A stretch of DNA of 64,000 bases from Candidatus Methanomethylicia archaeon (GCA_038845975.1 JAWBQF010000005.1:1-64000); one strand, 5' to 3'. Shown: positions 1 to 64,000, counted from the first letter of the stretch. Numbers and translations are program-made. The notes: generated by a model not told the origin, from the letters alone.

Positions 1-211
1 TAAAGATCTAAACCACGATAATATAGATACATAACCTAAAATAATGAAGCTTAGAATATCTGAAGCCATTCTAGATGAACGAAAATATATGTAAGCATCA
101 TAACAACTAGAGTAAACGGAGTTCTCTCCCTAACAAACTTAACAACTTTAACCATAGATTCACCATAAATAAGGGAGAGAGCCCCCAAATAAATCTAAAG
201 TTAACAAAGCC
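1..211 (-). mobile_element. Left end of a decayed IS6-like element (same family as 21323..21937), truncated by the window edge
   Basis: Reverse complement of 1..211 aligns by eye with 21323..~21530. Terminal repeat GGCTTTGTTAACTTTAG. Residual frame resembles a transposase N-terminal HTH (..ASDILS..YVSIY.W). Confidence 0.7.
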
Positions 212-223
212 CTTCTAACTATA

Positions 224-237
224 GAAAATCTTAAATA
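224..237 (+). promoter_or_regulatory. Putative BRE/TATA box of the cdh operon
   Basis: GAAAAT-CTTAAATA about 20-26 nt upstream of the cdhA ATGs (257/263), typical archaeal near-leaderless spacing. Confidence 0.5.
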
Positions 238-256
238 TTACACTAATATCCACATC

Positions 257-2635
257 ATGGTGATGTATTTGGAGAAGGGTCCAGTAAGGTTTTCACTTAA
301 GTCTCTTGAATCAACTGGGCTTTCAGTTAAGGATCTTGAGGTTATTATTGGAGGTATTGAGATTCCTGAGGTCTGGGAGCCTCTCGGTCCAACACCAATG
401 CCTAAAATATCTACGTTGAGATCATGGGATTTCAAGCTTCTAAGCAGGTATAAGCCATTCTACATGCCCTTCTGTGATCAATGTTGTCTCTGCACCTACG
501 GTAAATGTGATTTAACTAGAGGTAAAAGAGGCTCATGTGGTATAGATATGTCTACACAGCAGGGTAGAATAGTAACATTAGCATGTGCTATAGGTGCCTC
601 CACCCATACGTCTCATGCTAGACATATGCTTGATAGACTTATTGAAAAGTTCGGTGCTGATACTCCTATTAATCTTGGATCTGACGTCAATGTTGAAATG
701 CCTAATACAAGACTTATTGTAGGAGTTAAGCCTAAAACCCTAGGAGATTTATCCCAAGTATTAAGCTATGTTGAGGAGCAGATTGTACAAACAATATCAA
801 CTACACATACGGGTCAGGAGGCAAGCTATCTAGATTATGAATCTAAAGCTTTGCATCTAGGTATGCTTGATCATGTTGCAATGGAGGTTGCAGATGTAGC
901 TCAAATAGTTGCATTCAACTTTCCTAAAGGAGATCCAAACGCTCCATTATCTGAAATAGGTATGGGTCTGATAGATATTGCTAAGCCAATGATCCTACTC
1001 ATAGGACACAATGTTTCTGAAGGAATAGAAGTCATAGACTACATGAATAGAAACAATCTTGGAAAGCCAGGGGAAGTGTTGGAGGTTGCTGGTTTATGCT
1101 GTACAGCACATGATATTACAAGGTATGAAAGCTCAGCTAAAATCATTGGACCCATATCACACCAAATAAGATTCATTCGTTCAGGAGCTGCAGATACGCT
1201 AATAATTGATGAGCAGTGTATCACTAATCTATCACTTATAGAAGCTCAAAAAGTTAAAACTCCATTCATAGCAGTATCAGATAAAGCTGCCTACGGACTA
1301 CCTGACGTTAGTGAGTGGCCAATTGAAAAAATAGTTTCCTCCCTAACAGTTGGAGGATTAAGCGGTGTATTCTTACCAGATCTCGAAAAAGCAGCTGCAG
1401 TATCCGTAATAACAGCTCTACAAACTGCACCTTTAAGACAGAAGTTTAAAGTTATACCTGACGTTAAGGAGCTTAGCAATATAGCCTCAAAATGTACACA
1501 TTGTGGTAGATGCCGTAGAAACTGTCCGATAGATTTACCTGTAGATGATGCAATATACTCCTTAAAGCTTGGAGATTCAAGTAAGCTTGCTATGCTTCAT
1601 GATCTATGTCTCGGATGTGGTAGATGTGAATGGGAATGTCCAAACCATACACCTGTTCTAAGCCTCATGATGAAGGCTGCTGAAGCCAAAATTAAAACAG
1701 AAAAGTATAAGATAAGAGTTGGTAGAGGACCAATACTTGATACTGAAATAAGAGAGGTTGGAAGCCCAATTGTGCTCGGTGAAATACCTGGTGTTGTAGC
1801 CTTCGTTGGATGTGCAAACTATCCTGAAGGAGGATTAGATGTAGCATTAATGGCTAGAGAGTTTGCTAGGAGGAGATATATAGTAACAGTTTCAGGGTGT
1901 GCTGCTATGTCTATAGCTATGTATAGGAATGAGGAGGGCTTAACACCATATGAGGAGTTTTCAGGAGCTTTTGAGGCAGGAGGATTAGTAAATGTTGGTT
2001 CATGTGTTGCAAATGCTCACATATCAGGTGCCGCTATAAAGATTGCAAACATATTTGCTAGGAGACCACTAAGAGGAAACTATGAGGAAATAGCTGACTA
2101 CATATTGAATAGAGTTGGAGCCTGTGGAGTAGCATGGGGAGCCTACTCACAGAAGGCAGCATCAATAGCTACCGGCTTCAATAGGCTTGGAGTACCTGTT
2201 ATTTTAGGGCCTCAAGGATTAAAGTATAGGAGAATGTATCTTGGACGTGTAGAAGATAAGGAGTCATTCACAGTTTATGATGCTAGAACAGGCAGGAGAG
2301 TTTGGATAGGTCCAGCACCTGAACACTTAATAATATCTGTTGAAAACCGTAGGGAAGCTATGGTTATGATTGCTAAACTATGTCTAAGACCAAACGATAC
2401 AACAAAGGGAAGAATGATCAAGCTAACACACTACATAGATTTATACAAGAAAATCTATGGAAAACTACCTGAAGACCTACACTTATTCATAAGATCTGAA
2501 GCAGATATTCCCGTAACATTTAAGGATGAAGTTTTAAGCTATCTGGAGAAGATTGAATGGAAGCCATGGGAGCTACCATCAATAGATCCCTACTACTCAG
2601 AAAATGTATTTAAAAAGTATTATAGAGGTGGTTAA
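257..2635 (+). CDS. cdhA: ACDS complex alpha subunit (archaeal Ni-CO dehydrogenase)
   Basis: 792 aa. CDQCCLCTYGKC, GHN, CCTAHD, two ferredoxin motifs (CTHCGRCRRNCP, CLGCGRCEWECP), GSCVANAH, AWGAYSQKA. Confidence 0.97.
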   Translation: MVMYLEKGPVRFSLKSLESTGLSVKDLEVIIGGIEIPEVWEPLGPTPMPKISTLRSWDFKLLSRYKPFYMPFCDQCCLCTYGKCDLTRGKRGSCGIDMSTQQGRIVTLACAIGASTHTSHARHMLDRLIEKFGADTPINLGSDVNVEMPNTRLIVGVKPKTLGDLSQVLSYVEEQIVQTISTTHTGQEASYLDYESKALHLGMLDHVAMEVADVAQIVAFNFPKGDPNAPLSEIGMGLIDIAKPMILLIGHNVSEGIEVIDYMNRNNLGKPGEVLEVAGLCCTAHDITRYESSAKIIGPISHQIRFIRSGAADTLIIDEQCITNLSLIEAQKVKTPFIAVSDKAAYGLPDVSEWPIEKIVSSLTVGGLSGVFLPDLEKAAAVSVITALQTAPLRQKFKVIPDVKELSNIASKCTHCGRCRRNCPIDLPVDDAIYSLKLGDSSKLAMLHDLCLGCGRCEWECPNHTPVLSLMMKAAEAKIKTEKYKIRVGRGPILDTEIREVGSPIVLGEIPGVVAFVGCANYPEGGLDVALMAREFARRRYIVTVSGCAAMSIAMYRNEEGLTPYEEFSGAFEAGGLVNVGSCVANAHISGAAIKIANIFARRPLRGNYEEIADYILNRVGACGVAWGAYSQKAASIATGFNRLGVPVILGPQGLKYRRMYLGRVEDKESFTVYDARTGRRVWIGPAPEHLIISVENRREAMVMIAKLCLRPNDTTKGRMIKLTHYIDLYKKIYGKLPEDLHLFIRSEADIPVTFKDEVLSYLEKIEWKPWELPSIDPYYSENVFKKYYRGG

Positions 2636-3169
2636 ATGGCTGTAACACCATGGCAGCTTGGTAATATATTCGGTCCAAGAGTAGCAATCCAGGTTAAAGG
2701 TGATTCTGCAGGTAGAATGATAAGGGTTGCTAAAAACCCTCTCCTGATAGCTGGAGCAAACACTTTAAAGGAAATGGTTGGAGATAAGCCATACATAGAG
2801 TTCATAGTAGAACTATTAAAAGCTAGAAATATGCCATTTATTGCTACTGGAGCATCCTACAAGGAATTTATTGATAGAGGCCTAACCCCTATTAAAATCA
2901 TGAATGCAGTTGAAGTTGTTGATAGGCTTAGAGATCCGGAGTGGAGTATTAACGGTAATGGTCCACATGACCTAGTAATATTTGCAGGACTATCATACCA
3001 ATACCTATCTCAACTCCTCTCATGTATAAAACACTTTGCAACCCATCTAAGAACAATATGTCTAGATAGATACTATCATCCAAATGCAGATTTATCATTT
3101 CCAAATCTAACAGAGGAACAATGGATAGGAAACCTTAAATTACTCCTAGATAACGTAAAATCAAGGTGA
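2636..3169 (+). CDS. cdhB: ACDS complex epsilon subunit
   Basis: 177 aa abutting cdhA. AKNPLLIAG, LRDPEW..GNGPHDL, LDRYYHPNADLSFPN. Confidence 0.95.
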   Translation: MAVTPWQLGNIFGPRVAIQVKGDSAGRMIRVAKNPLLIAGANTLKEMVGDKPYIEFIVELLKARNMPFIATGASYKEFIDRGLTPIKIMNAVEVVDRLRDPEWSINGNGPHDLVIFAGLSYQYLSQLLSCIKHFATHLRTICLDRYYHPNADLSFPNLTEEQWIGNLKLLLDNVKSR

Positions 3170-4593
3170 CCTACATGTCAGGCTTTGAAGGATTTCCTGT
3201 TGAAATAAGTCCGGCGTTTGAAGGTCAAAGAGTAAGAAAGGAAGACATGTATATAGAGTTTGGAGGACCAAACATACCTAAAAAATTCGAGCTTGTAAGA
3301 GTGAAATCCCTTGAGGAGGTTGAAGACGGCTCAGTAAGAATCATTGGTTCAGATCTACTAGAGCTTAAGGAGGGGTCATCAAACCCATTAGGAATATTAA
3401 TAGAGGTTGCAGGCTCAAGAATTGATAGAGATCTTGAAGGAGTAATTGAAAGAAGAATACATATGTACACAAACTACATCGAGGGAATAATGCATCTAAA
3501 TCAGAGATATGATATATGGTGTAGAATATCAAAGAAATCCTTTAAGAAGGGGCTTACATCACTTAAGTGGTGGGGTCTCGGGCTTATAAGGCTATTCAAG
3601 GCTGAAATGCCCTACATAGAGAAAATGCAAGTTACATTCATAACAAATCCAGTAGAAGTAGAAAAAATGTTCGAGGAAGCTATGAAAATATATAATGAGA
3701 GGGATGCAAGAGCAAGAGGATTAAGGGATGAGGAAGTAGAATTATTCTATGGATGTGTACTATGCCAATCCTTTGCTCCAACACATGTATGTGTAATATC
3801 TCCTGAAAGAGTAAGTCTATGTGGAGCACTAACATGGTTTGATGCTAGAGCAGCAGCAAACATAGACCCCAAAGGACCAAACTTTCCAGTACCTAAAGGA
3901 GAACTCCTAGACCCGGTAAGAGGAGAATGGAGTGGAGTAAACGAAACAGTACAGAAAAGATCTCTAGGTGCAATAAAGAGAGTCTATCTCCACAGCGCTT
4001 TTGGGTATCCACATACATCATGCGGATGCTTTGAATGCATAATGTTCTACATACCTGAAGTTGATGGATTCGGAATTGTAGATAGAGGGTTTAAAGGAGA
4101 AGCAGTAAATGGATTATCATTCTCAACAATGGCATCACAAACAGGAGGCGGAATGCAAAGTGAAGGATTCTTAGGAGTAGGAATAGAATATATGAGATCA
4201 AGAAAATTCATACAAGCAGATGGTGGATGGAACCGAATAGTATGGATCTCAAGTACTCTAAGAAAAAGAATTGAAGACGCAATACCCCGAGAACTAAAAG
4301 ATAAAATACCAACAGAAATAGAAGTTAAAAACATAGAGGAACTAAGAAAATATTTAGCCGAACACAAACATCCACTAGCAGAAAAAATAATAGAGAAAAA
4401 ACCAGAAGCAAAACTTGAAGCTCCACCAACACCAATACCAACACCACAAATACCTGTAGCAATACCTCAAATACCAACACCACAAATCCTACCATCCATA
4501 CCAGCAGTTGGAGGTATAAAAATAGTACTGCAAGGAGCTAAAATCAAAATAGGTAAGCTTATCATTAAGAAGGCTGAAGGCGTAAAGCAATGA
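3166..4593 (+). CDS. cdhC: ACDS complex beta subunit (acetyl-CoA synthase)
   Basis: 475 aa. FYGCVLCQSFAPTHVC, SLCGA, HTSCGCFEC (A-cluster), Pro-rich linker and C-terminal beta-strand tail. Confidence 0.97.
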   Translation: MTYMSGFEGFPVEISPAFEGQRVRKEDMYIEFGGPNIPKKFELVRVKSLEEVEDGSVRIIGSDLLELKEGSSNPLGILIEVAGSRIDRDLEGVIERRIHMYTNYIEGIMHLNQRYDIWCRISKKSFKKGLTSLKWWGLGLIRLFKAEMPYIEKMQVTFITNPVEVEKMFEEAMKIYNERDARARGLRDEEVELFYGCVLCQSFAPTHVCVISPERVSLCGALTWFDARAAANIDPKGPNFPVPKGELLDPVRGEWSGVNETVQKRSLGAIKRVYLHSAFGYPHTSCGCFECIMFYIPEVDGFGIVDRGFKGEAVNGLSFSTMASQTGGGMQSEGFLGVGIEYMRSRKFIQADGGWNRIVWISSTLRKRIEDAIPRELKDKIPTEIEVKNIEELRKYLAEHKHPLAEKIIEKKPEAKLEAPPTPIPTPQIPVAIPQIPTPQILPSIPAVGGIKIVLQGAKIKIGKLIIKKAEGVKQ

Positions 4594-4724
4594 GCAAGGA
4601 AGCAACAAGTAGAGAGGAGCTGGATTTCTCGAAACTACTTCAAAAACTACTAGAGGAAAATGTTGAGCTTGAGCTTAGTAATGTAGAGATTAAGGCTGAG
4701 AAGCTTATTGTAAAGAGGATGTAA
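4590..4724 (+). CDS. Unannotated 44-aa micro-protein in the cdh operon, similar to the CdhD N-terminus and CdhC C-terminus
   Basis: ATGA overlap with the cdhC stop; TAA ends 3 nt before the cdhD ATG. MSKEATSREELDFSKLLQKLLEENVELELSNVEIKAEKLIVKRM. Confidence 0.75.
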   Translation: MSKEATSREELDFSKLLQKLLEENVELELSNVEIKAEKLIVKRM

Positions 4725-4727
4725 AGC

Positions 4728-6023
4728 ATGAAAGAAGGGGAGGGTAGAAAAACAGTATTTGATATTCTAAAAATGATTTCAGAATCGAAAGAGCTAGAGC
4801 TTGAAGATGTAGTTGTAGATGCTGAGGAACTAACTCTTGAACTATCCACAACCCCAGCAGGAAAACCAGAATACCTAAAACTTACACTCGAACCGATAAC
4901 ACCAGGAGCACAGAAAATAGAATTCCTAGTTGAGACAACACCGTACGGAGTAAGATTAGTAGCACCAACAGTACCAGTACCACCAGCAATACCAATAGAG
5001 AAACCTAAAGAATTCATAGAGCTAAAATTCGAGTATCCAGTAGTAGAATATCCTGGAAGAATAGTTGAAATAGTTTTAGGAGCAACAAGAGAGCAGGGTG
5101 GAACAAGAGGTAAAATAATAAAGATAGGAGGAGACAAATCACCACCATTCTATCTATTTGAATCAAAACCAGTAAATAGACCAGTAGTAGCACTAGATGT
5201 TTTCGATACTCCACCACCACTAGCAGGACCAGTAAAAAGGGCTTATCAAGACGTATTACAGGATCCAGCTGAATGGGCTAGGAAATGCATAAATACATAC
5301 AATGCAGATCTAATATCACTCCATCTAGTAAGTACAGACCCATTAGGGGAAGATAAGCCAGTAAAAGAAGCATTAAAAACAGTTGAAAACGTACTTCAAG
5401 CAGTAGATATACCAATAATAATAGGAGGATCAGGAAACCCACAGAAAGATGTAGAATTATTCACGCAAGCTTCAGAAGTATTTGCAGGGGAAAGGCTGGT
5501 AATGGCCTCAATAACACTAGACATGAACATACCTAAAGTAGTAGAACCAATAAGAAAGTATGAACATAATGCAATAGCATTAGCATTCATGGATATAAAC
5601 CAGGCAAAAGAACTATCAAGAAAAATACTTGATGCAGGGCTACCGAAAGACCACTTAATACTAGACCCAACAACAGGAGCGCTAGGATACGGAATAGAAT
5701 ATACGTATAGTACAATGGAGAGAATAAGACTTTCAGCATTAATGGGGGAGGAAACACTCCAAGTACCGCTAAGCTGTGCAGCAACAAATGCCTGGGCTGC
5801 AAGAGAAGCATGGATGAAGATAGATGAATGGGGACCGAGAGAGTTAAGAGGACCACTATATGAAGCAACAACAGCACTAGTAGGACTACTAGCAGGAGCA
5901 AACTTATTCATGATGATGCATCCATTAGCGATGAAAATAGTAAAAGCATTTGCAGAAGCAATGATAAGAGAAGAGAAAAAAGAGGAGAAACCATATTTAA
6001 ACTGGATAAAAACAAAGTTTTAG
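4728..6023 (+). CDS. cdhD: ACDS complex delta subunit (corrinoid Fe-S protein small subunit)
   Basis: 431 aa. LGATREQGGTR, IIIGGSGNPQKD, DPTTGALGYGIEY, NAWAAREAW, MMMHP. Confidence 0.96.
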   Translation: MKEGEGRKTVFDILKMISESKELELEDVVVDAEELTLELSTTPAGKPEYLKLTLEPITPGAQKIEFLVETTPYGVRLVAPTVPVPPAIPIEKPKEFIELKFEYPVVEYPGRIVEIVLGATREQGGTRGKIIKIGGDKSPPFYLFESKPVNRPVVALDVFDTPPPLAGPVKRAYQDVLQDPAEWARKCINTYNADLISLHLVSTDPLGEDKPVKEALKTVENVLQAVDIPIIIGGSGNPQKDVELFTQASEVFAGERLVMASITLDMNIPKVVEPIRKYEHNAIALAFMDINQAKELSRKILDAGLPKDHLILDPTTGALGYGIEYTYSTMERIRLSALMGEETLQVPLSCAATNAWAAREAWMKIDEWGPRELRGPLYEATTALVGLLAGANLFMMMHPLAMKIVKAFAEAMIREEKKEEKPYLNWIKTKF

Positions 6024-6032
6024 GCGACATAA

Positions 6033-7475
6033 ATGCCTAAAATCCTAAGACCACTAGACGTATACAAACACTTACCAGGAACAAACTGTGGAAAATGTGG
6101 AGAAACAAGCTGCATGGCGTTTGCATCAAAACTCATAGAAAGAAAAGTAACATCGCAACAATGTACACCACTATATGAAGAACCAAAATACAGTGAAAAA
6201 CTACAGAAACTACTAGAAACAATAAGACCGCCAATAAAGGAAATATGGATAGGAGTAGAGCCAAACATCCTAAAAATAGGAGGGAAAGAAGTACTATACA
6301 GACATGAACTAACATGGAGAAACCAAACAGCAATAATAATAGATATACATGACGAAATGCCACCAGAAGAAATAAAGAAAAGAGTAGAGCTTGTAAACAA
6401 CTTCAAATTCATAAGAATAGGGAAAGAACTAACACTAGACGGAATAGCAATAAGATGCGTATCAGAAAACCCGGAAAAATACGCAAAAACAACAGCAGAA
6501 ATAATGGAAAAAACAAACAAACCAATAATACTATGCTCTCTAGACTCAAACATCCTAGAAGAAGCACTAATAATAGCAAACAAACGAAAACCACTAATAT
6601 ATACAGCAACAAAGCAAAACTGGAAGGAAATAGGAGAACTAGCATCAAAATACAAATGTCCAGTAGCAGTAACAGCAGAAAACCCAGCGACACTAAAATC
6701 ACTCTCAGCAACTCTAAACAAAAACTACAATGTAGACGACATAGTTCTAGACCCACAAATAAAAATAGGAAACATAGCAGAAACACTAAGCACAATAACA
6801 GCAATAAGAAGAGCAGCAATAGAAAAAGAAGAGAAGGAGCTAGGATACCCAATAATGACAGCGCCAGCAGCAATATGGAGTATAGAGGAAGGAGATGAAA
6901 ATGATAAAAAAACATTAGAATCAGTCATAGCATCAAACCTAATATCAAGATTCACAGACCTAATTATACTCCATACAACAGACACATGGACCCTAATACC
7001 AATAGTAGTATGGAGAGATTGCATATACACAGACCCAAGATTTCCACCAGGAGTAAAACCAGGCTTATACGAAATAGGAAAACCAAACGAATACTCACCA
7101 GTACTCGTAACTTCAAACTTCGCACTCACTTATCATCTAGTTCGTGATGACGTTGAAAAAGCAGGAATAAACGCATACCTAATAATCATTGACACCGAAG
7201 CCACAAGCCTCCAATCATCAGTAGCCGGTCGGAAAATTGATGAGGGTAAAATTGTTGAGGCAATTAGAGAAGTGAAAATTGGTGAGAAGACCAAGGTTAA
7301 AGCTCTTATTCTACCTGGTTATGCAGCCAGGCTTGCAGGGGGAGTAGAGGATGCATTAATGGGGGATGGATGGACTATTTTCGTTGGTCCTAGAGATAGT
7401 GGTGAGATAGGCGCTTTTTATGAGAAAGTATTTAAACCATGGTTGGAAGAGAAACTAGCTAAAGAGAAGAAGTAA
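6033..7475 (+). CDS. cdhE: ACDS complex gamma subunit (corrinoid Fe-S protein large subunit)
   Basis: 480 aa. LPGTNCGKCGETSCMAFA..C, IYTDP, SPVLVTSNFALTY, VGPRDS. Confidence 0.96.
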   Translation: MPKILRPLDVYKHLPGTNCGKCGETSCMAFASKLIERKVTSQQCTPLYEEPKYSEKLQKLLETIRPPIKEIWIGVEPNILKIGGKEVLYRHELTWRNQTAIIIDIHDEMPPEEIKKRVELVNNFKFIRIGKELTLDGIAIRCVSENPEKYAKTTAEIMEKTNKPIILCSLDSNILEEALIIANKRKPLIYTATKQNWKEIGELASKYKCPVAVTAENPATLKSLSATLNKNYNVDDIVLDPQIKIGNIAETLSTITAIRRAAIEKEEKELGYPIMTAPAAIWSIEEGDENDKKTLESVIASNLISRFTDLIILHTTDTWTLIPIVVWRDCIYTDPRFPPGVKPGLYEIGKPNEYSPVLVTSNFALTYHLVRDDVEKAGINAYLIIIDTEATSLQSSVAGRKIDEGKIVEAIREVKIGEKTKVKALILPGYAARLAGGVEDALMGDGWTIFVGPRDSGEIGAFYEKVFKPWLEEKLAKEKK

Positions 7476-7798
7476 AAATTTCTCTAACAACTTATATCTT
7501 TGTAGAGGTTGGGCTTACTGAGCCTTTGGCTTTAGGTTTTTCACTAGACTTTCTCCTTATTACTTTAAGAAATTTTTAATTTTCCTCCCGACTATAAACA
7601 CAAATATAAGCATTTCTTTTGTCTGTTATCTTCTTTTATATCATCAATATTTAATGTGATGTCTAACTCTAGTTTGTTTAAAATACTCCTAATGTTGCAT
7701 CATCTAAGAAGTCTTTAGTTTCTTTGCCTAGTCTTCCTTTAATCGTGTTTTACACTTCTTCAATAGTCTCCTTGAAGAATTGTAGACATAGGAGGAGA

Positions 7799-8170
7799 AT
7801 GACTAAGCTAAAACAGATTTATAGATGTAATATCTGTGGAACATAGTTGAGGTTTGCATACCAGTGCCAATACACTTATATGCCGTGATCAGCTAATGGA
7901 ATTGCTTAAAGAAAACCGAGGATGTAGAACTTGAAAAATGTCCCTATCATAGAAAAGACTGAAATAGGCTCCCTGGTTGGGATAAGTAATGCCCCACACC
8001 CTATAGAGGAGAAACACTATATCGAGTGAATAGAATTAACTGCTGACTGGAAATACTATAGGAAACTTCTAAAACCAGATGAAAAACCGGAAGCATTCTT
8101 TGAGGTTAAAGCAGAGAAAGTTTCAGCAATGGAATACTGCAATATTCATGGACTCTGGAAATCTAAATAG
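7799..8170 (+). pseudogene. Desulfoferrodoxin (1Fe/2Fe superoxide reductase) pseudogene
   Basis: GGAGGA RBS then MTKLKQIYRCNICG, followed by frameshifts. HPIEEKHYIE*IEL with an internal stop. C-terminus [10 protein letters not shown]. Confidence 0.8.
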
Positions 8171-8306
8171 TCTCTCATTTTTATGTTAAATTTTAAGTAG
8201 CCAATTAGAAATAGCATGAATACTATTAGAACTCATCATGTGTAACTAGAAATAATTGAGTATGCTAAGATTTATAAATTTCTAAGTTAATATTGAAGGG
8301 TTAATA

Positions 8307-9575
8307 ATGCATCAGGAATATCCTATTCATAAAATTAATTCCTTAGTGAAAGAAAGAATAGATGAGGCTATAAAGCTATTAAAGGAGCTAATAGAAATAC
8401 CTACTGAAAACCCTCCAGGAAATAACTATTTAGAAATGGCTTATTTACTTAACAATGTTCTAAATAAGTTAGGATATAAAACCGAAGTTGTAAAGGTTCC
8501 ACAAGAAGTATCAGATAGATTAGCACCACATGGTAAAGGATTACCGAGAGTAAATGTAGTTGGTTATCTACAAGAGGGAGTGGGAGGTCCTTTAATTCAT
8601 TTGAACGGCCATTTTGATGTTGTTCCAGCTGGATTACATTGGTCTTTTAATCCTTTTAAAGGAATAATTAAAGATAATAAGGTTTATGGAAGAGGAGCTT
8701 CTGATATGAAGTCTGGAATAGTAACTCAAATATTTAGTGTTGAAGTTTTAAGGGAAGCTATGAAGGAGCTTGGTTATAAATTAAACGGCACCATAGTTCA
8801 AAGCTTTACTTGCGATGAGGAAACAGGAGGATTTGCTGGAGTAGGTTACCTAGTAGATAAGGGGTACATAAGTAAAAACACTAACTTCATCTTAATCACT
8901 GAACCTACAGATTCTAGGTATATTGTAGTAGGGCATCGAGGTGTTATTTGGCTTAAAGTAAAAGTTTATGGAGAGAAAGCTCATGGTGCAGTAGCTCAGC
9001 TTGGAGTAAACGCTATAGATAGAGCACGTTTAATTCTAAATAAATTTGCTGAGTTGAACTTACATTTAAAATCCAGAGTTTCAGAAAACATCTTACCTAT
9101 TGAAGCTAGCTACGCTACATTAACACCTACCATGATTAATGCAGGTTTAGCTTCAAATATTGTACCTGATATTTGTGAAATAGTGTTTGATAGAAGGCTT
9201 TCTATGAATGAAAAAGTGGATATAGCTATGGAAGAAATGAAGAAAATAGTTGAAGAAACATTGATTAAAGATTATGATATTGAAATGTTGATGAGTGTTG
9301 AACCTGTAAAAGTGCCATTAAGCACTATGTTAATAAATACTTTAAGTAAATCCATAGAGCTAATAGTTGGAGAGAATCCTAGATATTATTATCTTGCAGC
9401 CACTATGGATATGAAATTCTTCGTAAGAAATACAGGTATAAATGAGTGTGTAGTATATGGACCAGGTATAATGAGTGTAGCACATATGACAAACGAATAT
9501 GTTCCTATTGAAAACATCATTACTTCAATAAAAGTTTTATCATTAACATTAAGTAAACTGTTTAAAACTATTTAA
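8307..9575 (+). CDS. M20 family metallopeptidase/deacylase (ArgE/DapE-like)
   Basis: HFDVVP, GRGASDMKSG, DEETGG, EPT, AH..NE. TTTATAAA box at 8271. Confidence 0.9.
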   Translation: MHQEYPIHKINSLVKERIDEAIKLLKELIEIPTENPPGNNYLEMAYLLNNVLNKLGYKTEVVKVPQEVSDRLAPHGKGLPRVNVVGYLQEGVGGPLIHLNGHFDVVPAGLHWSFNPFKGIIKDNKVYGRGASDMKSGIVTQIFSVEVLREAMKELGYKLNGTIVQSFTCDEETGGFAGVGYLVDKGYISKNTNFILITEPTDSRYIVVGHRGVIWLKVKVYGEKAHGAVAQLGVNAIDRARLILNKFAELNLHLKSRVSENILPIEASYATLTPTMINAGLASNIVPDICEIVFDRRLSMNEKVDIAMEEMKKIVEETLIKDYDIEMLMSVEPVKVPLSTMLINTLSKSIELIVGENPRYYYLAATMDMKFFVRNTGINECVVYGPGIMSVAHMTNEYVPIENIITSIKVLSLTLSKLFKTI

Positions 9576-9923
9576 AAGATTTATGCATAAATTCATCCCA
9601 AATAAGTTGAATCACGTTAAGCCTAAATGCTCCTATAAATTATTTATGTTTACTTTAATATAATCTTCCTGATGCTTCAGTATTCATAGTTAATGTGTAA
9701 CATATGTTACCAAGTCCTTAGAATGTTACTAAACCTTAATAGACTGATTAACTATCCAGTAATCATTAAGTTTTCAGATAGCTTCTATAGTTGAATATTA
9801 ACACACATTGCTAATAATCAAGCATTACATAGAAAATGGAAAATAGATAAAATAGAAAATTCATATCATAAGAGAAGTAATAAAAATGATGTAATCTCTA
9901 AATTTAGCAGAAGAATGTAAATA

Positions 9924-10573
9924 GATGCCGTCAAGTTATTGGTGTTGTTAGCGGTATTTTTAAGGTTTGGTGCGGTTTATGAAGTTGTATAATAGGGTGA
10001 AGAGTTTGATCTTGGAGATTATTCTTACTGAAAGTTGTTGAAGAATTGTCTGTTCTAGCTTTCATAGTTCTGAACTAGCGTTCAATGCATTCTCTTTCTC
10101 CGAAGGTTTTTATGAATTCATTTAAGGACTTGTAATGCTTCAAGATACTATGATCCCTATCAATGAGGCTTATTCATACATGCCCAAATCCTAGGGGAAG
10201 TTTCTGATGAAGATATTTCTACGTCGTGAAGTCCATATGGCTAGCAATTTACAGTATCAACATCTATTATAGCTATAGCATAATCCTATAAGCCTTAATC
10301 TTTGCCTCGTTAACAGTCATCATCTGCCTACCCCCAACATTGGCTCTTAACTACTTCAGCTTCTTAACCCAAAGCTTAACAGCCTCGTGACTGCATGGAA
10401 TGCCCCCAAAACATAGGTTATATCTCTATAGCTTAAACTGGCTATGGTAAGATCACTCTAACCTTCAAATACAGCGAAGCCTATTAATCCTGAATAAACC
10501 ACTATCCTTAAGAGTTTTGAGAAGCTACCTCCAAAGCAGCTTCTCAAAACCCTAAGAATAACCTGACAATATC
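9924..10573 (-). mobile_element. Decayed IS6-family element
   Basis: Minus strand reads TFGERECIER*FRTMKART (IS6 DDE C-terminus). Imperfect TIRs GATGCCGTCAAGTT / AACCTGACAATATC. Flanks ATGTAAATA / ATGTAGATA look like a target duplication. Confidence 0.75.
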
Positions 10574-10630
10574 ATGTAGATACGTTGTAAAGTTTTTATA
10601 GTCTTAAGTACTAAAGTACTTTGGTATTTA

Positions 10631-11275
10631 TTGGAAAAAGTGATTTTGAAATTATTAAGGTGGAGATTCCGAGATGGCTGGCTGAGAAATTTCGTAAGTA
10701 TGTTGCCGAGAAGTATAGTTTTAGAAAGGGAGTACTTTCAAGAGCTATAGCTGACATGATTGAAAGAGCTCAGTATTAGAGGTGGAACTGGAGCTGTAGA
10801 TGCTATAGTGAGCTTGGGCTTATCTTCAGACTATAGTTGGGAGGATGAGGATCCTGTTGAAGTTTTTAGAAGACGATACAGCCTATCTAATAGATGCTAA
10901 CATAATACTTGAAGTTCTCTATAAGAGAAGCTGCTGGGGGAAATCCTATAAGTTATTGAGCATGGTGAAGAAGGCTCTCTGAAGGCATTTATGCTTCATT
11001 TTGCTATTCATGGAGTATCAGCTATTCTCAGTAAGCCTAGCTTAGCAGCTAAATTGCTTTCAGAGACCATAACATGGCGTGGCTTAACAATAGCTAACCT
11101 ATCTCTACATGAAGAGCTTATCGCATGTAAACTTGCAGCTGAAACAAGGCTTGGCTTCGACGATGGATTACATTACTACTTTGCAAAGCACATGGGTATT
11201 TCAATCATAAGTTTTGATAAAGACTTCGATAGCCTCGACATTAAAAGATTTGAACCTCACGAAATAATAGTCTAA
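10631..11275 (+). pseudogene. Degraded VapBC-type toxin-antitoxin pair (RHH-like antitoxin plus PIN toxin)
   Basis: IKVEIPRWLAEKFRKY..LSRAIADMIE, then YLIDANIILE out of frame with 10991..11275 (LGFDDGLHY..IISFDKDFD), which are PIN motifs. Boundaries approximate. Confidence 0.7.
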
Positions 11276-11499
11276 ACCTTCACAATATATTAAGAGTTAA
11301 TTATTGTGATCAAGAGGTAATTTAAGCTTCTAATTGATCCTATTTAGCCTTAACCATATCCTTGTGATATCGAAGTCTTTGAATGTAGATCTCGATGTGC
11401 AAGATATCTATAAAACCTATATAGTCCTATGATTTCCACCTCTCATAATCAGTACTAAAATAGCTGAAACAATGAAAAACTGGAAAACATCAAGCCTTC

Positions 11500-11748
11500 G
11501 AGCTAAGGAATTCGATAGAGTGATTGTTTCAAACACTTAAGGATCGAACAAAATGCTTCTACAACAATTTCCAGACAGGAAGGGATTATTCAAGATCGAA
11601 TTATTCCTCAAGCTTTTCATTCTCTGGTACAACTGGATAAGGCCACACCAAGCCCTAGAAAACCACCAGCAATAACATAACATCTAAACGTAACAGCATC
11701 AAAATAACAAGCAACAAAATTTATATAACTTCTTAAGTTGTCAGGCCC
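11500..11748 (+). mobile_element. 3' remnant of an IS6-family element
   Basis: FQTLKDRTKCFYNNFP and WYNWIRPHQAL-like remnants; ends in TTAAGTTGTCAGGCCC, matching the TIR of 36082..36673. Left boundary not found. Confidence 0.65.
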
Positions 11749-11755
11749 TAAATAA

Positions 11756-11813
11756 TGCCTGTGAACTTAAGCCATCAGCTACATATGATTTTATATTTAA
11801 AGTTCACAAAACC
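11756..11813 (-). mobile_element. ~60-bp MITE, copy 1 (inverted relative to the other copies)
   Basis: TGTGAACTT..AAGTTCACA TIRs. Reverse complement matches 13773..13832 and 56638..56697. Degenerate flanks CTAAATAA / CTGAGTAA. Confidence 0.75.
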
Positions 11814-11885
11814 CTGAGTAAGAGGGCAAAATTTTTATTTGTTTCTTCTAAGAAAGCTAAATAGCTTAAGTAGTGTTGATGTGAG

Positions 11886-12359
11886 ATGGGGATTCTTCAG
11901 TTGAAATTGATTAAGGAGTTATTAGATGGTAATAAGATATTCTATAATGTTTCAGAGCATGAGCCGGTTTATACCTCAGAGCAGGCAGCAAGAGTTAGAG
12001 GAGTGGATTTGAAAACTGGTGTGAAGGCTCTTGTGCTTAGAAGGGAAGATGGAGGTTATGTTATGGGGCTGGTTGCTGGTGATAGGAAGATAGATCTTAA
12101 AAAGCTGGCAGGAGTTGTTGGAACTAAGAAGTTGCGATTAGCTTCCCCACAAGAGGTGCTGGAGATAACTGGATGTGAAGTCGGCTCAGTACATCCCTTT
12201 GGTAATTTGCATGGACTCCCTGTCTACTTGGACAGCTCCATACTGGAGAATGATATGGTAAATTTTAATGCTGGACTACATACAGTTTCTATTCAAATGA
12301 AGGCAAAAGACTTGATTAAGGTAATTAAACCAGTAATTGATAGTTTTTCAAGACTTTAA
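11886..12359 (+). CDS. YbaK/ProX-family aminoacyl-tRNA deacylase
   Basis: HEPVYTSEQAA, VKALVL, GCEVGSVHPFG, FNAG. Confidence 0.88.
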   Translation: MGILQLKLIKELLDGNKIFYNVSEHEPVYTSEQAARVRGVDLKTGVKALVLRREDGGYVMGLVAGDRKIDLKKLAGVVGTKKLRLASPQEVLEITGCEVGSVHPFGNLHGLPVYLDSSILENDMVNFNAGLHTVSIQMKAKDLIKVIKPVIDSFSRL

Positions 12360-12438
12360 GATGGATTTTGCTCTCTTTCTCTTAATTAGCTTTTATTTGT
12401 CTCTAATGGTCATAATGGGGGTTAAGAAATTGGATAAA

Positions 12439-12645
12439 ATGGATATAAAATCCTTCACAAAATCTACAATTAAGGAGGTAAGCCCAATAATAGGCGAAAA
12501 TAAAGTTGTTACTGAATATACTTTTGAAGGTATAACAATAGATGGGCTAAAAGTAATCTATAAAGGTTGAGAGTTTAAATCAAGAAGATGTACAGGAGTA
12601 TTACGATGTTTAGATATAGTTAAGCAGGTGACAGGGGATGGCTAG
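12439..12645 (+). pseudogene. Possible internally deleted GMP synthase subunit B-like fragment
   Basis: MDIKSFTKSTIKEVSPIIGENKVV resembles the GuaA-B N-terminus; the remainder is broken. Weak. Confidence 0.3.
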
Positions 12646-13461
12646 CTAAGAGAACCTTAAACCCCTTAAAATCAATATAAGAAAAGATTAAAATAGCTAG
12701 TTTTTCTTTAGTTCCTTAATTCCTCTAATGCTTTATTCAATTGTTCACTATAGCTCTCAAACTCCTCCTTAGCCTATTCGATTCCTGCTGTCAACTCTTT
12801 TCTCAATTCTTTCAAAACCTCTTCGGCTAGGGTTTTCTTAAACATGAAAAATGGATGTAGAGCGTTAATCGTACACTTTATTGATGCATAGGAATTTCCG
12901 TTTTCAGTAACTTGTCTTTTTCCCTAATGGCTGTTGCCATAATTGCTAGAATAGCTAGCATAACTAGCTATATGAGAGAGATGATCAAGGTCTTAAAAGA
13001 CGATTGGCCAGCTCCTCGTCTACCCAGTAGATTGAATGAGATTAAATGAGAACATAGTTTTGTGATACTAGAGTGAATATTTACCATATGCCTTGTCCTA
13101 TTATTTGTCATAACTTTATTAAATAGATCATCATCAACGATTATGAAATTTGAAGCTGCGAAATTATTTCATTGTTTTCATTAATTGCTTTAATCGTTCC
13201 AGATATATGATTGAGCCTAAAACTGTTTCTCTACTGGACTAGCGGTTAAAAAGACTGACCCTTAAAAATACTAATTTAGACAGATATAGAGAGCAATATT
13301 ACTTTAATTGAAAGTGATAAATCTTCTAGGTCATAAAGGACCTTGTAAGCTAGTACAGCCTTTGCCTCGACTATTCTTTCAGCCGTATTCTTGCCCTCAT
13401 TAATAAAACTAATTAGCACGATTATTTCACTGAAATAGTTAAAGCTTTCATTTCTTCTGGC

Positions 13462-13735
13462 CTAGCGGAATACTATAATGAAAAAGGCATATTTCAAAAC
13501 GCACTTTACGGATTCATCTTTGGAATTATAGGATTCACAATTGCCATATTTATATTTGTAATATTCTTTACAATGTTTTCTACACGAATTATGTGGAGAG
13601 CAGTAAGGATACCAACTGAATTTACAGGCATTACTTTAATTGCAGGCCTAATTCTTAGCTTGGTTATACTTGTTATATTTCTCATTTTACAGGCTGTATT
13701 CTATAAAAAATCATTTACCCTTCTTGCTGAAAAAT
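13462..13735 (+). repeat. Exact 274-bp copy of the internal part of the DUF996 gene (22123..22396)
   Basis: Base-by-base comparison from CTAGCGGAATAC to GCTGAAAAAT showed no mismatch; no start codon context. Confidence 0.92.
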
Positions 13736-13772
13736 AGAAACATGGGGGTTTAAGGGTTCTCTACCTATAGCT

Positions 13773-13832
13773 GGTCATGTGAACTTTAGATGTAGAAGAC
13801 ATGTATAGTTGATGACTTAAGTTCACAAAGCT
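13773..13832 (+). mobile_element. 60-bp MITE, copy 2
   Basis: TIR cores TGTGAACTT / AAGTTCACA. Perfect 8-bp target duplication CTATAGCT at 13765..13772 and 13833..13840. Confidence 0.85.
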
Positions 13833-14032
13833 CTATAGCTAGTATTAACAACGTAAAGGATGGTTAATCATTAATCCATCATCAATAATAATCTTCCCCT
13901 AACGGCCTAAAAGAAACAAAAATCTAATAACTTCTACTCAAAACCATTAACTCATAAAACTCCATAAAAGCAGTAAAAAACTTAAATACTTTGAAAATAT
14001 CTCTTAGTTAGTGAATGCCGTTGTAGTAGTGT

Positions 14033-14602
14033 TTGTTTGGCTTATGGTGGTTCTTTATGGCTAATTTAGTATTGAGAAAAGATTTGGGAAAGTTTCTTTA
14101 TTGTTCCAGTTTGCTTGAGGAAAGAGTTGCAAAAGCTTATGAGCATACCGCTAAATTAGTTGAGGATAAGCTTATTGGCTGTCTCTTAGGTTTTATTGCT
14201 AGTGACTCCCTAAAGCATGCTGAATGCTTTAAGATGATTTATGAATGGCTATCCTCCAATATGGAGGTTAGTTTTGAAGTGTGTAAAGAGGTTTGGGGTG
14301 AAATCTGGAAGACTCTTGTAATGGATGCTGAAAAATTTCTAGGTAAGAGTGCAATAAGTACTGAAGAACTTACTTCATTGATAAACGGGTTAGTGAGGTT
14401 TGAAAGCTTTGTTACTGAAGAATACTTGACGGTGCTTCATATAAAATTGGTCGAGTTGATGGTTGATGAAGCTAGAATAAATCTTGACACTTTCAAGACT
14501 GTATTTGAATGGATTATTGAAGATGAAAAGAGACATGAGCAAATTCTTAAAATAATCGAGAACATACTGACAAAAAGGGAAAATAAATCAACTTCTCTTT
14601 AA
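14033..14602 (+). CDS. Ferritin-like (rubrerythrin-type four-helix) protein; likely start ATG 14057
   Basis: Paired motifs LEE..A..Y..DSLKH and FE....EEY..EDEKRHE. Confidence 0.7.
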   Translation: MFGLWWFFMANLVLRKDLGKFLYCSSLLEERVAKAYEHTAKLVEDKLIGCLLGFIASDSLKHAECFKMIYEWLSSNMEVSFEVCKEVWGEIWKTLVMDAEKFLGKSAISTEELTSLINGLVRFESFVTEEYLTVLHIKLVELMVDEARINLDTFKTVFEWIIEDEKRHEQILKIIENILTKRENKSTSL

Positions 14603-15169
14603 CTTCCGCTTTTCAACTTTTCATCTATTGCTCTAAAAATTGGATTTAACCCATATTTCTATGGTTTTCCCATAACATCTGTAATGGCTGCAGCATCGCC
14701 CTAACTGTGAAAACAGCCAAACGCCTAAATAAGGAAGGGAATTTAATTGCTGCACTCGCTATATTGATTATAGCTGACTGTCTTGTATTCTCCATGCTTG
14801 AACTAATATAGTAAAGGTAAAAGCCATCGACATTAGGAGTATATCAAAAGCTGTAATAGCCGAAAAAGCCATAACTTCACTAAATATTTCAGGTGAGTAA
14901 ATATTAGCCAAGAGAAAATATGCTCCCTAAAGGTTAGAGTATAATACTTAGTGTTGCTTCTGTAATACAGGCTAAGGTAAAAGAATCTTGAAGACCCAGG
15001 CATTCATTCCTGTAGGTCTTCACCTCAACATACTGTGAAATTATGCTTGGCAAGTAGTATTTGCAGCCATTACAAGAGCTTGAAAAAGCATTATAACAGA
15101 AAAGACTTGCCTAGAAACTGAAACACACAACCTATTATAACGGTTAAGCCAGTAAGTATTAGCAATATT

Positions 15170-15625
15170 ATATGTTATGAATACAAACTAGCTTAATAGT
15201 GAAGAAACATCGAGATATGAATTCTAGAATGGTGAAAATTTAAGGAGTCCAATTTTCGAAGGAAGAATATGCCATACTGAAATTTTTAAACTTGAGTTCA
15301 ACAAGCCTACAGCTCAAAACTCAAGTGAGGATTATGCAAACATTGTTGTGGATGATAGATGGGAATATAGAAAGCGTACTTATGAGATTGAGAATGAAGA
15401 CCTTAGAAAATTAGATGAATATGAAGGATACTCAATTCATTAAATGATAGCTTAGAGGTTAGCGTGAAGTTAAATATTGGTCAAACCATAAAGGCAATTA
15501 CTTATATTGCTAGACCAAATATAACTTAAGAAGAGTTTAAACCTACAAGAAATTATCTTAGTTATTTAATGAAAGAATGCTGTCTTATTGAGCCACTCGC
15601 AAGTTTCTTAAATGTAAGGACGTAG
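15170..15625 (+). pseudogene. Gamma-glutamylcyclotransferase (AIG2-like) pseudogene
   Basis: FKLEFNK..YANIV, YEIENEDLRKLDEYEGY, AITYIA..KPTRNYL across frameshifts and stops. Boundaries approximate. Confidence 0.55.
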
Positions 15626-15840
15626 TGAAGAACATTACCATAGTTCAAAACTAGTATCTTTACACCAATTAATTACTGTCTTTCTGTAAGGATAATCTGG
15701 ATCAAATAAGAGTTCACCTATTGCTAATAGTTCGTCTTCTTTCAAAACCTGCTTGATTTCAAACAAGCTTTCTTCTTATTAGGAATTTCACCTAATACTG
15801 TAATGCTATAAGCCTTAAATCTTGCTTCCAAGCTTTGTGC

Positions 15841-15980
15841 ATGGAGTTTAGAAAGCTTTATGATGATGAGCAGAAGCCTAATAAGTTTTCTCTCCCTCCA
15901 AAAGTCAAGATTAATAGACTTAGGATTGATGATAAATATGCAATAAACAGCATCTTATACGTTCTTGTTACCTGTATTAA
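15841..15980 (+). mobile_element. 5' remnant of an IS5-family transposase
   Basis: MEFRKLYDDE..LPPK..RIDD...NSILYVLVT is a degenerate copy of the ORF at 19743..20021. Confidence 0.75.
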
Positions 15981-16082
15981 GACTTATAGCATTACAATTA
16001 AGCATCATCATTACTTCTATTCTTTCTGTTAAGAAACACTAAAAGGACAATATTGTTTTAATCATGCTTATGTCTTTGAAGC

Positions 16083-16580
16083 TTACCATAATAGATTCAT
16101 TTTTTCAAGGATATGGAAGGCTAGTGAAAAGTAGAAGAGTATTGTCAATGGTATGTGTAGTGTTCTCCAATAATCTTTTATGAATTTGATTTTCACATAT
16201 CGTCCCAATATCCCGCTTATAACTATTACAGTCATTAGGAGGAAAGCAAAGAAGCTTATGAAATATCCTGGTCTTGGAATCTGTATTTTGTTAATTATGT
16301 GAAATGCAACGAACACTATGGAAAGTGTTCCTGCTATGCAGTGGACTAACAGCCAAGTTCTAATACTTTTTGGGAAACCTCTCTTTAAAGCTGAGTAGAA
16401 GGCTGAAATTGCAAAGACCAGGAAGCCCGCCCATCCAAAACAGTGAGCAACATCCCTTGGAAAAATTCTATAAGATCCTCTTTGTCTATGTTTAGACTCA
16501 GGACCTATATTAAAGGTTATAAGGCTTGCTAAAAGCAGCAGAAATAGAATAAAGCCCATCAAGAACAAAGCTTTACTCAA
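16083..16580 (-). CDS. Membrane protein with four TM histidines (cytochrome b / ferric-reductase-like TM domain)
   Basis: About 5 TM helices. WLLVHC..AFH and WRTLHI..AFH paired His. Confidence 0.6.
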   Translation of the reverse strand: MSKALFLMGFILFLLLLASLITFNIGPESKHRQRGSYRIFPRDVAHCFGWAGFLVFAISAFYSALKRGFPKSIRTWLLVHCIAGTLSIVFVAFHIINKIQIPRPGYFISFFAFLLMTVIVISGILGRYVKIKFIKDYWRTLHIPLTILFYFSLAFHILEKMNLLW

Positions 16581-16812
16581 TTTTCTCCCCCTTCAATAGA
16601 GAGATGCTTTTTATAAAATTTATGCTCTGTAAACCTAGAATCTCCAGTAATAATTGAACTTCTTAGTAATGAATACTTTGAATAACTACTCTGAAGGTAT
16701 AAATATTATCTTTGTCCCTTCAAAGCTATTCCATGGATAATCTCCGGAAACCTTAAACTGTAACATATAGCAATACTAATACTGTCAATACTGACTTTGA
16801 TTCCTAAATCTT

Positions 16813-17270
16813 TTAGAAAATATTTAGCCCGATCCCCATTAAGACTAGGATTCCTCCCACTACTAGGGAAGTATTTATTTCTTCTCTTAAAAATAGAACT
16901 CCCATGAAAGCTGTTAAAACCGGAACGATTAACTGGAATACTCCTCCCTGGAATGCATGAATCTTCTTCATTATCATATGCCAGAGGACATAGCTTAAAG
17001 CAGTACTAATCATTCCTAAGAAGAGCGTTAAGGCTAAGCTTGTTAAAGAAATATTCTCCCATAAATTCTTTCCTAGCATAGAATAGGCAAAAGGAGTTAC
17101 AGCTAGAGGTCCTCCTCCAAATAATAGGAAACCATTGTAAGTGTAGGTAAAGGAGGATTTAAATTTTCGACCATGAACTGAATATGCTCCCAAAGATGCT
17201 CCTGTAAGAGCCATTAGAAAAACTCCTAGTAGAGTAATTGACTTTAAGCCACTGGAAGTAACTTCCTAAA
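16813..17270 (-). pseudogene. C-terminal half of an EamA/DMT transporter (5' truncated)
   Basis: LGMISTALSYVLW..FQLIVPVLTAFMGVLFLRE...GGILVLMGI is one EamA repeat; upstream half missing. Confidence 0.65.
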
Positions 17271-17499
17271 ACTCCTATTAACCCAAGTATCTGCCCAAAA
17301 ACCATGTATGTTTTTAATTGAGAATTAAAAACTCTTTAAATTCAAATTTCTTCCTTCTTAATTTCTCCCCTCCTATCATAAATATTACTACATCACTCTC
17401 TAAAATTTCTATTGCTAGATAATTATTAAAGATAGTAATTATGAGGATCTATCATACAATAACATTGAATATGTAACTTACTTGACAAAGTAATTCATT

Positions 17500-17763
17500 A
17501 ATGAGGTTAAACTATTGTGATGGAGACAAGTTCTTATTGATAGTGTATCAAGGCTTTCCAACCTTTTTAAGAACTTGAACCATCATCATTACTTTTCAGT
17601 GAGCATAGTAGGGTAAAATACTCATTGTTTAGTAGAGAACTAAAGTATTCTCAACCAGTAACATCAAATCCAGTAGACTACTAGATGATAGGAGGACGCT
17701 TAAGTGCTAAAATCTATTCATAATATACTACACTAAAAAGATGATGTTAAGTTGTCCCCGTCC
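17500..17763 (+). mobile_element. Highly decayed IS6-like right end
   Basis: Ends GATGATGTTAAGTTGTCCCCGTCC, nearly identical to the right end of 36082..36673. Left boundary approximate. Confidence 0.45.
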
Positions 17764-17820
17764 AGCTGTTCTAGGATAAAATTTAAATGATTGTTTTAAC
17801 CTAGTTCTTGAGGATGATTT

Positions 17821-18963
17821 ATGTCTGGGAAAATAATGGTTATAGGTTTAGGAGAACTTGGATTCCATATACTTCAAATTCTTGCCCGTACACCAGGAGT
17901 AAGCGAAATAGTAGCAGCAGATATAAATGAGAGAAATGGTCTCCTAAAAACAAATAATGCTATATATACAGCTGCTCATTTAGACCTATATCCCAACATT
18001 AAATTTAGAAGAATAAATCTATTCGATATAGAGGGAACAGCAGAAATATTAAAAGAGGAGGAACCTGTCATAGTATGTAATGCTACAACACTTCAGTCAT
18101 GGTGGGTTTTCCATCTACTTCCAGATGAAGTATTTAGAAGACTTAACTTTGAGGGAGGTATTGGACCACAAACACCATTCCACTTAACATTAACATATAA
18201 GTTAATGCAAGCCATTAAGAAGGCTGGAATAGATACTCATGTAGTGAACTGCTCATACTCTGATGCTGTAAATGCAATGCTAGGAAAAGTAGGCTTAGCA
18301 CCTACAGTTGGAGGGGGGAATTTTGACCTGTTAATTCCAGGAATAAAACAGTTTGTAAGTAGAGAGCTAGAGGTACCTATGCGTAGCGTTACGGTTTTCA
18401 TGATTGCACATCATGGACTACTTACCAGTCATATGAATGCCCCATTCTGGCTAAAGATCCTCGTATACGATAAGGATGTTTCAAGCAAATTCCCACCAGG
18501 TAAAGTGAGAGAGGTACTTCGTCCATTTGTACAAACACTTATGGGTGGGGGAGCACAGTGGGTAATGCCTCCAAATGAAGATATAGCTGCATCCTTCACA
18601 AAAAACATACTGGGAATTTATTTTAATACTAGAGAGCTACATCATGCACCTGGACCATTAGGACTGCCTGGAGGATATCCAATTCGTTTAAGTGCTAAAG
18701 GTGTAGAGGTAATATTGCCGGAAGAATTAACTTTAGATGAGGCAATCAAAGTAAATGAGGAATGTAGTCGATATGATGGAATAGAGAGAATAAAGGATGA
18801 TGGAACCATTGTTTTCACAGAGAAAGCAGTTAAAACCTATAGAGAGATTTTAGGATATGAATGTAAAGAGCTTAAAGTTAGTGAAAGTGAAGAGAGGGCT
18901 AGAGAATTAAGTAAACTTTTCAAGAAGCTTGCTGAAAAATACGGAGTTAAAATTCCTGTATAA
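17821..18963 (+). CDS. NAD(P)-dependent oxidoreductase (saccharopine dehydrogenase-like Rossmann fold)
   Basis: N-terminal IMVIGLGELG, VVNCSYSDAVN, HAPGPLGLPGGYP. Confidence 0.65.
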   Translation: MSGKIMVIGLGELGFHILQILARTPGVSEIVAADINERNGLLKTNNAIYTAAHLDLYPNIKFRRINLFDIEGTAEILKEEEPVIVCNATTLQSWWVFHLLPDEVFRRLNFEGGIGPQTPFHLTLTYKLMQAIKKAGIDTHVVNCSYSDAVNAMLGKVGLAPTVGGGNFDLLIPGIKQFVSRELEVPMRSVTVFMIAHHGLLTSHMNAPFWLKILVYDKDVSSKFPPGKVREVLRPFVQTLMGGGAQWVMPPNEDIAASFTKNILGIYFNTRELHHAPGPLGLPGGYPIRLSAKGVEVILPEELTLDEAIKVNEECSRYDGIERIKDDGTIVFTEKAVKTYREILGYECKELKVSESEERARELSKLFKKLAEKYGVKIPV

Positions 18964-19227
18964 ATTAATTTAAGTTCTCTATAGTGCACTCTTATATTTT
19001 CTCTTGTCATATTATGATGTTAGTCTTAAAGTATTTAATTGTTAGAGTATGTTAAACTAAGACTTTAAATTGGCAAACCTAGTAAATATATAGTATTTAA
19101 GATTCTGAAGGTGTATTTAGAGATTTAGGAAATAGGGTAGTTAATAAAGGGCTGGGAAACCGTAGATAATGAGTAGTTAGTGATTTGCGTGATCTAGTAT
19201 TTGAATTTGTCTAATCTATTTAACATT

Positions 19228-20067
19228 GAACTCATCTGAAAACCCTCAGCAATATTATTATGCATGCTATTTGTATGAATCCTAGGAATGTTGATGCGAG
19301 CTTCTCGTATCTTATGGTTATTCTTCTGAATGCTTTTATCCATGCGAAGAATCTTTCAACAGCGCTCCTCATGCTCTTATATGCCTTCCCATCGAGCCTG
19401 TATGGTCTTCCATGCTTGGGCTTACGCCTCGGGTTGACATCTATGTTTGCTTTTACTCCTCTACGCTTGAGGTATTCTCTAATCTCTCTAGCGTCGTATG
19501 CTGAGTCTCTGTAACCTCTTTAGGTCTACTCCTAGGCCTACCATGCTTAACCCTCACATCTTCAAGGAGCTTTATGAAGTGTTTTGAGTCATGCTCATCG
19601 CCAGGTCCTGCTTGAACGCTTAAAGGTAGGGCTTCACGTGATACAACAGCATGTATCTTTGTACCCTTAATATGCTTATATCCATCATATCCAACTATCT
19701 CCCCCTTTCCCAGCCTTTATAGTGGTGCTGTCAACGGCAACCCTATCTAGGCTTACCCATAGAATATCCCTTATCTATTAATGCTTTGAAAACATTAGCC
19801 CATACACCTTTAATACTCCAACGCTTAAACCTATCCCAAGCAGTCTTATATGAGCCATACTTAATTGGTACATCCATCCAACGGCAACCAGTAACAAGAA
19901 CATATAGGATTCCGTTAACAATAATCCTATCGTTAATCCTAGGCCTACCAGTCCTAGCCCTAGGAGGAAGCAAAAACCTAATAAGCTCCCACTCACTATC
20001 AGTAAGCTCCCTAAACTCCATAACAAAACCTTACTCAGAAACATTTAAATAGTTTTCAGATGAGTTC
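19228..20067 (-). mobile_element. IS5-family element (840 bp), transposase frameshifted
   Basis: Perfect 16-bp TIR GAACTCATCTGAAAAC and 3-bp duplication ATT on both sides. ELTDSEW..GRPR..NGILYVLVTGCRW, VDSTTIKA.KGG, GTKIH, DSAYD, VERFFAWIKAFRRITIRYEK in shifting frames. Confidence 0.93.
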
Positions 20068-20720
20068 ATTTCCATAAAGAAATTGGTTAAGTCTCTATAT
20101 TCCTCTTCACTCATTATTTTTCTCCTCTCAAAGATGTCAAGGGTTAAATCGATTTTTCTAAGGAATTCATGAAGCTCCTTACCAATTTGATATGTACCAA
20201 ACAGCATATACGCAGCATAAGTAGGGCCTCTATCTCGGTTTTTAAGCTTCTTAATCCTCTTTTTGTTCTTTCAATGTAGCTGCTTGTAAAATCATCAATT
20301 TCCTCATTATGAAAAAGCAGCTCTAATGAGCAGAAAGCATAGGTAAAACTTTCTTCACCATAAGATATTATGAAATTGCTGAATGTATTCAAACTCTATC
20401 TTCATATCTACCGTATAATTTCTTTAGTATTTAAATACATATGCTTCTAATAGGATACTATTACTGATTTATTGATATGATGAATACTTGCTTATATTCT
20501 CATTAACTTCTAATTAAATTTAGAATCTAAACTTCTAAAGCAAATATACCAATAGCCTTATACTAATAGTGAATATGTAATTCTTCATCATTTTAATTCT
20601 ACAGCTTAACTTAAACTTTCTAAGAATAGGATCTGGTAACTTAACTGATTGTTTATGTTTATTGTTTAGTAATCTTTAAAGAATTTCTATGTGGTAAAGA
20701 TTCTAGAATTTTGTGCTGAG

Positions 20721-20987
20721 CTAAATTTCAATTGATAGATTTCTCTCCAAATTGTTTAACGCTAGGAATTTTATCTTACCATTAATAATCTCCCTCCCGA
20801 GGAGAACCTCATCTGTTATGAATTCCGGCTCTACAGGTATGTATACTTTCACTTCTCCAATCGATACTTCTCTTAAACCATTATAGAGAGATGCTTCTGC
20901 CATATAGACTTCAAACTCTAATACTCCATAAATCGGGTTCTCAAAGAATACCCAAACAATGAACGTATTATAATTGGATGAAACCAT
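20721..20987 (-). pseudogene. Possible clan AA aspartyl-protease-like fragment
   Basis: C-terminal EVLLGREIIN motif; catalytic DTG N-terminus absent. Confidence 0.3.
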
Positions 20988-21139
20988 ACATCACTAATAA
21001 TTAAACATCATGTAGGAAGTGAAAAATTAAAGATATGGATAAATGAAATCTTAGCAAGCGATATGATAAAAATAATATAAGCATCTAGAGTTAACAGGAC
21101 AGCTTCATTGAGAGTAATTATAGATTTATCTCTTAATAC

Positions 21140-21247
21140 TTATTGTGCCTCGTCACAACTAAACTTTGGATCTACAAACTGTTTCTTTCTAACACAAAAC
21201 ATTTTACCATAGTAATCAGCTCCAAACATACATTCGCTACATTTCAA
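21140..21247 (-). CDS. Unannotated 35-aa four-cysteine micro-protein (alternative ATG start at 21262)
   Basis: MKCSECMFGADYYGKMFCVRKKQFVDPKFSCDEAQ. GGAGGTGA 5 nt before the TTG; TTTAAATA box near 21298..21305. Confidence 0.6.
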   Translation of the reverse strand: MKCSECMFGADYYGKMFCVRKKQFVDPKFSCDEAQ

Positions 21248-21322
21248 AGCTTTCACCTCCATGTTTCATTATGGCTTACCTCTAAAGCACCTACCGTATT
21301 TAAATTTTTCTATTTTGGCTTG

Positions 21323-21937
21323 CGCCTTGTGAACTTTAGCTTTATTTTGGAGTTTACCTTATTTATGGTGTTAGTATGGTTAAAGTTATTAGGTTTGTAG
21401 GGAGAGGTCTTCATTTATTCTAGTTGTTTATGTTGCTTATATGTTTTCGTTCATTTAGGATGGCTTCTGATATTTTAAGCTTTATTATTGTAGGAATTAT
21501 GTATCTATATTATGGGTTTATCTTAAGCTTCTATTGAGTTTGATGGAAGGGATGTTAGGATTATGGTTGATGATGTTGCTATAGTAATCTAAAATAGAAT
21601 TATGTACATTGCTTGGGTCATTGCTAGGGAAGATTCTTTATATATGAAATTGTGCTATTACAAATACATTTGCATTTCTATCATTTTTAGAGGATAGACT
21701 ATTTATGGCTTTAGGTGATTGGAGTCTAATAAAGCAGTCGTATAGTTAGGATAGAAATAGACTATTCAATAATTATATACCATTATGAAGGAGAAGTGTA
21801 ATGACGAGCATGTATCCATGTTCATGAAGTTAATAGTATAGCTAAACGAGCATGGATTAATAAAGGATAAAGCTAAGAATTCTAGAAAACAAAATACTCA
21901 AATAGAGGTAATCAAGCATGCTTAAGTTCACAAGGCG
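21323..21937 (+). mobile_element. Decayed IS6-like element, 615 bp
   Basis: Perfect 14-bp TIR CGCCTTGTGAACTT / AAGTTCACAAGGCG. First ~210 bp homologous to 1..211. No intact ORF. Confidence 0.8.
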
Positions 21938-21984
21938 TTTTTACATTTAGAAATCTTTATAAGCTTTGTGATTAAGGTTGCTTA

Positions 21985-22569
21985 ATGACTTTAGAATCAA
22001 ATAGAACTTTAGGCGGTATAGGTGCAATATTGATTGCTATTGGTTCTTTGGTTCCATTTTCAGGTTACATTGGTATTCTTAGTTTTATCGGTATAATACT
22101 TGTATTGGTAGCTATGAAGGGTCTAGCGGAATACTATAATGAAAAAGGCATATTTCAAAACGCACTTTACGGATTCATCTTTGGAATTATAGGATTCACA
22201 ATTGCCATATTTATATTTGTAATATTCTTTACAATGTTTTCTACACGAATTATGTGGAGAGCAGTAAGGATACCAACTGAATTTACAGGCATTACTTTAA
22301 TTGCAGGCCTAATTCTTAGCTTGGTTATACTTGTTATATTTCTCATTTTACAGGCTGTATTCTATAAAAAATCATTTACCCTTCTTGCTGAAAAATCTGG
22401 AGAGAAAATGTTTAATACTGCTGGAATGATAATGCTAATAGGCGCCGTTTTGACAATAATAGTCATAGGAGTAATTTTACTACTCATTGCTTGGATTCTA
22501 GCTGCTGTTGCATTTCTCTCCATTAAGACCCCAGCGCCAACACTACCTCCACCACCATCTCCAGCATAA
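21985..22569 (+). CDS. DUF996-family membrane protein
   Basis: LGGIGAIL..GIILVLVAMKGLAEYYNEKGIFQNAL..F.TAG....IGAVLTII; Pro-rich tail. Confidence 0.8.
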   Translation: MTLESNRTLGGIGAILIAIGSLVPFSGYIGILSFIGIILVLVAMKGLAEYYNEKGIFQNALYGFIFGIIGFTIAIFIFVIFFTMFSTRIMWRAVRIPTEFTGITLIAGLILSLVILVIFLILQAVFYKKSFTLLAEKSGEKMFNTAGMIMLIGAVLTIIVIGVILLLIAWILAAVAFLSIKTPAPTLPPPPSPA

Positions 22570-23320
22570 CATTTCAGTGCTATATTTTACCAAATTAAAT
22601 AGCTTAAAATCGATTAATTTAAAATATAAAAATGGAAACATCAAGACTTAATATACTAATATCTAGTTTACTTTACTGGTAAGTATTGATAAGGCTACTG
22701 TTAATAGCGCAACTATTGATGCTGGAAGGAAGAGCTAGTCAAATATGATGGATATAAGAATATTAAGAACGCAAATACATGTAGTCATGTCTTATAAAAC
22801 TTCATCATTAAGCATTCAAGTAATACCTGAAATAAACACGACTCCAACACTTCGTATCCTCCTAGAAGATTTAAAGGTTAAGCATAGTAAGCTTAAGAAC
22901 GAGTTCATGAAGTTACGTAGACTTAACATTATGATACTAAAGAGGTAAATCCTACATTAAACATAAATAATAAAGCAGACATGAATGTCAACTCAAGGAA
23001 TATACTTAAGCCTAATGTGAAAGACTCTATAGGTTTAATATGTATGTCAAGGAATATAATAGAATGAGAAACACTATTGAAAGATTTTCATATAGATGAA
23101 GAATAATAGTAAGATGAAGAAACTCATATCAACATTCTAAGCAATTATACAAATAGCATAACAGTATACTGAATTTTTGCAACGAGTTCTTGGTAAAATA
23201 CTGTAAGGTGGAAGCATTTTATTATTGGATGATTTCCTTAAGTTCTGTAAATCTGATTATAAGTATGGGTTATCTTCATATGTAGGATGAGTTTTATTTA
23301 GTATTGTAAAATTGCTTTAC

Positions 23321-24064
23321 CTACCTGAATATAGAGTCTAGAAGCATCATTATAATGAAGCCAGATATAAAACCAAATGTTGCTTCCCGACCAAATCCTT
23401 TCCTATGGCTTTCAGGTACCATTTCATCAGCAACAATGAATAGCATTGCCCCAGCAGCAAACGCTAAGCCCCATGGAAGGAAATAATGTGAAATTGAAAC
23501 AAGTATTAATCCCAGTAATCCTCCTAATGGTTCAACAAGTCCAGTTAAAGTTGCATAGCCAATAGCTCTAAAAACACTATATTTCTCCCTTAGAAGTGGT
23601 AGTGCGACTGCTAAGCCCTCCGGCATATTCTGTAATCCTATTGCTGTAGCAATAACCAATCCAGCTGCAATATCACCAGTGTCAAAGCTTACACCTACAG
23701 CTAATCCCTCTGGAAAATTATGAATTGTTATGGCAACTATCATCAGCCAGACACGTGGTAATTTCGATGAGGGCTCTTCAGCTCCTGCTACTGGATGAAA
23801 ATGTGGAACAAAACAATCTATGAAGTGAATTACTAATGCACCAATTCCAAGACTTATAGCAGATACTAATGGGCCACCTAATTCAATAGCTGGTACAAGA
23901 AGACTAAAAGCTGTTGCAGCCAACATAACTCCTGCAGCAAAACCAAGTAATATATCAAGCACGCTATCCGAAACTTTTCTCACTAAGATTACTGGTAAAG
24001 CGCCTACACCAGTAGCTAATCCAGCTAAAATACTTGCCATAAAGCCAATACAGAGCAATTCCAT
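23321..24064 (-). CDS. ZIP/GufA-family divalent metal transporter
   Basis: GFAAGVMLAA, PHFH, HNFPEGLAVG, QNMPEG, EMVPESH. Confidence 0.93.
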   Translation of the reverse strand: MELLCIGFMASILAGLATGVGALPVILVRKVSDSVLDILLGFAAGVMLAATAFSLLVPAIELGGPLVSAISLGIGALVIHFIDCFVPHFHPVAGAEEPSSKLPRVWLMIVAITIHNFPEGLAVGVSFDTGDIAAGLVIATAIGLQNMPEGLAVALPLLREKYSVFRAIGYATLTGLVEPLGGLLGLILVSISHYFLPWGLAFAAGAMLFIVADEMVPESHRKGFGREATFGFISGFIIMMLLDSIFR

Positions 24065-24796
24065 TAGTACCCCTCATTTAGTCACTAATAGATTTATAAG
24101 GGTTATGGAGAATCCTGTAAGGCGTTTGATAGTGTTAATGATGTTGTTTTGAGTTTTTGAATTGGTTACGCTATACTGTTAATCGTGTTGTTGTTCTTGG
24201 TGCTATTAACGATAATGAGAAATATAAGGATGTTGTTGAGCGGAGTCATAAATGGAAGAAAAATTATGTTAGAAGGGTTAAGCATGTGTTTTTGATAGTG
24301 TTACGTTTTATAGTGAGAGGGGTTATGATTTTGTTCATGTTGTTTTGACTTGTCCTCATGTTTTTGGTATCGATTATTATATGAAGCAGTTAAAGAAAGG
24401 TTGGAAGTTGTTACATTGATTTATTGGTTAAGTATCATGGTAAGTTTAGTATGTTACTGTTTTAGAACCCCATAAAGATGGTTATTCTGAAGAATACTAG
24501 ATAGCATTTGGAATTGAAGTCCAACTCTGAAATGATTTTTGAGGTAAGGAATGGAGAGTAATATTCAAAGCGAAAAAGAAGTTTGTATAGGAATTTTGCA
24601 ATGTTTCAAAAATTTAAAGAAAATAGATGTAAAAGCCTCTTGAAGTAAATAGAGGAGGAATACGATATATCTTAATGCTAATGTCTTCGTTATCATGTAA
24701 CTTATAATGAAGCTACTGAAAAAGCTTGGAAATAAGATATTGTGACTTATTTTGAATTAAGGTTTTATCTTTTATACTGTTGTGATGATTTATTAG

Positions 24797-25375
24797 TTAC
24801 ATCTTATCTCTTGGTTTAGCTATGATCTCTCTGATAATCATATCAAATATTCTTGTTGAGTTTGCTGGTTTAATAACTATAGCTGTATCAGCTCCTTTAC
24901 TAGTTCCAGCTATACTTATTATGTCTCTATCTATTGGTATTAAGCCTGCATCAGCAGCCATCGCTGCAATTTCAACAGCAACCTTCATTCCTTCACCGAA
25001 AAACCTTAAGGTCTGTGCCATTATTTCTACTGGATATACTGTATTAAACTTATTTCTTATAGCTCTTTCAACATTCGCAAAAACATGTGTTCCAGTAAAT
25101 ATTCTACCAACATTTGTCTCCATTACTTTACGGTTTTCCTCACTTAGCTCCTGTTTTCCCGGCTCTTTAAAGCCAGTATGGTGAGTTACAATAATTAAGT
25201 TAAATCCTTTAAAAATCTTTGAAGCCTTAACACCAGTCTCACCTATAACAGATGCAACAACAACATCCTTTATCCCCAGTTCCTCAGCTCTTCTCCTTGC
25301 TAAGGCTAAAACAGTCTCAGTATTATTTTCACCTGGACTACTAAAATAAACTATAGTTTTCTCAATCATGCTCAT
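24797..25375 (-). CDS. Pyruvate-kinase C-terminal-like domain protein (MTH1675 type)
   Basis: YFSSPGENNT, VVASVIGETG, VTHHTGF, GMKVAVEIAAMAADAG, GADTA. Confidence 0.85.
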   Translation of the reverse strand: MSMIEKTIVYFSSPGENNTETVLALARRRAEELGIKDVVVASVIGETGVKASKIFKGFNLIIVTHHTGFKEPGKQELSEENRKVMETNVGRIFTGTHVFANVERAIRNKFNTVYPVEIMAQTLRFFGEGMKVAVEIAAMAADAGLIPIDRDIISIAGTSKGADTAIVIKPANSTRIFDMIIREIIAKPRDKM

Positions 25376-25533
25376 AAACGCACCAATCTAAAATTATAAG
25401 TATTTATTAAAACTTTCTCGTCTACATCATCATGTAAACTTAAATACACTTCACTACTTTGAGAAATTCTTTCAAATTCTAATCTTAATCGTCTACTAAT
25501 TATATCCTAGTACTTCTCATTTCTATATTTATG

Positions 25534-25567
25534 ACTTAATGATTATTGGAACTTAATGATTATTGGA
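25534..25567. repeat. Perfect 17-bp tandem repeat (2 copies) in a divergent intergenic region
   Basis: ACTTAATGATTATTGGA x2. Confidence 0.85.
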
Positions 25568-25713
25568 ATAATTATATTAATATAATTAGAGGTAGGTAAA
25601 GCCTAAGCATACAGGATGTAGGTAGGAGATTTAAGGAAAATTGAAGAACATAATAGACTTAGCGTAAAGCTTATTAAGTAGTCTTCATCCTTAAATAAGG
25701 AGGTTTCTTAAAT

Positions 25714-28134
25714 TTGAGTTCAGGAGAAGTTGAGGTAGTTCGAACTACTGCTTGGTCTGCTGGACCTGGATGTCATGGCGGTTGTGGTGTGCTTGCTTAT
25801 GTTAAGGATGGGAAATTGATAAAGATTGAGGGCGATCCGGATCATCCATGGAATCAAGGACGTTTATGTCCAAGATGCTTAGCGTTAACACAGTATGTTT
25901 ATCATCCTGATCGTTTAAAGTATCCTTTGAAAAGAGTTGGTGAGCGCGGTGAGGGTAAGTGGCAGAGGATTTCTTGGGATGAAGCCTTCGACATTATAGA
26001 GAGGAAGCTTAACGATATTAAGGAGAGGTACGGCCCGGAAAGTGTTGTATTTCTTCAAGGTACAGGTAGGGATGTTATAGAGTGGCTTTATCTTCTCGCA
26101 TGGAGTTATGGAAGTCCAAATAGAGTTTTTGGTCTTAGCGGTGTTGCCTGTTATACCCCCCGTCTATTAGTGACTTGGGCTACACATGGAGACTACTGTG
26201 TATTAGATGCAGCTCAATGGCTACCTAAACGTTACGATGATCCGGACTATGCCGTTCCAAAATGTATTATAGTTTGGGGTCAAAACCTTCCAGCAACATG
26301 TCCAGATGGTTTTTTCGGGCATTGGATTGTTGACCTCATGAAGAGAGGGTCACAGCTAATTGTAATTGATCCTAGGTTTACCTGGCTGGCTTCAAGAGCT
26401 AAAATCTGGCTTCAAATTAGACCTGGAACTGATGGTGCTTTAGCTTTAGGCTTTCTAAATGTAATAATAAATGAAAACCTATATAATAGGGAATTTGTGG
26501 AGAAGTGGACTAATGCCCCCTTTCTAGTTAGAATTGATACAGCTAAACTTTTAAGGGAGTGTGAAGTTATTGAAGGTGGATCTAAAGATAACTTTATTGT
26601 TTGGGATAGTTCTTCAAATGAGCCTAAGTCATGGAATACTACTAAAATGGAATATTCATCTCCAAACGTTAAACCATTCTTGAGCGGTCTCTTTAAAGTT
26701 AGGTTAATTGATGGAAAACTCGTTGAATGTAAAACTGTATGGACAATGCTTAAGGAACGTGTTAATGAGTATACACCGGAGAAAGTTGCTGAAATTACAT
26801 GGGTACCAAAGCAGAAAATCGTAGAGGCAGCTCGTTTCTATGCTGAAAGTAAGCCCTCAGCAATACATTGGGGAAATCCAGTTGAAGCAGTTACAGCAGC
26901 TACTCCAACTATACAGGCTATTACTCATTTATGGTGTATAACCGGTAATCTCGACATACCTGGAGGAAACGTGATAGCTAGAGACGCATTTAATATATCA
27001 GGATATAGTACAACTGCAGGCATAATAGCGCCGCCGCTTGAAGCTGATAAAAAGAGAATAGGCACCTCAAAGTATGGGCCAATTAGAGATTTTCGAAGAT
27101 CAGCTCATCCCGACACAGTCTTAGAACAGATCTTTACTGAAAAACCATACCCAATAAAAGCCATGTGGATACAAGCTTCTAATCCTATTGCCTGTATAGG
27201 TCTTGATCCTAAAAAGTGGTATGATGCTCTTAAAAAGCTAGACTTTGTGGTTGTAGTTGATTTATTTATGACCCCAACAGCTATGCTGGCTGATCTAGTT
27301 CTTCCTGCAGCTACTTTCCTTGAGAAATATAGTTTTAGAGCTTGGTGGATTCCTCTTCAAGCCATAAAAAAGGTAATTAGTGTTGAAGAGTGTAAGTCAG
27401 ATATTGAAATTAACTTTGAACTAGCTAAAAGATTTAATCCTAAACTTCCCTGGAGTAATATTAAGGAAATGTTTAACGATATTCTTAAGCCGTCAGGCAT
27501 GACCTATGATGAGCTATGCGAAAAGATCTGGGTATTCCCCCCTAAGGGGCATTCCAGTCTTCCCTATAGAAGGTATGAAAAAGGATTACTACGGCAAGAT
27601 GGAAAAAAAGGTTTCTCAACACCATCAGGTAAGATTGAGCTTTACTCATCACTATTTGAACAGTGGGGAATAGATCCGCTTCCATACTATGAAGAACCAC
27701 CATTCAGCCCAATTAGTACCCCTGATCTTTACGAGAAATATCCACTAATTCTAACTACAGGAAGAAGATCTTCTGTATACTTCCATTCAGAGCATAGAAT
27801 GATTCCATGGTTAAGAGAAGTAGAACCCGATCCATTAATTGAAATCCATCCTGAAACAGCTAAACAACTAGGTGTAAAGGATGGAGATATTGTATGGGTT
27901 GAAAACTGGCTTGGTAGATGTAAACGTAAAGCTAAGGTTACTCCTATAGTGCATCCAAAAGTGGTTATGGTAACTCATGGATGGTGGTTTCCTGAGAGGT
28001 CAGGTCCTGAACCATCACTATTTGGCGTATGGGAGGTAAACATTAACCAACTCATACCCATGGGGTATACTGGTAAATCAGGTCATGGATCCCCCTTTAA
28101 AAACATGCTGTGTAAGGTCTATAAGGCAGAGTAG
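25714..28134 (+). CDS. Mo/W-bisPGD oxidoreductase catalytic subunit (acetylene hydratase / catechol dehydroxylase-like branch)
   Basis: 806 aa. WSAGPGCHGGCG..GRLCPR, SGVACYTPR, IRPGTDGAL, DLFMTPTA..ADLVLPAA, HSEHR, IEIHPETA. No Tat signal. Confidence 0.9.
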   Translation: MSSGEVEVVRTTAWSAGPGCHGGCGVLAYVKDGKLIKIEGDPDHPWNQGRLCPRCLALTQYVYHPDRLKYPLKRVGERGEGKWQRISWDEAFDIIERKLNDIKERYGPESVVFLQGTGRDVIEWLYLLAWSYGSPNRVFGLSGVACYTPRLLVTWATHGDYCVLDAAQWLPKRYDDPDYAVPKCIIVWGQNLPATCPDGFFGHWIVDLMKRGSQLIVIDPRFTWLASRAKIWLQIRPGTDGALALGFLNVIINENLYNREFVEKWTNAPFLVRIDTAKLLRECEVIEGGSKDNFIVWDSSSNEPKSWNTTKMEYSSPNVKPFLSGLFKVRLIDGKLVECKTVWTMLKERVNEYTPEKVAEITWVPKQKIVEAARFYAESKPSAIHWGNPVEAVTAATPTIQAITHLWCITGNLDIPGGNVIARDAFNISGYSTTAGIIAPPLEADKKRIGTSKYGPIRDFRRSAHPDTVLEQIFTEKPYPIKAMWIQASNPIACIGLDPKKWYDALKKLDFVVVVDLFMTPTAMLADLVLPAATFLEKYSFRAWWIPLQAIKKVISVEECKSDIEINFELAKRFNPKLPWSNIKEMFNDILKPSGMTYDELCEKIWVFPPKGHSSLPYRRYEKGLLRQDGKKGFSTPSGKIELYSSLFEQWGIDPLPYYEEPPFSPISTPDLYEKYPLILTTGRRSSVYFHSEHRMIPWLREVEPDPLIEIHPETAKQLGVKDGDIVWVENWLGRCKRKAKVTPIVHPKVVMVTHGWWFPERSGPEPSLFGVWEVNINQLIPMGYTGKSGHGSPFKNMLCKVYKAE

Positions 28135-28143
28135 GTGAATGAA

Positions 28144-28476
28144 ATGTCTGAATATGGTTTGTTAATCGACTATGAATATTGTACTGGATGTCATGCATGT
28201 GAAGTTGCCTGTAAGCAGGAGCATAAACTACCTGCTGGAAAATGGGGAGGAATAAAGGTAATAGAGATAATTCAAGAACTTCCAGGAAATAAGCTATACA
28301 TTACCTATCTTCCATTCCCTACAGAGCTATGTGTCTTATGTATTCCCCGCATCAAGAAGGGGCTTCCACCAGTATGTGTGAAGCACTGTATGGCTAGGTG
28401 TATGAAGTTTGGACGTATAGAAGAGCTCTCCAAGGAAATGCTTAAGAAACGGAGAATGGTGCTGTGGACGCCGTGA
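28144..28476 (+). CDS. Small 4Fe-4S ferredoxin subunit of the Mo/W enzyme
   Basis: YGLLIDYEYCTGCHACEVACK, CVLC..CVKHC...C. AGGTGA RBS before ATG 28144. Confidence 0.88.
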   Translation: MSEYGLLIDYEYCTGCHACEVACKQEHKLPAGKWGGIKVIEIIQELPGNKLYITYLPFPTELCVLCIPRIKKGLPPVCVKHCMARCMKFGRIEELSKEMLKKRRMVLWTP

Positions 28477-28636
28477 AAGCTAAAATAGCAACCACCTAAC
28501 AAGACCAATATTTTAAAGCTTAGAAGTCTCCTAAACCTTTCCTAGGTTTTCACTTTAGCTTCCCTTATTAAAATATTTATTAGTTAATATCTCGTTAAAG
28601 TGAAAGATCTATGTTAAAGAAAATAGTTGATAGCTA

Positions 28637-29125
28637 ATGCGGAGTCTTCAGGGTTAAGAGAATATTGTAAAAGTTGTCTTAGAACTAAGAGATGGAGTGG
28701 TGTTGTTTAATGGTTATTGATACTGTATTCACTTCTATATGTTTAAACTTCTATGTGTTTAAACTATTTTAACTACTGTTGCTCCAAGGGTTGAGGAATT
28801 TAATAAAGTTTTGTTGAAAACAGGAAGGTAAAGAATTTAAGAAAACGTTCACAAACAGATATTAATGAGTTAAGGGAAGTATGGAGGAATAAGAGTCTTG
28901 GATTATTGCTAAGGAAATCACTTCTTATATTTCAACTTTAAGTGAAGATGATAAAATAGTTCTAGAAATTGGCTAGAAATGCTATTATTAAGAATTGAAT
29001 GAAGGACCCTATTAGAAGTGTTAAAGGTGTTGGCTTAACTACTTTCCAACATCTAAGGATGATGGATGGTATAAATACCGTAATGTCTGGTAAAATCGTT
29101 AAGAGAGTGATAAAGAGATTTTAAT
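28637..29125 (+). pseudogene. Helix-hairpin-helix DNA-binding/glycosylase-like pseudogene
   Basis: PIRSVKGVGLTTFQHLRM HhH motif in a frameshifted region with a small internal tandem duplication. Boundaries approximate. Confidence 0.4.
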
Positions 29126-29462
29126 TAAATCTATGCTTTGTGGCTTAATTCTGAAATTTGCAAATTCAAGTTTACATAAAGTACGAAAAGCTTAATAGGC
29201 ATTCCTATAACCATAGTATTTAATGATATAGATTACGAGAAATGAATATTAAGCCACAAAGCTAAATCTAGCTTAAAACCAGTAAACGATGGTATTCAGT
29301 TTATTAAGAAAGCTGAAGAGATTGCTTTATTTTGTGGTTATAGACCTAAGAGTTTTGCTGAATGACTTGGCTTATTCAGCTTAAAGGAAAATTATAGAAT
29401 GAGAAAGTTAATAATATTTCAAGCAAAATTTAAATATGTTATAGATTAGTATAGAGACTGTT

Positions 29463-30284
29463 ATGGAGGAGTTGATTGAGAAAGCAGCAAGGGATTTAGT
29501 TAAATCAGATTATGCTATTGCTCTAACTGGAGCTGGAGTTTCTACTGAGTCAGGAATTCCTGATTTTCGAGGGCCATCAGGAATCTGGACTAGAAATCCT
29601 GAAGCAGAGAGAAAAGCTTACCAGACATATTATAAGTTCTTAGCAAATCCAAAGAAGTACTGGGAGGAAAGATTAAGTACCCCATCTCTACTTGGTGATT
29701 TAGCGAAAATGAAGCCGAATCCCAGCCACTATGCTCTAGCCGAATTAGAGAAAATAGGAATTATAAAATGTGTAATTACTCAAAATATTGATAATCTCCA
29801 TCAAAAAGCAGGAAGTAGAAATGTTATAGAATATCATGGAAATGCCTTTAAGTTAAGATGTCTAAATTGTGGAGGTAGATTTAACTCTGAGGAATTTGAT
29901 TTAGAGAAGCTGAGAATAGAGGGAAATCTTCCACCTATATGTCCGATTTGTGGTGGAATATTAAAGTCTGATGTAGTTCATTTTATGGAGCCTATTCCTA
30001 AAGATGTAGTTAAACAATCACTAGAGGAGGTTTCTAAATGTGATTTGATGCTTATTTGCGGGACTTCAGCAGTAGTATATCCATTTGCTGAACTACCAAG
30101 AATAGCTAAGCGAAGAATAATTAGAAAAGAAGATAAACTAGTCTCTGTAATCATAATTGAGGTAAATGCTGAACCTACTCCCCTAACTGAAGAAGGAATT
30201 TCAGACTACTTAATTCAAGGAAAAACAGGTCAAATTCTACCGAAAATCGTTGAAGAAGTTAAAAATCTTAAAAATAAGATTTAA
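29463..30284 (+). CDS. cobB: Sir2-family NAD-dependent protein deacylase
   Basis: GAGVSTESGIPDFRG, TQNIDNLH, HG..CLNC..CPIC, GTS..VYP. TTTAAATA at 29429. Confidence 0.93.
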   Translation: MEELIEKAARDLVKSDYAIALTGAGVSTESGIPDFRGPSGIWTRNPEAERKAYQTYYKFLANPKKYWEERLSTPSLLGDLAKMKPNPSHYALAELEKIGIIKCVITQNIDNLHQKAGSRNVIEYHGNAFKLRCLNCGGRFNSEEFDLEKLRIEGNLPPICPICGGILKSDVVHFMEPIPKDVVKQSLEEVSKCDLMLICGTSAVVYPFAELPRIAKRRIIRKEDKLVSVIIIEVNAEPTPLTEEGISDYLIQGKTGQILPKIVEEVKNLKNKI

Positions 30285-31438
30285 AGTCATAGAGAAAGAA
30301 TTTATAATCACTCCAATAAGAAAGGAATGTAAATTTGCATTATCCACTACTTCATAATTATATAAAGCTAAGTTTAAGTTACTTCCTTAATAGTCTGCAT
30401 AAGTTTTGTTAGGTTTAACTATGAGACTTGTTAAGCTATATTAACCTCTATTAAATCACATAGGATTAAGCCATAACTTTAAATTCTTTATTATAAACTC
30501 AACTAAATCCATAAACGTAGACAATAAAACTTAAGCCAATCATTCTTTAAATCATAGTGGGATATCTTATAATCCTAATAATACAAAGCTGGAAAACTGA
30601 AACAATCTAGACAACATGCTTCTTCACCCCATTATCCCTATACAAAGGATATTAATCTTCAGAAGAATTAAACTATAGTATTATAAGATAGATGTGAAGA
30701 AATACATCTAATATATCAGAAGCACCTACGTATGTGAGAAGTATTTAGATAACTAACCACTTAAACAATAAATTATACATAAGAATAGAAGTCATTATGT
30801 GAGATTATGAATCGCTAATGACCTAACCTAATAGTCCTAAGAGTTACGTAGTTGGTTAAGTTGTTTTGTGTTGTTTATTGATGGTTGGGTTAGTAATTCT
30901 TGTAGGTGTAGTGACTTGGGTTATGTAGGCTTACTGATACTATGGAACTTATTAGGTATAGTTAAATCATCATCTATCTATATTGATGCAGGCATAACCT
31001 CTAATAACCATAATATTATTCAATGATATGCCTACTATTGGTAAGACTGTATGGTAAAGGTAGAGTGAATACTGATTTATCGTCAGATTAATATTCTCCT
31101 TTTATTCTCAATGATACAATCTTGATACGTCGTCAGCTTTAGGAGTGAACTAGCTAATACCAATTACTAACAAGCTCAATATGAATTTTAAGAGGGACTT
31201 GAAAATATAAGATAATTTATAGAGAAATATCATTAAGGCTTAACAATACTGTGAAGTAGAGAAAACTTAAATTAAAAAGGCTAAATCATATATAGACTAC
31301 ATAATCCTATACTAGTATTCATAAGGCTAAAGCTAAACAAAATTAAAATAGAAATAGGTTAGTACCAGAAAACCATAATAATACGGCACAATCAAACCTT
31401 AAAACAAAACCAATAATACTTCCATCAATATCGACTGC

Positions 31439-32806
31439 ATGCTCTCTAAATCTGCTAAAATATATAAGATGGAATATAGTAAGGTGTACTGTGCATCTAT
31501 TATGAGATCTAGAGAGAGACTTTTAACAGCGTTAAGACATGAGGAGGCAGATAGAGTTCCAATAGATTTAGGGTCTACTGACGTTACTGGAGTAAATTGT
31601 TTAGTATATAGAGAGCTTAGAAGATTTTTAGGTTTACCTGATAGACCTATTAGACCATTGATTACTAGCGGTTCAGATCCATCGCTTTTCACATTTTACA
31701 ATATGGTTGCTGAAGTAGAGAAGGAAGTTTTAGATATGTTACATGTTGATGTCATCTCAATCAATAGAACTTTAGAACCTACATTAGGTGTTAGAAAACT
31801 TTCTAAAGCATTCATTAATAATGAATGGCAAATTACTGAAGTAGAGTTTAAGCAATGGTATTGGAGGGAATGGGACTTAACTATAGAGATACCAGAGTAC
31901 ATAGACATAATTGAAGATAGGGATCGCTATACAGCTAAGCTAGGAGCTCGGGAGCATGCTGTAGCTCCTAGAAGAAGCTTCTACTTTGATTCAAGACGTT
32001 TTAGTACACCCCTAAAAAATGTTAAAGGTATTGCTGAAGTTAAAAACTTTAATTGGGATTCCTATAAAATTTCAGATTTAGTCCTTGAAGATCTTAGGAA
32101 GAGAGCTGAATACCTATATAAAAATACAGATTATGGACTAGTATACTTTAGAGTGGGAAGTATACATGCTTGGCCTCAGGATTTAAGAGGTTGGCCTCAA
32201 TGGTTATCTGATTTAAGGCTAAGAAGAGCTTTAGCTGAAGCTATACTGGATCACGTTATGGATGTTGTCACATATAATACTAGGAAAATTGTTGATACTA
32301 TAGGAAACTATGTACAGGTAATAGGCTTAGCTGATGATCTTGGAACTGAGGAAAGCCCCCAAATATCAGTTCAAATGTTTAAGGATATTTATAAGCATAG
32401 ATATGAAATAATCTTTACATATATAAAGAGGTACAGTAAATCATATACGTTTCTTCATAGTGATGGAGCTATATATCCATTTATTAAGGAGTTTATTGAT
32501 ATAGGGTTGGATATATTGAATCCTATTCAGATATCTGCTAGAGGTATGGATCCTGAAAAGCTTAAGAAGGAATTTGGAGAGCAATTAGCGTTTTGGGGTG
32601 GTGGTGCAGATACACAGCGTGTACTACCATTTGTAGAACCGGAGGGAATTACAGATCATGTCGAGAAACTCGTAAGAATATTTGCTCCTAAAGGGGGATA
32701 TGTATTTGCTCCCATACATAATATCCAGCCAAGTACACCACCAGAAAATATAGTAGCGATGTTTAACACAGCATATAAGCATGGAAAATACTCAATAAAT
32801 AAGTAA
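31439..32806 (+). CDS. Uroporphyrinogen decarboxylase / MtaA-CmuA family corrinoid-dependent methyltransferase; likely start ATG 31502
   Basis: MRSRER..HEEADRVPIDLG, DDLG, FLHSDG, LNPIQ, FWGGGADTQ, HNIQ..PPENI; adjacent corrinoid protein. Confidence 0.85.
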   Translation: MLSKSAKIYKMEYSKVYCASIMRSRERLLTALRHEEADRVPIDLGSTDVTGVNCLVYRELRRFLGLPDRPIRPLITSGSDPSLFTFYNMVAEVEKEVLDMLHVDVISINRTLEPTLGVRKLSKAFINNEWQITEVEFKQWYWREWDLTIEIPEYIDIIEDRDRYTAKLGAREHAVAPRRSFYFDSRRFSTPLKNVKGIAEVKNFNWDSYKISDLVLEDLRKRAEYLYKNTDYGLVYFRVGSIHAWPQDLRGWPQWLSDLRLRRALAEAILDHVMDVVTYNTRKIVDTIGNYVQVIGLADDLGTEESPQISVQMFKDIYKHRYEIIFTYIKRYSKSYTFLHSDGAIYPFIKEFIDIGLDILNPIQISARGMDPEKLKKEFGEQLAFWGGGADTQRVLPFVEPEGITDHVEKLVRIFAPKGGYVFAPIHNIQPSTPPENIVAMFNTAYKHGKYSINK

Positions 32807-32823
32807 GTTAATCGGTGTTATAA

Positions 32824-33462
32824 ATGAGTCTTCTAAATCTTATAAGAGATTCCATAGCTAATCTTGATATGGATTCAACTCTGAAGTATGTTAGTGAGGC
32901 CTTAAAGCATAGTATTTCAATTATGGATATTGTTAACAGCCTATCTAATGGCATGAGGCTTATCGGCGAGAAGTATGAGAAGAGTGAGTATTTTATTGCT
33001 GAACTTACTGTAGCTGTAGAAATATTCAATGAAGCTATAAGTATTTTAAAGCCAAAGATTTTAGAGAAGGGTGAAATTAAGCATATTGGAAAGATTGTTA
33101 TAGGAACTGTTGAAGGTGATCTTCATGATGTGGGGAAGAATCTTGTTAAAACCATACTGGAAGTAAATGGATTTGAAGTTATAGATTTAGGAGTAGATGT
33201 ATCACCAGAAAGATTTGCAGAGGCAGTAAAACAATATAAGCCAGATATTGTTGGTATAAGTACTTTACTAACATCAACAATGGTAAACATAGAGAGGGTA
33301 ATAGAGACATTAGAAAGTAATGGCTTAAGAAGTAAGGTTAAAATTATTATTGGTGGAGCACCAGTAACACAGCAATTTACAGAGAGTATTAGAGCTGATG
33401 CTTATGGAGAAAATGCATTCAAAGCTGTTGAAGTATGTAAGAAGCTAGTAGGAAATAGTTAG
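32824..33462 (+). CDS. Methyltransferase-cognate corrinoid protein (MtaC/MtbC-like)
   Basis: Cap domain plus GTVEGDLHDVGKNLV (DxHxxG), IIGGAP. Confidence 0.93.
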   Translation: MSLLNLIRDSIANLDMDSTLKYVSEALKHSISIMDIVNSLSNGMRLIGEKYEKSEYFIAELTVAVEIFNEAISILKPKILEKGEIKHIGKIVIGTVEGDLHDVGKNLVKTILEVNGFEVIDLGVDVSPERFAEAVKQYKPDIVGISTLLTSTMVNIERVIETLESNGLRSKVKIIIGGAPVTQQFTESIRADAYGENAFKAVEVCKKLVGNS

Positions 33463-33874
33463 GTATTATAGGTTTCAATAACTGCAGTACCGGTAATCTA
33501 TAAGTTTCTAACTACATATCTTTATGTTTCTAATTATGTTAATATTCTCTATAAATTGCATTTACTATAAAAGTAGATCTTTAAAGCTCGTTTTATTATT
33601 CATTTAACAACCTTGGTTACTGAACGTCATATATTGAAGCCTAGACTTAATGATATGTAGTTTAGATTTGTTCCTACATGCATTATACTGTTACATTAAG
33701 AAAAATAATCAGTATATTTATGGTTAAAACGATAGCTACTTATGTTTTCAATTATAAGCATATTGAAATAATAGAGACCATTATTGGAAGACTTAGAATT
33801 GAGATGTTAGAGTACTGGTTACTATAGGCATTTGTAAGCTAATTGTACTTCAATATTTTAAAATGTATTCCATG

Positions 33875-34633
33875 TTAAATAAGCTCTTCTGGAATACATT
33901 TAGGATTATAGCTAACTCTAGGCTTTAAGCCTGCTTTTCTCAGTCTCTCCATAACATGTGGATATTCAAAAACATACTCCTCCTCAAACTCCCTATCTAG
34001 TACTTCATCTATCTCTATTAGTTCTCTTTTTAGCTGTCTTATATTTTCCTTACTGCTAAAGCTTAACATTACTGCTGGATGACACTCAACACCATAATTT
34101 AAAAGATTTCTTAACGCATTAATCTGGTAGTTAAAAGATTCTGGATATGCCCCTGTTAGTTTTGTAAATTCTTCTTCTGTACATCCCTTTATGGAAACCC
34201 TAACATGAATATTTTCAAATCTAGATAAATCCCTAGCATAAGATTTATCATAACCTATAAGTATACCATTAGTTTCAAGAATGAAAATATATCTATTATA
34301 CTGATCATTTAGCTCCAGTACCCTTAATAAATGTTCTCTACCTATTGTCGGCTCATTACCACTAATTCTAATATATTTATAACCCTTCCTACTTGCAATT
34401 TGATCTAGCTTTAAGAATACTTCTTCTGGACTATAGAATTTACCTATTTTATCCGGATGGTCTCTAGGAGCTCCACTCCAGCAGAAAACACATCTAAGAT
34501 TACATCCAACACAGTCAGCAGCCGCACATCCACCATACCATTTACCACCACGAGCAACACGATAATACTTCCTAAACAAACCATTAACAGTTAATTTCCT
34601 CATAGTATCAGACAACTTAATAGGATCATACAA
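33875..34633 (-). CDS. Radical SAM protein
   Basis: CNLRCVFC (CxxxCxxC), RISGNEP, LETNG. Confidence 0.9.
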   Translation of the reverse strand: MYDPIKLSDTMRKLTVNGLFRKYYRVARGGKWYGGCAAADCVGCNLRCVFCWSGAPRDHPDKIGKFYSPEEVFLKLDQIASRKGYKYIRISGNEPTIGREHLLRVLELNDQYNRYIFILETNGILIGYDKSYARDLSRFENIHVRVSIKGCTEEEFTKLTGAYPESFNYQINALRNLLNYGVECHPAVMLSFSSKENIRQLKRELIEIDEVLDREFEEEYVFEYPHVMERLRKAGLKPRVSYNPKCIPEELI

Positions 34634-34749
34634 TCTAAAACACCGCCAACTACTATCTAACTTACAATTAAATCCCTTTATTCCTTTCGCTTATGTAATT
34701 ACTAACTATATAAAATGCATGAACAGAAAATAAAGCTATTTTTAACATA

Positions 34750-34814
34750 GAACCCTTTTGAAACTCTTAGGGATTTGTTTAGTCAAATTAGACAATGAGG
34801 TTTCAGATGAACTT
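34750..34814. mobile_element. Possible ~65-bp IS5-derived MITE
   Basis: Ends GAACCCTTTTGAAAC / GTTTCAGATGAACTT resemble the IS5 TIR at 19228/20067; ATA on both flanks. Confidence 0.4.
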
Positions 34815-34890
34815 ATACTCTAATAACTGCGTATCTGCCAAAATTTTAAAATACTATATTCTTCCGTATTTTTTGCTAGCTAAATCATTG

Positions 34891-36033
34891 TTAAAACAAT
34901 GAAAATATTATGGTAATCAATATTGTACTCGATACTGCTAGGACTATGTATCTGTAAACGGTAGGTATATCTGCTCCATAATGACTTGTAGATAATATAA
35001 GACATGAATGTCCTGGACTAAGCATAACCCCCATATAGCCTCCTAGAAATGCCCATAGTAATCCTTTACCTGAGAGGAAGGGGAGGAGAGGAGGAAAGAC
35101 TAAAGCTACATATGTAAACTCTGCACCTGTAGCTAAGCCAATTATGAAGGGGATGAGGAATAATGCTAGCCACCAAACCGATTCTAGAATGCTTGTTAAA
35201 GAATGCATTATACCACTCTCCTTAATATACTGACTAAACACTAGAGATTCTATTACTAGAATGATGATTGTCGGATTTAATGCATATTTAACTGATTTCA
35301 AACAGCTTCTTAATTTAGGTTTATAAATAATTAATGATATAGTTAAAATCATAATTAATGAAAAAACTATACTTACCCTTAAGAGGATTACAAATATAGA
35401 GATAAGTATAAATATCCATAGATGTATTAGCCCTCTTAAATCATGTTTAATATTGCGGTCTCCTTTAAGTTTAGGTATAGCTATTACTAGTCCAGCTATT
35501 ACTGAAGCAAGAGCAGAAGGCCAGGTTATGGAAACTATCTCTATCGGTGTTTTATTAAGTATTCCTGAAGCCAATATTATGCCCTGATATAGAGGCCATA
35601 CTGGAGCCCATATATGGCGAAACCAATAGTTAATAAAAGCTTCTTCTTGAGGCCTTAACTTCATTTTATCATAAAGCGTCTTTGTCATAACAGCTGATAC
35701 ATAAGCTCCCCCAGGCATAGGAAGTAAGCCTATTACTGCAGGTATAGCTACAGCTGCAGATCTATAGCCAAACGTACTTAAACCATCAACAATCCTATCA
35801 GTAACCCCTAATTCTCCAAGTAGAGATGCAAGAAACATAGCTAGTATGAGAGCAGATAAAACCTCAATCATTGTAGGGTTAAATGCTATAACTGTTGCTT
35901 TAATCATATTTAAGCCTACAGCCACTACACCGTAAAATACTGTTCCAACCCCTAAAGCAACAGCGACATTTACATGTTTAAAAACCATAATAACCACTAT
36001 TAGTATTGAAATTAACAATAATACCTCCAACAT
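34891..36033 (-). CDS. DUF401-family membrane transporter
   Basis: PAVIGLLPMPGGA..SA, INYWFRHIW...WPLY, GVMLSPGHSCL. Confidence 0.85.
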   Translation of the reverse strand: MLEVLLLISILIVVIMVFKHVNVAVALGVGTVFYGVVAVGLNMIKATVIAFNPTMIEVLSALILAMFLASLLGELGVTDRIVDGLSTFGYRSAAVAIPAVIGLLPMPGGAYVSAVMTKTLYDKMKLRPQEEAFINYWFRHIWAPVWPLYQGIILASGILNKTPIEIVSITWPSALASVIAGLVIAIPKLKGDRNIKHDLRGLIHLWIFILISIFVILLRVSIVFSLIMILTISLIIYKPKLRSCLKSVKYALNPTIIILVIESLVFSQYIKESGIMHSLTSILESVWWLALFLIPFIIGLATGAEFTYVALVFPPLLPFLSGKGLLWAFLGGYMGVMLSPGHSCLILSTSHYGADIPTVYRYIVLAVSSTILITIIFSLF

Positions 36034-36081
36034 AGCAGTTTTCTCAACCCAACCTTATTTAAGCATTACTACTAGATAAGT

Positions 36082-36673
36082 GGGCATGACAACTTAAAAT
36101 TATATGTTTTCGCTTAACTTATCTCATGTTTAGTATTTGGGAAGAGCAAGATCCTATTAAGCTCAAGTTTTAGGCTTAGCTTTATGTTTAGATGTTAGTC
36201 TTAGGCTGGAGTTTTATTTGAGGCAGATTCGAAGACTCTTTGAAGTGGATTAGGAAGCTGAGGAGAAAATTAGTATTATCCCCAAACTAGGAGCTTAAGC
36301 TTTAGATGAGACATACAAAGGTTAATGGATTAGAGTATTTAGTATACGTAACTATAGATATTAATAGGAAAGAGGTTTTATCAATGAATTCCTCAAGGAA
36401 TATGCTTACATCTAAGTACTCCATAATGTTTAAAGTACTATGATGATAAGCTAAAATTCATTATCGATAATCTGTCATAGCTTACAAACACCTAAGACTT
36501 AAACCTTACATTATTAAATCCCTTCAATAATAGAAGCCTATAGATTCTATTACTTTCCCTCAAACAAGAACTAAGATACCTTCAATCCCATAGCAAGAGT
36601 GAAAGATTCAGAAAAATCCATATTCATATTCTATTACAATCATTTGAGAAGATGATGTTAAGTTGTCACGTCT
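36082..36673 (+). mobile_element. Decayed IS6-family element, 592 bp
   Basis: TIRs GGGCATGACAACTTAA / TTAAGTTGTCACGTCT. 8-bp flanks AGATAAGT / AGATAGGT. Remnant LDET..KVNGLEY....IDINRKEVL. Confidence 0.8.
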
Positions 36674-37042
36674 AGATAGGTTTTGTAAACCTAGGCTTTT
36701 TCTAGAGGTTCTCCTTAACTATAGCATAGATTATGGCAAGAATTATTAGATTTATTTAGAGAGATAAAATGTGGAGAATAATAGTCCTAGTCAAACTAAG
36801 AATGAGAGCTTATTCAACATATGGGGAATAAGGACCAATATATTGTTAAATCCCAGAATAATTAAAAACACTTTAAGTGTAAAGAATTAACTCCCCTCTA
36901 TAGGAACATATAAACATGAAATACTTCCCATAACTTAAATGAAGTAGACTATAATATACAGAAAATTAGCGTTAATCATCATTCAACATTACTATTCATA
37001 ATGATACATATATGTTTTAAACAATTTAATCACTATGATATA

Positions 37043-37813
37043 TTAATCTACATTATTAAGCTCAGGATAGTTATGAAATCCTAACTCTTCGCCCCATGAT
37101 ATCTGATAGTCAAAGTAATTCATATAAATATTAGCCTCTACTATCTTTTTCAATCCCTTTCTTAAATGCTCTAATACTACTGGTTTTGAAATTTTTAACA
37201 TTTGTGAGAAATTATTTAGACTTTCTCTACGTGGCCAATCTAGAAGTCCATTATAATACGATAAAAGCATTATTTCTTTCTCTTTTGAGGTTAGAATTTC
37301 ACTTTTCCCAAAGTGTGCTAAAAGCTCACATGGACTAATAGTACCTATTTTTAGCTTTTTAATTAAAGCCACCATTTTAATACTTGATTCAAGATCTTTA
37401 ATAATCATCTTTGAGGGTATGATTAATAGCCAGTATTCAAATCCATTGTAAATATATTCTCTCTGCATTATAATAGGATACTCATAAAGTAAAGAATCAA
37501 TACTTTCTCTATACTTCATCTTAATAATAGATAGAATTAAGTTCTTATGTTTGTTTAAAGGAATAATCCTAAGAACACATTTTCCACCATCGCTTCTTCT
37601 AAATTCCTTTAAGAAGCTAAATATTCCCCTTCTACTACTTGCCTTAATCAACACTATTTTCTCTAATTGTTCCGTATATATACATATTCTAGTCGTAACA
37701 ACATCTACTTGTAGATTATAATCCTTAAAATACTCAGTTAAAGTTGTCCAACAATGGTAATGCCTTAAAATCATATAAACCTTGTAAAAACTGTCTATTT
37801 GCACATAATTCAA
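37043..37813 (-). CDS. HTH_10 (bacterio-opsin-activator-type) transcriptional regulator
   Basis: N-terminal H.HCW; C-terminal LTSKEKEI..SYYNGLLDWPRR.SL...ISKPVVLEHLRKGLKK. Divergent from the Tat gene pair. Confidence 0.8.
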   Translation of the reverse strand: MNYVQIDSFYKVYMILRHYHCWTTLTEYFKDYNLQVDVVTTRICIYTEQLEKIVLIKASSRRGIFSFLKEFRRSDGGKCVLRIIPLNKHKNLILSIIKMKYRESIDSLLYEYPIIMQREYIYNGFEYWLLIIPSKMIIKDLESSIKMVALIKKLKIGTISPCELLAHFGKSEILTSKEKEIMLLSYYNGLLDWPRRESLNNFSQMLKISKPVVLEHLRKGLKKIVEANIYMNYFDYQISWGEELGFHNYPELNNVD

Positions 37814-37896
37814 TCTCTTACTATCTTAAATATTTTTCCCTAATATATTTTGAATAAAAAATATTAAGATTAATATCCAAATAATACCGGATATAT

Positions 37897-38763
37897 ATGT
37901 CTTCGAATAGAAGAAGTTTCCTAAAGCTTTTAGGTCTAAGTACTGCTAGTTTTACGATTGGTAATGTTCTAGGTAATATTGTTCCAATGCTTACATCTTC
38001 ACCTAAAGAACTGGAGGAGGAGAATCCCAAGTCCTCTACGAAGGAAGCTATGGTGACCGCTGTTGTCTATAGGAAAGTTATTGATTTAACACATTGGCTC
38101 TACCATGACTGTCCATGTTGGGCTACTTTACCTAGCATGAAAATAGATCAAACATACTGGGCAGCTAGAGATGCATTTACCTTACATGAGATTAAATTCC
38201 ATACTCATATAGGTACTCACTACGACTTTCCTGCTCACTTCATACCTGAAGGGAAAACTCAAACCGACTTTCCAAATCCTGAAAGCTTTATGGGGGAAGC
38301 TGTTGTATTAAACTTCCAATTCATGAAACCTGGAGAAGAAATAGCAGCTTCAGATCTTAAGAAGTATGCAGAACATATAAAGGAGGGCTCTATAGTACTT
38401 CTAGATACCGGATGGAGTAAGAAGAGAGGTAAAAACTCAGACTATCTATATTTCTTCCCAGCCTTAAGCGTTGATGGAGCACAATATTTAGCAGACCGTA
38501 AAATAAAAATGGTTGGAACCGAAGGTTTAAGCATAGCCCCTTGGACCTCAACAGTCACTATGCAGGGACCTGTTGGTAGAAGTAGTCCAATAGCAGTTCA
38601 TAGAGCCCTATTGGAAAAAGACATCTTAATAGTAGAGGAATTAAACAATCTTGAAGCTGTTAGAGAAGGGAAAGATGTTGGTAAATGCTTTTTTATAGCT
38701 CTTCCTCTAAAGATAAAGGATATAGAGGGATGTCCAGCTAGAGCTATAGCCCTCCTAACATAA
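37897..38763 (+). CDS. Cyclase / kynurenine formamidase-family metallohydrolase with Tat signal
   Basis: SNRRSFLK plus hydrophobic stretch. HIGTHYDFPAH, H..LL...ILIVEEL.NL, PLKI...EGCPARA. Confidence 0.88.
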   Translation: MSSNRRSFLKLLGLSTASFTIGNVLGNIVPMLTSSPKELEEENPKSSTKEAMVTAVVYRKVIDLTHWLYHDCPCWATLPSMKIDQTYWAARDAFTLHEIKFHTHIGTHYDFPAHFIPEGKTQTDFPNPESFMGEAVVLNFQFMKPGEEIAASDLKKYAEHIKEGSIVLLDTGWSKKRGKNSDYLYFFPALSVDGAQYLADRKIKMVGTEGLSIAPWTSTVTMQGPVGRSSPIAVHRALLEKDILIVEELNNLEAVREGKDVGKCFFIALPLKIKDIEGCPARAIALLT

Positions 38764-38785
38764 ACATTTTTTATTAGGTTACAAT

Positions 38786-40264
38786 ATGAGCAGCTCTTCT
38801 ACTAGTAGGAGGGAGTTTATTAAGCTTGCTACTACAGTGCTTGGAGGTGCTATCGTCGGCGGGCTTATAGGTGGATATACTGGTGCATATTCTGCTCCAA
38901 AGCCTCCACTAGAGGTTGGTTTTAATCCACCATATAGACCTGTAAAGATTCCAACACCTCCACCTACTCCTCCTGGAGCACGTACTCTAGTTGCTATTTC
39001 GAAGTTTAATGAGAATACTCCTGAAGCATTTGAAGCTGCAGTTAAAAACTTAATAAATACTTTGGGAAGAGATAAGTTCAACAAGTTAGTTAGTGGTAGA
39101 ACAGTACTTCTAAAGGTAAATTGGGTTGATCCATTTTTAGTTTCTTGGTCTGAGGATCCTCCAAATGCTAAAGTAGGAAGATTAGCAGCTCATACACCCC
39201 CATACTTAATAGTTGCCGTAGCTAAAGCTGTACGTGATGCTGGTGCTAGAAGAGTTATTATTGGGGAGAGTTCAGCTTTCTCTACTTTTTCATCTGCATA
39301 TGAGGTACTGTATCTACGTGGTAAGGAATATATGGAATTACCTAAGGAAGTTGAAGAGTTGAAGTTTGTTGAACTAGCTGACTTTAACAATCAGAAGCAA
39401 TATCTTGTAGATGTGCCGAACCCCTATGCTATGTATAAGGTAGTTATGCCTACTGCAATCAGAGAAGCAGATGTTATAATAAGTCTTTCAAGACTGAAAA
39501 CACATAGAATGGCTAGGATTACAGCAGGTTTAAAGAATTTAAGTGTAGGTGGAATACCTAGTAGTGCAACATCACCTGCTGCAGCTAATGCTGGAGACTG
39601 GAAGAAGTGGCAAGAATTTGAGAAGAAGTTTAACGATGCATCATATAAGGATAAGAAGACAATTGGATCCGACTTCGTAAAAACTAGGCTACATGGAGCA
39701 AGTAGTTACTACTTCCCTAAGCTAGCTGGATCAGCTTTACCAACAATCTCAAAGAATGGGTTTATAAATGCTGTTATGCCTCCTGAGTATGCTATGTATC
39801 AAGGTGCAGAAATAGCCGATTGTCTTGAAGTATTTGGAGGAATACAACTATCTATTATAGCGGCGGAATATGGTTTAGAAGGGGAAGCACCAGTATTTCA
39901 GCAAAAATCGTTTCCAGTAGATATGAAGGAAAGACTTGGAAGCTATATGCTTATAGGTAGTTTTGACCCTGTTGCTTGCGATGTTGTAGGTGCAAGAATA
40001 ATAGGTTGGGGTCCTCAGGAAATCATGTCATGGCCAGGAATACCTGGGCTTCACTTCTGCTCAATGAAAGGATTGGGAGTAATGGATCCCGCTCAAATAG
40101 AGGTACGAGGACTAAAAGAAACTCCAATACCTGCATCCTCAGTAGATATGCCAAGCGCTATGTTCCTAAGGTCACCATGGGATACTGTATGGTGGTCTGA
40201 CTGGTGGCTACCAGATCTTAAAAAATACGGAGAACCACGTATTCTATCAGGGCTTGAAGCATAA
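38786..40264 (+). CDS. DUF362-domain protein with Tat signal
   Basis: SRREFIK plus TM and Pro linker. VLLKVN, IIGESS, LSRLKTH..IT.GLKN, GLEGEAP, DPVACD. Confidence 0.82.
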   Translation: MSSSSTSRREFIKLATTVLGGAIVGGLIGGYTGAYSAPKPPLEVGFNPPYRPVKIPTPPPTPPGARTLVAISKFNENTPEAFEAAVKNLINTLGRDKFNKLVSGRTVLLKVNWVDPFLVSWSEDPPNAKVGRLAAHTPPYLIVAVAKAVRDAGARRVIIGESSAFSTFSSAYEVLYLRGKEYMELPKEVEELKFVELADFNNQKQYLVDVPNPYAMYKVVMPTAIREADVIISLSRLKTHRMARITAGLKNLSVGGIPSSATSPAAANAGDWKKWQEFEKKFNDASYKDKKTIGSDFVKTRLHGASSYYFPKLAGSALPTISKNGFINAVMPPEYAMYQGAEIADCLEVFGGIQLSIIAAEYGLEGEAPVFQQKSFPVDMKERLGSYMLIGSFDPVACDVVGARIIGWGPQEIMSWPGIPGLHFCSMKGLGVMDPAQIEVRGLKETPIPASSVDMPSAMFLRSPWDTVWWSDWWLPDLKKYGEPRILSGLEA

Positions 40265-40389
40265 CTAATACCTTAATAATAAATTAATCTTTTTATACCC
40301 ATAACCCCATTTTTCTTATTCTAAATAAATTAATGATGTGTTAATTATGGCTTAAGCATGAAGCTTAAAAACTATAAGTTAGGATTAAG

Positions 40390-41613
40390 CTAGTCTGAAT
40401 GACTATTAATTCTTTTCCTTGTTTTTATGAGTGTTGAGCTAATGAGTGCAATTATACTACTTATTAGTAGAAATAAATACATGAATCTATATGCCTGTAT
40501 TGGGTATATACCCTCATGTTTAAAGCTATCTAATATATATCCAGTTATAGGCTGATATAATGCTGCACTTATAAATGGAAGCATATTATATACCCCACTT
40601 ATAGTACCGTAAATTCTTGATGGATAATTCTCCCTGATGATTGTAAAGCTAATAGGTATCGCACTAATAGATGCCCCTGTAAGTGCTGATGTGAGATAGA
40701 GTTCAAACAATGAAAGGCTATCCGTTCTTGACGTTAATAGAGTCCATGAAGTAATATTTAAAATAGTTGCGAAAACTATAACTTTCTTCCTATCATGTAG
40801 GATTCTATCTGAAATTAATCCGAAGAGAGGAGCGCATATTAACCCGCTAATAGGTGCTAGCATTACAATTCCACTTGCTGATGCCTTATCTAGACCGTAG
40901 ACCTGCATAATGTATGGAATACCCCATATGCCCTGGTAAACCATAGATGAACTATAGTTAAAAATCATCCAGAAGTTAAGGAGGAGAAAGCTTTTATCTC
41001 TTATGACATGTTTTATATCTGCTAAACTCATCAATGCCTTCTTTTCATCTTTTCTACTTCTTGCTGGTCTAGCTATGAGCCAACATATAAGTGTTGGGAT
41101 AATCATGATAATAGCTATTAGTATAAGTGCTGTTCTCCATCCAAGAAGTAAAACCATATATGCGAACGGTATTGTTGCAGCTATTGCTCCTAAGTAGCCA
41201 CTTGAAGCTAAAGCCCCACTTACACTTGCATAGTTTTCCTCTTTAATCCATTCTGAAAACAGTTTTAATCCTGAAACCCAAGGTGCACCAACACCTATAC
41301 CGATTAGAATTCTTCCCATCATTGCCATATAGATATTGGTAGATAATGCAAATATAATTACTCCTATAATAGATAATGTAGAAAATAGAAACATTGTTTT
41401 TCCAGGTCCTATAGTATCATTAAGTGTGCCTATAGGTATCTGGATGAAGGCGTAGAAGTAAAAGTACATTGAACTGAGAAGTCCTACAAGTGTAGCTGAA
41501 GCAAAAAAGTCATTCATTAAGTTATCAGCGATAACATTCATATTTACCCTATGAAAATGACTAAAAAAATAAAGTGAAGCTGGAATAACTACCAACAATA
41601 TCTTCCTTACCAT
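40390..41613 (-). CDS. MFS transporter
   Basis: About 12 TM. YAFIQIPIGTLNDTIGP, GRILIGIG, GLISDRI. Confidence 0.9.
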   Translation of the reverse strand: MVRKILLVVIPASLYFFSHFHRVNMNVIADNLMNDFFASATLVGLLSSMYFYFYAFIQIPIGTLNDTIGPGKTMFLFSTLSIIGVIIFALSTNIYMAMMGRILIGIGVGAPWVSGLKLFSEWIKEENYASVSGALASSGYLGAIAATIPFAYMVLLLGWRTALILIAIIMIIPTLICWLIARPARSRKDEKKALMSLADIKHVIRDKSFLLLNFWMIFNYSSSMVYQGIWGIPYIMQVYGLDKASASGIVMLAPISGLICAPLFGLISDRILHDRKKVIVFATILNITSWTLLTSRTDSLSLFELYLTSALTGASISAIPISFTIIRENYPSRIYGTISGVYNMLPFISAALYQPITGYILDSFKHEGIYPIQAYRFMYLFLLISSIIALISSTLIKTRKRINSHSD

Positions 41614-41792
41614 AAAATTGAAACCAGCTTAATGTTTATTTATACTTTACGTTAATATTCATGAATATTCTCAAGATAACCTCCCTTGGTTTCTTCTGCT
41701 ACATAATGTTTCCATTAGCTAGCTAGTATAGTGTAATTATACTTTTATCTAAGTGAAATAATATTTCCCATAATTATACATTTAGGTTTTAA

Positions 41793-43451
41793 TTACTGTT
41801 TTATATAGGCTAGGTTTACTGGTTTAATTTCTACTAGCATTTCTCCATTATGGTGGAAGAATACTATATTGTTTAGCCATTTCTTACTATTTTCCCTTGG
41901 ATAGTCTTCTCTATAGTGTGCCCCTCGGCTTTCTGTTCTTATTAAGGCAGCTTTAGCTACAATTCTCCCTACAGTAATGAGATTAATGGTTTCCAGTAGT
42001 TCACCCAATTCTCTATATGTTTTTTCTTCACTTGCTATGTAGAGGTTTTGAATCTGTTTACTTATTCTATCTAGTTCGTTTAATGCTTTTATAAGTTCAC
42101 TTCCTTTTCTAGTAACTCCTACATAATTATTCATAATGTTTTGCACTTCTATTCTAATTAATCTGTAGTCCATTCCCTCCTCTCTTTTATAGAAGCTGGA
42201 AATCCTACTTATTTCTGATTCAACTTGTTCCATAGGTATTTCAGGAGGGGCTCTAGATATGGCTCTTTTAGCTGCTGATGTACCTGCTATTTTTCCAAAT
42301 ACTAGAGTATCAGTTAATGCATTACCTGCAAGTCTATTTGCACCATGAATTCCAGCTGTAACTTCCCCACATGCAAATAGACCATTAAGACTTGTCTTAG
42401 CATATTCATCAATTCTAATACCTCCCATAAAGTGATGAGCGCCTGGAGCCCACTCGATTGGCTGCCATTTAGGATCTATACCCGCAGCTCTACATGCCTG
42501 CATGAAGGATTCAAAACGTTCTAATTCCTTTTCAGGAACGCCTGATAAATCATTATAGACTCCGCCATGACTTGTCCCTCTTCCCTCCTTTATTTCCTTA
42601 TATGTGTATATAGCTATTAAATCACGTGTAACGTTTTCACATCTAACTGGATCGTATTTCTTCATGTATCGTTCACAGAGAACATTATAAAATCTACCAC
42701 CACTACTCACCATTCCATCTGCTGGTGGAGGCTGCCCCCTAAGTATTGAAGGATATACTATACATGCTCTAAACTGTATAAACTCCATATCAGTTAATTC
42801 AGCCCCTGCTTGGTACGCTATAGCATAGCCATCTCCAGTGATGCCTGGAGGATTAGTTGTAATTGGATACAGCCATCCGGCACCACCAGTAGCTAGTATC
42901 GTTGATTTTGCTCTTACAGTTAGAATATTCCCAGTTTTAAGATTTAATCCTACTACTCCTACTACTTCTCTACCAATAGTTAATAAACGTGTAGCCATTA
43001 CATGATCTATCACTTCAATATCTAGTTCACGTACTCTCTTAACCAACCCCTCTATCCAGCCTCCAGCATAGGGTTTACTGGAAACTATTGCTCGTGGCTG
43101 GCTATATCCCCCAAAAGCAAACAACCTATATTTCCCATCTTCTTTTTCAAAATATGTTCCAAACTCTTCAAGCTCTTTAGCAGCCTCTACTGATTTCTCA
43201 ATCATTATCTTTACTAGAACCTGATTATTTATGAAACGTCCTCCAACCACAGTATCTCTCAATTGGCTTTCAAAGCTTTGCAGATCAAAAGCTACCTGCA
43301 TAGCTCCCATAGCATAAGAACTACATCCAGATGGGAAGCCTCCCTTACATACTATAACAGCCTTCACATTATATCTTTGAGTTTCAATAGCTGCTCTAAG
43401 ACCAGCCCCTCCAGAACCAACTATTAATACATCAGTATCAATAATCTCCAA
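41793..43451 (-). CDS. FAD-dependent oxidoreductase, SdhA/FrdA/TfrA/NadB family, atypical active site
   Basis: VGSGGAGL.AA, LATGGAG, TGDG, HHFMGG, HGANRLAGNAL, ESRGAHYR. No Fe-S subunit adjacent. Confidence 0.88.
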   Translation of the reverse strand: MEIIDTDVLIVGSGGAGLRAAIETQRYNVKAVIVCKGGFPSGCSSYAMGAMQVAFDLQSFESQLRDTVVGGRFINNQVLVKIMIEKSVEAAKELEEFGTYFEKEDGKYRLFAFGGYSQPRAIVSSKPYAGGWIEGLVKRVRELDIEVIDHVMATRLLTIGREVVGVVGLNLKTGNILTVRAKSTILATGGAGWLYPITTNPPGITGDGYAIAYQAGAELTDMEFIQFRACIVYPSILRGQPPPADGMVSSGGRFYNVLCERYMKKYDPVRCENVTRDLIAIYTYKEIKEGRGTSHGGVYNDLSGVPEKELERFESFMQACRAAGIDPKWQPIEWAPGAHHFMGGIRIDEYAKTSLNGLFACGEVTAGIHGANRLAGNALTDTLVFGKIAGTSAAKRAISRAPPEIPMEQVESEISRISSFYKREEGMDYRLIRIEVQNIMNNYVGVTRKGSELIKALNELDRISKQIQNLYIASEEKTYRELGELLETINLITVGRIVAKAALIRTESRGAHYREDYPRENSKKWLNNIVFFHHNGEMLVEIKPVNLAYIKQ

Positions 43452-43619
43452 GCATCTCCCCCATACTTAAGATCAACATGTAAATCGTATTCGAAGCTTT
43501 ACAGCTAGTTTTATTTAAGTTTTACTATAAAGTACTGGGATACTGTTACTTTTAGATTTTTGAGGTGCTTTAGGAAGCCATCTCTTGGAGAGAGAAAACA
43601 CTTAGTGGATGTGGGACAC

Positions 43620-44515
43620 CATTTAGATATCCGCAGTCATCTGTTGCTATTAGAGAGAAAGTTCCATATCTAACTGCTGTTATTTCAACTGAAACTTTAG
43701 TGGAGGGTGGAAAACGTAAAAGTCCTTATCTATTTAGTATGCTGGTAATGATTGATGTACTGGCAAGAAACATGATGGATCTACTTAAAGACAACATAGA
43801 TAAGGGTGTTTTACCGAAGCCCCTTAAAATAGCTAATATCTGGGAGAATACTCCTCATGGCTTAGATTGGCGCCGTGGTATTTATGAGAAGGTACTTGAA
43901 TACCCTGGTTATTTTGAGGTAGTAGTAGATGAACCAGTTGAAGTAGGAGCAACAGAGTTTAAGCCATTACTTCTTAAGATGGAGGCTGCAGGAGCAAATG
44001 CACTTATGGTGGATATTCGCCTTACTGAAATGATGAGCATGCATCGTCAATTAGTAGAAATGGGAATATATGGTAAGTATCCTGTAATAACCTATGGAGC
44101 TCGAGGAGGTGAAAAAACCTTTAGAGATGAGTTTAAGGATAAATCCAATTATGTTATATGGGGTACATTCTTCTCAGATAGATTACCCTATCCCCAGATA
44201 AAGAGCTTTATTGAGAAATGGAAAAAGATTAGTGATCTCCCTGTTGAATGGTATGCAGCTGTTGGATATGAAAATGCAAGAATAATGTTTAAGGCAATAG
44301 AGGCAGCAGGATCCTTAAATAGAGATAAGATAAGAGATGCTTTACAGAATATTGTGGTTAAAGACGTTATGTTTCCTGGACAGAAAATTAGCTTTGATGA
44401 GTTCGGAATGGCGCATTATCCTTACCTTATAGTACAGAATGTTCCAGATGGTCAAACAAGAATAATATATCCGCCAGAACTAGCCGAAGCATCTTTTATC
44501 CCTATTGGTAAGTAG
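43620..44515 (+). pseudogene. Branched-chain amino acid-type ABC substrate-binding protein, N-terminally truncated
   Basis: Only ~290 codons. LivJ-like C-terminal half (AIEAAGSLNRDKIRDAL). Homology runs upstream of GTG 43700 (SVAIREKVPYL) and then breaks; no signal peptide. Confidence 0.65.
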
Positions 44516-44527
44516 GTGTAAATATTA

Positions 44528-45391
44528 GTGGATGGATTATTTCTTTCTCTTTTTTTACATTTTATATTTTTAAGTTCAACCTATGCCTTAATGGCCTATG
44601 GAATGGCTCTTATTTGTGGAATTATGAGAATAATAAATGTTTTACATGCTGGATTCATTATGTTTGGCGGTTATTTTGCATATGCCTTATTTATCTATTA
44701 TGGTATAGATCCATTAATTTCATCAATTATTCTAATTCCAGTAGCTTTTATACTTGGTTTTAGTATTCATAGGGCATTACTAGCTCGATTGGCTAAAACC
44801 TCCATTCAGATGACGCTTTTACTCTTATTTGCTCTTTGGATAATAGCTCAGAATCTATCATTACTGTTATTTACAGCTGATCCCCGTATGATAGCATCAA
44901 GGCTACCATATGCTTTTGAAATAAATTTAGGTGGTGTAAACGTATCTTTTCAGAGAATAGTTCTTCTATGCGCCTTTACTCTAGTATCTTTTCTTACATA
45001 CATGTTGCTGAATAGAACAATGTTGGGGAAAGCTATTAGAGGTACATCGCAGGATGAGGAAGCAGCATCCTATTGCGGTGTAAATACAGAACTTATAAAG
45101 GATGTAGCATTCGGTATTGGTACTGTTTTAGCCTCTATATTTGGAGCTTTAGCAACTATACTATATCCAATTGATCCATTTTTTGGAACTGTTTTTCAGT
45201 TTAAAGTTTTTGTAATAACTGTATTGGCTGGAATGGAGAACGTAATAGGTGTATTTATTGCTTCCATGATGATTAGCGCTATTGAAAGTATTGCTGGATT
45301 CTATGTGAAGTTCGGCTTACTTGATATTGTTACATATGTAGTGTTTCTAGTAGTTCTTATCATATGGCCTCAAGGCTTATTTAGAAGGTGA
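44528..45391 (+). CDS. livH: Branched-chain amino acid ABC permease
   Basis: YALMAYGMALICGIMRIINVLH, LGKAIRG.SQDEEAA..GVN. Confidence 0.88.
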   Translation: MDGLFLSLFLHFIFLSSTYALMAYGMALICGIMRIINVLHAGFIMFGGYFAYALFIYYGIDPLISSIILIPVAFILGFSIHRALLARLAKTSIQMTLLLLFALWIIAQNLSLLLFTADPRMIASRLPYAFEINLGGVNVSFQRIVLLCAFTLVSFLTYMLLNRTMLGKAIRGTSQDEEAASYCGVNTELIKDVAFGIGTVLASIFGALATILYPIDPFFGTVFQFKVFVITVLAGMENVIGVFIASMMISAIESIAGFYVKFGLLDIVTYVVFLVVLIIWPQGLFRR

Positions 45392-45395
45392 TTAA

Positions 45396-46364
45396 ATGAA
45401 GATCAACTATAAAATACTATTTACTATAACTCTCCTAGTAGTTATGGTAGTAATTCCAGGAATGCCTAGGGCTGATGTAATTGTAAGATATCTTTTATGG
45501 GCTTTCCTTATCATAACGTTAAGCTCAGGATGGAATATTATTGGTGGGTACGCTGGTCAGTTTTCTCTTGGTCATTCTGTATTTTACGGTGTTGGAGCAT
45601 ATGTTTTCGTTATGTTTTTCCATAGTTTTAAAATTCACTGGGCTCTATCAATTCTTATAGCTGGTATATTTTCAACTATTACTTCGGTAGCTATAGGTAT
45701 CCCTACTTTAAGATTGAGAGGAGGCTACTTTGCTGTTGGTACTTTAGCTTTATCTGAGGTTATGAGGGTATGGGCAAATAATGCCCCGGAAGTTTTTAAA
45801 GGCGGCGTTACGGGAATAGCTGTTACATTGCCTGAAGGTTGGAGTATCATTCATTCCTATTATCTAATGCTTAACTTAACAGTAATAGCCATAGCTACTA
45901 GTTATTTTGTGAAGAATTCTACGTTAGGATTAAAGTTAAGAGCAATTAAAGATGATGAAGACGCAGCGGAGGGTTTAGGTGTTAACGTTTTAACATGTAA
46001 AATAGTAGCATTAATGTTAAGCTCCCTTATTGTAGGCTTAGCTGGTGCTACTCAAATTACTTTTACTGCATATGTTAGTCCAGATAGTGTATTTGGTACT
46101 AAGCGTAGTTTAGAAATGGTTCTTGCATGTCTACTTGGAGGTTTAGGAACAATATATGGTCCTATAATAGGTGGAGCATTATTTGAACTTCTGGCAAGAA
46201 TCCTATGGGGGTTTCCGCATTTCCATTTATTAATCTATGGGAGCATAATAGCTGTCCTAATTGTTTTTGAACCTAGAGGGGTTATTGGTATAGCTGATAA
46301 GTTAAAGCATATATTAAGATTAAAACAATTCCTAAAGGTGAATAGTATTGCTAGAGGGCGTTAA
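45396..46364 (+). CDS. livM: Branched-chain amino acid ABC permease
   Basis: WNIIGGYAGQFSLGH, LRLRGGYFA..TLA, AIKDDEDAA, GGLGTIYGP. Confidence 0.9.
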   Translation: MKINYKILFTITLLVVMVVIPGMPRADVIVRYLLWAFLIITLSSGWNIIGGYAGQFSLGHSVFYGVGAYVFVMFFHSFKIHWALSILIAGIFSTITSVAIGIPTLRLRGGYFAVGTLALSEVMRVWANNAPEVFKGGVTGIAVTLPEGWSIIHSYYLMLNLTVIAIATSYFVKNSTLGLKLRAIKDDEDAAEGLGVNVLTCKIVALMLSSLIVGLAGATQITFTAYVSPDSVFGTKRSLEMVLACLLGGLGTIYGPIIGGALFELLARILWGFPHFHLLIYGSIIAVLIVFEPRGVIGIADKLKHILRLKQFLKVNSIARGR

Positions 46365-47076
46365 TATTTCTAAGTTTTTCGGTGGGTTAGCAGCACTTAA
46401 AAATGTTAGTTTCTCACTGAACAAGAGGGAAATAGTTGGATTAATAGGACCTAATGGTGCAGGCAAAACTACTCTGTTTAACATAATAACTGGTTTTATC
46501 CCCCCGTCTTCAGGCACTATACTTTTCAAGGGTAAGAAGCTAAATGGTCTTAAACCCCATAAAATATGTAGATCCGGAATTGCTAGAACTTATCAAATTG
46601 TTAAACCTTTCTCTAATTTAACAGTATTGGAGAACGTTACTGTAGGTATAGTTTCTAGAGAGAAGAATAGGGTAAGTTTCAGTAAAGCTAGAAGTGAAGC
46701 TTTAGAAATACTTAAGCTTGTAGGATTAGAAAATAAGGAATCTGTATTAGCGAAAAACCTAACATTAATGGATAAGAAGATGCTTGAATTTGCTAGAGCT
46801 TTAGCTACTAAGCCTGAAGTTCTACTATTAGATGAAGTATGCGCTGGACTAAATCCAACTGAGATTTATAGAGCTATACAACTCATAAAGAGTCTACGAG
46901 AGCATGGTATTACAATTTTTTGGATTGAACACATAATGAGAGCGATCATGACTGTTGCCGATAGAATTATAGTTTTACATCATGGAGAGAAAATAGCGGA
47001 AGGCCCCCCTAAAGAGATAGCAAATGATTCTAGAGTAATAGATGCTTATCTAGGTGAAAAATATCTATTAGGATAG
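46348..47076 (+). CDS. livG: ABC ATP-binding protein
   Basis: GPNGAGKTT, GIARTYQ, LLLDE, AYLG. Confidence 0.92.
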   Translation: MLEGVNISKFFGGLAALKNVSFSLNKREIVGLIGPNGAGKTTLFNIITGFIPPSSGTILFKGKKLNGLKPHKICRSGIARTYQIVKPFSNLTVLENVTVGIVSREKNRVSFSKARSEALEILKLVGLENKESVLAKNLTLMDKKMLEFARALATKPEVLLLDEVCAGLNPTEIYRAIQLIKSLREHGITIFWIEHIMRAIMTVADRIIVLHHGEKIAEGPPKEIANDSRVIDAYLGEKYLLG

Positions 47077-47086
47077 CTGATCTAAA

Positions 47087-47791
47087 ATGTTAAAGGTTAA
47101 TTCCATCAATGTCTTTTACGGGGAGCTTCAAGCTCTATGGAATGTTTCCCTTAGAATAGATGAAAAGGAGAAAGTAGCTATTCTTGGCTCTAATGGAGCT
47201 GGTAAAACAACAACGTTGAGAGCTATCCTAGGAGTATTACCTATCAAAAGCGGCTCTATAATGTTTCTAGATAGGGAAATCCATCGTTTACCTACGCATA
47301 AAATTGTTGAGCTAGGAATAGCTATTGTTCCTGAGGGGAGGCGGCTCTTCCCTCGCTTAACAGTTCTTGAAAATCTTGAATTAGGAGCCTATAGCCGTAA
47401 GGCTAGAGAGAAAATGAGGGATACCTTAGAATGGATATATCAGATCTTCCCTATACTTAAGGAAAGAAGGAATCAAATAGCCGGTACATTAAGTGGTGGA
47501 GAACAACAAATGTTAGCTATAGGTAGAGCATTAATGTCAAAACCTAAACTACTTTTAATGGATGAACCAACATTAGGACTTGCACCAAAAATAGCTTTAT
47601 CCGTTTTTGAAATAGTCAATAAAATAAGTAATGAGGGTGTCACTATATTACTTGTCGAACAGAATGTACGTCATACTCTAGAGATTGTTGATAGAGCCTA
47701 TATTCTTGAAGGAGGTAAAATTGTAATGGAGGGTGAAAGCAACCAGCTAATAGATAACGAATATGTGAAAAAGTCTTATTTAGGCCTATAA
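47087..47791 (+). CDS. livF: ABC ATP-binding protein
   Basis: GSNGAGKTT, VPEGRRLF, LSGGEQQMLA, LVEQN. Confidence 0.93.
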   Translation: MLKVNSINVFYGELQALWNVSLRIDEKEKVAILGSNGAGKTTTLRAILGVLPIKSGSIMFLDREIHRLPTHKIVELGIAIVPEGRRLFPRLTVLENLELGAYSRKAREKMRDTLEWIYQIFPILKERRNQIAGTLSGGEQQMLAIGRALMSKPKLLLMDEPTLGLAPKIALSVFEIVNKISNEGVTILLVEQNVRHTLEIVDRAYILEGGKIVMEGESNQLIDNEYVKKSYLGL

Positions 47792-48120
47792 CCAAGCTTA
47801 TATTATTCTAACTAAATGATTAGCTTATATTTCAGTTAGGATAAAATAGTAATACGCTCCACTCTATTAACTCGTTTTTAAAGCGTTTCATCCACTATGT
47901 GAAGGCATAGTATTTGTTAGCTTAAGTTAATAAGGCAGCATAATCTATAAGCAGCCTCTAATACTAATATAACTAAAGTCCTTAGTTAAGAAGTGATGTA
48001 GTGAATTGCTTAGCTTCAATATAGCTATGTTTCTCATTTTATGTTTATACGTTTACTTAAAATTTAAATGTATTTTTAAACATATATTTATTAGCTTTGC
48101 TTAATTAATGGAATGAGACT

Positions 48121-49155
48121 ATGAATCGGGGTTTAAAAATAGCTGTTTTACTTGTAGCTGCAGTAATTATTATTGCAGTTGCTTATACAGTATTCAGCCC
48201 TAAAGTCCCACCTACAACACCTACCGGAAAGATTAGAGTAGCTGTAATATATGTTACTCCAATAGAAGAGCCTTGGAATACTGTTATGCATGAAGCTATG
48301 AGTTGGGCTGTTAGTAACTTAAATGTAGAGTATGTATATTCTGAAAAGGTAGATACTGCTGACGTAGAGAGAGTTATTAGAGAATATATTGCTGCAGGCT
48401 ATGACATAATTATTCCCCATAGCTGGGGCTATCATCCAGTAACAATTAAGGTAGCTAAAGAATATAGTAAAGTTGCATTTGCTCAGGGTTCAGGTCCACT
48501 AGATTTAGAATATCCGCCAAATATTGTTCTCTACGATTACTGGATTCAAGATGCTTCCTATATAGCTGGGGTAATAGCCGGAAAGATGACTAAGACAAAT
48601 GTTATTGGTGTTGTTGCAGCTTATCCTGTTCCAGATGTAAATAGGCTTGTTAATGCTTTTGCAGCTGGAGCTAAATCAGTTAATCCAAATGTTAACATTA
48701 GGGTAATATATATTGAAAGCTGGTTTGACCCAATAAAGGGGAAGGAAGCCGCTAAAGCTTTAATTGATGAAGGTGCAGATTTCATATATGCTGAAAGATA
48801 TGGTCCATTCGAAGCTGCTAAGGAGGCAATGCAGAAAGGGAAAACTGTATACTGTTTTGGAAATATTGTTGATCAATCCCAGCTAGCACCTGAGGTAGTA
48901 TTGGCTAGTGTAGCTTGGGATTTAAAAACATTCGTTAAACACTTAGTTGAGATGAAGAGAAGTGGAGAATGGAAAGGTGGAGTGTATAATTGGGGTATGA
49001 AGGAGGGATGGGCGAAGCTTATTTGGAATCAAGCTCTTAAAAGCAAAGTTCCTGGAGATGTAATATCTCTAACAGAGAAAATACAGGATGATATAGTGAA
49101 TGGAAGGCTGAAAGTACCAATATATGAAGATTGGAATCCTGAGAGATGGAAGTAG
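48121..49155 (+). CDS. BMP-family (nucleoside/purine-type) ABC substrate-binding protein
   Basis: N-terminal TM anchor. SYIAGVIAGKMTKTNVIG, F..GAK.VNP, SWFDP.K.KEAA. Confidence 0.88.
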   Translation: MNRGLKIAVLLVAAVIIIAVAYTVFSPKVPPTTPTGKIRVAVIYVTPIEEPWNTVMHEAMSWAVSNLNVEYVYSEKVDTADVERVIREYIAAGYDIIIPHSWGYHPVTIKVAKEYSKVAFAQGSGPLDLEYPPNIVLYDYWIQDASYIAGVIAGKMTKTNVIGVVAAYPVPDVNRLVNAFAAGAKSVNPNVNIRVIYIESWFDPIKGKEAAKALIDEGADFIYAERYGPFEAAKEAMQKGKTVYCFGNIVDQSQLAPEVVLASVAWDLKTFVKHLVEMKRSGEWKGGVYNWGMKEGWAKLIWNQALKSKVPGDVISLTEKIQDDIVNGRLKVPIYEDWNPERWK

Positions 49156-49167
49156 CCTTTCCTAATT

Positions 49168-50625
49168 ATGATAGTAGTAGAGTTGAGAAATATAACTAAG
49201 ATTTATCCAGGAGGAATTGTAGCAAATAATAATGTGAATTTCGATTTAAAAAAGGGAGAAATACATGTACTACTTGGAGAGAATGGTGCTGGTAAGACTA
49301 CATTGATGAAAATCATGAGTGGATGTTTAACTCCGAACAAAGGCTCAATAATAGTTAATGGTAGAAATGTTTTTTTCAAGTCTTCTATGGATGCTTTAAA
49401 GCATGGAATAGGAATGGTTCATCAAAACTTTACTCTCATACCTACAATGACTGCTCTAGAAAATATTAAGCTTGGATTAATGGATAAAAAGATAAAAGTA
49501 GATGATTTAGTAAGAGATGTAGAAAACATATTTAGTAAATTATCATTTCCTAGAATTGACCTTAACAGTCCCGTATACATGCTATCTACTGGAGAGAAAC
49601 AGAAGATAGAAATTACCCGTCTTCTTCTTAGAGGAGTTAAAGTATTGATTCTGGATGAGCCAACATCAATGCTTTGCGGTTTTGAAGCAGATAAGTTTCT
49701 TGATTTACTTAGACTTCTTACATTGGAGGGATGTAGTGTAGTTTTTACAACCCATAAAATACGTGAAGCTATGAAAGTTAGTGATAGAATTACGGTTATG
49801 AAAAATGGGAGAGTAATTACTACGCTTAAAAGAGAGGATGTTAAAAGCGAGGATGATCTTGTTAAGCTAATGATAGGAGAGAAGATTGAAATGAAAACAG
49901 TAAAACATGAAGTTCAGTTTGACGGCACACCTCTATTACTAGTGAGAAACCTCGTAGTAGCTGATGACCAAGGAGTAGTTAAAGTTAAAAATATATCTTT
50001 AGAGTTACATAGAGGTGAAATTTTAGGGATTGCTGGTGTTGAAGGTAATGGACAAAAGGAGCTTGTAGAGGCTATAATTGGCTTCAAGAAGCCGCTCTCA
50101 GGTGAGCTTATTATTAATGGAGATTTAAGATATATTCCATCTGAAAGGGAGTTAGGAGTAGCTCAGTCACTAAGTGTTTTAGTAAACTCTATTATTAGGT
50201 CTCTTAATGATATGGATTTTAAGGGTAAATGGGGAACTATAAATATGAGTGGAGTTAAAAAGTTTTCTGAAGAGATAATATCCTTCATGAATATGAATAT
50301 ACCATCACTTAACATGTTAGTGAAGCATCTATCTGGTGGGAATATTGTTAGGTTGATTGTAGGAAGAGAGATATTAAAGACAAGAGAGATCCTAATAGCA
50401 GAACAGCCTACAGCTGGACTTGATGTTAGGTCAGCATATTTGGTTAGGAGAAACCTAATCGAGTTAGCTTCAAGAGGTGTAGGAATACTTTTAGTTTCAT
50501 CTGATCTAGATGAAATTATGGAGCTTAGTGATAGGATTGCTGTAATTAGGAATGGAGAAATAGTCAAGGTTTTTAGTAGAAATGAAGCAGATCCAAAGCT
50601 AATAGGAGCATACATGCTAGAATAG
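49168..50625 (+). CDS. CUT2/nucleoside ABC transporter tandem ATPase
   Basis: GENGAGKTT, LDEPT, GVEGNGQ.EL, LSGGN, QPTAGLDV. Confidence 0.9.
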   Translation: MIVVELRNITKIYPGGIVANNNVNFDLKKGEIHVLLGENGAGKTTLMKIMSGCLTPNKGSIIVNGRNVFFKSSMDALKHGIGMVHQNFTLIPTMTALENIKLGLMDKKIKVDDLVRDVENIFSKLSFPRIDLNSPVYMLSTGEKQKIEITRLLLRGVKVLILDEPTSMLCGFEADKFLDLLRLLTLEGCSVVFTTHKIREAMKVSDRITVMKNGRVITTLKREDVKSEDDLVKLMIGEKIEMKTVKHEVQFDGTPLLLVRNLVVADDQGVVKVKNISLELHRGEILGIAGVEGNGQKELVEAIIGFKKPLSGELIINGDLRYIPSERELGVAQSLSVLVNSIIRSLNDMDFKGKWGTINMSGVKKFSEEIISFMNMNIPSLNMLVKHLSGGNIVRLIVGREILKTREILIAEQPTAGLDVRSAYLVRRNLIELASRGVGILLVSSDLDEIMELSDRIAVIRNGEIVKVFSRNEADPKLIGAYMLE

Positions 50626-50627
50626 CT

Positions 50628-51689
50628 ATGTCAATTAACTATCTATTACTAACTAGATTCCTCCTCATATTGGTAGTTATAGGATCAGCCTTTATTGTAG
50701 GGGGAATAATAATAGCTTTATGTGGGGGAAATGCCTTACTAGCCTTCTACTGGCTTTTTCAGGGAGCATTTACTCCTATGCTAATTCCGGAAACTCTTGT
50801 TAGAGCTACTCCACTATTACTTATAAGTGAGGGTTTAGTTGTAGCATTCTCGGCAAGAATGTGGAATATAGGCGCTGAAGGTCAGTTCTATATGGGGGGA
50901 ATTAGTGCTGCAATTTTCTGTATAATTTTTAAGTATTTCACTATTCCTATGCAGCCTATAGCTTTACTCCTTGCTGGATTAAGTGGAGCTTTATGGGCTT
51001 TAGCTCCATCGATACTTAAGGTACGTTATGGAATTAATGAAATAATAACAACTCTCATGCTAAACTATATAGCTATGTATTTCGTTAGTTACCTACTTCA
51101 AGGTCCATTTAGGGATCCAGTATCCATGTTTCCTGAAACGGAGAGTATACCACTACATCTACAGATTCCTGTAGTAGTTGGTGGAACCAGACTACATTTA
51201 GGAGTTGTTTTCTCTTTTTTTGTTATTGTTCCTGTAACGTATTATTTTCTTGAAAGGACGAATTATGGGTTAAGGATTAAAATACTTGGATCAAGTTCTA
51301 GAGTAGCTCAATACTCTAAAATTCATTGTGATAAGGTAATGATTCAATCAATGCTTATTAGTGGCTTTTTAGCTGGCCTAGCTGGGGGAATAGAGGTATT
51401 AGCTGTACAACATAAAATGAGACTTGAGCTTTCCCCTTCATATTGCCAGTATGGCTATACAGGTATAGCTGTAGCTTTACTTAGCTATTTGAATCCCATA
51501 TTGACTATGTTCATATCAATATTTATCGGTGGATTGATTAATGGTAGTATGACAATGCATAGAATGGCTTCAATACCTGTAGGTATGGCTAATATAATTC
51601 AATCCCTAATTATTGTTTTTATATTGATAGGATACTATGTTGAAGATAAGTTGTCTTGGAGGATTCTGGAGAGGTTGAGGAGGAAATGA
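50628..51689 (+). CDS. Nucleoside-type ABC permease
   Basis: WNIGAEGQ, NEIITTLMLNY, GYTGIAVALL. Confidence 0.9.
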   Translation: MSINYLLLTRFLLILVVIGSAFIVGGIIIALCGGNALLAFYWLFQGAFTPMLIPETLVRATPLLLISEGLVVAFSARMWNIGAEGQFYMGGISAAIFCIIFKYFTIPMQPIALLLAGLSGALWALAPSILKVRYGINEIITTLMLNYIAMYFVSYLLQGPFRDPVSMFPETESIPLHLQIPVVVGGTRLHLGVVFSFFVIVPVTYYFLERTNYGLRIKILGSSSRVAQYSKIHCDKVMIQSMLISGFLAGLAGGIEVLAVQHKMRLELSPSYCQYGYTGIAVALLSYLNPILTMFISIFIGGLINGSMTMHRMASIPVGMANIIQSLIIVFILIGYYVEDKLSWRILERLRRK

Positions 51690-52618
51690 ATGATGTAGTA
51701 TTTGGACTAATATATTCAAGTATTTCTCTAGCTACACCAATACTATTGGTTAGTATTATTGAACTTATTGTTGAGAAGGGGGGTGTATTGAATTTAAGCA
51801 TTGAGGGCTCAATGCTTATAGGTGCCTTCTCCGCATTTATGGTAGCCTACTATACTGATAATTTAATATATGCATCTATTACTGCGGCTTTTTCCGGCTT
51901 ACTTCTATGTTTACTTTTCGCTTTTTTAACGATAGCATTAGCATTAGACCAAATGGTAACAGGGATAGCTCTTAATCTTCTAGCTTTAGGAGTAACATCA
52001 TATTTATATAGAGCTAGCTTTGGATGGTATGTAAGTCCTATTCCTCCACATATTGAGAAAACCATAGCTACACTTGAAATACCAGTATTGTCGAAGATTC
52101 CATTAATAGGAGAACTTCTCTTCAATCATATTCCACATACTTATATAGCGTTTATAATGGTTTTTATTTGTTGGTTTCTTTTTAAGACGGATTTAGGGTT
52201 GAAGATTAGAGCTATTGGGGAAGACCCTGAGATTGCTGAAGCCTTAGGGATAAATGTAAATGTTTTAAGATATATTCTCCTATTAGTAGAGGGAGCTATA
52301 GCTGGGATTTCAGGATCTCTACTTTCAATAGCTTACTACAATATGTTTCTTGATAATATGACTTCAGGTAGAGGATATGTAGCTATAGCTCTTATAATTC
52401 TTGCTAGGTGGAATCCTCTACTATTACTTCCAGCTGTTTACTTCTTTAACTTTGTAGATGTATTGCAGCTTAGAATTCAGGCAAGTGGTTTAGCATGGTT
52501 TCCATACCAGTTTTCCTTAATGCTTCCCTACTTATTTACGATACTAGCACTATTTATTATGGGTAGGAGGGTAAGAGGACCATCTTCTCTAGCTAAACCA
52601 TATAAGAAGCTAAGATAG
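51656..52618 (+). CDS. Nucleoside-type ABC permease; likely start near 51686
   Basis: EKGGVLNLSIEG, RAIGEDP..A...G, GRGYVAIA, MLPYL.T. Confidence 0.9.
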   Translation: MEDSGEVEEEMNDVVFGLIYSSISLATPILLVSIIELIVEKGGVLNLSIEGSMLIGAFSAFMVAYYTDNLIYASITAAFSGLLLCLLFAFLTIALALDQMVTGIALNLLALGVTSYLYRASFGWYVSPIPPHIEKTIATLEIPVLSKIPLIGELLFNHIPHTYIAFIMVFICWFLFKTDLGLKIRAIGEDPEIAEALGINVNVLRYILLLVEGAIAGISGSLLSIAYYNMFLDNMTSGRGYVAIALIILARWNPLLLLPAVYFFNFVDVLQLRIQASGLAWFPYQFSLMLPYLFTILALFIMGRRVRGPSSLAKPYKKLR

Positions 52619-53977
52619 ATCGTAGTTTTCAGGTTTAAAACCTGGAATTCTACTGTATTTATTTATGGAGTCTTTAATAAGCTTATCCTCATCGGGAACA
52701 TTATTTAGGAATTTTTTCAGAATGGATAGATATGTAGTTTCTAGTTTAGGTAAACTTAAACTGTTTAGCTCTTCTTCTATTATTTCTAGTGACTCCTTGA
52801 AGGCTTTAATAACTCTCTCATAATCAGTATCTGTAGAAGTAATGGATTTAGCTATTCTAAATGCGTTTTCAGGGGATAGAATTAGTGCCTGAGGGTCTCT
52901 GTAGATATCTGAATTTACCAGTATTTTTTGAAGTGTTTTATTAACATTCATGTCTATAGATTTATTCATTAATTCAGTATCGTATCCTAATGCTTCAAGA
53001 ATAACAGCTGTTGATTTGCCCCCGAAGAAGTCTTCGAAAACTATTGTTTCATTAGACCAAAGATCACATGTAGCTGCTGATATGTTTCCAAGTAGACTTG
53101 AATGCGCATAAGAGGCTGTTTTACCCTCCATTGAGATAGGATACCCTGTTATGATTTTAACTATGGTGTTTTCATATGCGCAGTCCTTTCCAGGTCCCTG
53201 AGCCCCCTCCTCATAGCATTTTAGGGTTCTAACAGCACACATAGCTCTAATGGCTGCTGCAAGTATGTGAGATATTCTCCTATCTACTAAACCATTAGCT
53301 AAGACCATAGCTGAATTAGCTAGTGCACATGCACTATCACTGGCTGGAATCGCTTTACTACATGTTTTAACTATTTCATGCCATAGGAAGCTAACATCTC
53401 TAATTGAGAGGATAGCTATTGAGAAAAGAATACCTCTCAAATCATTTCTTATTAGTGAATATGAAAATACCTCCTGTCCTCCTCTTGACTCTACTGATAT
53501 TAAATCAGCACCATTAGTAGATACAGACTTAATTGTTTCTATCATCATTTTTAAGTATTCTCCACATCTTAAGCCTATATTGAATCTTCTAATATCTGCT
53601 ATGGTTATACGTAGAGCTGATTTTAATCCGTATTCAGAATAGTATTTTGATAGAATTTCCTTTTGGGATTTAACTATTTCCCCACTTAAATCCGGATTCA
53701 TTGTTAAGGGTTCTGTAAGCTCAGTATCTAGTTGAACATTTCTAAAACCTAGATTTAGTGCTCTATGCACAATGGATAATGCTATCTTTTCATATTCATC
53801 TACTAGAAGTTCAGGCTTATTTTCAAATCCAGGCTTTAAAATATACTTAACTTCAGGTACTACTTTTCCATCCCCTACTGAAAGTTCAAAGCCGTATTTA
53901 AGTGGTTTTTTAGCTATTCCAAAGCATACCTCCTCAGCATTACTGTATGCTAGATTCTTGAAGAAAACTACTCCCAT
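52610..53977 (-). CDS. mtaB: Methanol:corrinoid methyltransferase
   Basis: 455 aa. SVESRGG (Zn Glu), DSACALANSAM (Zn Cys), GPGKDCAYEN (Zn Cys), EGKT...AHS..GN, DLWSNE, RDPQ. Confidence 0.9.
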   Translation of the reverse strand: MGVVFFKNLAYSNAEEVCFGIAKKPLKYGFELSVGDGKVVPEVKYILKPGFENKPELLVDEYEKIALSIVHRALNLGFRNVQLDTELTEPLTMNPDLSGEIVKSQKEILSKYYSEYGLKSALRITIADIRRFNIGLRCGEYLKMMIETIKSVSTNGADLISVESRGGQEVFSYSLIRNDLRGILFSIAILSIRDVSFLWHEIVKTCSKAIPASDSACALANSAMVLANGLVDRRISHILAAAIRAMCAVRTLKCYEEGAQGPGKDCAYENTIVKIITGYPISMEGKTASYAHSSLLGNISAATCDLWSNETIVFEDFFGGKSTAVILEALGYDTELMNKSIDMNVNKTLQKILVNSDIYRDPQALILSPENAFRIAKSITSTDTDYERVIKAFKESLEIIEEELNSLSLPKLETTYLSILKKFLNNVPDEDKLIKDSINKYSRIPGFKPENYDLS

Positions 53978-55350
53978 CTTGGAAGACCTAGATCCTCAAG
54001 CTCTTTCCAAATTTTTTCGTATATTTCAAGCCATTCCCTTGAGGGCCGAAGAGTTTTTAAATCAGTACATTCAGGAAAGCTTTTACCTTTAGGAGGATCT
54101 TTAAGTTTAGATTCATATTTAGGTAGTAGTGCTTTAACGATTTCATTAACATCTGAAAGCTTTAAGTTCTTAGCTGATGATTTAAGTACTTCAGCGAAGA
54201 ACTTGTTTTCTAGAGCGCTTCCATAATTCTTGTATCTGCATGCAGTAGGTCTAGTACCTATTTCTATAGCTATGCCTGAAACAGATTCCACCATGGATAT
54301 AGTTGCAGTTTCGTAGAGAAGCATTTCTGTACATGGCCCGCTAACTTGGCTTGTTATTCCTAAATTCATTATCTTGTTATTTCTTGATCTTGCTTGGACA
54401 CTTATACTTGTAGCCCACAAAGCTTCCCTACCAGTATTACCAAAGTATCTAGCATCAAGAATTGTACTTTCAATTAATGTCGGAAGCATTGAAGCTGCTT
54501 GGAGAATTTGAGCAGCAATAGACCCTATAGCAGCTCCTTCAGGGGATCCGAAGTATCCTCCAATACATAGCATGTGACCCGCTTCTAAAGGTGATCCCAC
54601 TAGATGGTTTACAGCTACCCTATGAAATATTTGATATGGTAGGGTTATAGGTTCAGGTATTAATGCTATACCTATTGTTCTATCAGGTTCAAACCCTCCC
54701 CATAGGAATCCTCCGAAGTATCCATATTCTGTTGGTGCTCCCTCCACTCCATGCAGAGGCATTCCAGGCCTCCCTACTCTAGTTAGAGCCTCCTTAACAT
54801 ATCTAGCCTCATACATTCCCATTATTGTTTCATAGGGAGTTCTAGCTCTAATTTCACGTCCATTTATTGTGTCTAAGGTAGGTGCAAGAATAATATCTAT
54901 TACCTTATACTGCGCAATTGCCATGCAGAGTGGAATAAAGTACTCCTCTGAGATCGCCATACCCAGAGATGATCCTTCAGCAACAGGAGGATTTCTATCT
55001 TCAGGTTTTCTACTTCTAATTGTAACACTATCCTTACCATAGCCTAAAGTTATTTCTGAGGGAGTGTTTTGAAGAGCTTCTCTTATTTCCTCTTCAGTAA
55101 ACATGATTCTTCTACCTGTATCTGGGCAGAACATTCCAATCCTTAAGGCCAACTCGTATCCAGCCTTATAGAATTCATCAGCAAGTTTTAAATCAGTATT
55201 TACTGGATTACTAGGATTAAATGTTTTCTCTAATCCATGCTCCTTCAGTATCTGTCTAGTAATCTGTGGAACTAGCTTAAACTCGAATTCCCGCTTAGTA
55301 GTAATGGGTCCGGTAAGAGTTTTATCCAGTATATTAAATAGAAGATCCAT
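53968..55350 (-). CDS. mtmB: Monomethylamine methyltransferase homolog without pyrrolysine
   Basis: 460 aa, uninterrupted. LADEFYKAG, CPDTGR, TPYE, GRPGMPLHG (His200 at the Pyl site), GGYFGSPEG, GPCTEM.L.E, P.GKSF.EC.D. Confidence 0.88.
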   Translation of the reverse strand: MDLLFNILDKTLTGPITTKREFEFKLVPQITRQILKEHGLEKTFNPSNPVNTDLKLADEFYKAGYELALRIGMFCPDTGRRIMFTEEEIREALQNTPSEITLGYGKDSVTIRSRKPEDRNPPVAEGSSLGMAISEEYFIPLCMAIAQYKVIDIILAPTLDTINGREIRARTPYETIMGMYEARYVKEALTRVGRPGMPLHGVEGAPTEYGYFGGFLWGGFEPDRTIGIALIPEPITLPYQIFHRVAVNHLVGSPLEAGHMLCIGGYFGSPEGAAIGSIAAQILQAASMLPTLIESTILDARYFGNTGREALWATSISVQARSRNNKIMNLGITSQVSGPCTEMLLYETATISMVESVSGIAIEIGTRPTACRYKNYGSALENKFFAEVLKSSAKNLKLSDVNEIVKALLPKYESKLKDPPKGKSFPECTDLKTLRPSREWLEIYEKIWKELEDLGLPRWE

Positions 55351-55359
55351 AAAGATCCT

Positions 55360-56055
55360 CTAGCGCCACTCTCCAATTATAATGGGTTTCTCTACTTTAC
55401 TTCCCCTTTCCATAAGGATGTTGCATAGTTCAACAGCTCTTTCAGCATCTTTAGCCCATCCATCAGCACCTATTTCTTTAGCCCATTCAGGACTAACAGC
55501 AGCCCCTCCAACTATAATGTAAAACTTACTTCTAATATTCTCATCTATTAATCTCTGAATTACATCTCTCATATAGAACATAGATGGAGTTAGAAGACAT
55601 GAAATACCTATAATGTCTGCAGATTCGGTTTTAGCTACTTCAACAAATTTGGTTGGATGAACATCATTACCTAAATCTATAATTTGATAACCATTAGCAC
55701 TTAGCATGGCTGAAACTATGTTTTTCCCAATATCATGAATATCACCATAAATTGTTCCTATAACTATCTTTCCCTTAAAAACTTGTGTTCCACCCTTAGG
55801 AAGTAGAATCTTTAAAGCCTCTTGAGCAGCTTCTCCAGCTAAAACAAGTTCTGGTAGAAAGATTTCAAGTCTTTCATATTTTTCCCCTAAGATATCCATT
55901 GCTGGCTTAATAGCTTCATCTATTATCTTAACTACTGAAACTTCAGATTCACTTAGCATTAATGCTGCATTCTTAGCAGCTTCAGAATCCCCATTTAAAA
56001 TAGCTTCCTTAAGAAGGTTCAGGTTTTTATCAATAATCTCCTTATCTCTACACAT
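55360..56055 (-). CDS. Methyltransferase-cognate corrinoid protein (MtaC/MtmC-like); ORF track start 56100, likely start 56055
   Basis: IFLPELV, GTIYGDIHDIGKNIV (DxHxxG), IVGGA, IGADG. TATA-like box about 30 nt upstream of ATG 56055. Confidence 0.92.
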   Translation of the reverse strand: MCRDKEIIDKNLNLLKEAILNGDSEAAKNAALMLSESEVSVVKIIDEAIKPAMDILGEKYERLEIFLPELVLAGEAAQEALKILLPKGGTQVFKGKIVIGTIYGDIHDIGKNIVSAMLSANGYQIIDLGNDVHPTKFVEVAKTESADIIGISCLLTPSMFYMRDVIQRLIDENIRSKFYIIVGGAAVSPEWAKEIGADGWAKDAERAVELCNILMERGSKVEKPIIIGEWR

Positions 56056-56161
56056 GGTAATCAAATAGTATATAGGGGGTTGCTTAAGTTTTTTACTCAT
56101 GTTTAAGTATGTCTCCTATTAGTTATGAATTTATTAATCTAAGCATAAATTTTAGTTGTAT

Positions 56162-56528
56162 GGCTTTGTTAAATTAAGCTTGTTTCATCATCTTTTTTAA
56201 TAATTAAATGATCAGTAATAACCGTTAGCATCTTTAATATTTGAGGATGCAAAATTATGTGTGAGTAATGTATTAGATTATCCTACTCTCAATGAAATAC
56301 ATATTCATTTATATTCATCAACATAACTCTCCTAATTAATAGATCGATGATAACTTCAAAATCTATAAACCCACATACTCATAACGTAATCAATATCCAA
56401 ACTCTACCTACACACCTAAATTAATAGAATAAATATGAGTACACAGAACCCCATAAACTACTAAGAACACATAGAAAACCCTATAAACTCTAGATAGTAT
56501 ACAGCCAATGACTTAAGTTAACAAAGCC
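56162..56528. mobile_element. Decayed non-autonomous element (367 bp) sharing TIRs with the MITE/IS6-like family
   Basis: GGCTTTGTTAAATTAAG / CTTAAGTTAACAAAGCC (16/17 inverted match). Confidence 0.7.
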
Positions 56529-56637
56529 TCCTTATATTAGGATAGTTAAGCATTATTGTTAAGCCTAATCACTTCTACTTTAAAATCGATACCTCATCCT
56601 AAGGGTATTCTACTTAAGTTAACAGAACATATAAGCA

Positions 56638-56697
56638 AGCTCTGCAAAATTTAAATGTAAGATACATGTATAGCTGATGGCTTAAGTTCACAACACC
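56638..56697 (+). mobile_element. 60-bp MITE, copy 3
   Basis: CATGTATAGCTGATGGCTTAAGTTCACA shared with the other copies. Perfect 8-bp target duplication TATAAGCA at 56630..56637 and 56698..56705. Confidence 0.85.
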
Positions 56698-57505
56698 TAT
56701 AAGCAACCCATAACATTTATGAAGATGCTACATTAATAGCGCAATGAATAAAGAATAATCCTAGAGCTAAAGTTAACGGAAAAGCTGTATGCTCTATATA
56801 CAATATTCACAAGTTATAATTAGTCTCGCAATGTTAAAGTTACGAAATAACATTGCCAGGAAATATGTAACATATTAATGAGAGAAATACTAAATCTACT
56901 TAGAAACTCATCTCTTAATCTCCTATGATAATCCTGAAATTTGGATAGTAGTGGAAGAATTGTTAAAGATTTAATGGAGAAGAAGGATAGAGTATATCTA
57001 TACAGCTTAAACATAAATATCTTCTTTATTTACTGTGAACCATTCTATAATTGCTTACCATCCATAACATCATCAATAATAGATATTCAGTAGGCTTCTA
57101 ATGTTTAAGCTAAGTTTATTGTAGTGTTGTCTTATATATTTATTGGATACTTGTTTATAAGGCTAAGGGCTTGTATTTTCTTGAAATGGAAAGAGGTTTT
57201 CTAAATAAATTAGGACCTAATAGGAGGTGTAGCAGTAATATTAAGTCTAGCATATGTCATATGGAGCGATATCTTTAAGATTTGGAGTTAGTAAGGAAGG
57301 CATATCTGGATGAATTGGACATGTAGGAAGCATGATGTAGTATTCATTATAATAAGATTAGAACTAATAGAAACAAGAATAAGCAAGGATATAGAGATCA
57401 TAGTTGAGCAGTCCTAAAACAAGCAATATAGCTTTTTCCTCATTTAATCATGTTAACTCCATAAGTATAGAGTTAGATTAATATGTGTAGTAGTAAAAGT
57501 TTATA

Positions 57506-57994
57506 TTGGTTAAGATAATATTATGTGGTGGTAACGTGGTTGAGAAGTGGAAGAGTGAAGCTTATGAGCGTTTAGGACGTGAATGGATAAAGGGGGTTGT
57601 AACTGGTTTAAATGAGGTTGATGAAGAGATAGCTAGGAAAATTCTGAAAGAATGCGGTGAAGCCTGCGCTAAAATTTGGCTTGACTCCTACGGTTATGAT
57701 CCGGCATCCTACGATTTAAATTCTTGGATAAGACTTATTCAACAATTAGAGCCTGATGTTCGAAGTATTAATATAGTGGGGAACATTATTACTTATGAGC
57801 TTAAACCTAAGGAATGCATATGCCCACTAGTTTCAGGAAACATAGTTAAGTTGACTTCTAAGCTATGTTCAGCATGTGCTGTTAACTTCTTCGAGTACAT
57901 ATTCAGGAAAGTTACTAAGAAGCCTGTTAGAGCTAGGATTATAGAGAGCTTTGCAACTGGAGCTGATAAATGTGTTTTCCAAATACAGATATAG
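57506..57994 (+). CDS. Cys-rich V4R/DUF6144-like small-ligand or metal-binding protein
   Basis: CGEAC, CICPLV, CSAC, ESFATGADKC.F.I. Confidence 0.6.
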   Translation: MVKIILCGGNVVEKWKSEAYERLGREWIKGVVTGLNEVDEEIARKILKECGEACAKIWLDSYGYDPASYDLNSWIRLIQQLEPDVRSINIVGNIITYELKPKECICPLVSGNIVKLTSKLCSACAVNFFEYIFRKVTKKPVRARIIESFATGADKCVFQIQI

Positions 57995-58102
57995 TAACTT
58001 TAAAATAGTATTTTATACGACTCTATATTTAAACTTCTATAAGTTAAGAGTAAATTGGGATTTTAGTTAATATCTTTACCTAATTTTTTAACCTTGTAAA
58101 AA

Positions 58103-58741
58103 TTATTGTTTGGATGGTTTAGGATATCTTGAAGCACCATATCTTTCTTGTGCTATGCGGTATAATGGTATATTGTGCTCTTCTGGGAAACGGTTTCCGC
58201 CTTTTATCATTAATACAATTTGTTTTCCAAGTTCTCTAGCTGCTTTCATTCCCCTTTCATCGTTTACTATGCTTCCCTTCTCGTAGGCTAATCCTTCAAC
58301 AGATTCAGCACATATCATGTGGTTACTGATAAAGTACCTGTTAAAGAAGTTTAATGTTTCAACAGCTCCAGTTCTACCGGCTACAGCGATTGCTGCAGCA
58401 ACCTTATTTGAAAGTTTAAGATTTGGAAAGGTAAGTGCATATGTTCGGTCTATGAAGATTTTTGCTTGTGCACACATTTGCCAGAAGTATACAGGTGTAC
58501 CGAATATTATACCATCTGCTTCAAGAAGCTTTTTATACATGATCTGCATATCATCGTTTATGCGGCACTCACCCGTTTTATGACATGATCCACATCCATC
58601 GCAAGGATTAATTTTATAGTCTCTAGTTGTAATAAGCTCAGCTTCAGCACCTGCTTCTCTAGCTCCTTCAAGTGCTTCACGAACAATTATTTCAGTATTC
58701 CCGTTTTTCCTAGGACTGAAAACTATGCCTAAAACCTTCAA
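58103..58741 (-). CDS. Iron-sulfur flavoprotein (Isf/WrbA-type flavodoxin fold)
   Basis: SPRKNGNT, CDGCGSCHKTGEC, GTPVYF, K.FIDR. Confidence 0.9.
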   Translation of the reverse strand: MKVLGIVFSPRKNGNTEIIVREALEGAREAGAEAELITTRDYKINPCDGCGSCHKTGECRINDDMQIMYKKLLEADGIIFGTPVYFWQMCAQAKIFIDRTYALTFPNLKLSNKVAAAIAVAGRTGAVETLNFFNRYFISNHMICAESVEGLAYEKGSIVNDERGMKAARELGKQIVLMIKGGNRFPEEHNIPLYRIAQERYGASRYPKPSKQ

Positions 58742-59398
58742 CTTATCCCCCTAAATATAAGGAAACAACATCTTAAATACTTATTGATTAAAATAAGTTG
58801 GTAATGTTTAGATAAGTAATGTGAATTTAAGCTTCTATATAGAGTTAATGAATTATTAGATACTTAAGAGGAAACCATATTATTTTATAATAAGCTAAGC
58901 GTAAAGATTATATTAAGAAGTAATCATAGTCCTCATTAAGTCCTCAACCTGAGACTCTATTTAGTTATTAGCTGTAAATATTTAAGCCTAATCTTAGCTG
59001 TTAATTACTTCTACTAGAAGGAGTTGCGTAGTAGTTGGGGGTATGTGGGTACTAGGATTTAAACTTATTAAAAGCATGAATTAGCATTAATGAGTATTTA
59101 GGAGTGATTATCATTGTTAAGCTAGGAGGAAATAGTATATGGAAATGAATTACATTAACTTATACGATTTAAGGTTAAGAACATATTGGGAGATACGTCT
59201 AAATTCATTCTAGAGACTGTTGACAATTAGAATTCTTGACTGATGGAAACTGAGATTTAAAGAATAAGTAGTCCTCTATCCTAAGTCTCTTAAACTATAT
59301 CAGCTCCTTAAGCAAAAAACAGTTAAAATACTTAATTGAACACTATCAACAATTTAGTTAAAGTTAAATTCGTTAAAGTTTAGAATATATGTGTATTT

Positions 59399-60373
59399 AT
59401 GAAGGCAGTTGTGTTTAAAGGTCCTAGAAAGATGGATGTTGAGAATATACCTAATCCATCTTCATCTAAAGGAGAAGTTCTTGTTAGGTTTAGAGCTGGT
59501 AGTATTTGTGGTACGGATTTACATTTTTATCGTGGTGAGTGGAATGTCTTAAGGATTGGACAGGTTATTGGCCATGATGCTTGTGGGGAGCTGCTTGATA
59601 CTAGAGTAAGAGTTGTTATGGTTCCAGTAATTTATTGTGGTTTATGCTGGTATTGTTCTCAAGGTTTACCTCATTTATGTGAAAATGGAGGAATTAAAGG
59701 TTTTGATTATGATGGTTTCTTCTCAGAGTATGTTGTAGTACCTGAAAGAAATCTTCTTCCAATTCCTGAGGGTGTAAGTGATGATGAAGCTGCAGTTCTT
59801 GAACCTGTTGCTCTTGCAATTCATACTTTAGATATGCTTAATCCTAGAGTTCATGAGTGGGTAACTATAATTGGTCAAGGTCCAATAGGTATATTAATGA
59901 CTCAAATAGCAAAGCTTAAAGGATGTAGAGTTATTGCAATTGATATGCTTGACTATAGATTAAAGCTTTCAGAAAAATTTGGCGCTGACTTCTGCATTAA
60001 TGCTCAGAATGAGAATTCAGCTAGTAGAGTTATGGAGATTACTGGAAGGGGATCGGATATAGTGATTGAGGCTGCGGGAACTAGGCAGGCTGTTGAGCAA
60101 ACTCCACTCCTAACTAGAAAAGCTGGAAAGATTGCTTTAGTGGGAGGGTTTGATGGCTATCTAGATTTAGGAGTTGTTGGGGAGATTAAGCTATTTACTA
60201 GCCACATTTCCCCCATAGAGTATCCTCTAGCTTTAAGGCTTATAGCTGAAGGAAGGGTAGATGTTAAAAGCTTAGTAACTCATAGATTTAGGCTAACTGA
60301 ATTCAAGCAGGCAATAGAAACAGCAAATAATCTATCGGAGAAGCCGGTAAAAGTTATTATTACAGCATACTAG
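59399..60373 (+). CDS. Zn-dependent medium-chain alcohol/polyol dehydrogenase
   Basis: ICGTDLH, GHD (variant of GHE), CGLCWYC.......C, EP, GQGPIG. Confidence 0.88.
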   Translation: MKAVVFKGPRKMDVENIPNPSSSKGEVLVRFRAGSICGTDLHFYRGEWNVLRIGQVIGHDACGELLDTRVRVVMVPVIYCGLCWYCSQGLPHLCENGGIKGFDYDGFFSEYVVVPERNLLPIPEGVSDDEAAVLEPVALAIHTLDMLNPRVHEWVTIIGQGPIGILMTQIAKLKGCRVIAIDMLDYRLKLSEKFGADFCINAQNENSASRVMEITGRGSDIVIEAAGTRQAVEQTPLLTRKAGKIALVGGFDGYLDLGVVGEIKLFTSHISPIEYPLALRLIAEGRVDVKSLVTHRFRLTEFKQAIETANNLSEKPVKVIITAY

Positions 60374-60379
60374 AAGTAG

Positions 60380-61165
60380 TTAACCCAGTATTTTAGATAT
60401 TGAATCCTCAGTCTTTATCATTAATATCTTTGCCATAATTTTTTCAATAGCTTTAACTGCAGGTGAATCCCCGGATATTTTAGTTATGGGTAACCCTCTT
60501 AAATCATGTATTAAAATATTTTGATCTTCTGGAATGCAACCTATCAGTTCAAGTTCTATTTTTTCAATTTCATCCCTAATATAGTTTAGACTGTTTTTAG
60601 GTATTCTATTAGCTACAATGTAGAATCTTCTAATTTTAGTATCTAGCTCAATGGATAAATCTCTTATACGTTTAGCTGTTAGAATTCCCCTTATACTTGG
60701 ATCGGTAACAATAAGCATTACGTTAACGTCTCTAGTTGTTCTTCTACTTAAATGTTCAAGACCTGCTTCAGTATCCATGATGACGTAGTCATAGTTTCTA
60801 GAAAGCTTATCAATGATTTTCCTAAGAACATGGTTAATGTAACAATAACATCCAGGCCCCTCAGGTCTACCCATAGGTAGGAGGTCAAATCCATCCCCCT
60901 CAGCGATAACCTCGCTATATATAAGATATTCGAAATAGTCTTCTCTCGAGCTTGTTAATTCACCTATTTTTAGAAGCTCCTCTCTAACCTCACCTAGCGT
61001 CTTTTTAATTTCAATACCTAAAGCCTCATTAAGATTTGTATTTGGATCAGCATCAACGGCAAGTACTGATCCTAATTTGTTTCTATTAAGATAATCTATG
61101 ATTAAAGCTGAAACTGTTGTTTTACCTGATCCCCCCTTACCGCTTACCGCAATCGTAAACGTCAT
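60380..61165 (-). CDS. cooC: CODH/ACS nickel-insertion ATPase (CooC/AcsF)
   Basis: GKGGSGKTT, VDADPN.NL, GPGCYC, DTEAGLEH.SR. Confidence 0.92.
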   Translation of the reverse strand: MTFTIAVSGKGGSGKTTVSALIIDYLNRNKLGSVLAVDADPNTNLNEALGIEIKKTLGEVREELLKIGELTSSREDYFEYLIYSEVIAEGDGFDLLPMGRPEGPGCYCYINHVLRKIIDKLSRNYDYVIMDTEAGLEHLSRRTTRDVNVMLIVTDPSIRGILTAKRIRDLSIELDTKIRRFYIVANRIPKNSLNYIRDEIEKIELELIGCIPEDQNILIHDLRGLPITKISGDSPAVKAIEKIMAKILMIKTEDSISKILG

Positions 61166-61220
61166 AGATTATGCTCAGCCAAGTAGTATATAAATATTTG
61201 TTACATTATGGTAATCTTAT

Positions 61221-61685
61221 CTAGCATATATAGCTTGGCCGAATTGTCTTTCTAAAGCTATAAATACCCATATATGAATATCCCAACTCTAGTAGGATGC
61301 TTAAAGTTAGGTTTCCAATATTTATTAGCTTAACAGTCTTCACTCCTCTTGCACTAAGATAGTCCTCAACATATTTTAGAAAGTTTTTTAATACTTCTAT
61401 ACCACTACTGGATTTATCATAGATCATTACTGTTAAAGTGGCTTCATCCTCCCTTATATGTGTGTAAGCTACTCCATACTCAACCTGTCTTTGAAAGGTG
61501 TCTGAAGGAACTAGCTCAACAATAACTTTTCTATCATTAACTGTAGAGATTTTAACGTTGAACTTCTCGCTTTCTATGGATTTAGTAATTCTAAAGGTAA
61601 TATTGTTATCTATGCTATTTATAATGATTTTAAATCTTCCCAAGCCTGGAACATCAATTTCGCAGCCTAACATAGTAAATAACAT
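61221..61685 (-). CDS. Hypothetical protein, possible degenerate GNAT-like fold
   Basis: 154 aa between cooT and cooC. GIEVLK...E.Y....GVKTV.L....LGY pattern. Confidence 0.55.
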   Translation of the reverse strand: MLFTMLGCEIDVPGLGRFKIIINSIDNNITFRITKSIESEKFNVKISTVNDRKVIVELVPSDTFQRQVEYGVAYTHIREDEATLTVMIYDKSSSGIEVLKNFLKYVEDYLSARGVKTVKLINIGNLTLSILLELGYSYMGIYSFRKTIRPSYIC

Positions 61686-61694
61686 ATAGTTTAG

Positions 61695-62033
61695 CTATTT
61701 ATGTGTTAAAATCCATAGTTTCTTCACCATAGCGTCTCCTTCATTCTTAATCTCTTCCCATAATTTCTCTATGTCCTCACTATATATTCCCCTATTGATT
61801 AATTCACCGTATTTACCTAGGAAAATCAGTAGTTTACCAATAATGCTGCTTCTTTTAATCTTTAAGGTTTCTGATTGGACATCTACTTCTTCAATAAGAG
61901 CTGAAGAAATGGTTTTCCTCATACCTAAAACATTCTTTAATATTATAGTTTCTCCATCAACCTTAGCATAAACAACATCATCATATACCTTTTCAACTTC
62001 CCCATTCCCAATGAAAACTTTAAATTCACACAT
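61695..62033 (-). CDS. cooT: CooT-family nickel chaperone with C-terminal extension
   Basis: Starts MCEFKV (Cys2). DVVYAKVDG..I.L..VLG..K.I...I.EVD. Upstream of cooC. Confidence 0.78.
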   Translation of the reverse strand: MCEFKVFIGNGEVEKVYDDVVYAKVDGETIILKNVLGMRKTISSALIEEVDVQSETLKIKRSSIIGKLLIFLGKYGELINRGIYSEDIEKLWEEIKNEGDAMVKKLWILTHK

Positions 62034-62154
62034 TTTCTCTCATTCTATTAGATTGTAAATTATTTAAGAGTTTCGCCTACATCATTATGATTAATGGAGC
62101 TCCATACCATGTATTGGTTTAGAGTTGCTTTCATTTTACTAGTTATTCAATTTT

Positions 62155-62973
62155 TTATCTTGTAGTATATATTATTGGTAAACCTAGTATTTGAGCGGTT
62201 AATGCTACGATTAATGGTATAAACAAATTATCCTCAATACTGCATACTTCTGTTAATGTTGCAATTAGCGAAGTTATAAATGAAGCTAATAGATCCACTC
62301 CTAAAACTATTAATATAATGTAGTACACTATAAATCCAGCAATAGATCCCTCAATAGATCTATTCATAAACGGTATTAAATGCTTCCCATATTTTTTACC
62401 TATAACTGTCGACATGGAGTCTACGGTCATAAGTGCTAATATACCGTAAAAAACATGGTCTCCAAATAGAAAATATGAAATTGTTGTACCAAGTACGCCA
62501 TAGGTTAAACCTATATATCCCCCAATCTTCTCATATCTTCGTTCAATTCTAGATAGCTGTACATCAATTAAGTCTTCAATTCTCCTAATAACATCATCAA
62601 CATCATCTAGAATCTGCAATATAGGCTTCCCTAATGGTATAATTCTAAGAATCTCATCAAATAATGCTTTCCTACCTGTTCTCATAGCCTTCTTAATATC
62701 TGTTCTTAACAATGGTTTCTTAAGCTGTAAAACATTTAATGTTAAAACCGTTATGCTTAGTATTGAGTAAAGCATTGAAGCGTTAATGTATACCATAGCC
62801 TGAAACTTCTCTCCTAGAATATAAGGTGAAATAAGAATTACTGAAAGCAATACATGGATGAGTTTCCTTAACGCTACCGGGATGAAATTCTTATTTGCAT
62901 CCTCCACTCTATCTACCGTAGCTGTTATAGTAATGCAGCTATATAACTCTAAGCTATTTAGCATCAACTCCAC
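62155..62973 (-). CDS. Dolichol/phytol kinase-type (CTP-transferase family) membrane protein
   Basis: RKLIH, D..ST.IGKKYG, RSIEGS, EDNL.IP. Confidence 0.8.
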   Translation of the reverse strand: MELMLNSLELYSCITITATVDRVEDANKNFIPVALRKLIHVLLSVILISPYILGEKFQAMVYINASMLYSILSITVLTLNVLQLKKPLLRTDIKKAMRTGRKALFDEILRIIPLGKPILQILDDVDDVIRRIEDLIDVQLSRIERRYEKIGGYIGLTYGVLGTTISYFLFGDHVFYGILALMTVDSMSTVIGKKYGKHLIPFMNRSIEGSIAGFIVYYIILIVLGVDLLASFITSLIATLTEVCSIEDNLFIPLIVALTAQILGLPIIYTTR

Positions 62974-62999
62974 CTGCTCTTGGCATTGGATGTATTAAA

Positions 63000-63671
63000 A
63001 TGAATTCTGGGAAAGCTACTTGTTTATCTTTAGCTACACTTGAAATTTTGAATAAACACAGATTCAGATTCTCGAATATGTTAATTAACGTAAAGTTGAC
63101 AACACTAATTGAAGCTGCATTACTTTACAGCATTGCAAAAAGAGTTGTAGGTGCATTTCTTTCCATAACTCTCATAAGAATCAGATATGGTATTGGAGAA
63201 GAGAAATTTAAAGGATTTGTAAATGTGCTAAGAGTGGTTGAAGAGAGAGTCTTTAAAGCTGCTGGCAACAAAGTTCTGGTTCTTGAAACAAGTGTTAATG
63301 ATATTAGTGGAGAAACTATTAGTTATGTAATCACTAAGTTGTTTAAAGAAGGAGCCATAGATGTTTTCATTATTTAGGCTATTGGAAAAAGGAATCAACC
63401 AGTATAATATCTGTAGTATTTGACTATGAAAATCATGAAACCCCCGAAAACTTTAATTGAGGAAAAAGGACTGTTAGAAATCAGGATTTATGAAGTGCAA
63501 AGACTTGTTGCTGAAAGAAAAAAGAGTATAGATGTGGATAAGACGGAAAGTATCAGCTCACAATTAAAATCAAGAATTAGCAATAAAATCATTAATGTGA
63601 AGCCTAAATATGAAGATCTTAAAATTCCACTAGGAGTTGTTTTATGTAAGGTAGGAAGCATATTGGAATGA
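63000..63671 (+). pseudogene. larC: Nickel-pincer cofactor Ni-insertase LarC pseudogene
   Basis: LTTLIEAALL, GIG......NVLRV, VLETSVNDISGE..SYV..LF.EGAIDVF*, then GKRNQP and NVKPKYEDL. Internal stop and frameshifts; N-terminus missing. Confidence 0.75.
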
Positions 63672-64000
63672 AGCTTAGCGTTGAGAATGTATTTATCTAG
63701 TGGAAACTTAGTATGATTAAATAGACATTTATGTAGCGTCCTAATCTGGCAGACTTCACATGAACTGGTTAAATCCGCTCATAAACTCGTGCTGAAGCAA
63801 ACAGAGGAGAAAATATAGGCTTTTTAGTGAATTCAAAAACATAGTAAAAAGAATTTTTATTGTCTGAACAGTTATTTTCTCATTACTTTACCAAACTCTA
63901 CTTGAAAACCATGTTTAATAATGAATAGTATTGATGGATTTTAAGAAGAAGTTTCTTGTAGTTTAGTTATCTTTCTGTTGCTCTACTAGTTTCTATCCTT

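Follow-up and report, generated by a model that had tools for sequence, protein, structure and literature searches.

How the five subunits of ACDS are held in a particle of ~2 MDa is a long-standing gap, and the ACDS operon of a Candidatus Methanomethylicia archaeon poses this question in a specific form: is the short open reading frame (ORF) between its cdhC and cdhD genes itself a gene, and could its product belong to the complex? The operon lies in a stretch of 64,000 nucleotides (GCA_038845975.1, JAWBQF010000005.1:1-64000), which is called the window below. An earlier reading of the window, made without database searches (the sequence-only reading), had put the product of this ORF forward as a candidate sixth 'tether' subunit. 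Here we report that the small ORF is a conserved, selected and translationally coupled gene of the ACDS operon, and that the small protein may be an unrecognized sixth ACDS component.

The only tether model is that of a July 2026 preprint, which, according to the available part of its text, is built on conserved disordered termini (PMC13370988). In the ACDS of M. acetivorans, the N-terminal region of CdhD is described there as scaffolding the ~2 MDa complex, and the CdhA N-terminus (residues 1-43) and the CdhC C-terminus (residues 401-470), both conserved, are proposed to bind to it. A crosslink between CdhA E15 and CdhC K452 was found, and the oligomerization element that was tested, a coiled-coil helix spanning CdhD residues 45-68, was contained in a construct of residues 43-88. 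According to the authors, the intact supercomplex has to be kept stable by further, uncharacterized structural elements. The available part of the preprint contains none of the terms 'small protein', 'sixth' and 'additional subunit' (PMC13370988), and in the literature on ACDS, the cdh operon and the lineage no description of a small protein at the cdhC-cdhD position was found.

Organization of the operon

The window opens with a complete ACDS operon in the order cdhA-B-C-[ORF]-D-E, with all genes on the plus strand. The gene cdhA (257..2635) encodes the CODH alpha subunit of 792 aa (TIGR00314, E=0), cdhB (2636..3169) the epsilon subunit of 177 aa (TIGR00315, PF02552), cdhC (3166..4593) the ACS beta subunit of 475 aa (TIGR00316, PF03598 and PF19436), cdhD (4728..6023) the CoFeSP small subunit delta of 431 aa (NF003375 over residues 7-430, TIGR00381) and cdhE (6033..7475) the CoFeSP large subunit gamma of 480 aa (NF003195, PF03599 and PF04060). 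All five large genes scored above curated NCBIfam or Pfam cut-offs. The product of the small ORF yielded no Pfam and no NCBIfam family at E<=0.01, and NF003375 does not score the 44-aa protein.

The small ORF (4590..4724, plus strand) encodes 44 aa and represents a free-standing copy of what is probably a terminal tether module of ACDS. Its start codon ATG (4590-4592) overlaps the cdhC stop codon TGA (4591-4593) as ATGA, and 3 nt separate its stop codon TAA (4722-4724) from the cdhD start codon ATG at 4728; the position and the tight coupling given in the sequence-only reading are both correct. A Shine-Dalgarno-like GAAGG (4576..4580, plus strand) is located within the 3' end of cdhC, 9 nt upstream of the ATG of the small ORF, and a corresponding GAGGA for cdhD (4715..4719, plus strand) is located within the 3' end of the small ORF, 8 nt before the cdhD start; both probably act as ribosome-binding sites.

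In methanogens, the position between cdhC and cdhD is often occupied by cooC, the gene of an accessory ATPase that serves as a maturation factor. CooC has the operon position in common with the small protein but no sequence likeness to it; ATPases of the CooC/CbiA type have a P-loop NTPase domain of ~250 aa, whereas the small protein has 44 aa and no P-loop. The shared position, together with translation between cdhC and cdhD across overlapping or near-overlapping junctions, would suit a transient assembly factor, which would shield the sticky terminal motifs of nascent CdhC or CdhD and be absent from the mature complex. Gene position is, however, all that this explanation draws on, and no likeness to a chaperone or maturation family was found in Pfam, NCBIfam or the PDB; we consider it quite improbable.

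Relationship to the termini of CdhD, CdhC and CdhA

The small protein comprises a predicted amphipathic helix (residues 13-23, 4626..4658, plus strand), which aligns with the CdhD helix in hhalign, and an alternating hydrophobic/charged motif (residues 24-43, 4659..4718, plus strand), in which the turn residue of the family is N or G. Its counterparts in the large subunits, all on the same strand, are the CdhD N-terminal module (residues 9-39, 4752..4844), consisting of a predicted helix (10-19) and an acidic motif (20-39), the basic tail motif at the CdhC C-terminus (residues 450-469, 4513..4572), which is kept in 31 CdhC tails, and a weakly similar alternating motif at the CdhA N-terminus (residues ~21-37, nt 317-367), which is kept in 22 aligned CdhA N-termini. 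In the translations, the Pro-rich linkers that had been noted next to the motifs of CdhC and CdhD can be seen, the one in CdhC preceding the motif.

Residues 24-43 of the small protein were compared without gaps with CdhD 20-39, yielding 8/20 identical positions and a BLOSUM62 score of 35, which was reached by 2 of 20,000 shuffles, and with CdhC 450-469, yielding 7/20 identical positions and a score of 38, which was reached by none of 20,000. When the peptide was compared with CdhD and CdhC by plain BLASTP, neither of these alignments was reported, but only trivial matches (E 41 and 0.5); profiles and ungapped scoring were needed. The alignments for hhalign were built from the retrieved loci and comprised 20 sequences for the small protein, 30 for the CdhD N-terminus, 31 for the CdhC tail and 20 distinct ones for the CdhA N-terminus. 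The small proteins matched the CdhD N-termini at 97% (E 1e-10, score 46.7) over 31 columns including the helix, whereas column shuffles yielded a mean of 8.9 and a maximum of 14.6 (0/100 reaching the score). Regarding the CdhC tails, the match was 93% with a score of 33.6 over 28 columns (shuffle maximum 13.5, 0/100). The claims that the tail of the small protein repeats the CdhC C-terminal and CdhD N-terminal motif, and that the preceding helix matches that of CdhD, are borne out by these comparisons. The CdhD N-termini and CdhC tails matched each other at 11% with a score of 15.7 over 17 columns, in the same register (shuffle maximum 10.2). A similar start of CdhA had been proposed as well; here the matches to each of the other three sets lay above the shuffles (0/60 reaching the score) but were weak (5-18%, scores 14.4-16.5 over 11-18 columns, against shuffle maxima of 13.4-14.2).

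The closest sequence relative of the small protein is the CdhD N-terminal module, which is encoded in the same operon and shares with it the helix and a motif of the type E-L-E-L-x-D/N-V-x-I-x-A-E-x-L. The small protein conforms to the CdhD N-terminal consensus ..LL.LL..A.ElELeDVeI.AEEL., i.e., a helix followed by an acidic alternating motif. A profile of the small ORF matched the CdhD N-terminus of its own genome at E 0.034 and those of relatives at values down to 1.3e-7, the latter obtained in a six-frame search of genomes without the small ORF, calculated per genome. The two differ in that the CdhD module is linker-joined to a TIM barrel and has D at the turn, whereas the small protein is free-standing and has N or G there (12/12 small proteins, as against D in 10 and S in 2 of the CdhD sequences from these genomes). 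A further difference concerns the small proteins of families f1 and f6, whose second half is basic and CdhC-like. The mean core identity was 36% among small proteins of different families, 34% between a small protein and its own CdhD, and 29% between a small protein and the CdhD of another family.

On the nucleotide level, the ORF and cdhD are identical at 32/60 positions over the motif and at 8/20 third positions, which indicates that the duplication is old; a recent tandem duplication is ruled out by the third-position identity. The local duplication suggested by the sequence-only reading is borne out only in part. The small protein is a paralogue of the CdhD N-terminal module that arose by old duplication.

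The C-terminal extension of CdhC carries an alternating motif of ~17 residues in the same register as the small protein, and the small-protein motif reaches up to 76% over 17 residues with the CdhC tails of family f2. The CdhC tail (consensus GG.kI.LkGAKI.I.KLIIKK) is distinguished from the small protein by being strongly basic, by the lack of a preceding helix and by its location at the extreme C-terminus of ACS. The likeness is limited to the second half of the small protein, whereas the first half is CdhD-like. In sequence space, the small protein bridges the gap between the N-terminal module of CdhD and the tail of CdhC, common descent with the latter being less certain than with CdhD.

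Distribution among relatives

When 61 genomes of the class were searched in six frames with the peptide, an 80%-identical 44-aa frame was found in the same genus, and weaker small frames of 51-66 aa were found in other families; the search also matched the starts of ~405-aa frames (CdhD) and the ends of ~480-500-aa frames (CdhC). Direct reading of 33 cdhC-cdhD junctions, which were reached via matches to the small-ORF query or profile and therefore do not provide an unbiased frequency, revealed a small ORF of the same family between the two genes in 12 of them, representing five GTDB families. The frame is accordingly kept in relatives, a point on which the sequence-only reading had let its proposal depend. 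The carriers in the class are G000 and G001 (f1), G011, G020, G029 and G032 (f6), and G003, G006 and G030 (f3), and those outside the class are G164 (f11) as well as G261 and G351 (f38). In a search with an 8-row profile, small cdh-linked frames of 48-66 aa were present in 9/62 genomes of the class and in 11/401 sampled genomes of the phylum.

In the remaining 21/33 junctions, cdhC abuts cdhD with no small ORF in between, among them that of G063, which belongs to the same genus as the carrier G164. ACDS therefore does not generally require the small ORF. In G164, no ATG, GTG or TTG precedes the helix, and this copy together with the missing ORF in G063 indicates that the gene is dispensable and sometimes lost.

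The small protein is already predicted by gene callers: in a collection of 5.8 billion proteins, 28 members of the family were found, with lengths of 26-55 aa. The named ones are annotated as 'hypothetical protein' only and bear the labels Candidatus Nezhaarchaeota, Nezhaarchaeales and Nitrososphaerota archaeon. The order cdhB-C-ORF-D-E was observed in two named records, Candidatus Culexmicrobium profundum and an uncultured Bathyarchaeia archaeon, and a scan of genome contigs confirmed 2 loci among 438 pattern matches. A phmmer search with the single peptide against 1.84 billion representatives returned only the homologue from the same genus and one spurious repeat protein of 2518 aa. Longer (fused) forms of the small protein were not found at E<=0.01 in a profile search, which is weak evidence, and the ESM Atlas yielded no usable match for it. 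As far as these searches extend, the free-standing ACDS tether module is limited to a few hot-spring lineages of the Thermoproteota.

Coding evidence and selection

The ratio dN/dS, which had been suggested as a check on the ORF, was calculated according to Nei-Gojobori for 11 pairs, 6 of which were saturated at synonymous sites, and ranged from 0.06 to 0.23 in the 5 measurable pairs. The individual values were 0.062 for G000/G001 (17.8 synonymous and 10.2 non-synonymous differences in 44 codons), 0.070 for G029/G020, 0.10 for G261/G351, and 0.20 and 0.23 within f3. A metagenome contig representing a strain variant differs from the window at 49 positions over 3598-5851, two of which fall inside the ORF (4631 and 4679); both are third-position, synonymous differences. 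The amino-acid core of the small protein is kept across low-GC and high-GC lineages, the genomes of f3 being GC-rich. Metatranscriptome contigs (X15, X20), compared with 3166-6023, cover parts of cdhC, where they are nearly identical to the window, and none extends over 4590-4724.

The small ORF is a separate cistron with a start and a stop of its own, and its product is not linker-joined to the TIM-barrel domain of CdhD. The frame that it occupies with respect to cdhC and cdhD is not the same in all genomes; a read-through fusion with cdhD, which the shared frame in the window would allow, is ruled out because the frames differ in other genomes. The distance to cdhD is short: an overlap or a gap of at most 3 nt was observed in G000, in G001 (1-nt gap), in G032 (ATGA overlap) and in G029 (TAATG overlap). 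The copies in f6 and f38 begin with TTG behind the Shine-Dalgarno-like GGTGG(G/A), which is GGTGGG in f6.

The ORF might be a mere spacer acting in cis to couple the translation of cdhD to that of cdhC, or else a decaying partial duplicate of cdhD, and in both cases the peptide would be functionless. In favor of this are the location of the Shine-Dalgarno-like sequence for cdhD within the ORF, the overlap of the ORF with the stop of cdhC, its absence from many lineages and the G164 copy without a canonical start. A functionless peptide is contradicted by the selection data, i.e., by dN/dS in all measurable pairs, and also by the retention of the motif at very different GC contents and in different frames and by the family-specific turn residue, which is invariably kept, whereas the low third-position identity to cdhD does not agree with a young remnant. 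We regard this explanation as very improbable. The gene is real, under purifying selection, conserved in its position and homologous to the CdhD N-terminal module.

Predicted structure and charge

AlphaFold2, run with a 20-row alignment, predicted a helix at residues 13-23 of the small protein (block pLDDT 74-80), with the rest extended and a mean pLDDT of 69.9. For CdhD 1-95, the model has a helix at 10-19 and three strands at 48-81, whereas the motif at 21-40 is left without a fold (mean pLDDT 64.8). The confidence of both models is only moderate. In families f1 and f6, the CdhD linker region is predicted as a three-strand segment instead of a helix. According to these models, we infer that the terminal motif is an element that needs a partner. 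The module is not covered by any solved structure: searched with the profile, the PDB yielded nothing related to the peptide at E<=10, and the PDB relatives of CdhD are bacterial-type chains only, whose beginning corresponds to about residue 103 of the protein in the window, past the N-terminal region.

Regarding charges, the tail of CdhC contains 7 K and 1 E and is basic, whereas the CdhD module is acidic with a net charge of about -7. The peptide encoded in the window combines an acidic first half with a basic end, and the peptides of f3 are acidic throughout. By this count, the charges of the terminal motifs are complementary. A four-chain prediction with the CdhD N-terminus (95 aa), the CdhC tail (36 aa), the CdhA N-terminus (50 aa) and the peptide as partner, run with alignments for all chains but without controls, yielded scores of 0.11 and 0.23, below the mark of 0.32, and speaks neither for nor against binding.

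The element tested in Methanosarcina, as described in the available part of the preprint (PMC13370988), is a coiled coil and not a beta-sheet, and would lie, by position, downstream of the module that resembles the small protein. The module copied in the small ORF would fall within the first ~42 residues of Methanosarcina CdhD and thus outside the construct, the mapping being one by position.

Proposed role in the complex

The small protein consists of the putative tether module only, i.e., a short amphipathic helix and an alternating hydrophobic/charged motif of ~17-20 residues. In the canonical subunits, a flexible Pro-rich linker at the N-terminus of CdhD carries this module, with a shorter counterpart in CdhC and a weak likeness in CdhA. 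Translated in tight coupling with cdhC and cdhD, the small protein would be made in step with their products and would most likely dock, via the same helix and strand contacts as the attached modules, into the hub at the center of the complex, where CODH, ACS and CoFeSP are held together. As a sixth piece without a catalytic function, it would add docking sites or occupy them. As an adaptor, it might pair its helix with the CdhD helix and its motif with the CdhC or CdhA end; this role is plausible because the small protein keeps both the helix and the strand motif. We assign a probability of roughly 0.6 to a non-catalytic sixth piece that is made together with CdhC and CdhD and enters the ACDS hub via contacts of the tail modules. 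In this proposal, the function of the tether module in interaction, the binding of the free protein to the hub and the consequence for the complex are inferred.

The candidate sixth tether subunit of the sequence-only reading gains from the finding that a conserved operon gene repeats the CdhD/CdhC motif, and from the proposal of the three termini as tethers in the available part of the preprint (PMC13370988). The shared beta-sheet that had been envisaged for the hub would differ from the oligomerization element examined there, a coiled coil.

The sequence-only reading had also suggested that the free peptide caps the complex. As a competitive cap or decoy, the small protein would mimic the CdhD N-terminus, with a CdhC-like second half, occupy partner sites and thereby limit the oligomer size or loosen ACS/CODH from the CoFeSP scaffold; it would be a modulator comparable to the microProteins of eukaryotes, which consist of nothing but the interaction domain of a larger, related protein and work through competition for binding. 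The small protein is microProtein-like in being a single module, paralogous to the putative interaction end of a protein encoded next door, but departs from the concept in that the small ORF is co-operonic and apparently constitutive. Such a cap is favored by the presence of a putative interaction module with no other domain, by the resemblance to the CdhD module, which is acidic, as well as to the CdhC tail, which is basic, by the TTG starts in some lineages, which could mean lower output, and by the dispensability of the gene in many lineages, and it fits the same data as well as an adaptor does. However, a tight, constitutive coupling within the operon fits a stoichiometric partner no less than a modulator, and no regulatory feature was seen. 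We consider a cap rather unlikely. A small protein that modulates a large complex of the C1 pathway has been described, according to the available part of the source, in MtrR of M. mazei, which acts on the Mtr complex (PMC13370731). MtrR is likewise shorter than 100 aa, but is not described in that part as a copy of a subunit's own terminus.

Returning to the docking of the small protein into the hub as a sixth piece, a more far-reaching version is possible but doubtful. In this version, ACDS would have six subunits in several hot-spring lineages of the Thermoproteota, and the 44-55-aa protein would be a stoichiometric part of the core, its helix bundling with the CdhD helix and its strand motif pairing with the CdhC tail, which is basic, with the CdhA N-terminus, or with both. 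If true, the docking sites of the CoFeSP scaffold would be doubled, and the small protein would be among the further structural elements, called for in the preprint, that keep the megadalton complex together. Along with the small protein, the terminal motifs of CdhA, CdhC and CdhD would then represent one ancient, repeatedly reused assembly module.

Implications

The free-standing copy of the module provides independent evolutionary evidence for the module as a functional unit. The small protein is also a reagent of only 44 residues for direct binding tests against the ends of CdhC, CdhD and CdhA, which makes the tether hypothesis directly testable. A gene that is at present annotated as 'hypothetical protein' or left uncalled is added to the core carbon-fixation operon of archaea labelled Culexarchaeia, Nezhaarchaeia and Bathyarchaeia, and the small protein suggests that the architecture of ACDS differs between archaeal lineages.

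Operon organization in relatives

The small ORF that lies between cdhC and cdhD in the window (4590-4724, + strand) occupies the same position in family f3, where the operon is divided: on contig C44 of genome G006, cdhA is located approximately 13 kb from the cdhC-small ORF-cdhD cluster and on the opposite strand, and the small ORF therefore keeps to cdhC and cdhD despite the split. Regarding the 32 genomes of family f4, which belongs to the same class, the queries used yielded no matches linked to cdhC/cdhD and only a CODH-like frame of ~627 aa, which matched CdhA residues ~56-129; ACDS was not found in the f4 genomes searched with these queries.

Variation in the small protein, CdhC and CdhD

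Four close variants of the window's peptide (P0016-P0019; 89-97% identity) were called at 39 aa, i.e., five residues shorter, with a start at the position of residue 6 in the window's protein. The first residues of the small protein are therefore variable, and, judged from these sequences, its true start may differ from the called one.

In family f38, the C-terminus of CdhC (L053 and L056; genomes G261 and G351) carries two tandem copies of the alternating hydrophobic/charged strand motif, with a Gln/Pro-rich spacer between them. The motif takes the same unusual form, I-x-I-D-K-L, in the small protein and in CdhD, which could reflect either co-variation of partners or a separate duplication.

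The CdhD stretch that follows the motif (window 4848-5012) varies between lineages in the CdhD alignment. It is A/L-rich and helix-like in families f5 and f2, and a longer helix-like stretch in f3 and in G164 (family f11). CdhD of f1 (including the window) and f6 contains a conserved segment, Y/F-x-K-L-S/T-L-E-P ... K-I-E-F-L-V-E ... G-V-R-L, with a predicted structure of three strands. Among the lineages in this alignment, the type of segment did not correlate cleanly with the presence of the small ORF.

Region downstream of the operon

The density of long ORFs is low in window 7400-22000 (~14.6 kb), which only 8 ORFs of at least 110 aa overlap. Among them are an M20 peptidase, a protein with a tRNA-editing domain, a DUF996 protein, a 133-aa EamA fragment and a 380-aa ORF that yielded no Pfam match. 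Neither an Rfam match nor a tandem repeat was found in 7500-22000.

Environmental occurrence

DNA nearly identical to window 3166-6023 (at least 0.68 of the sampled words) was detected in runs labelled 'hot springs metagenome', as well as in a single run from a coded organism. These runs come from several studies in addition to those marked as a possible source of the sequence, and the window's lineage seems to be widespread in hot springs.
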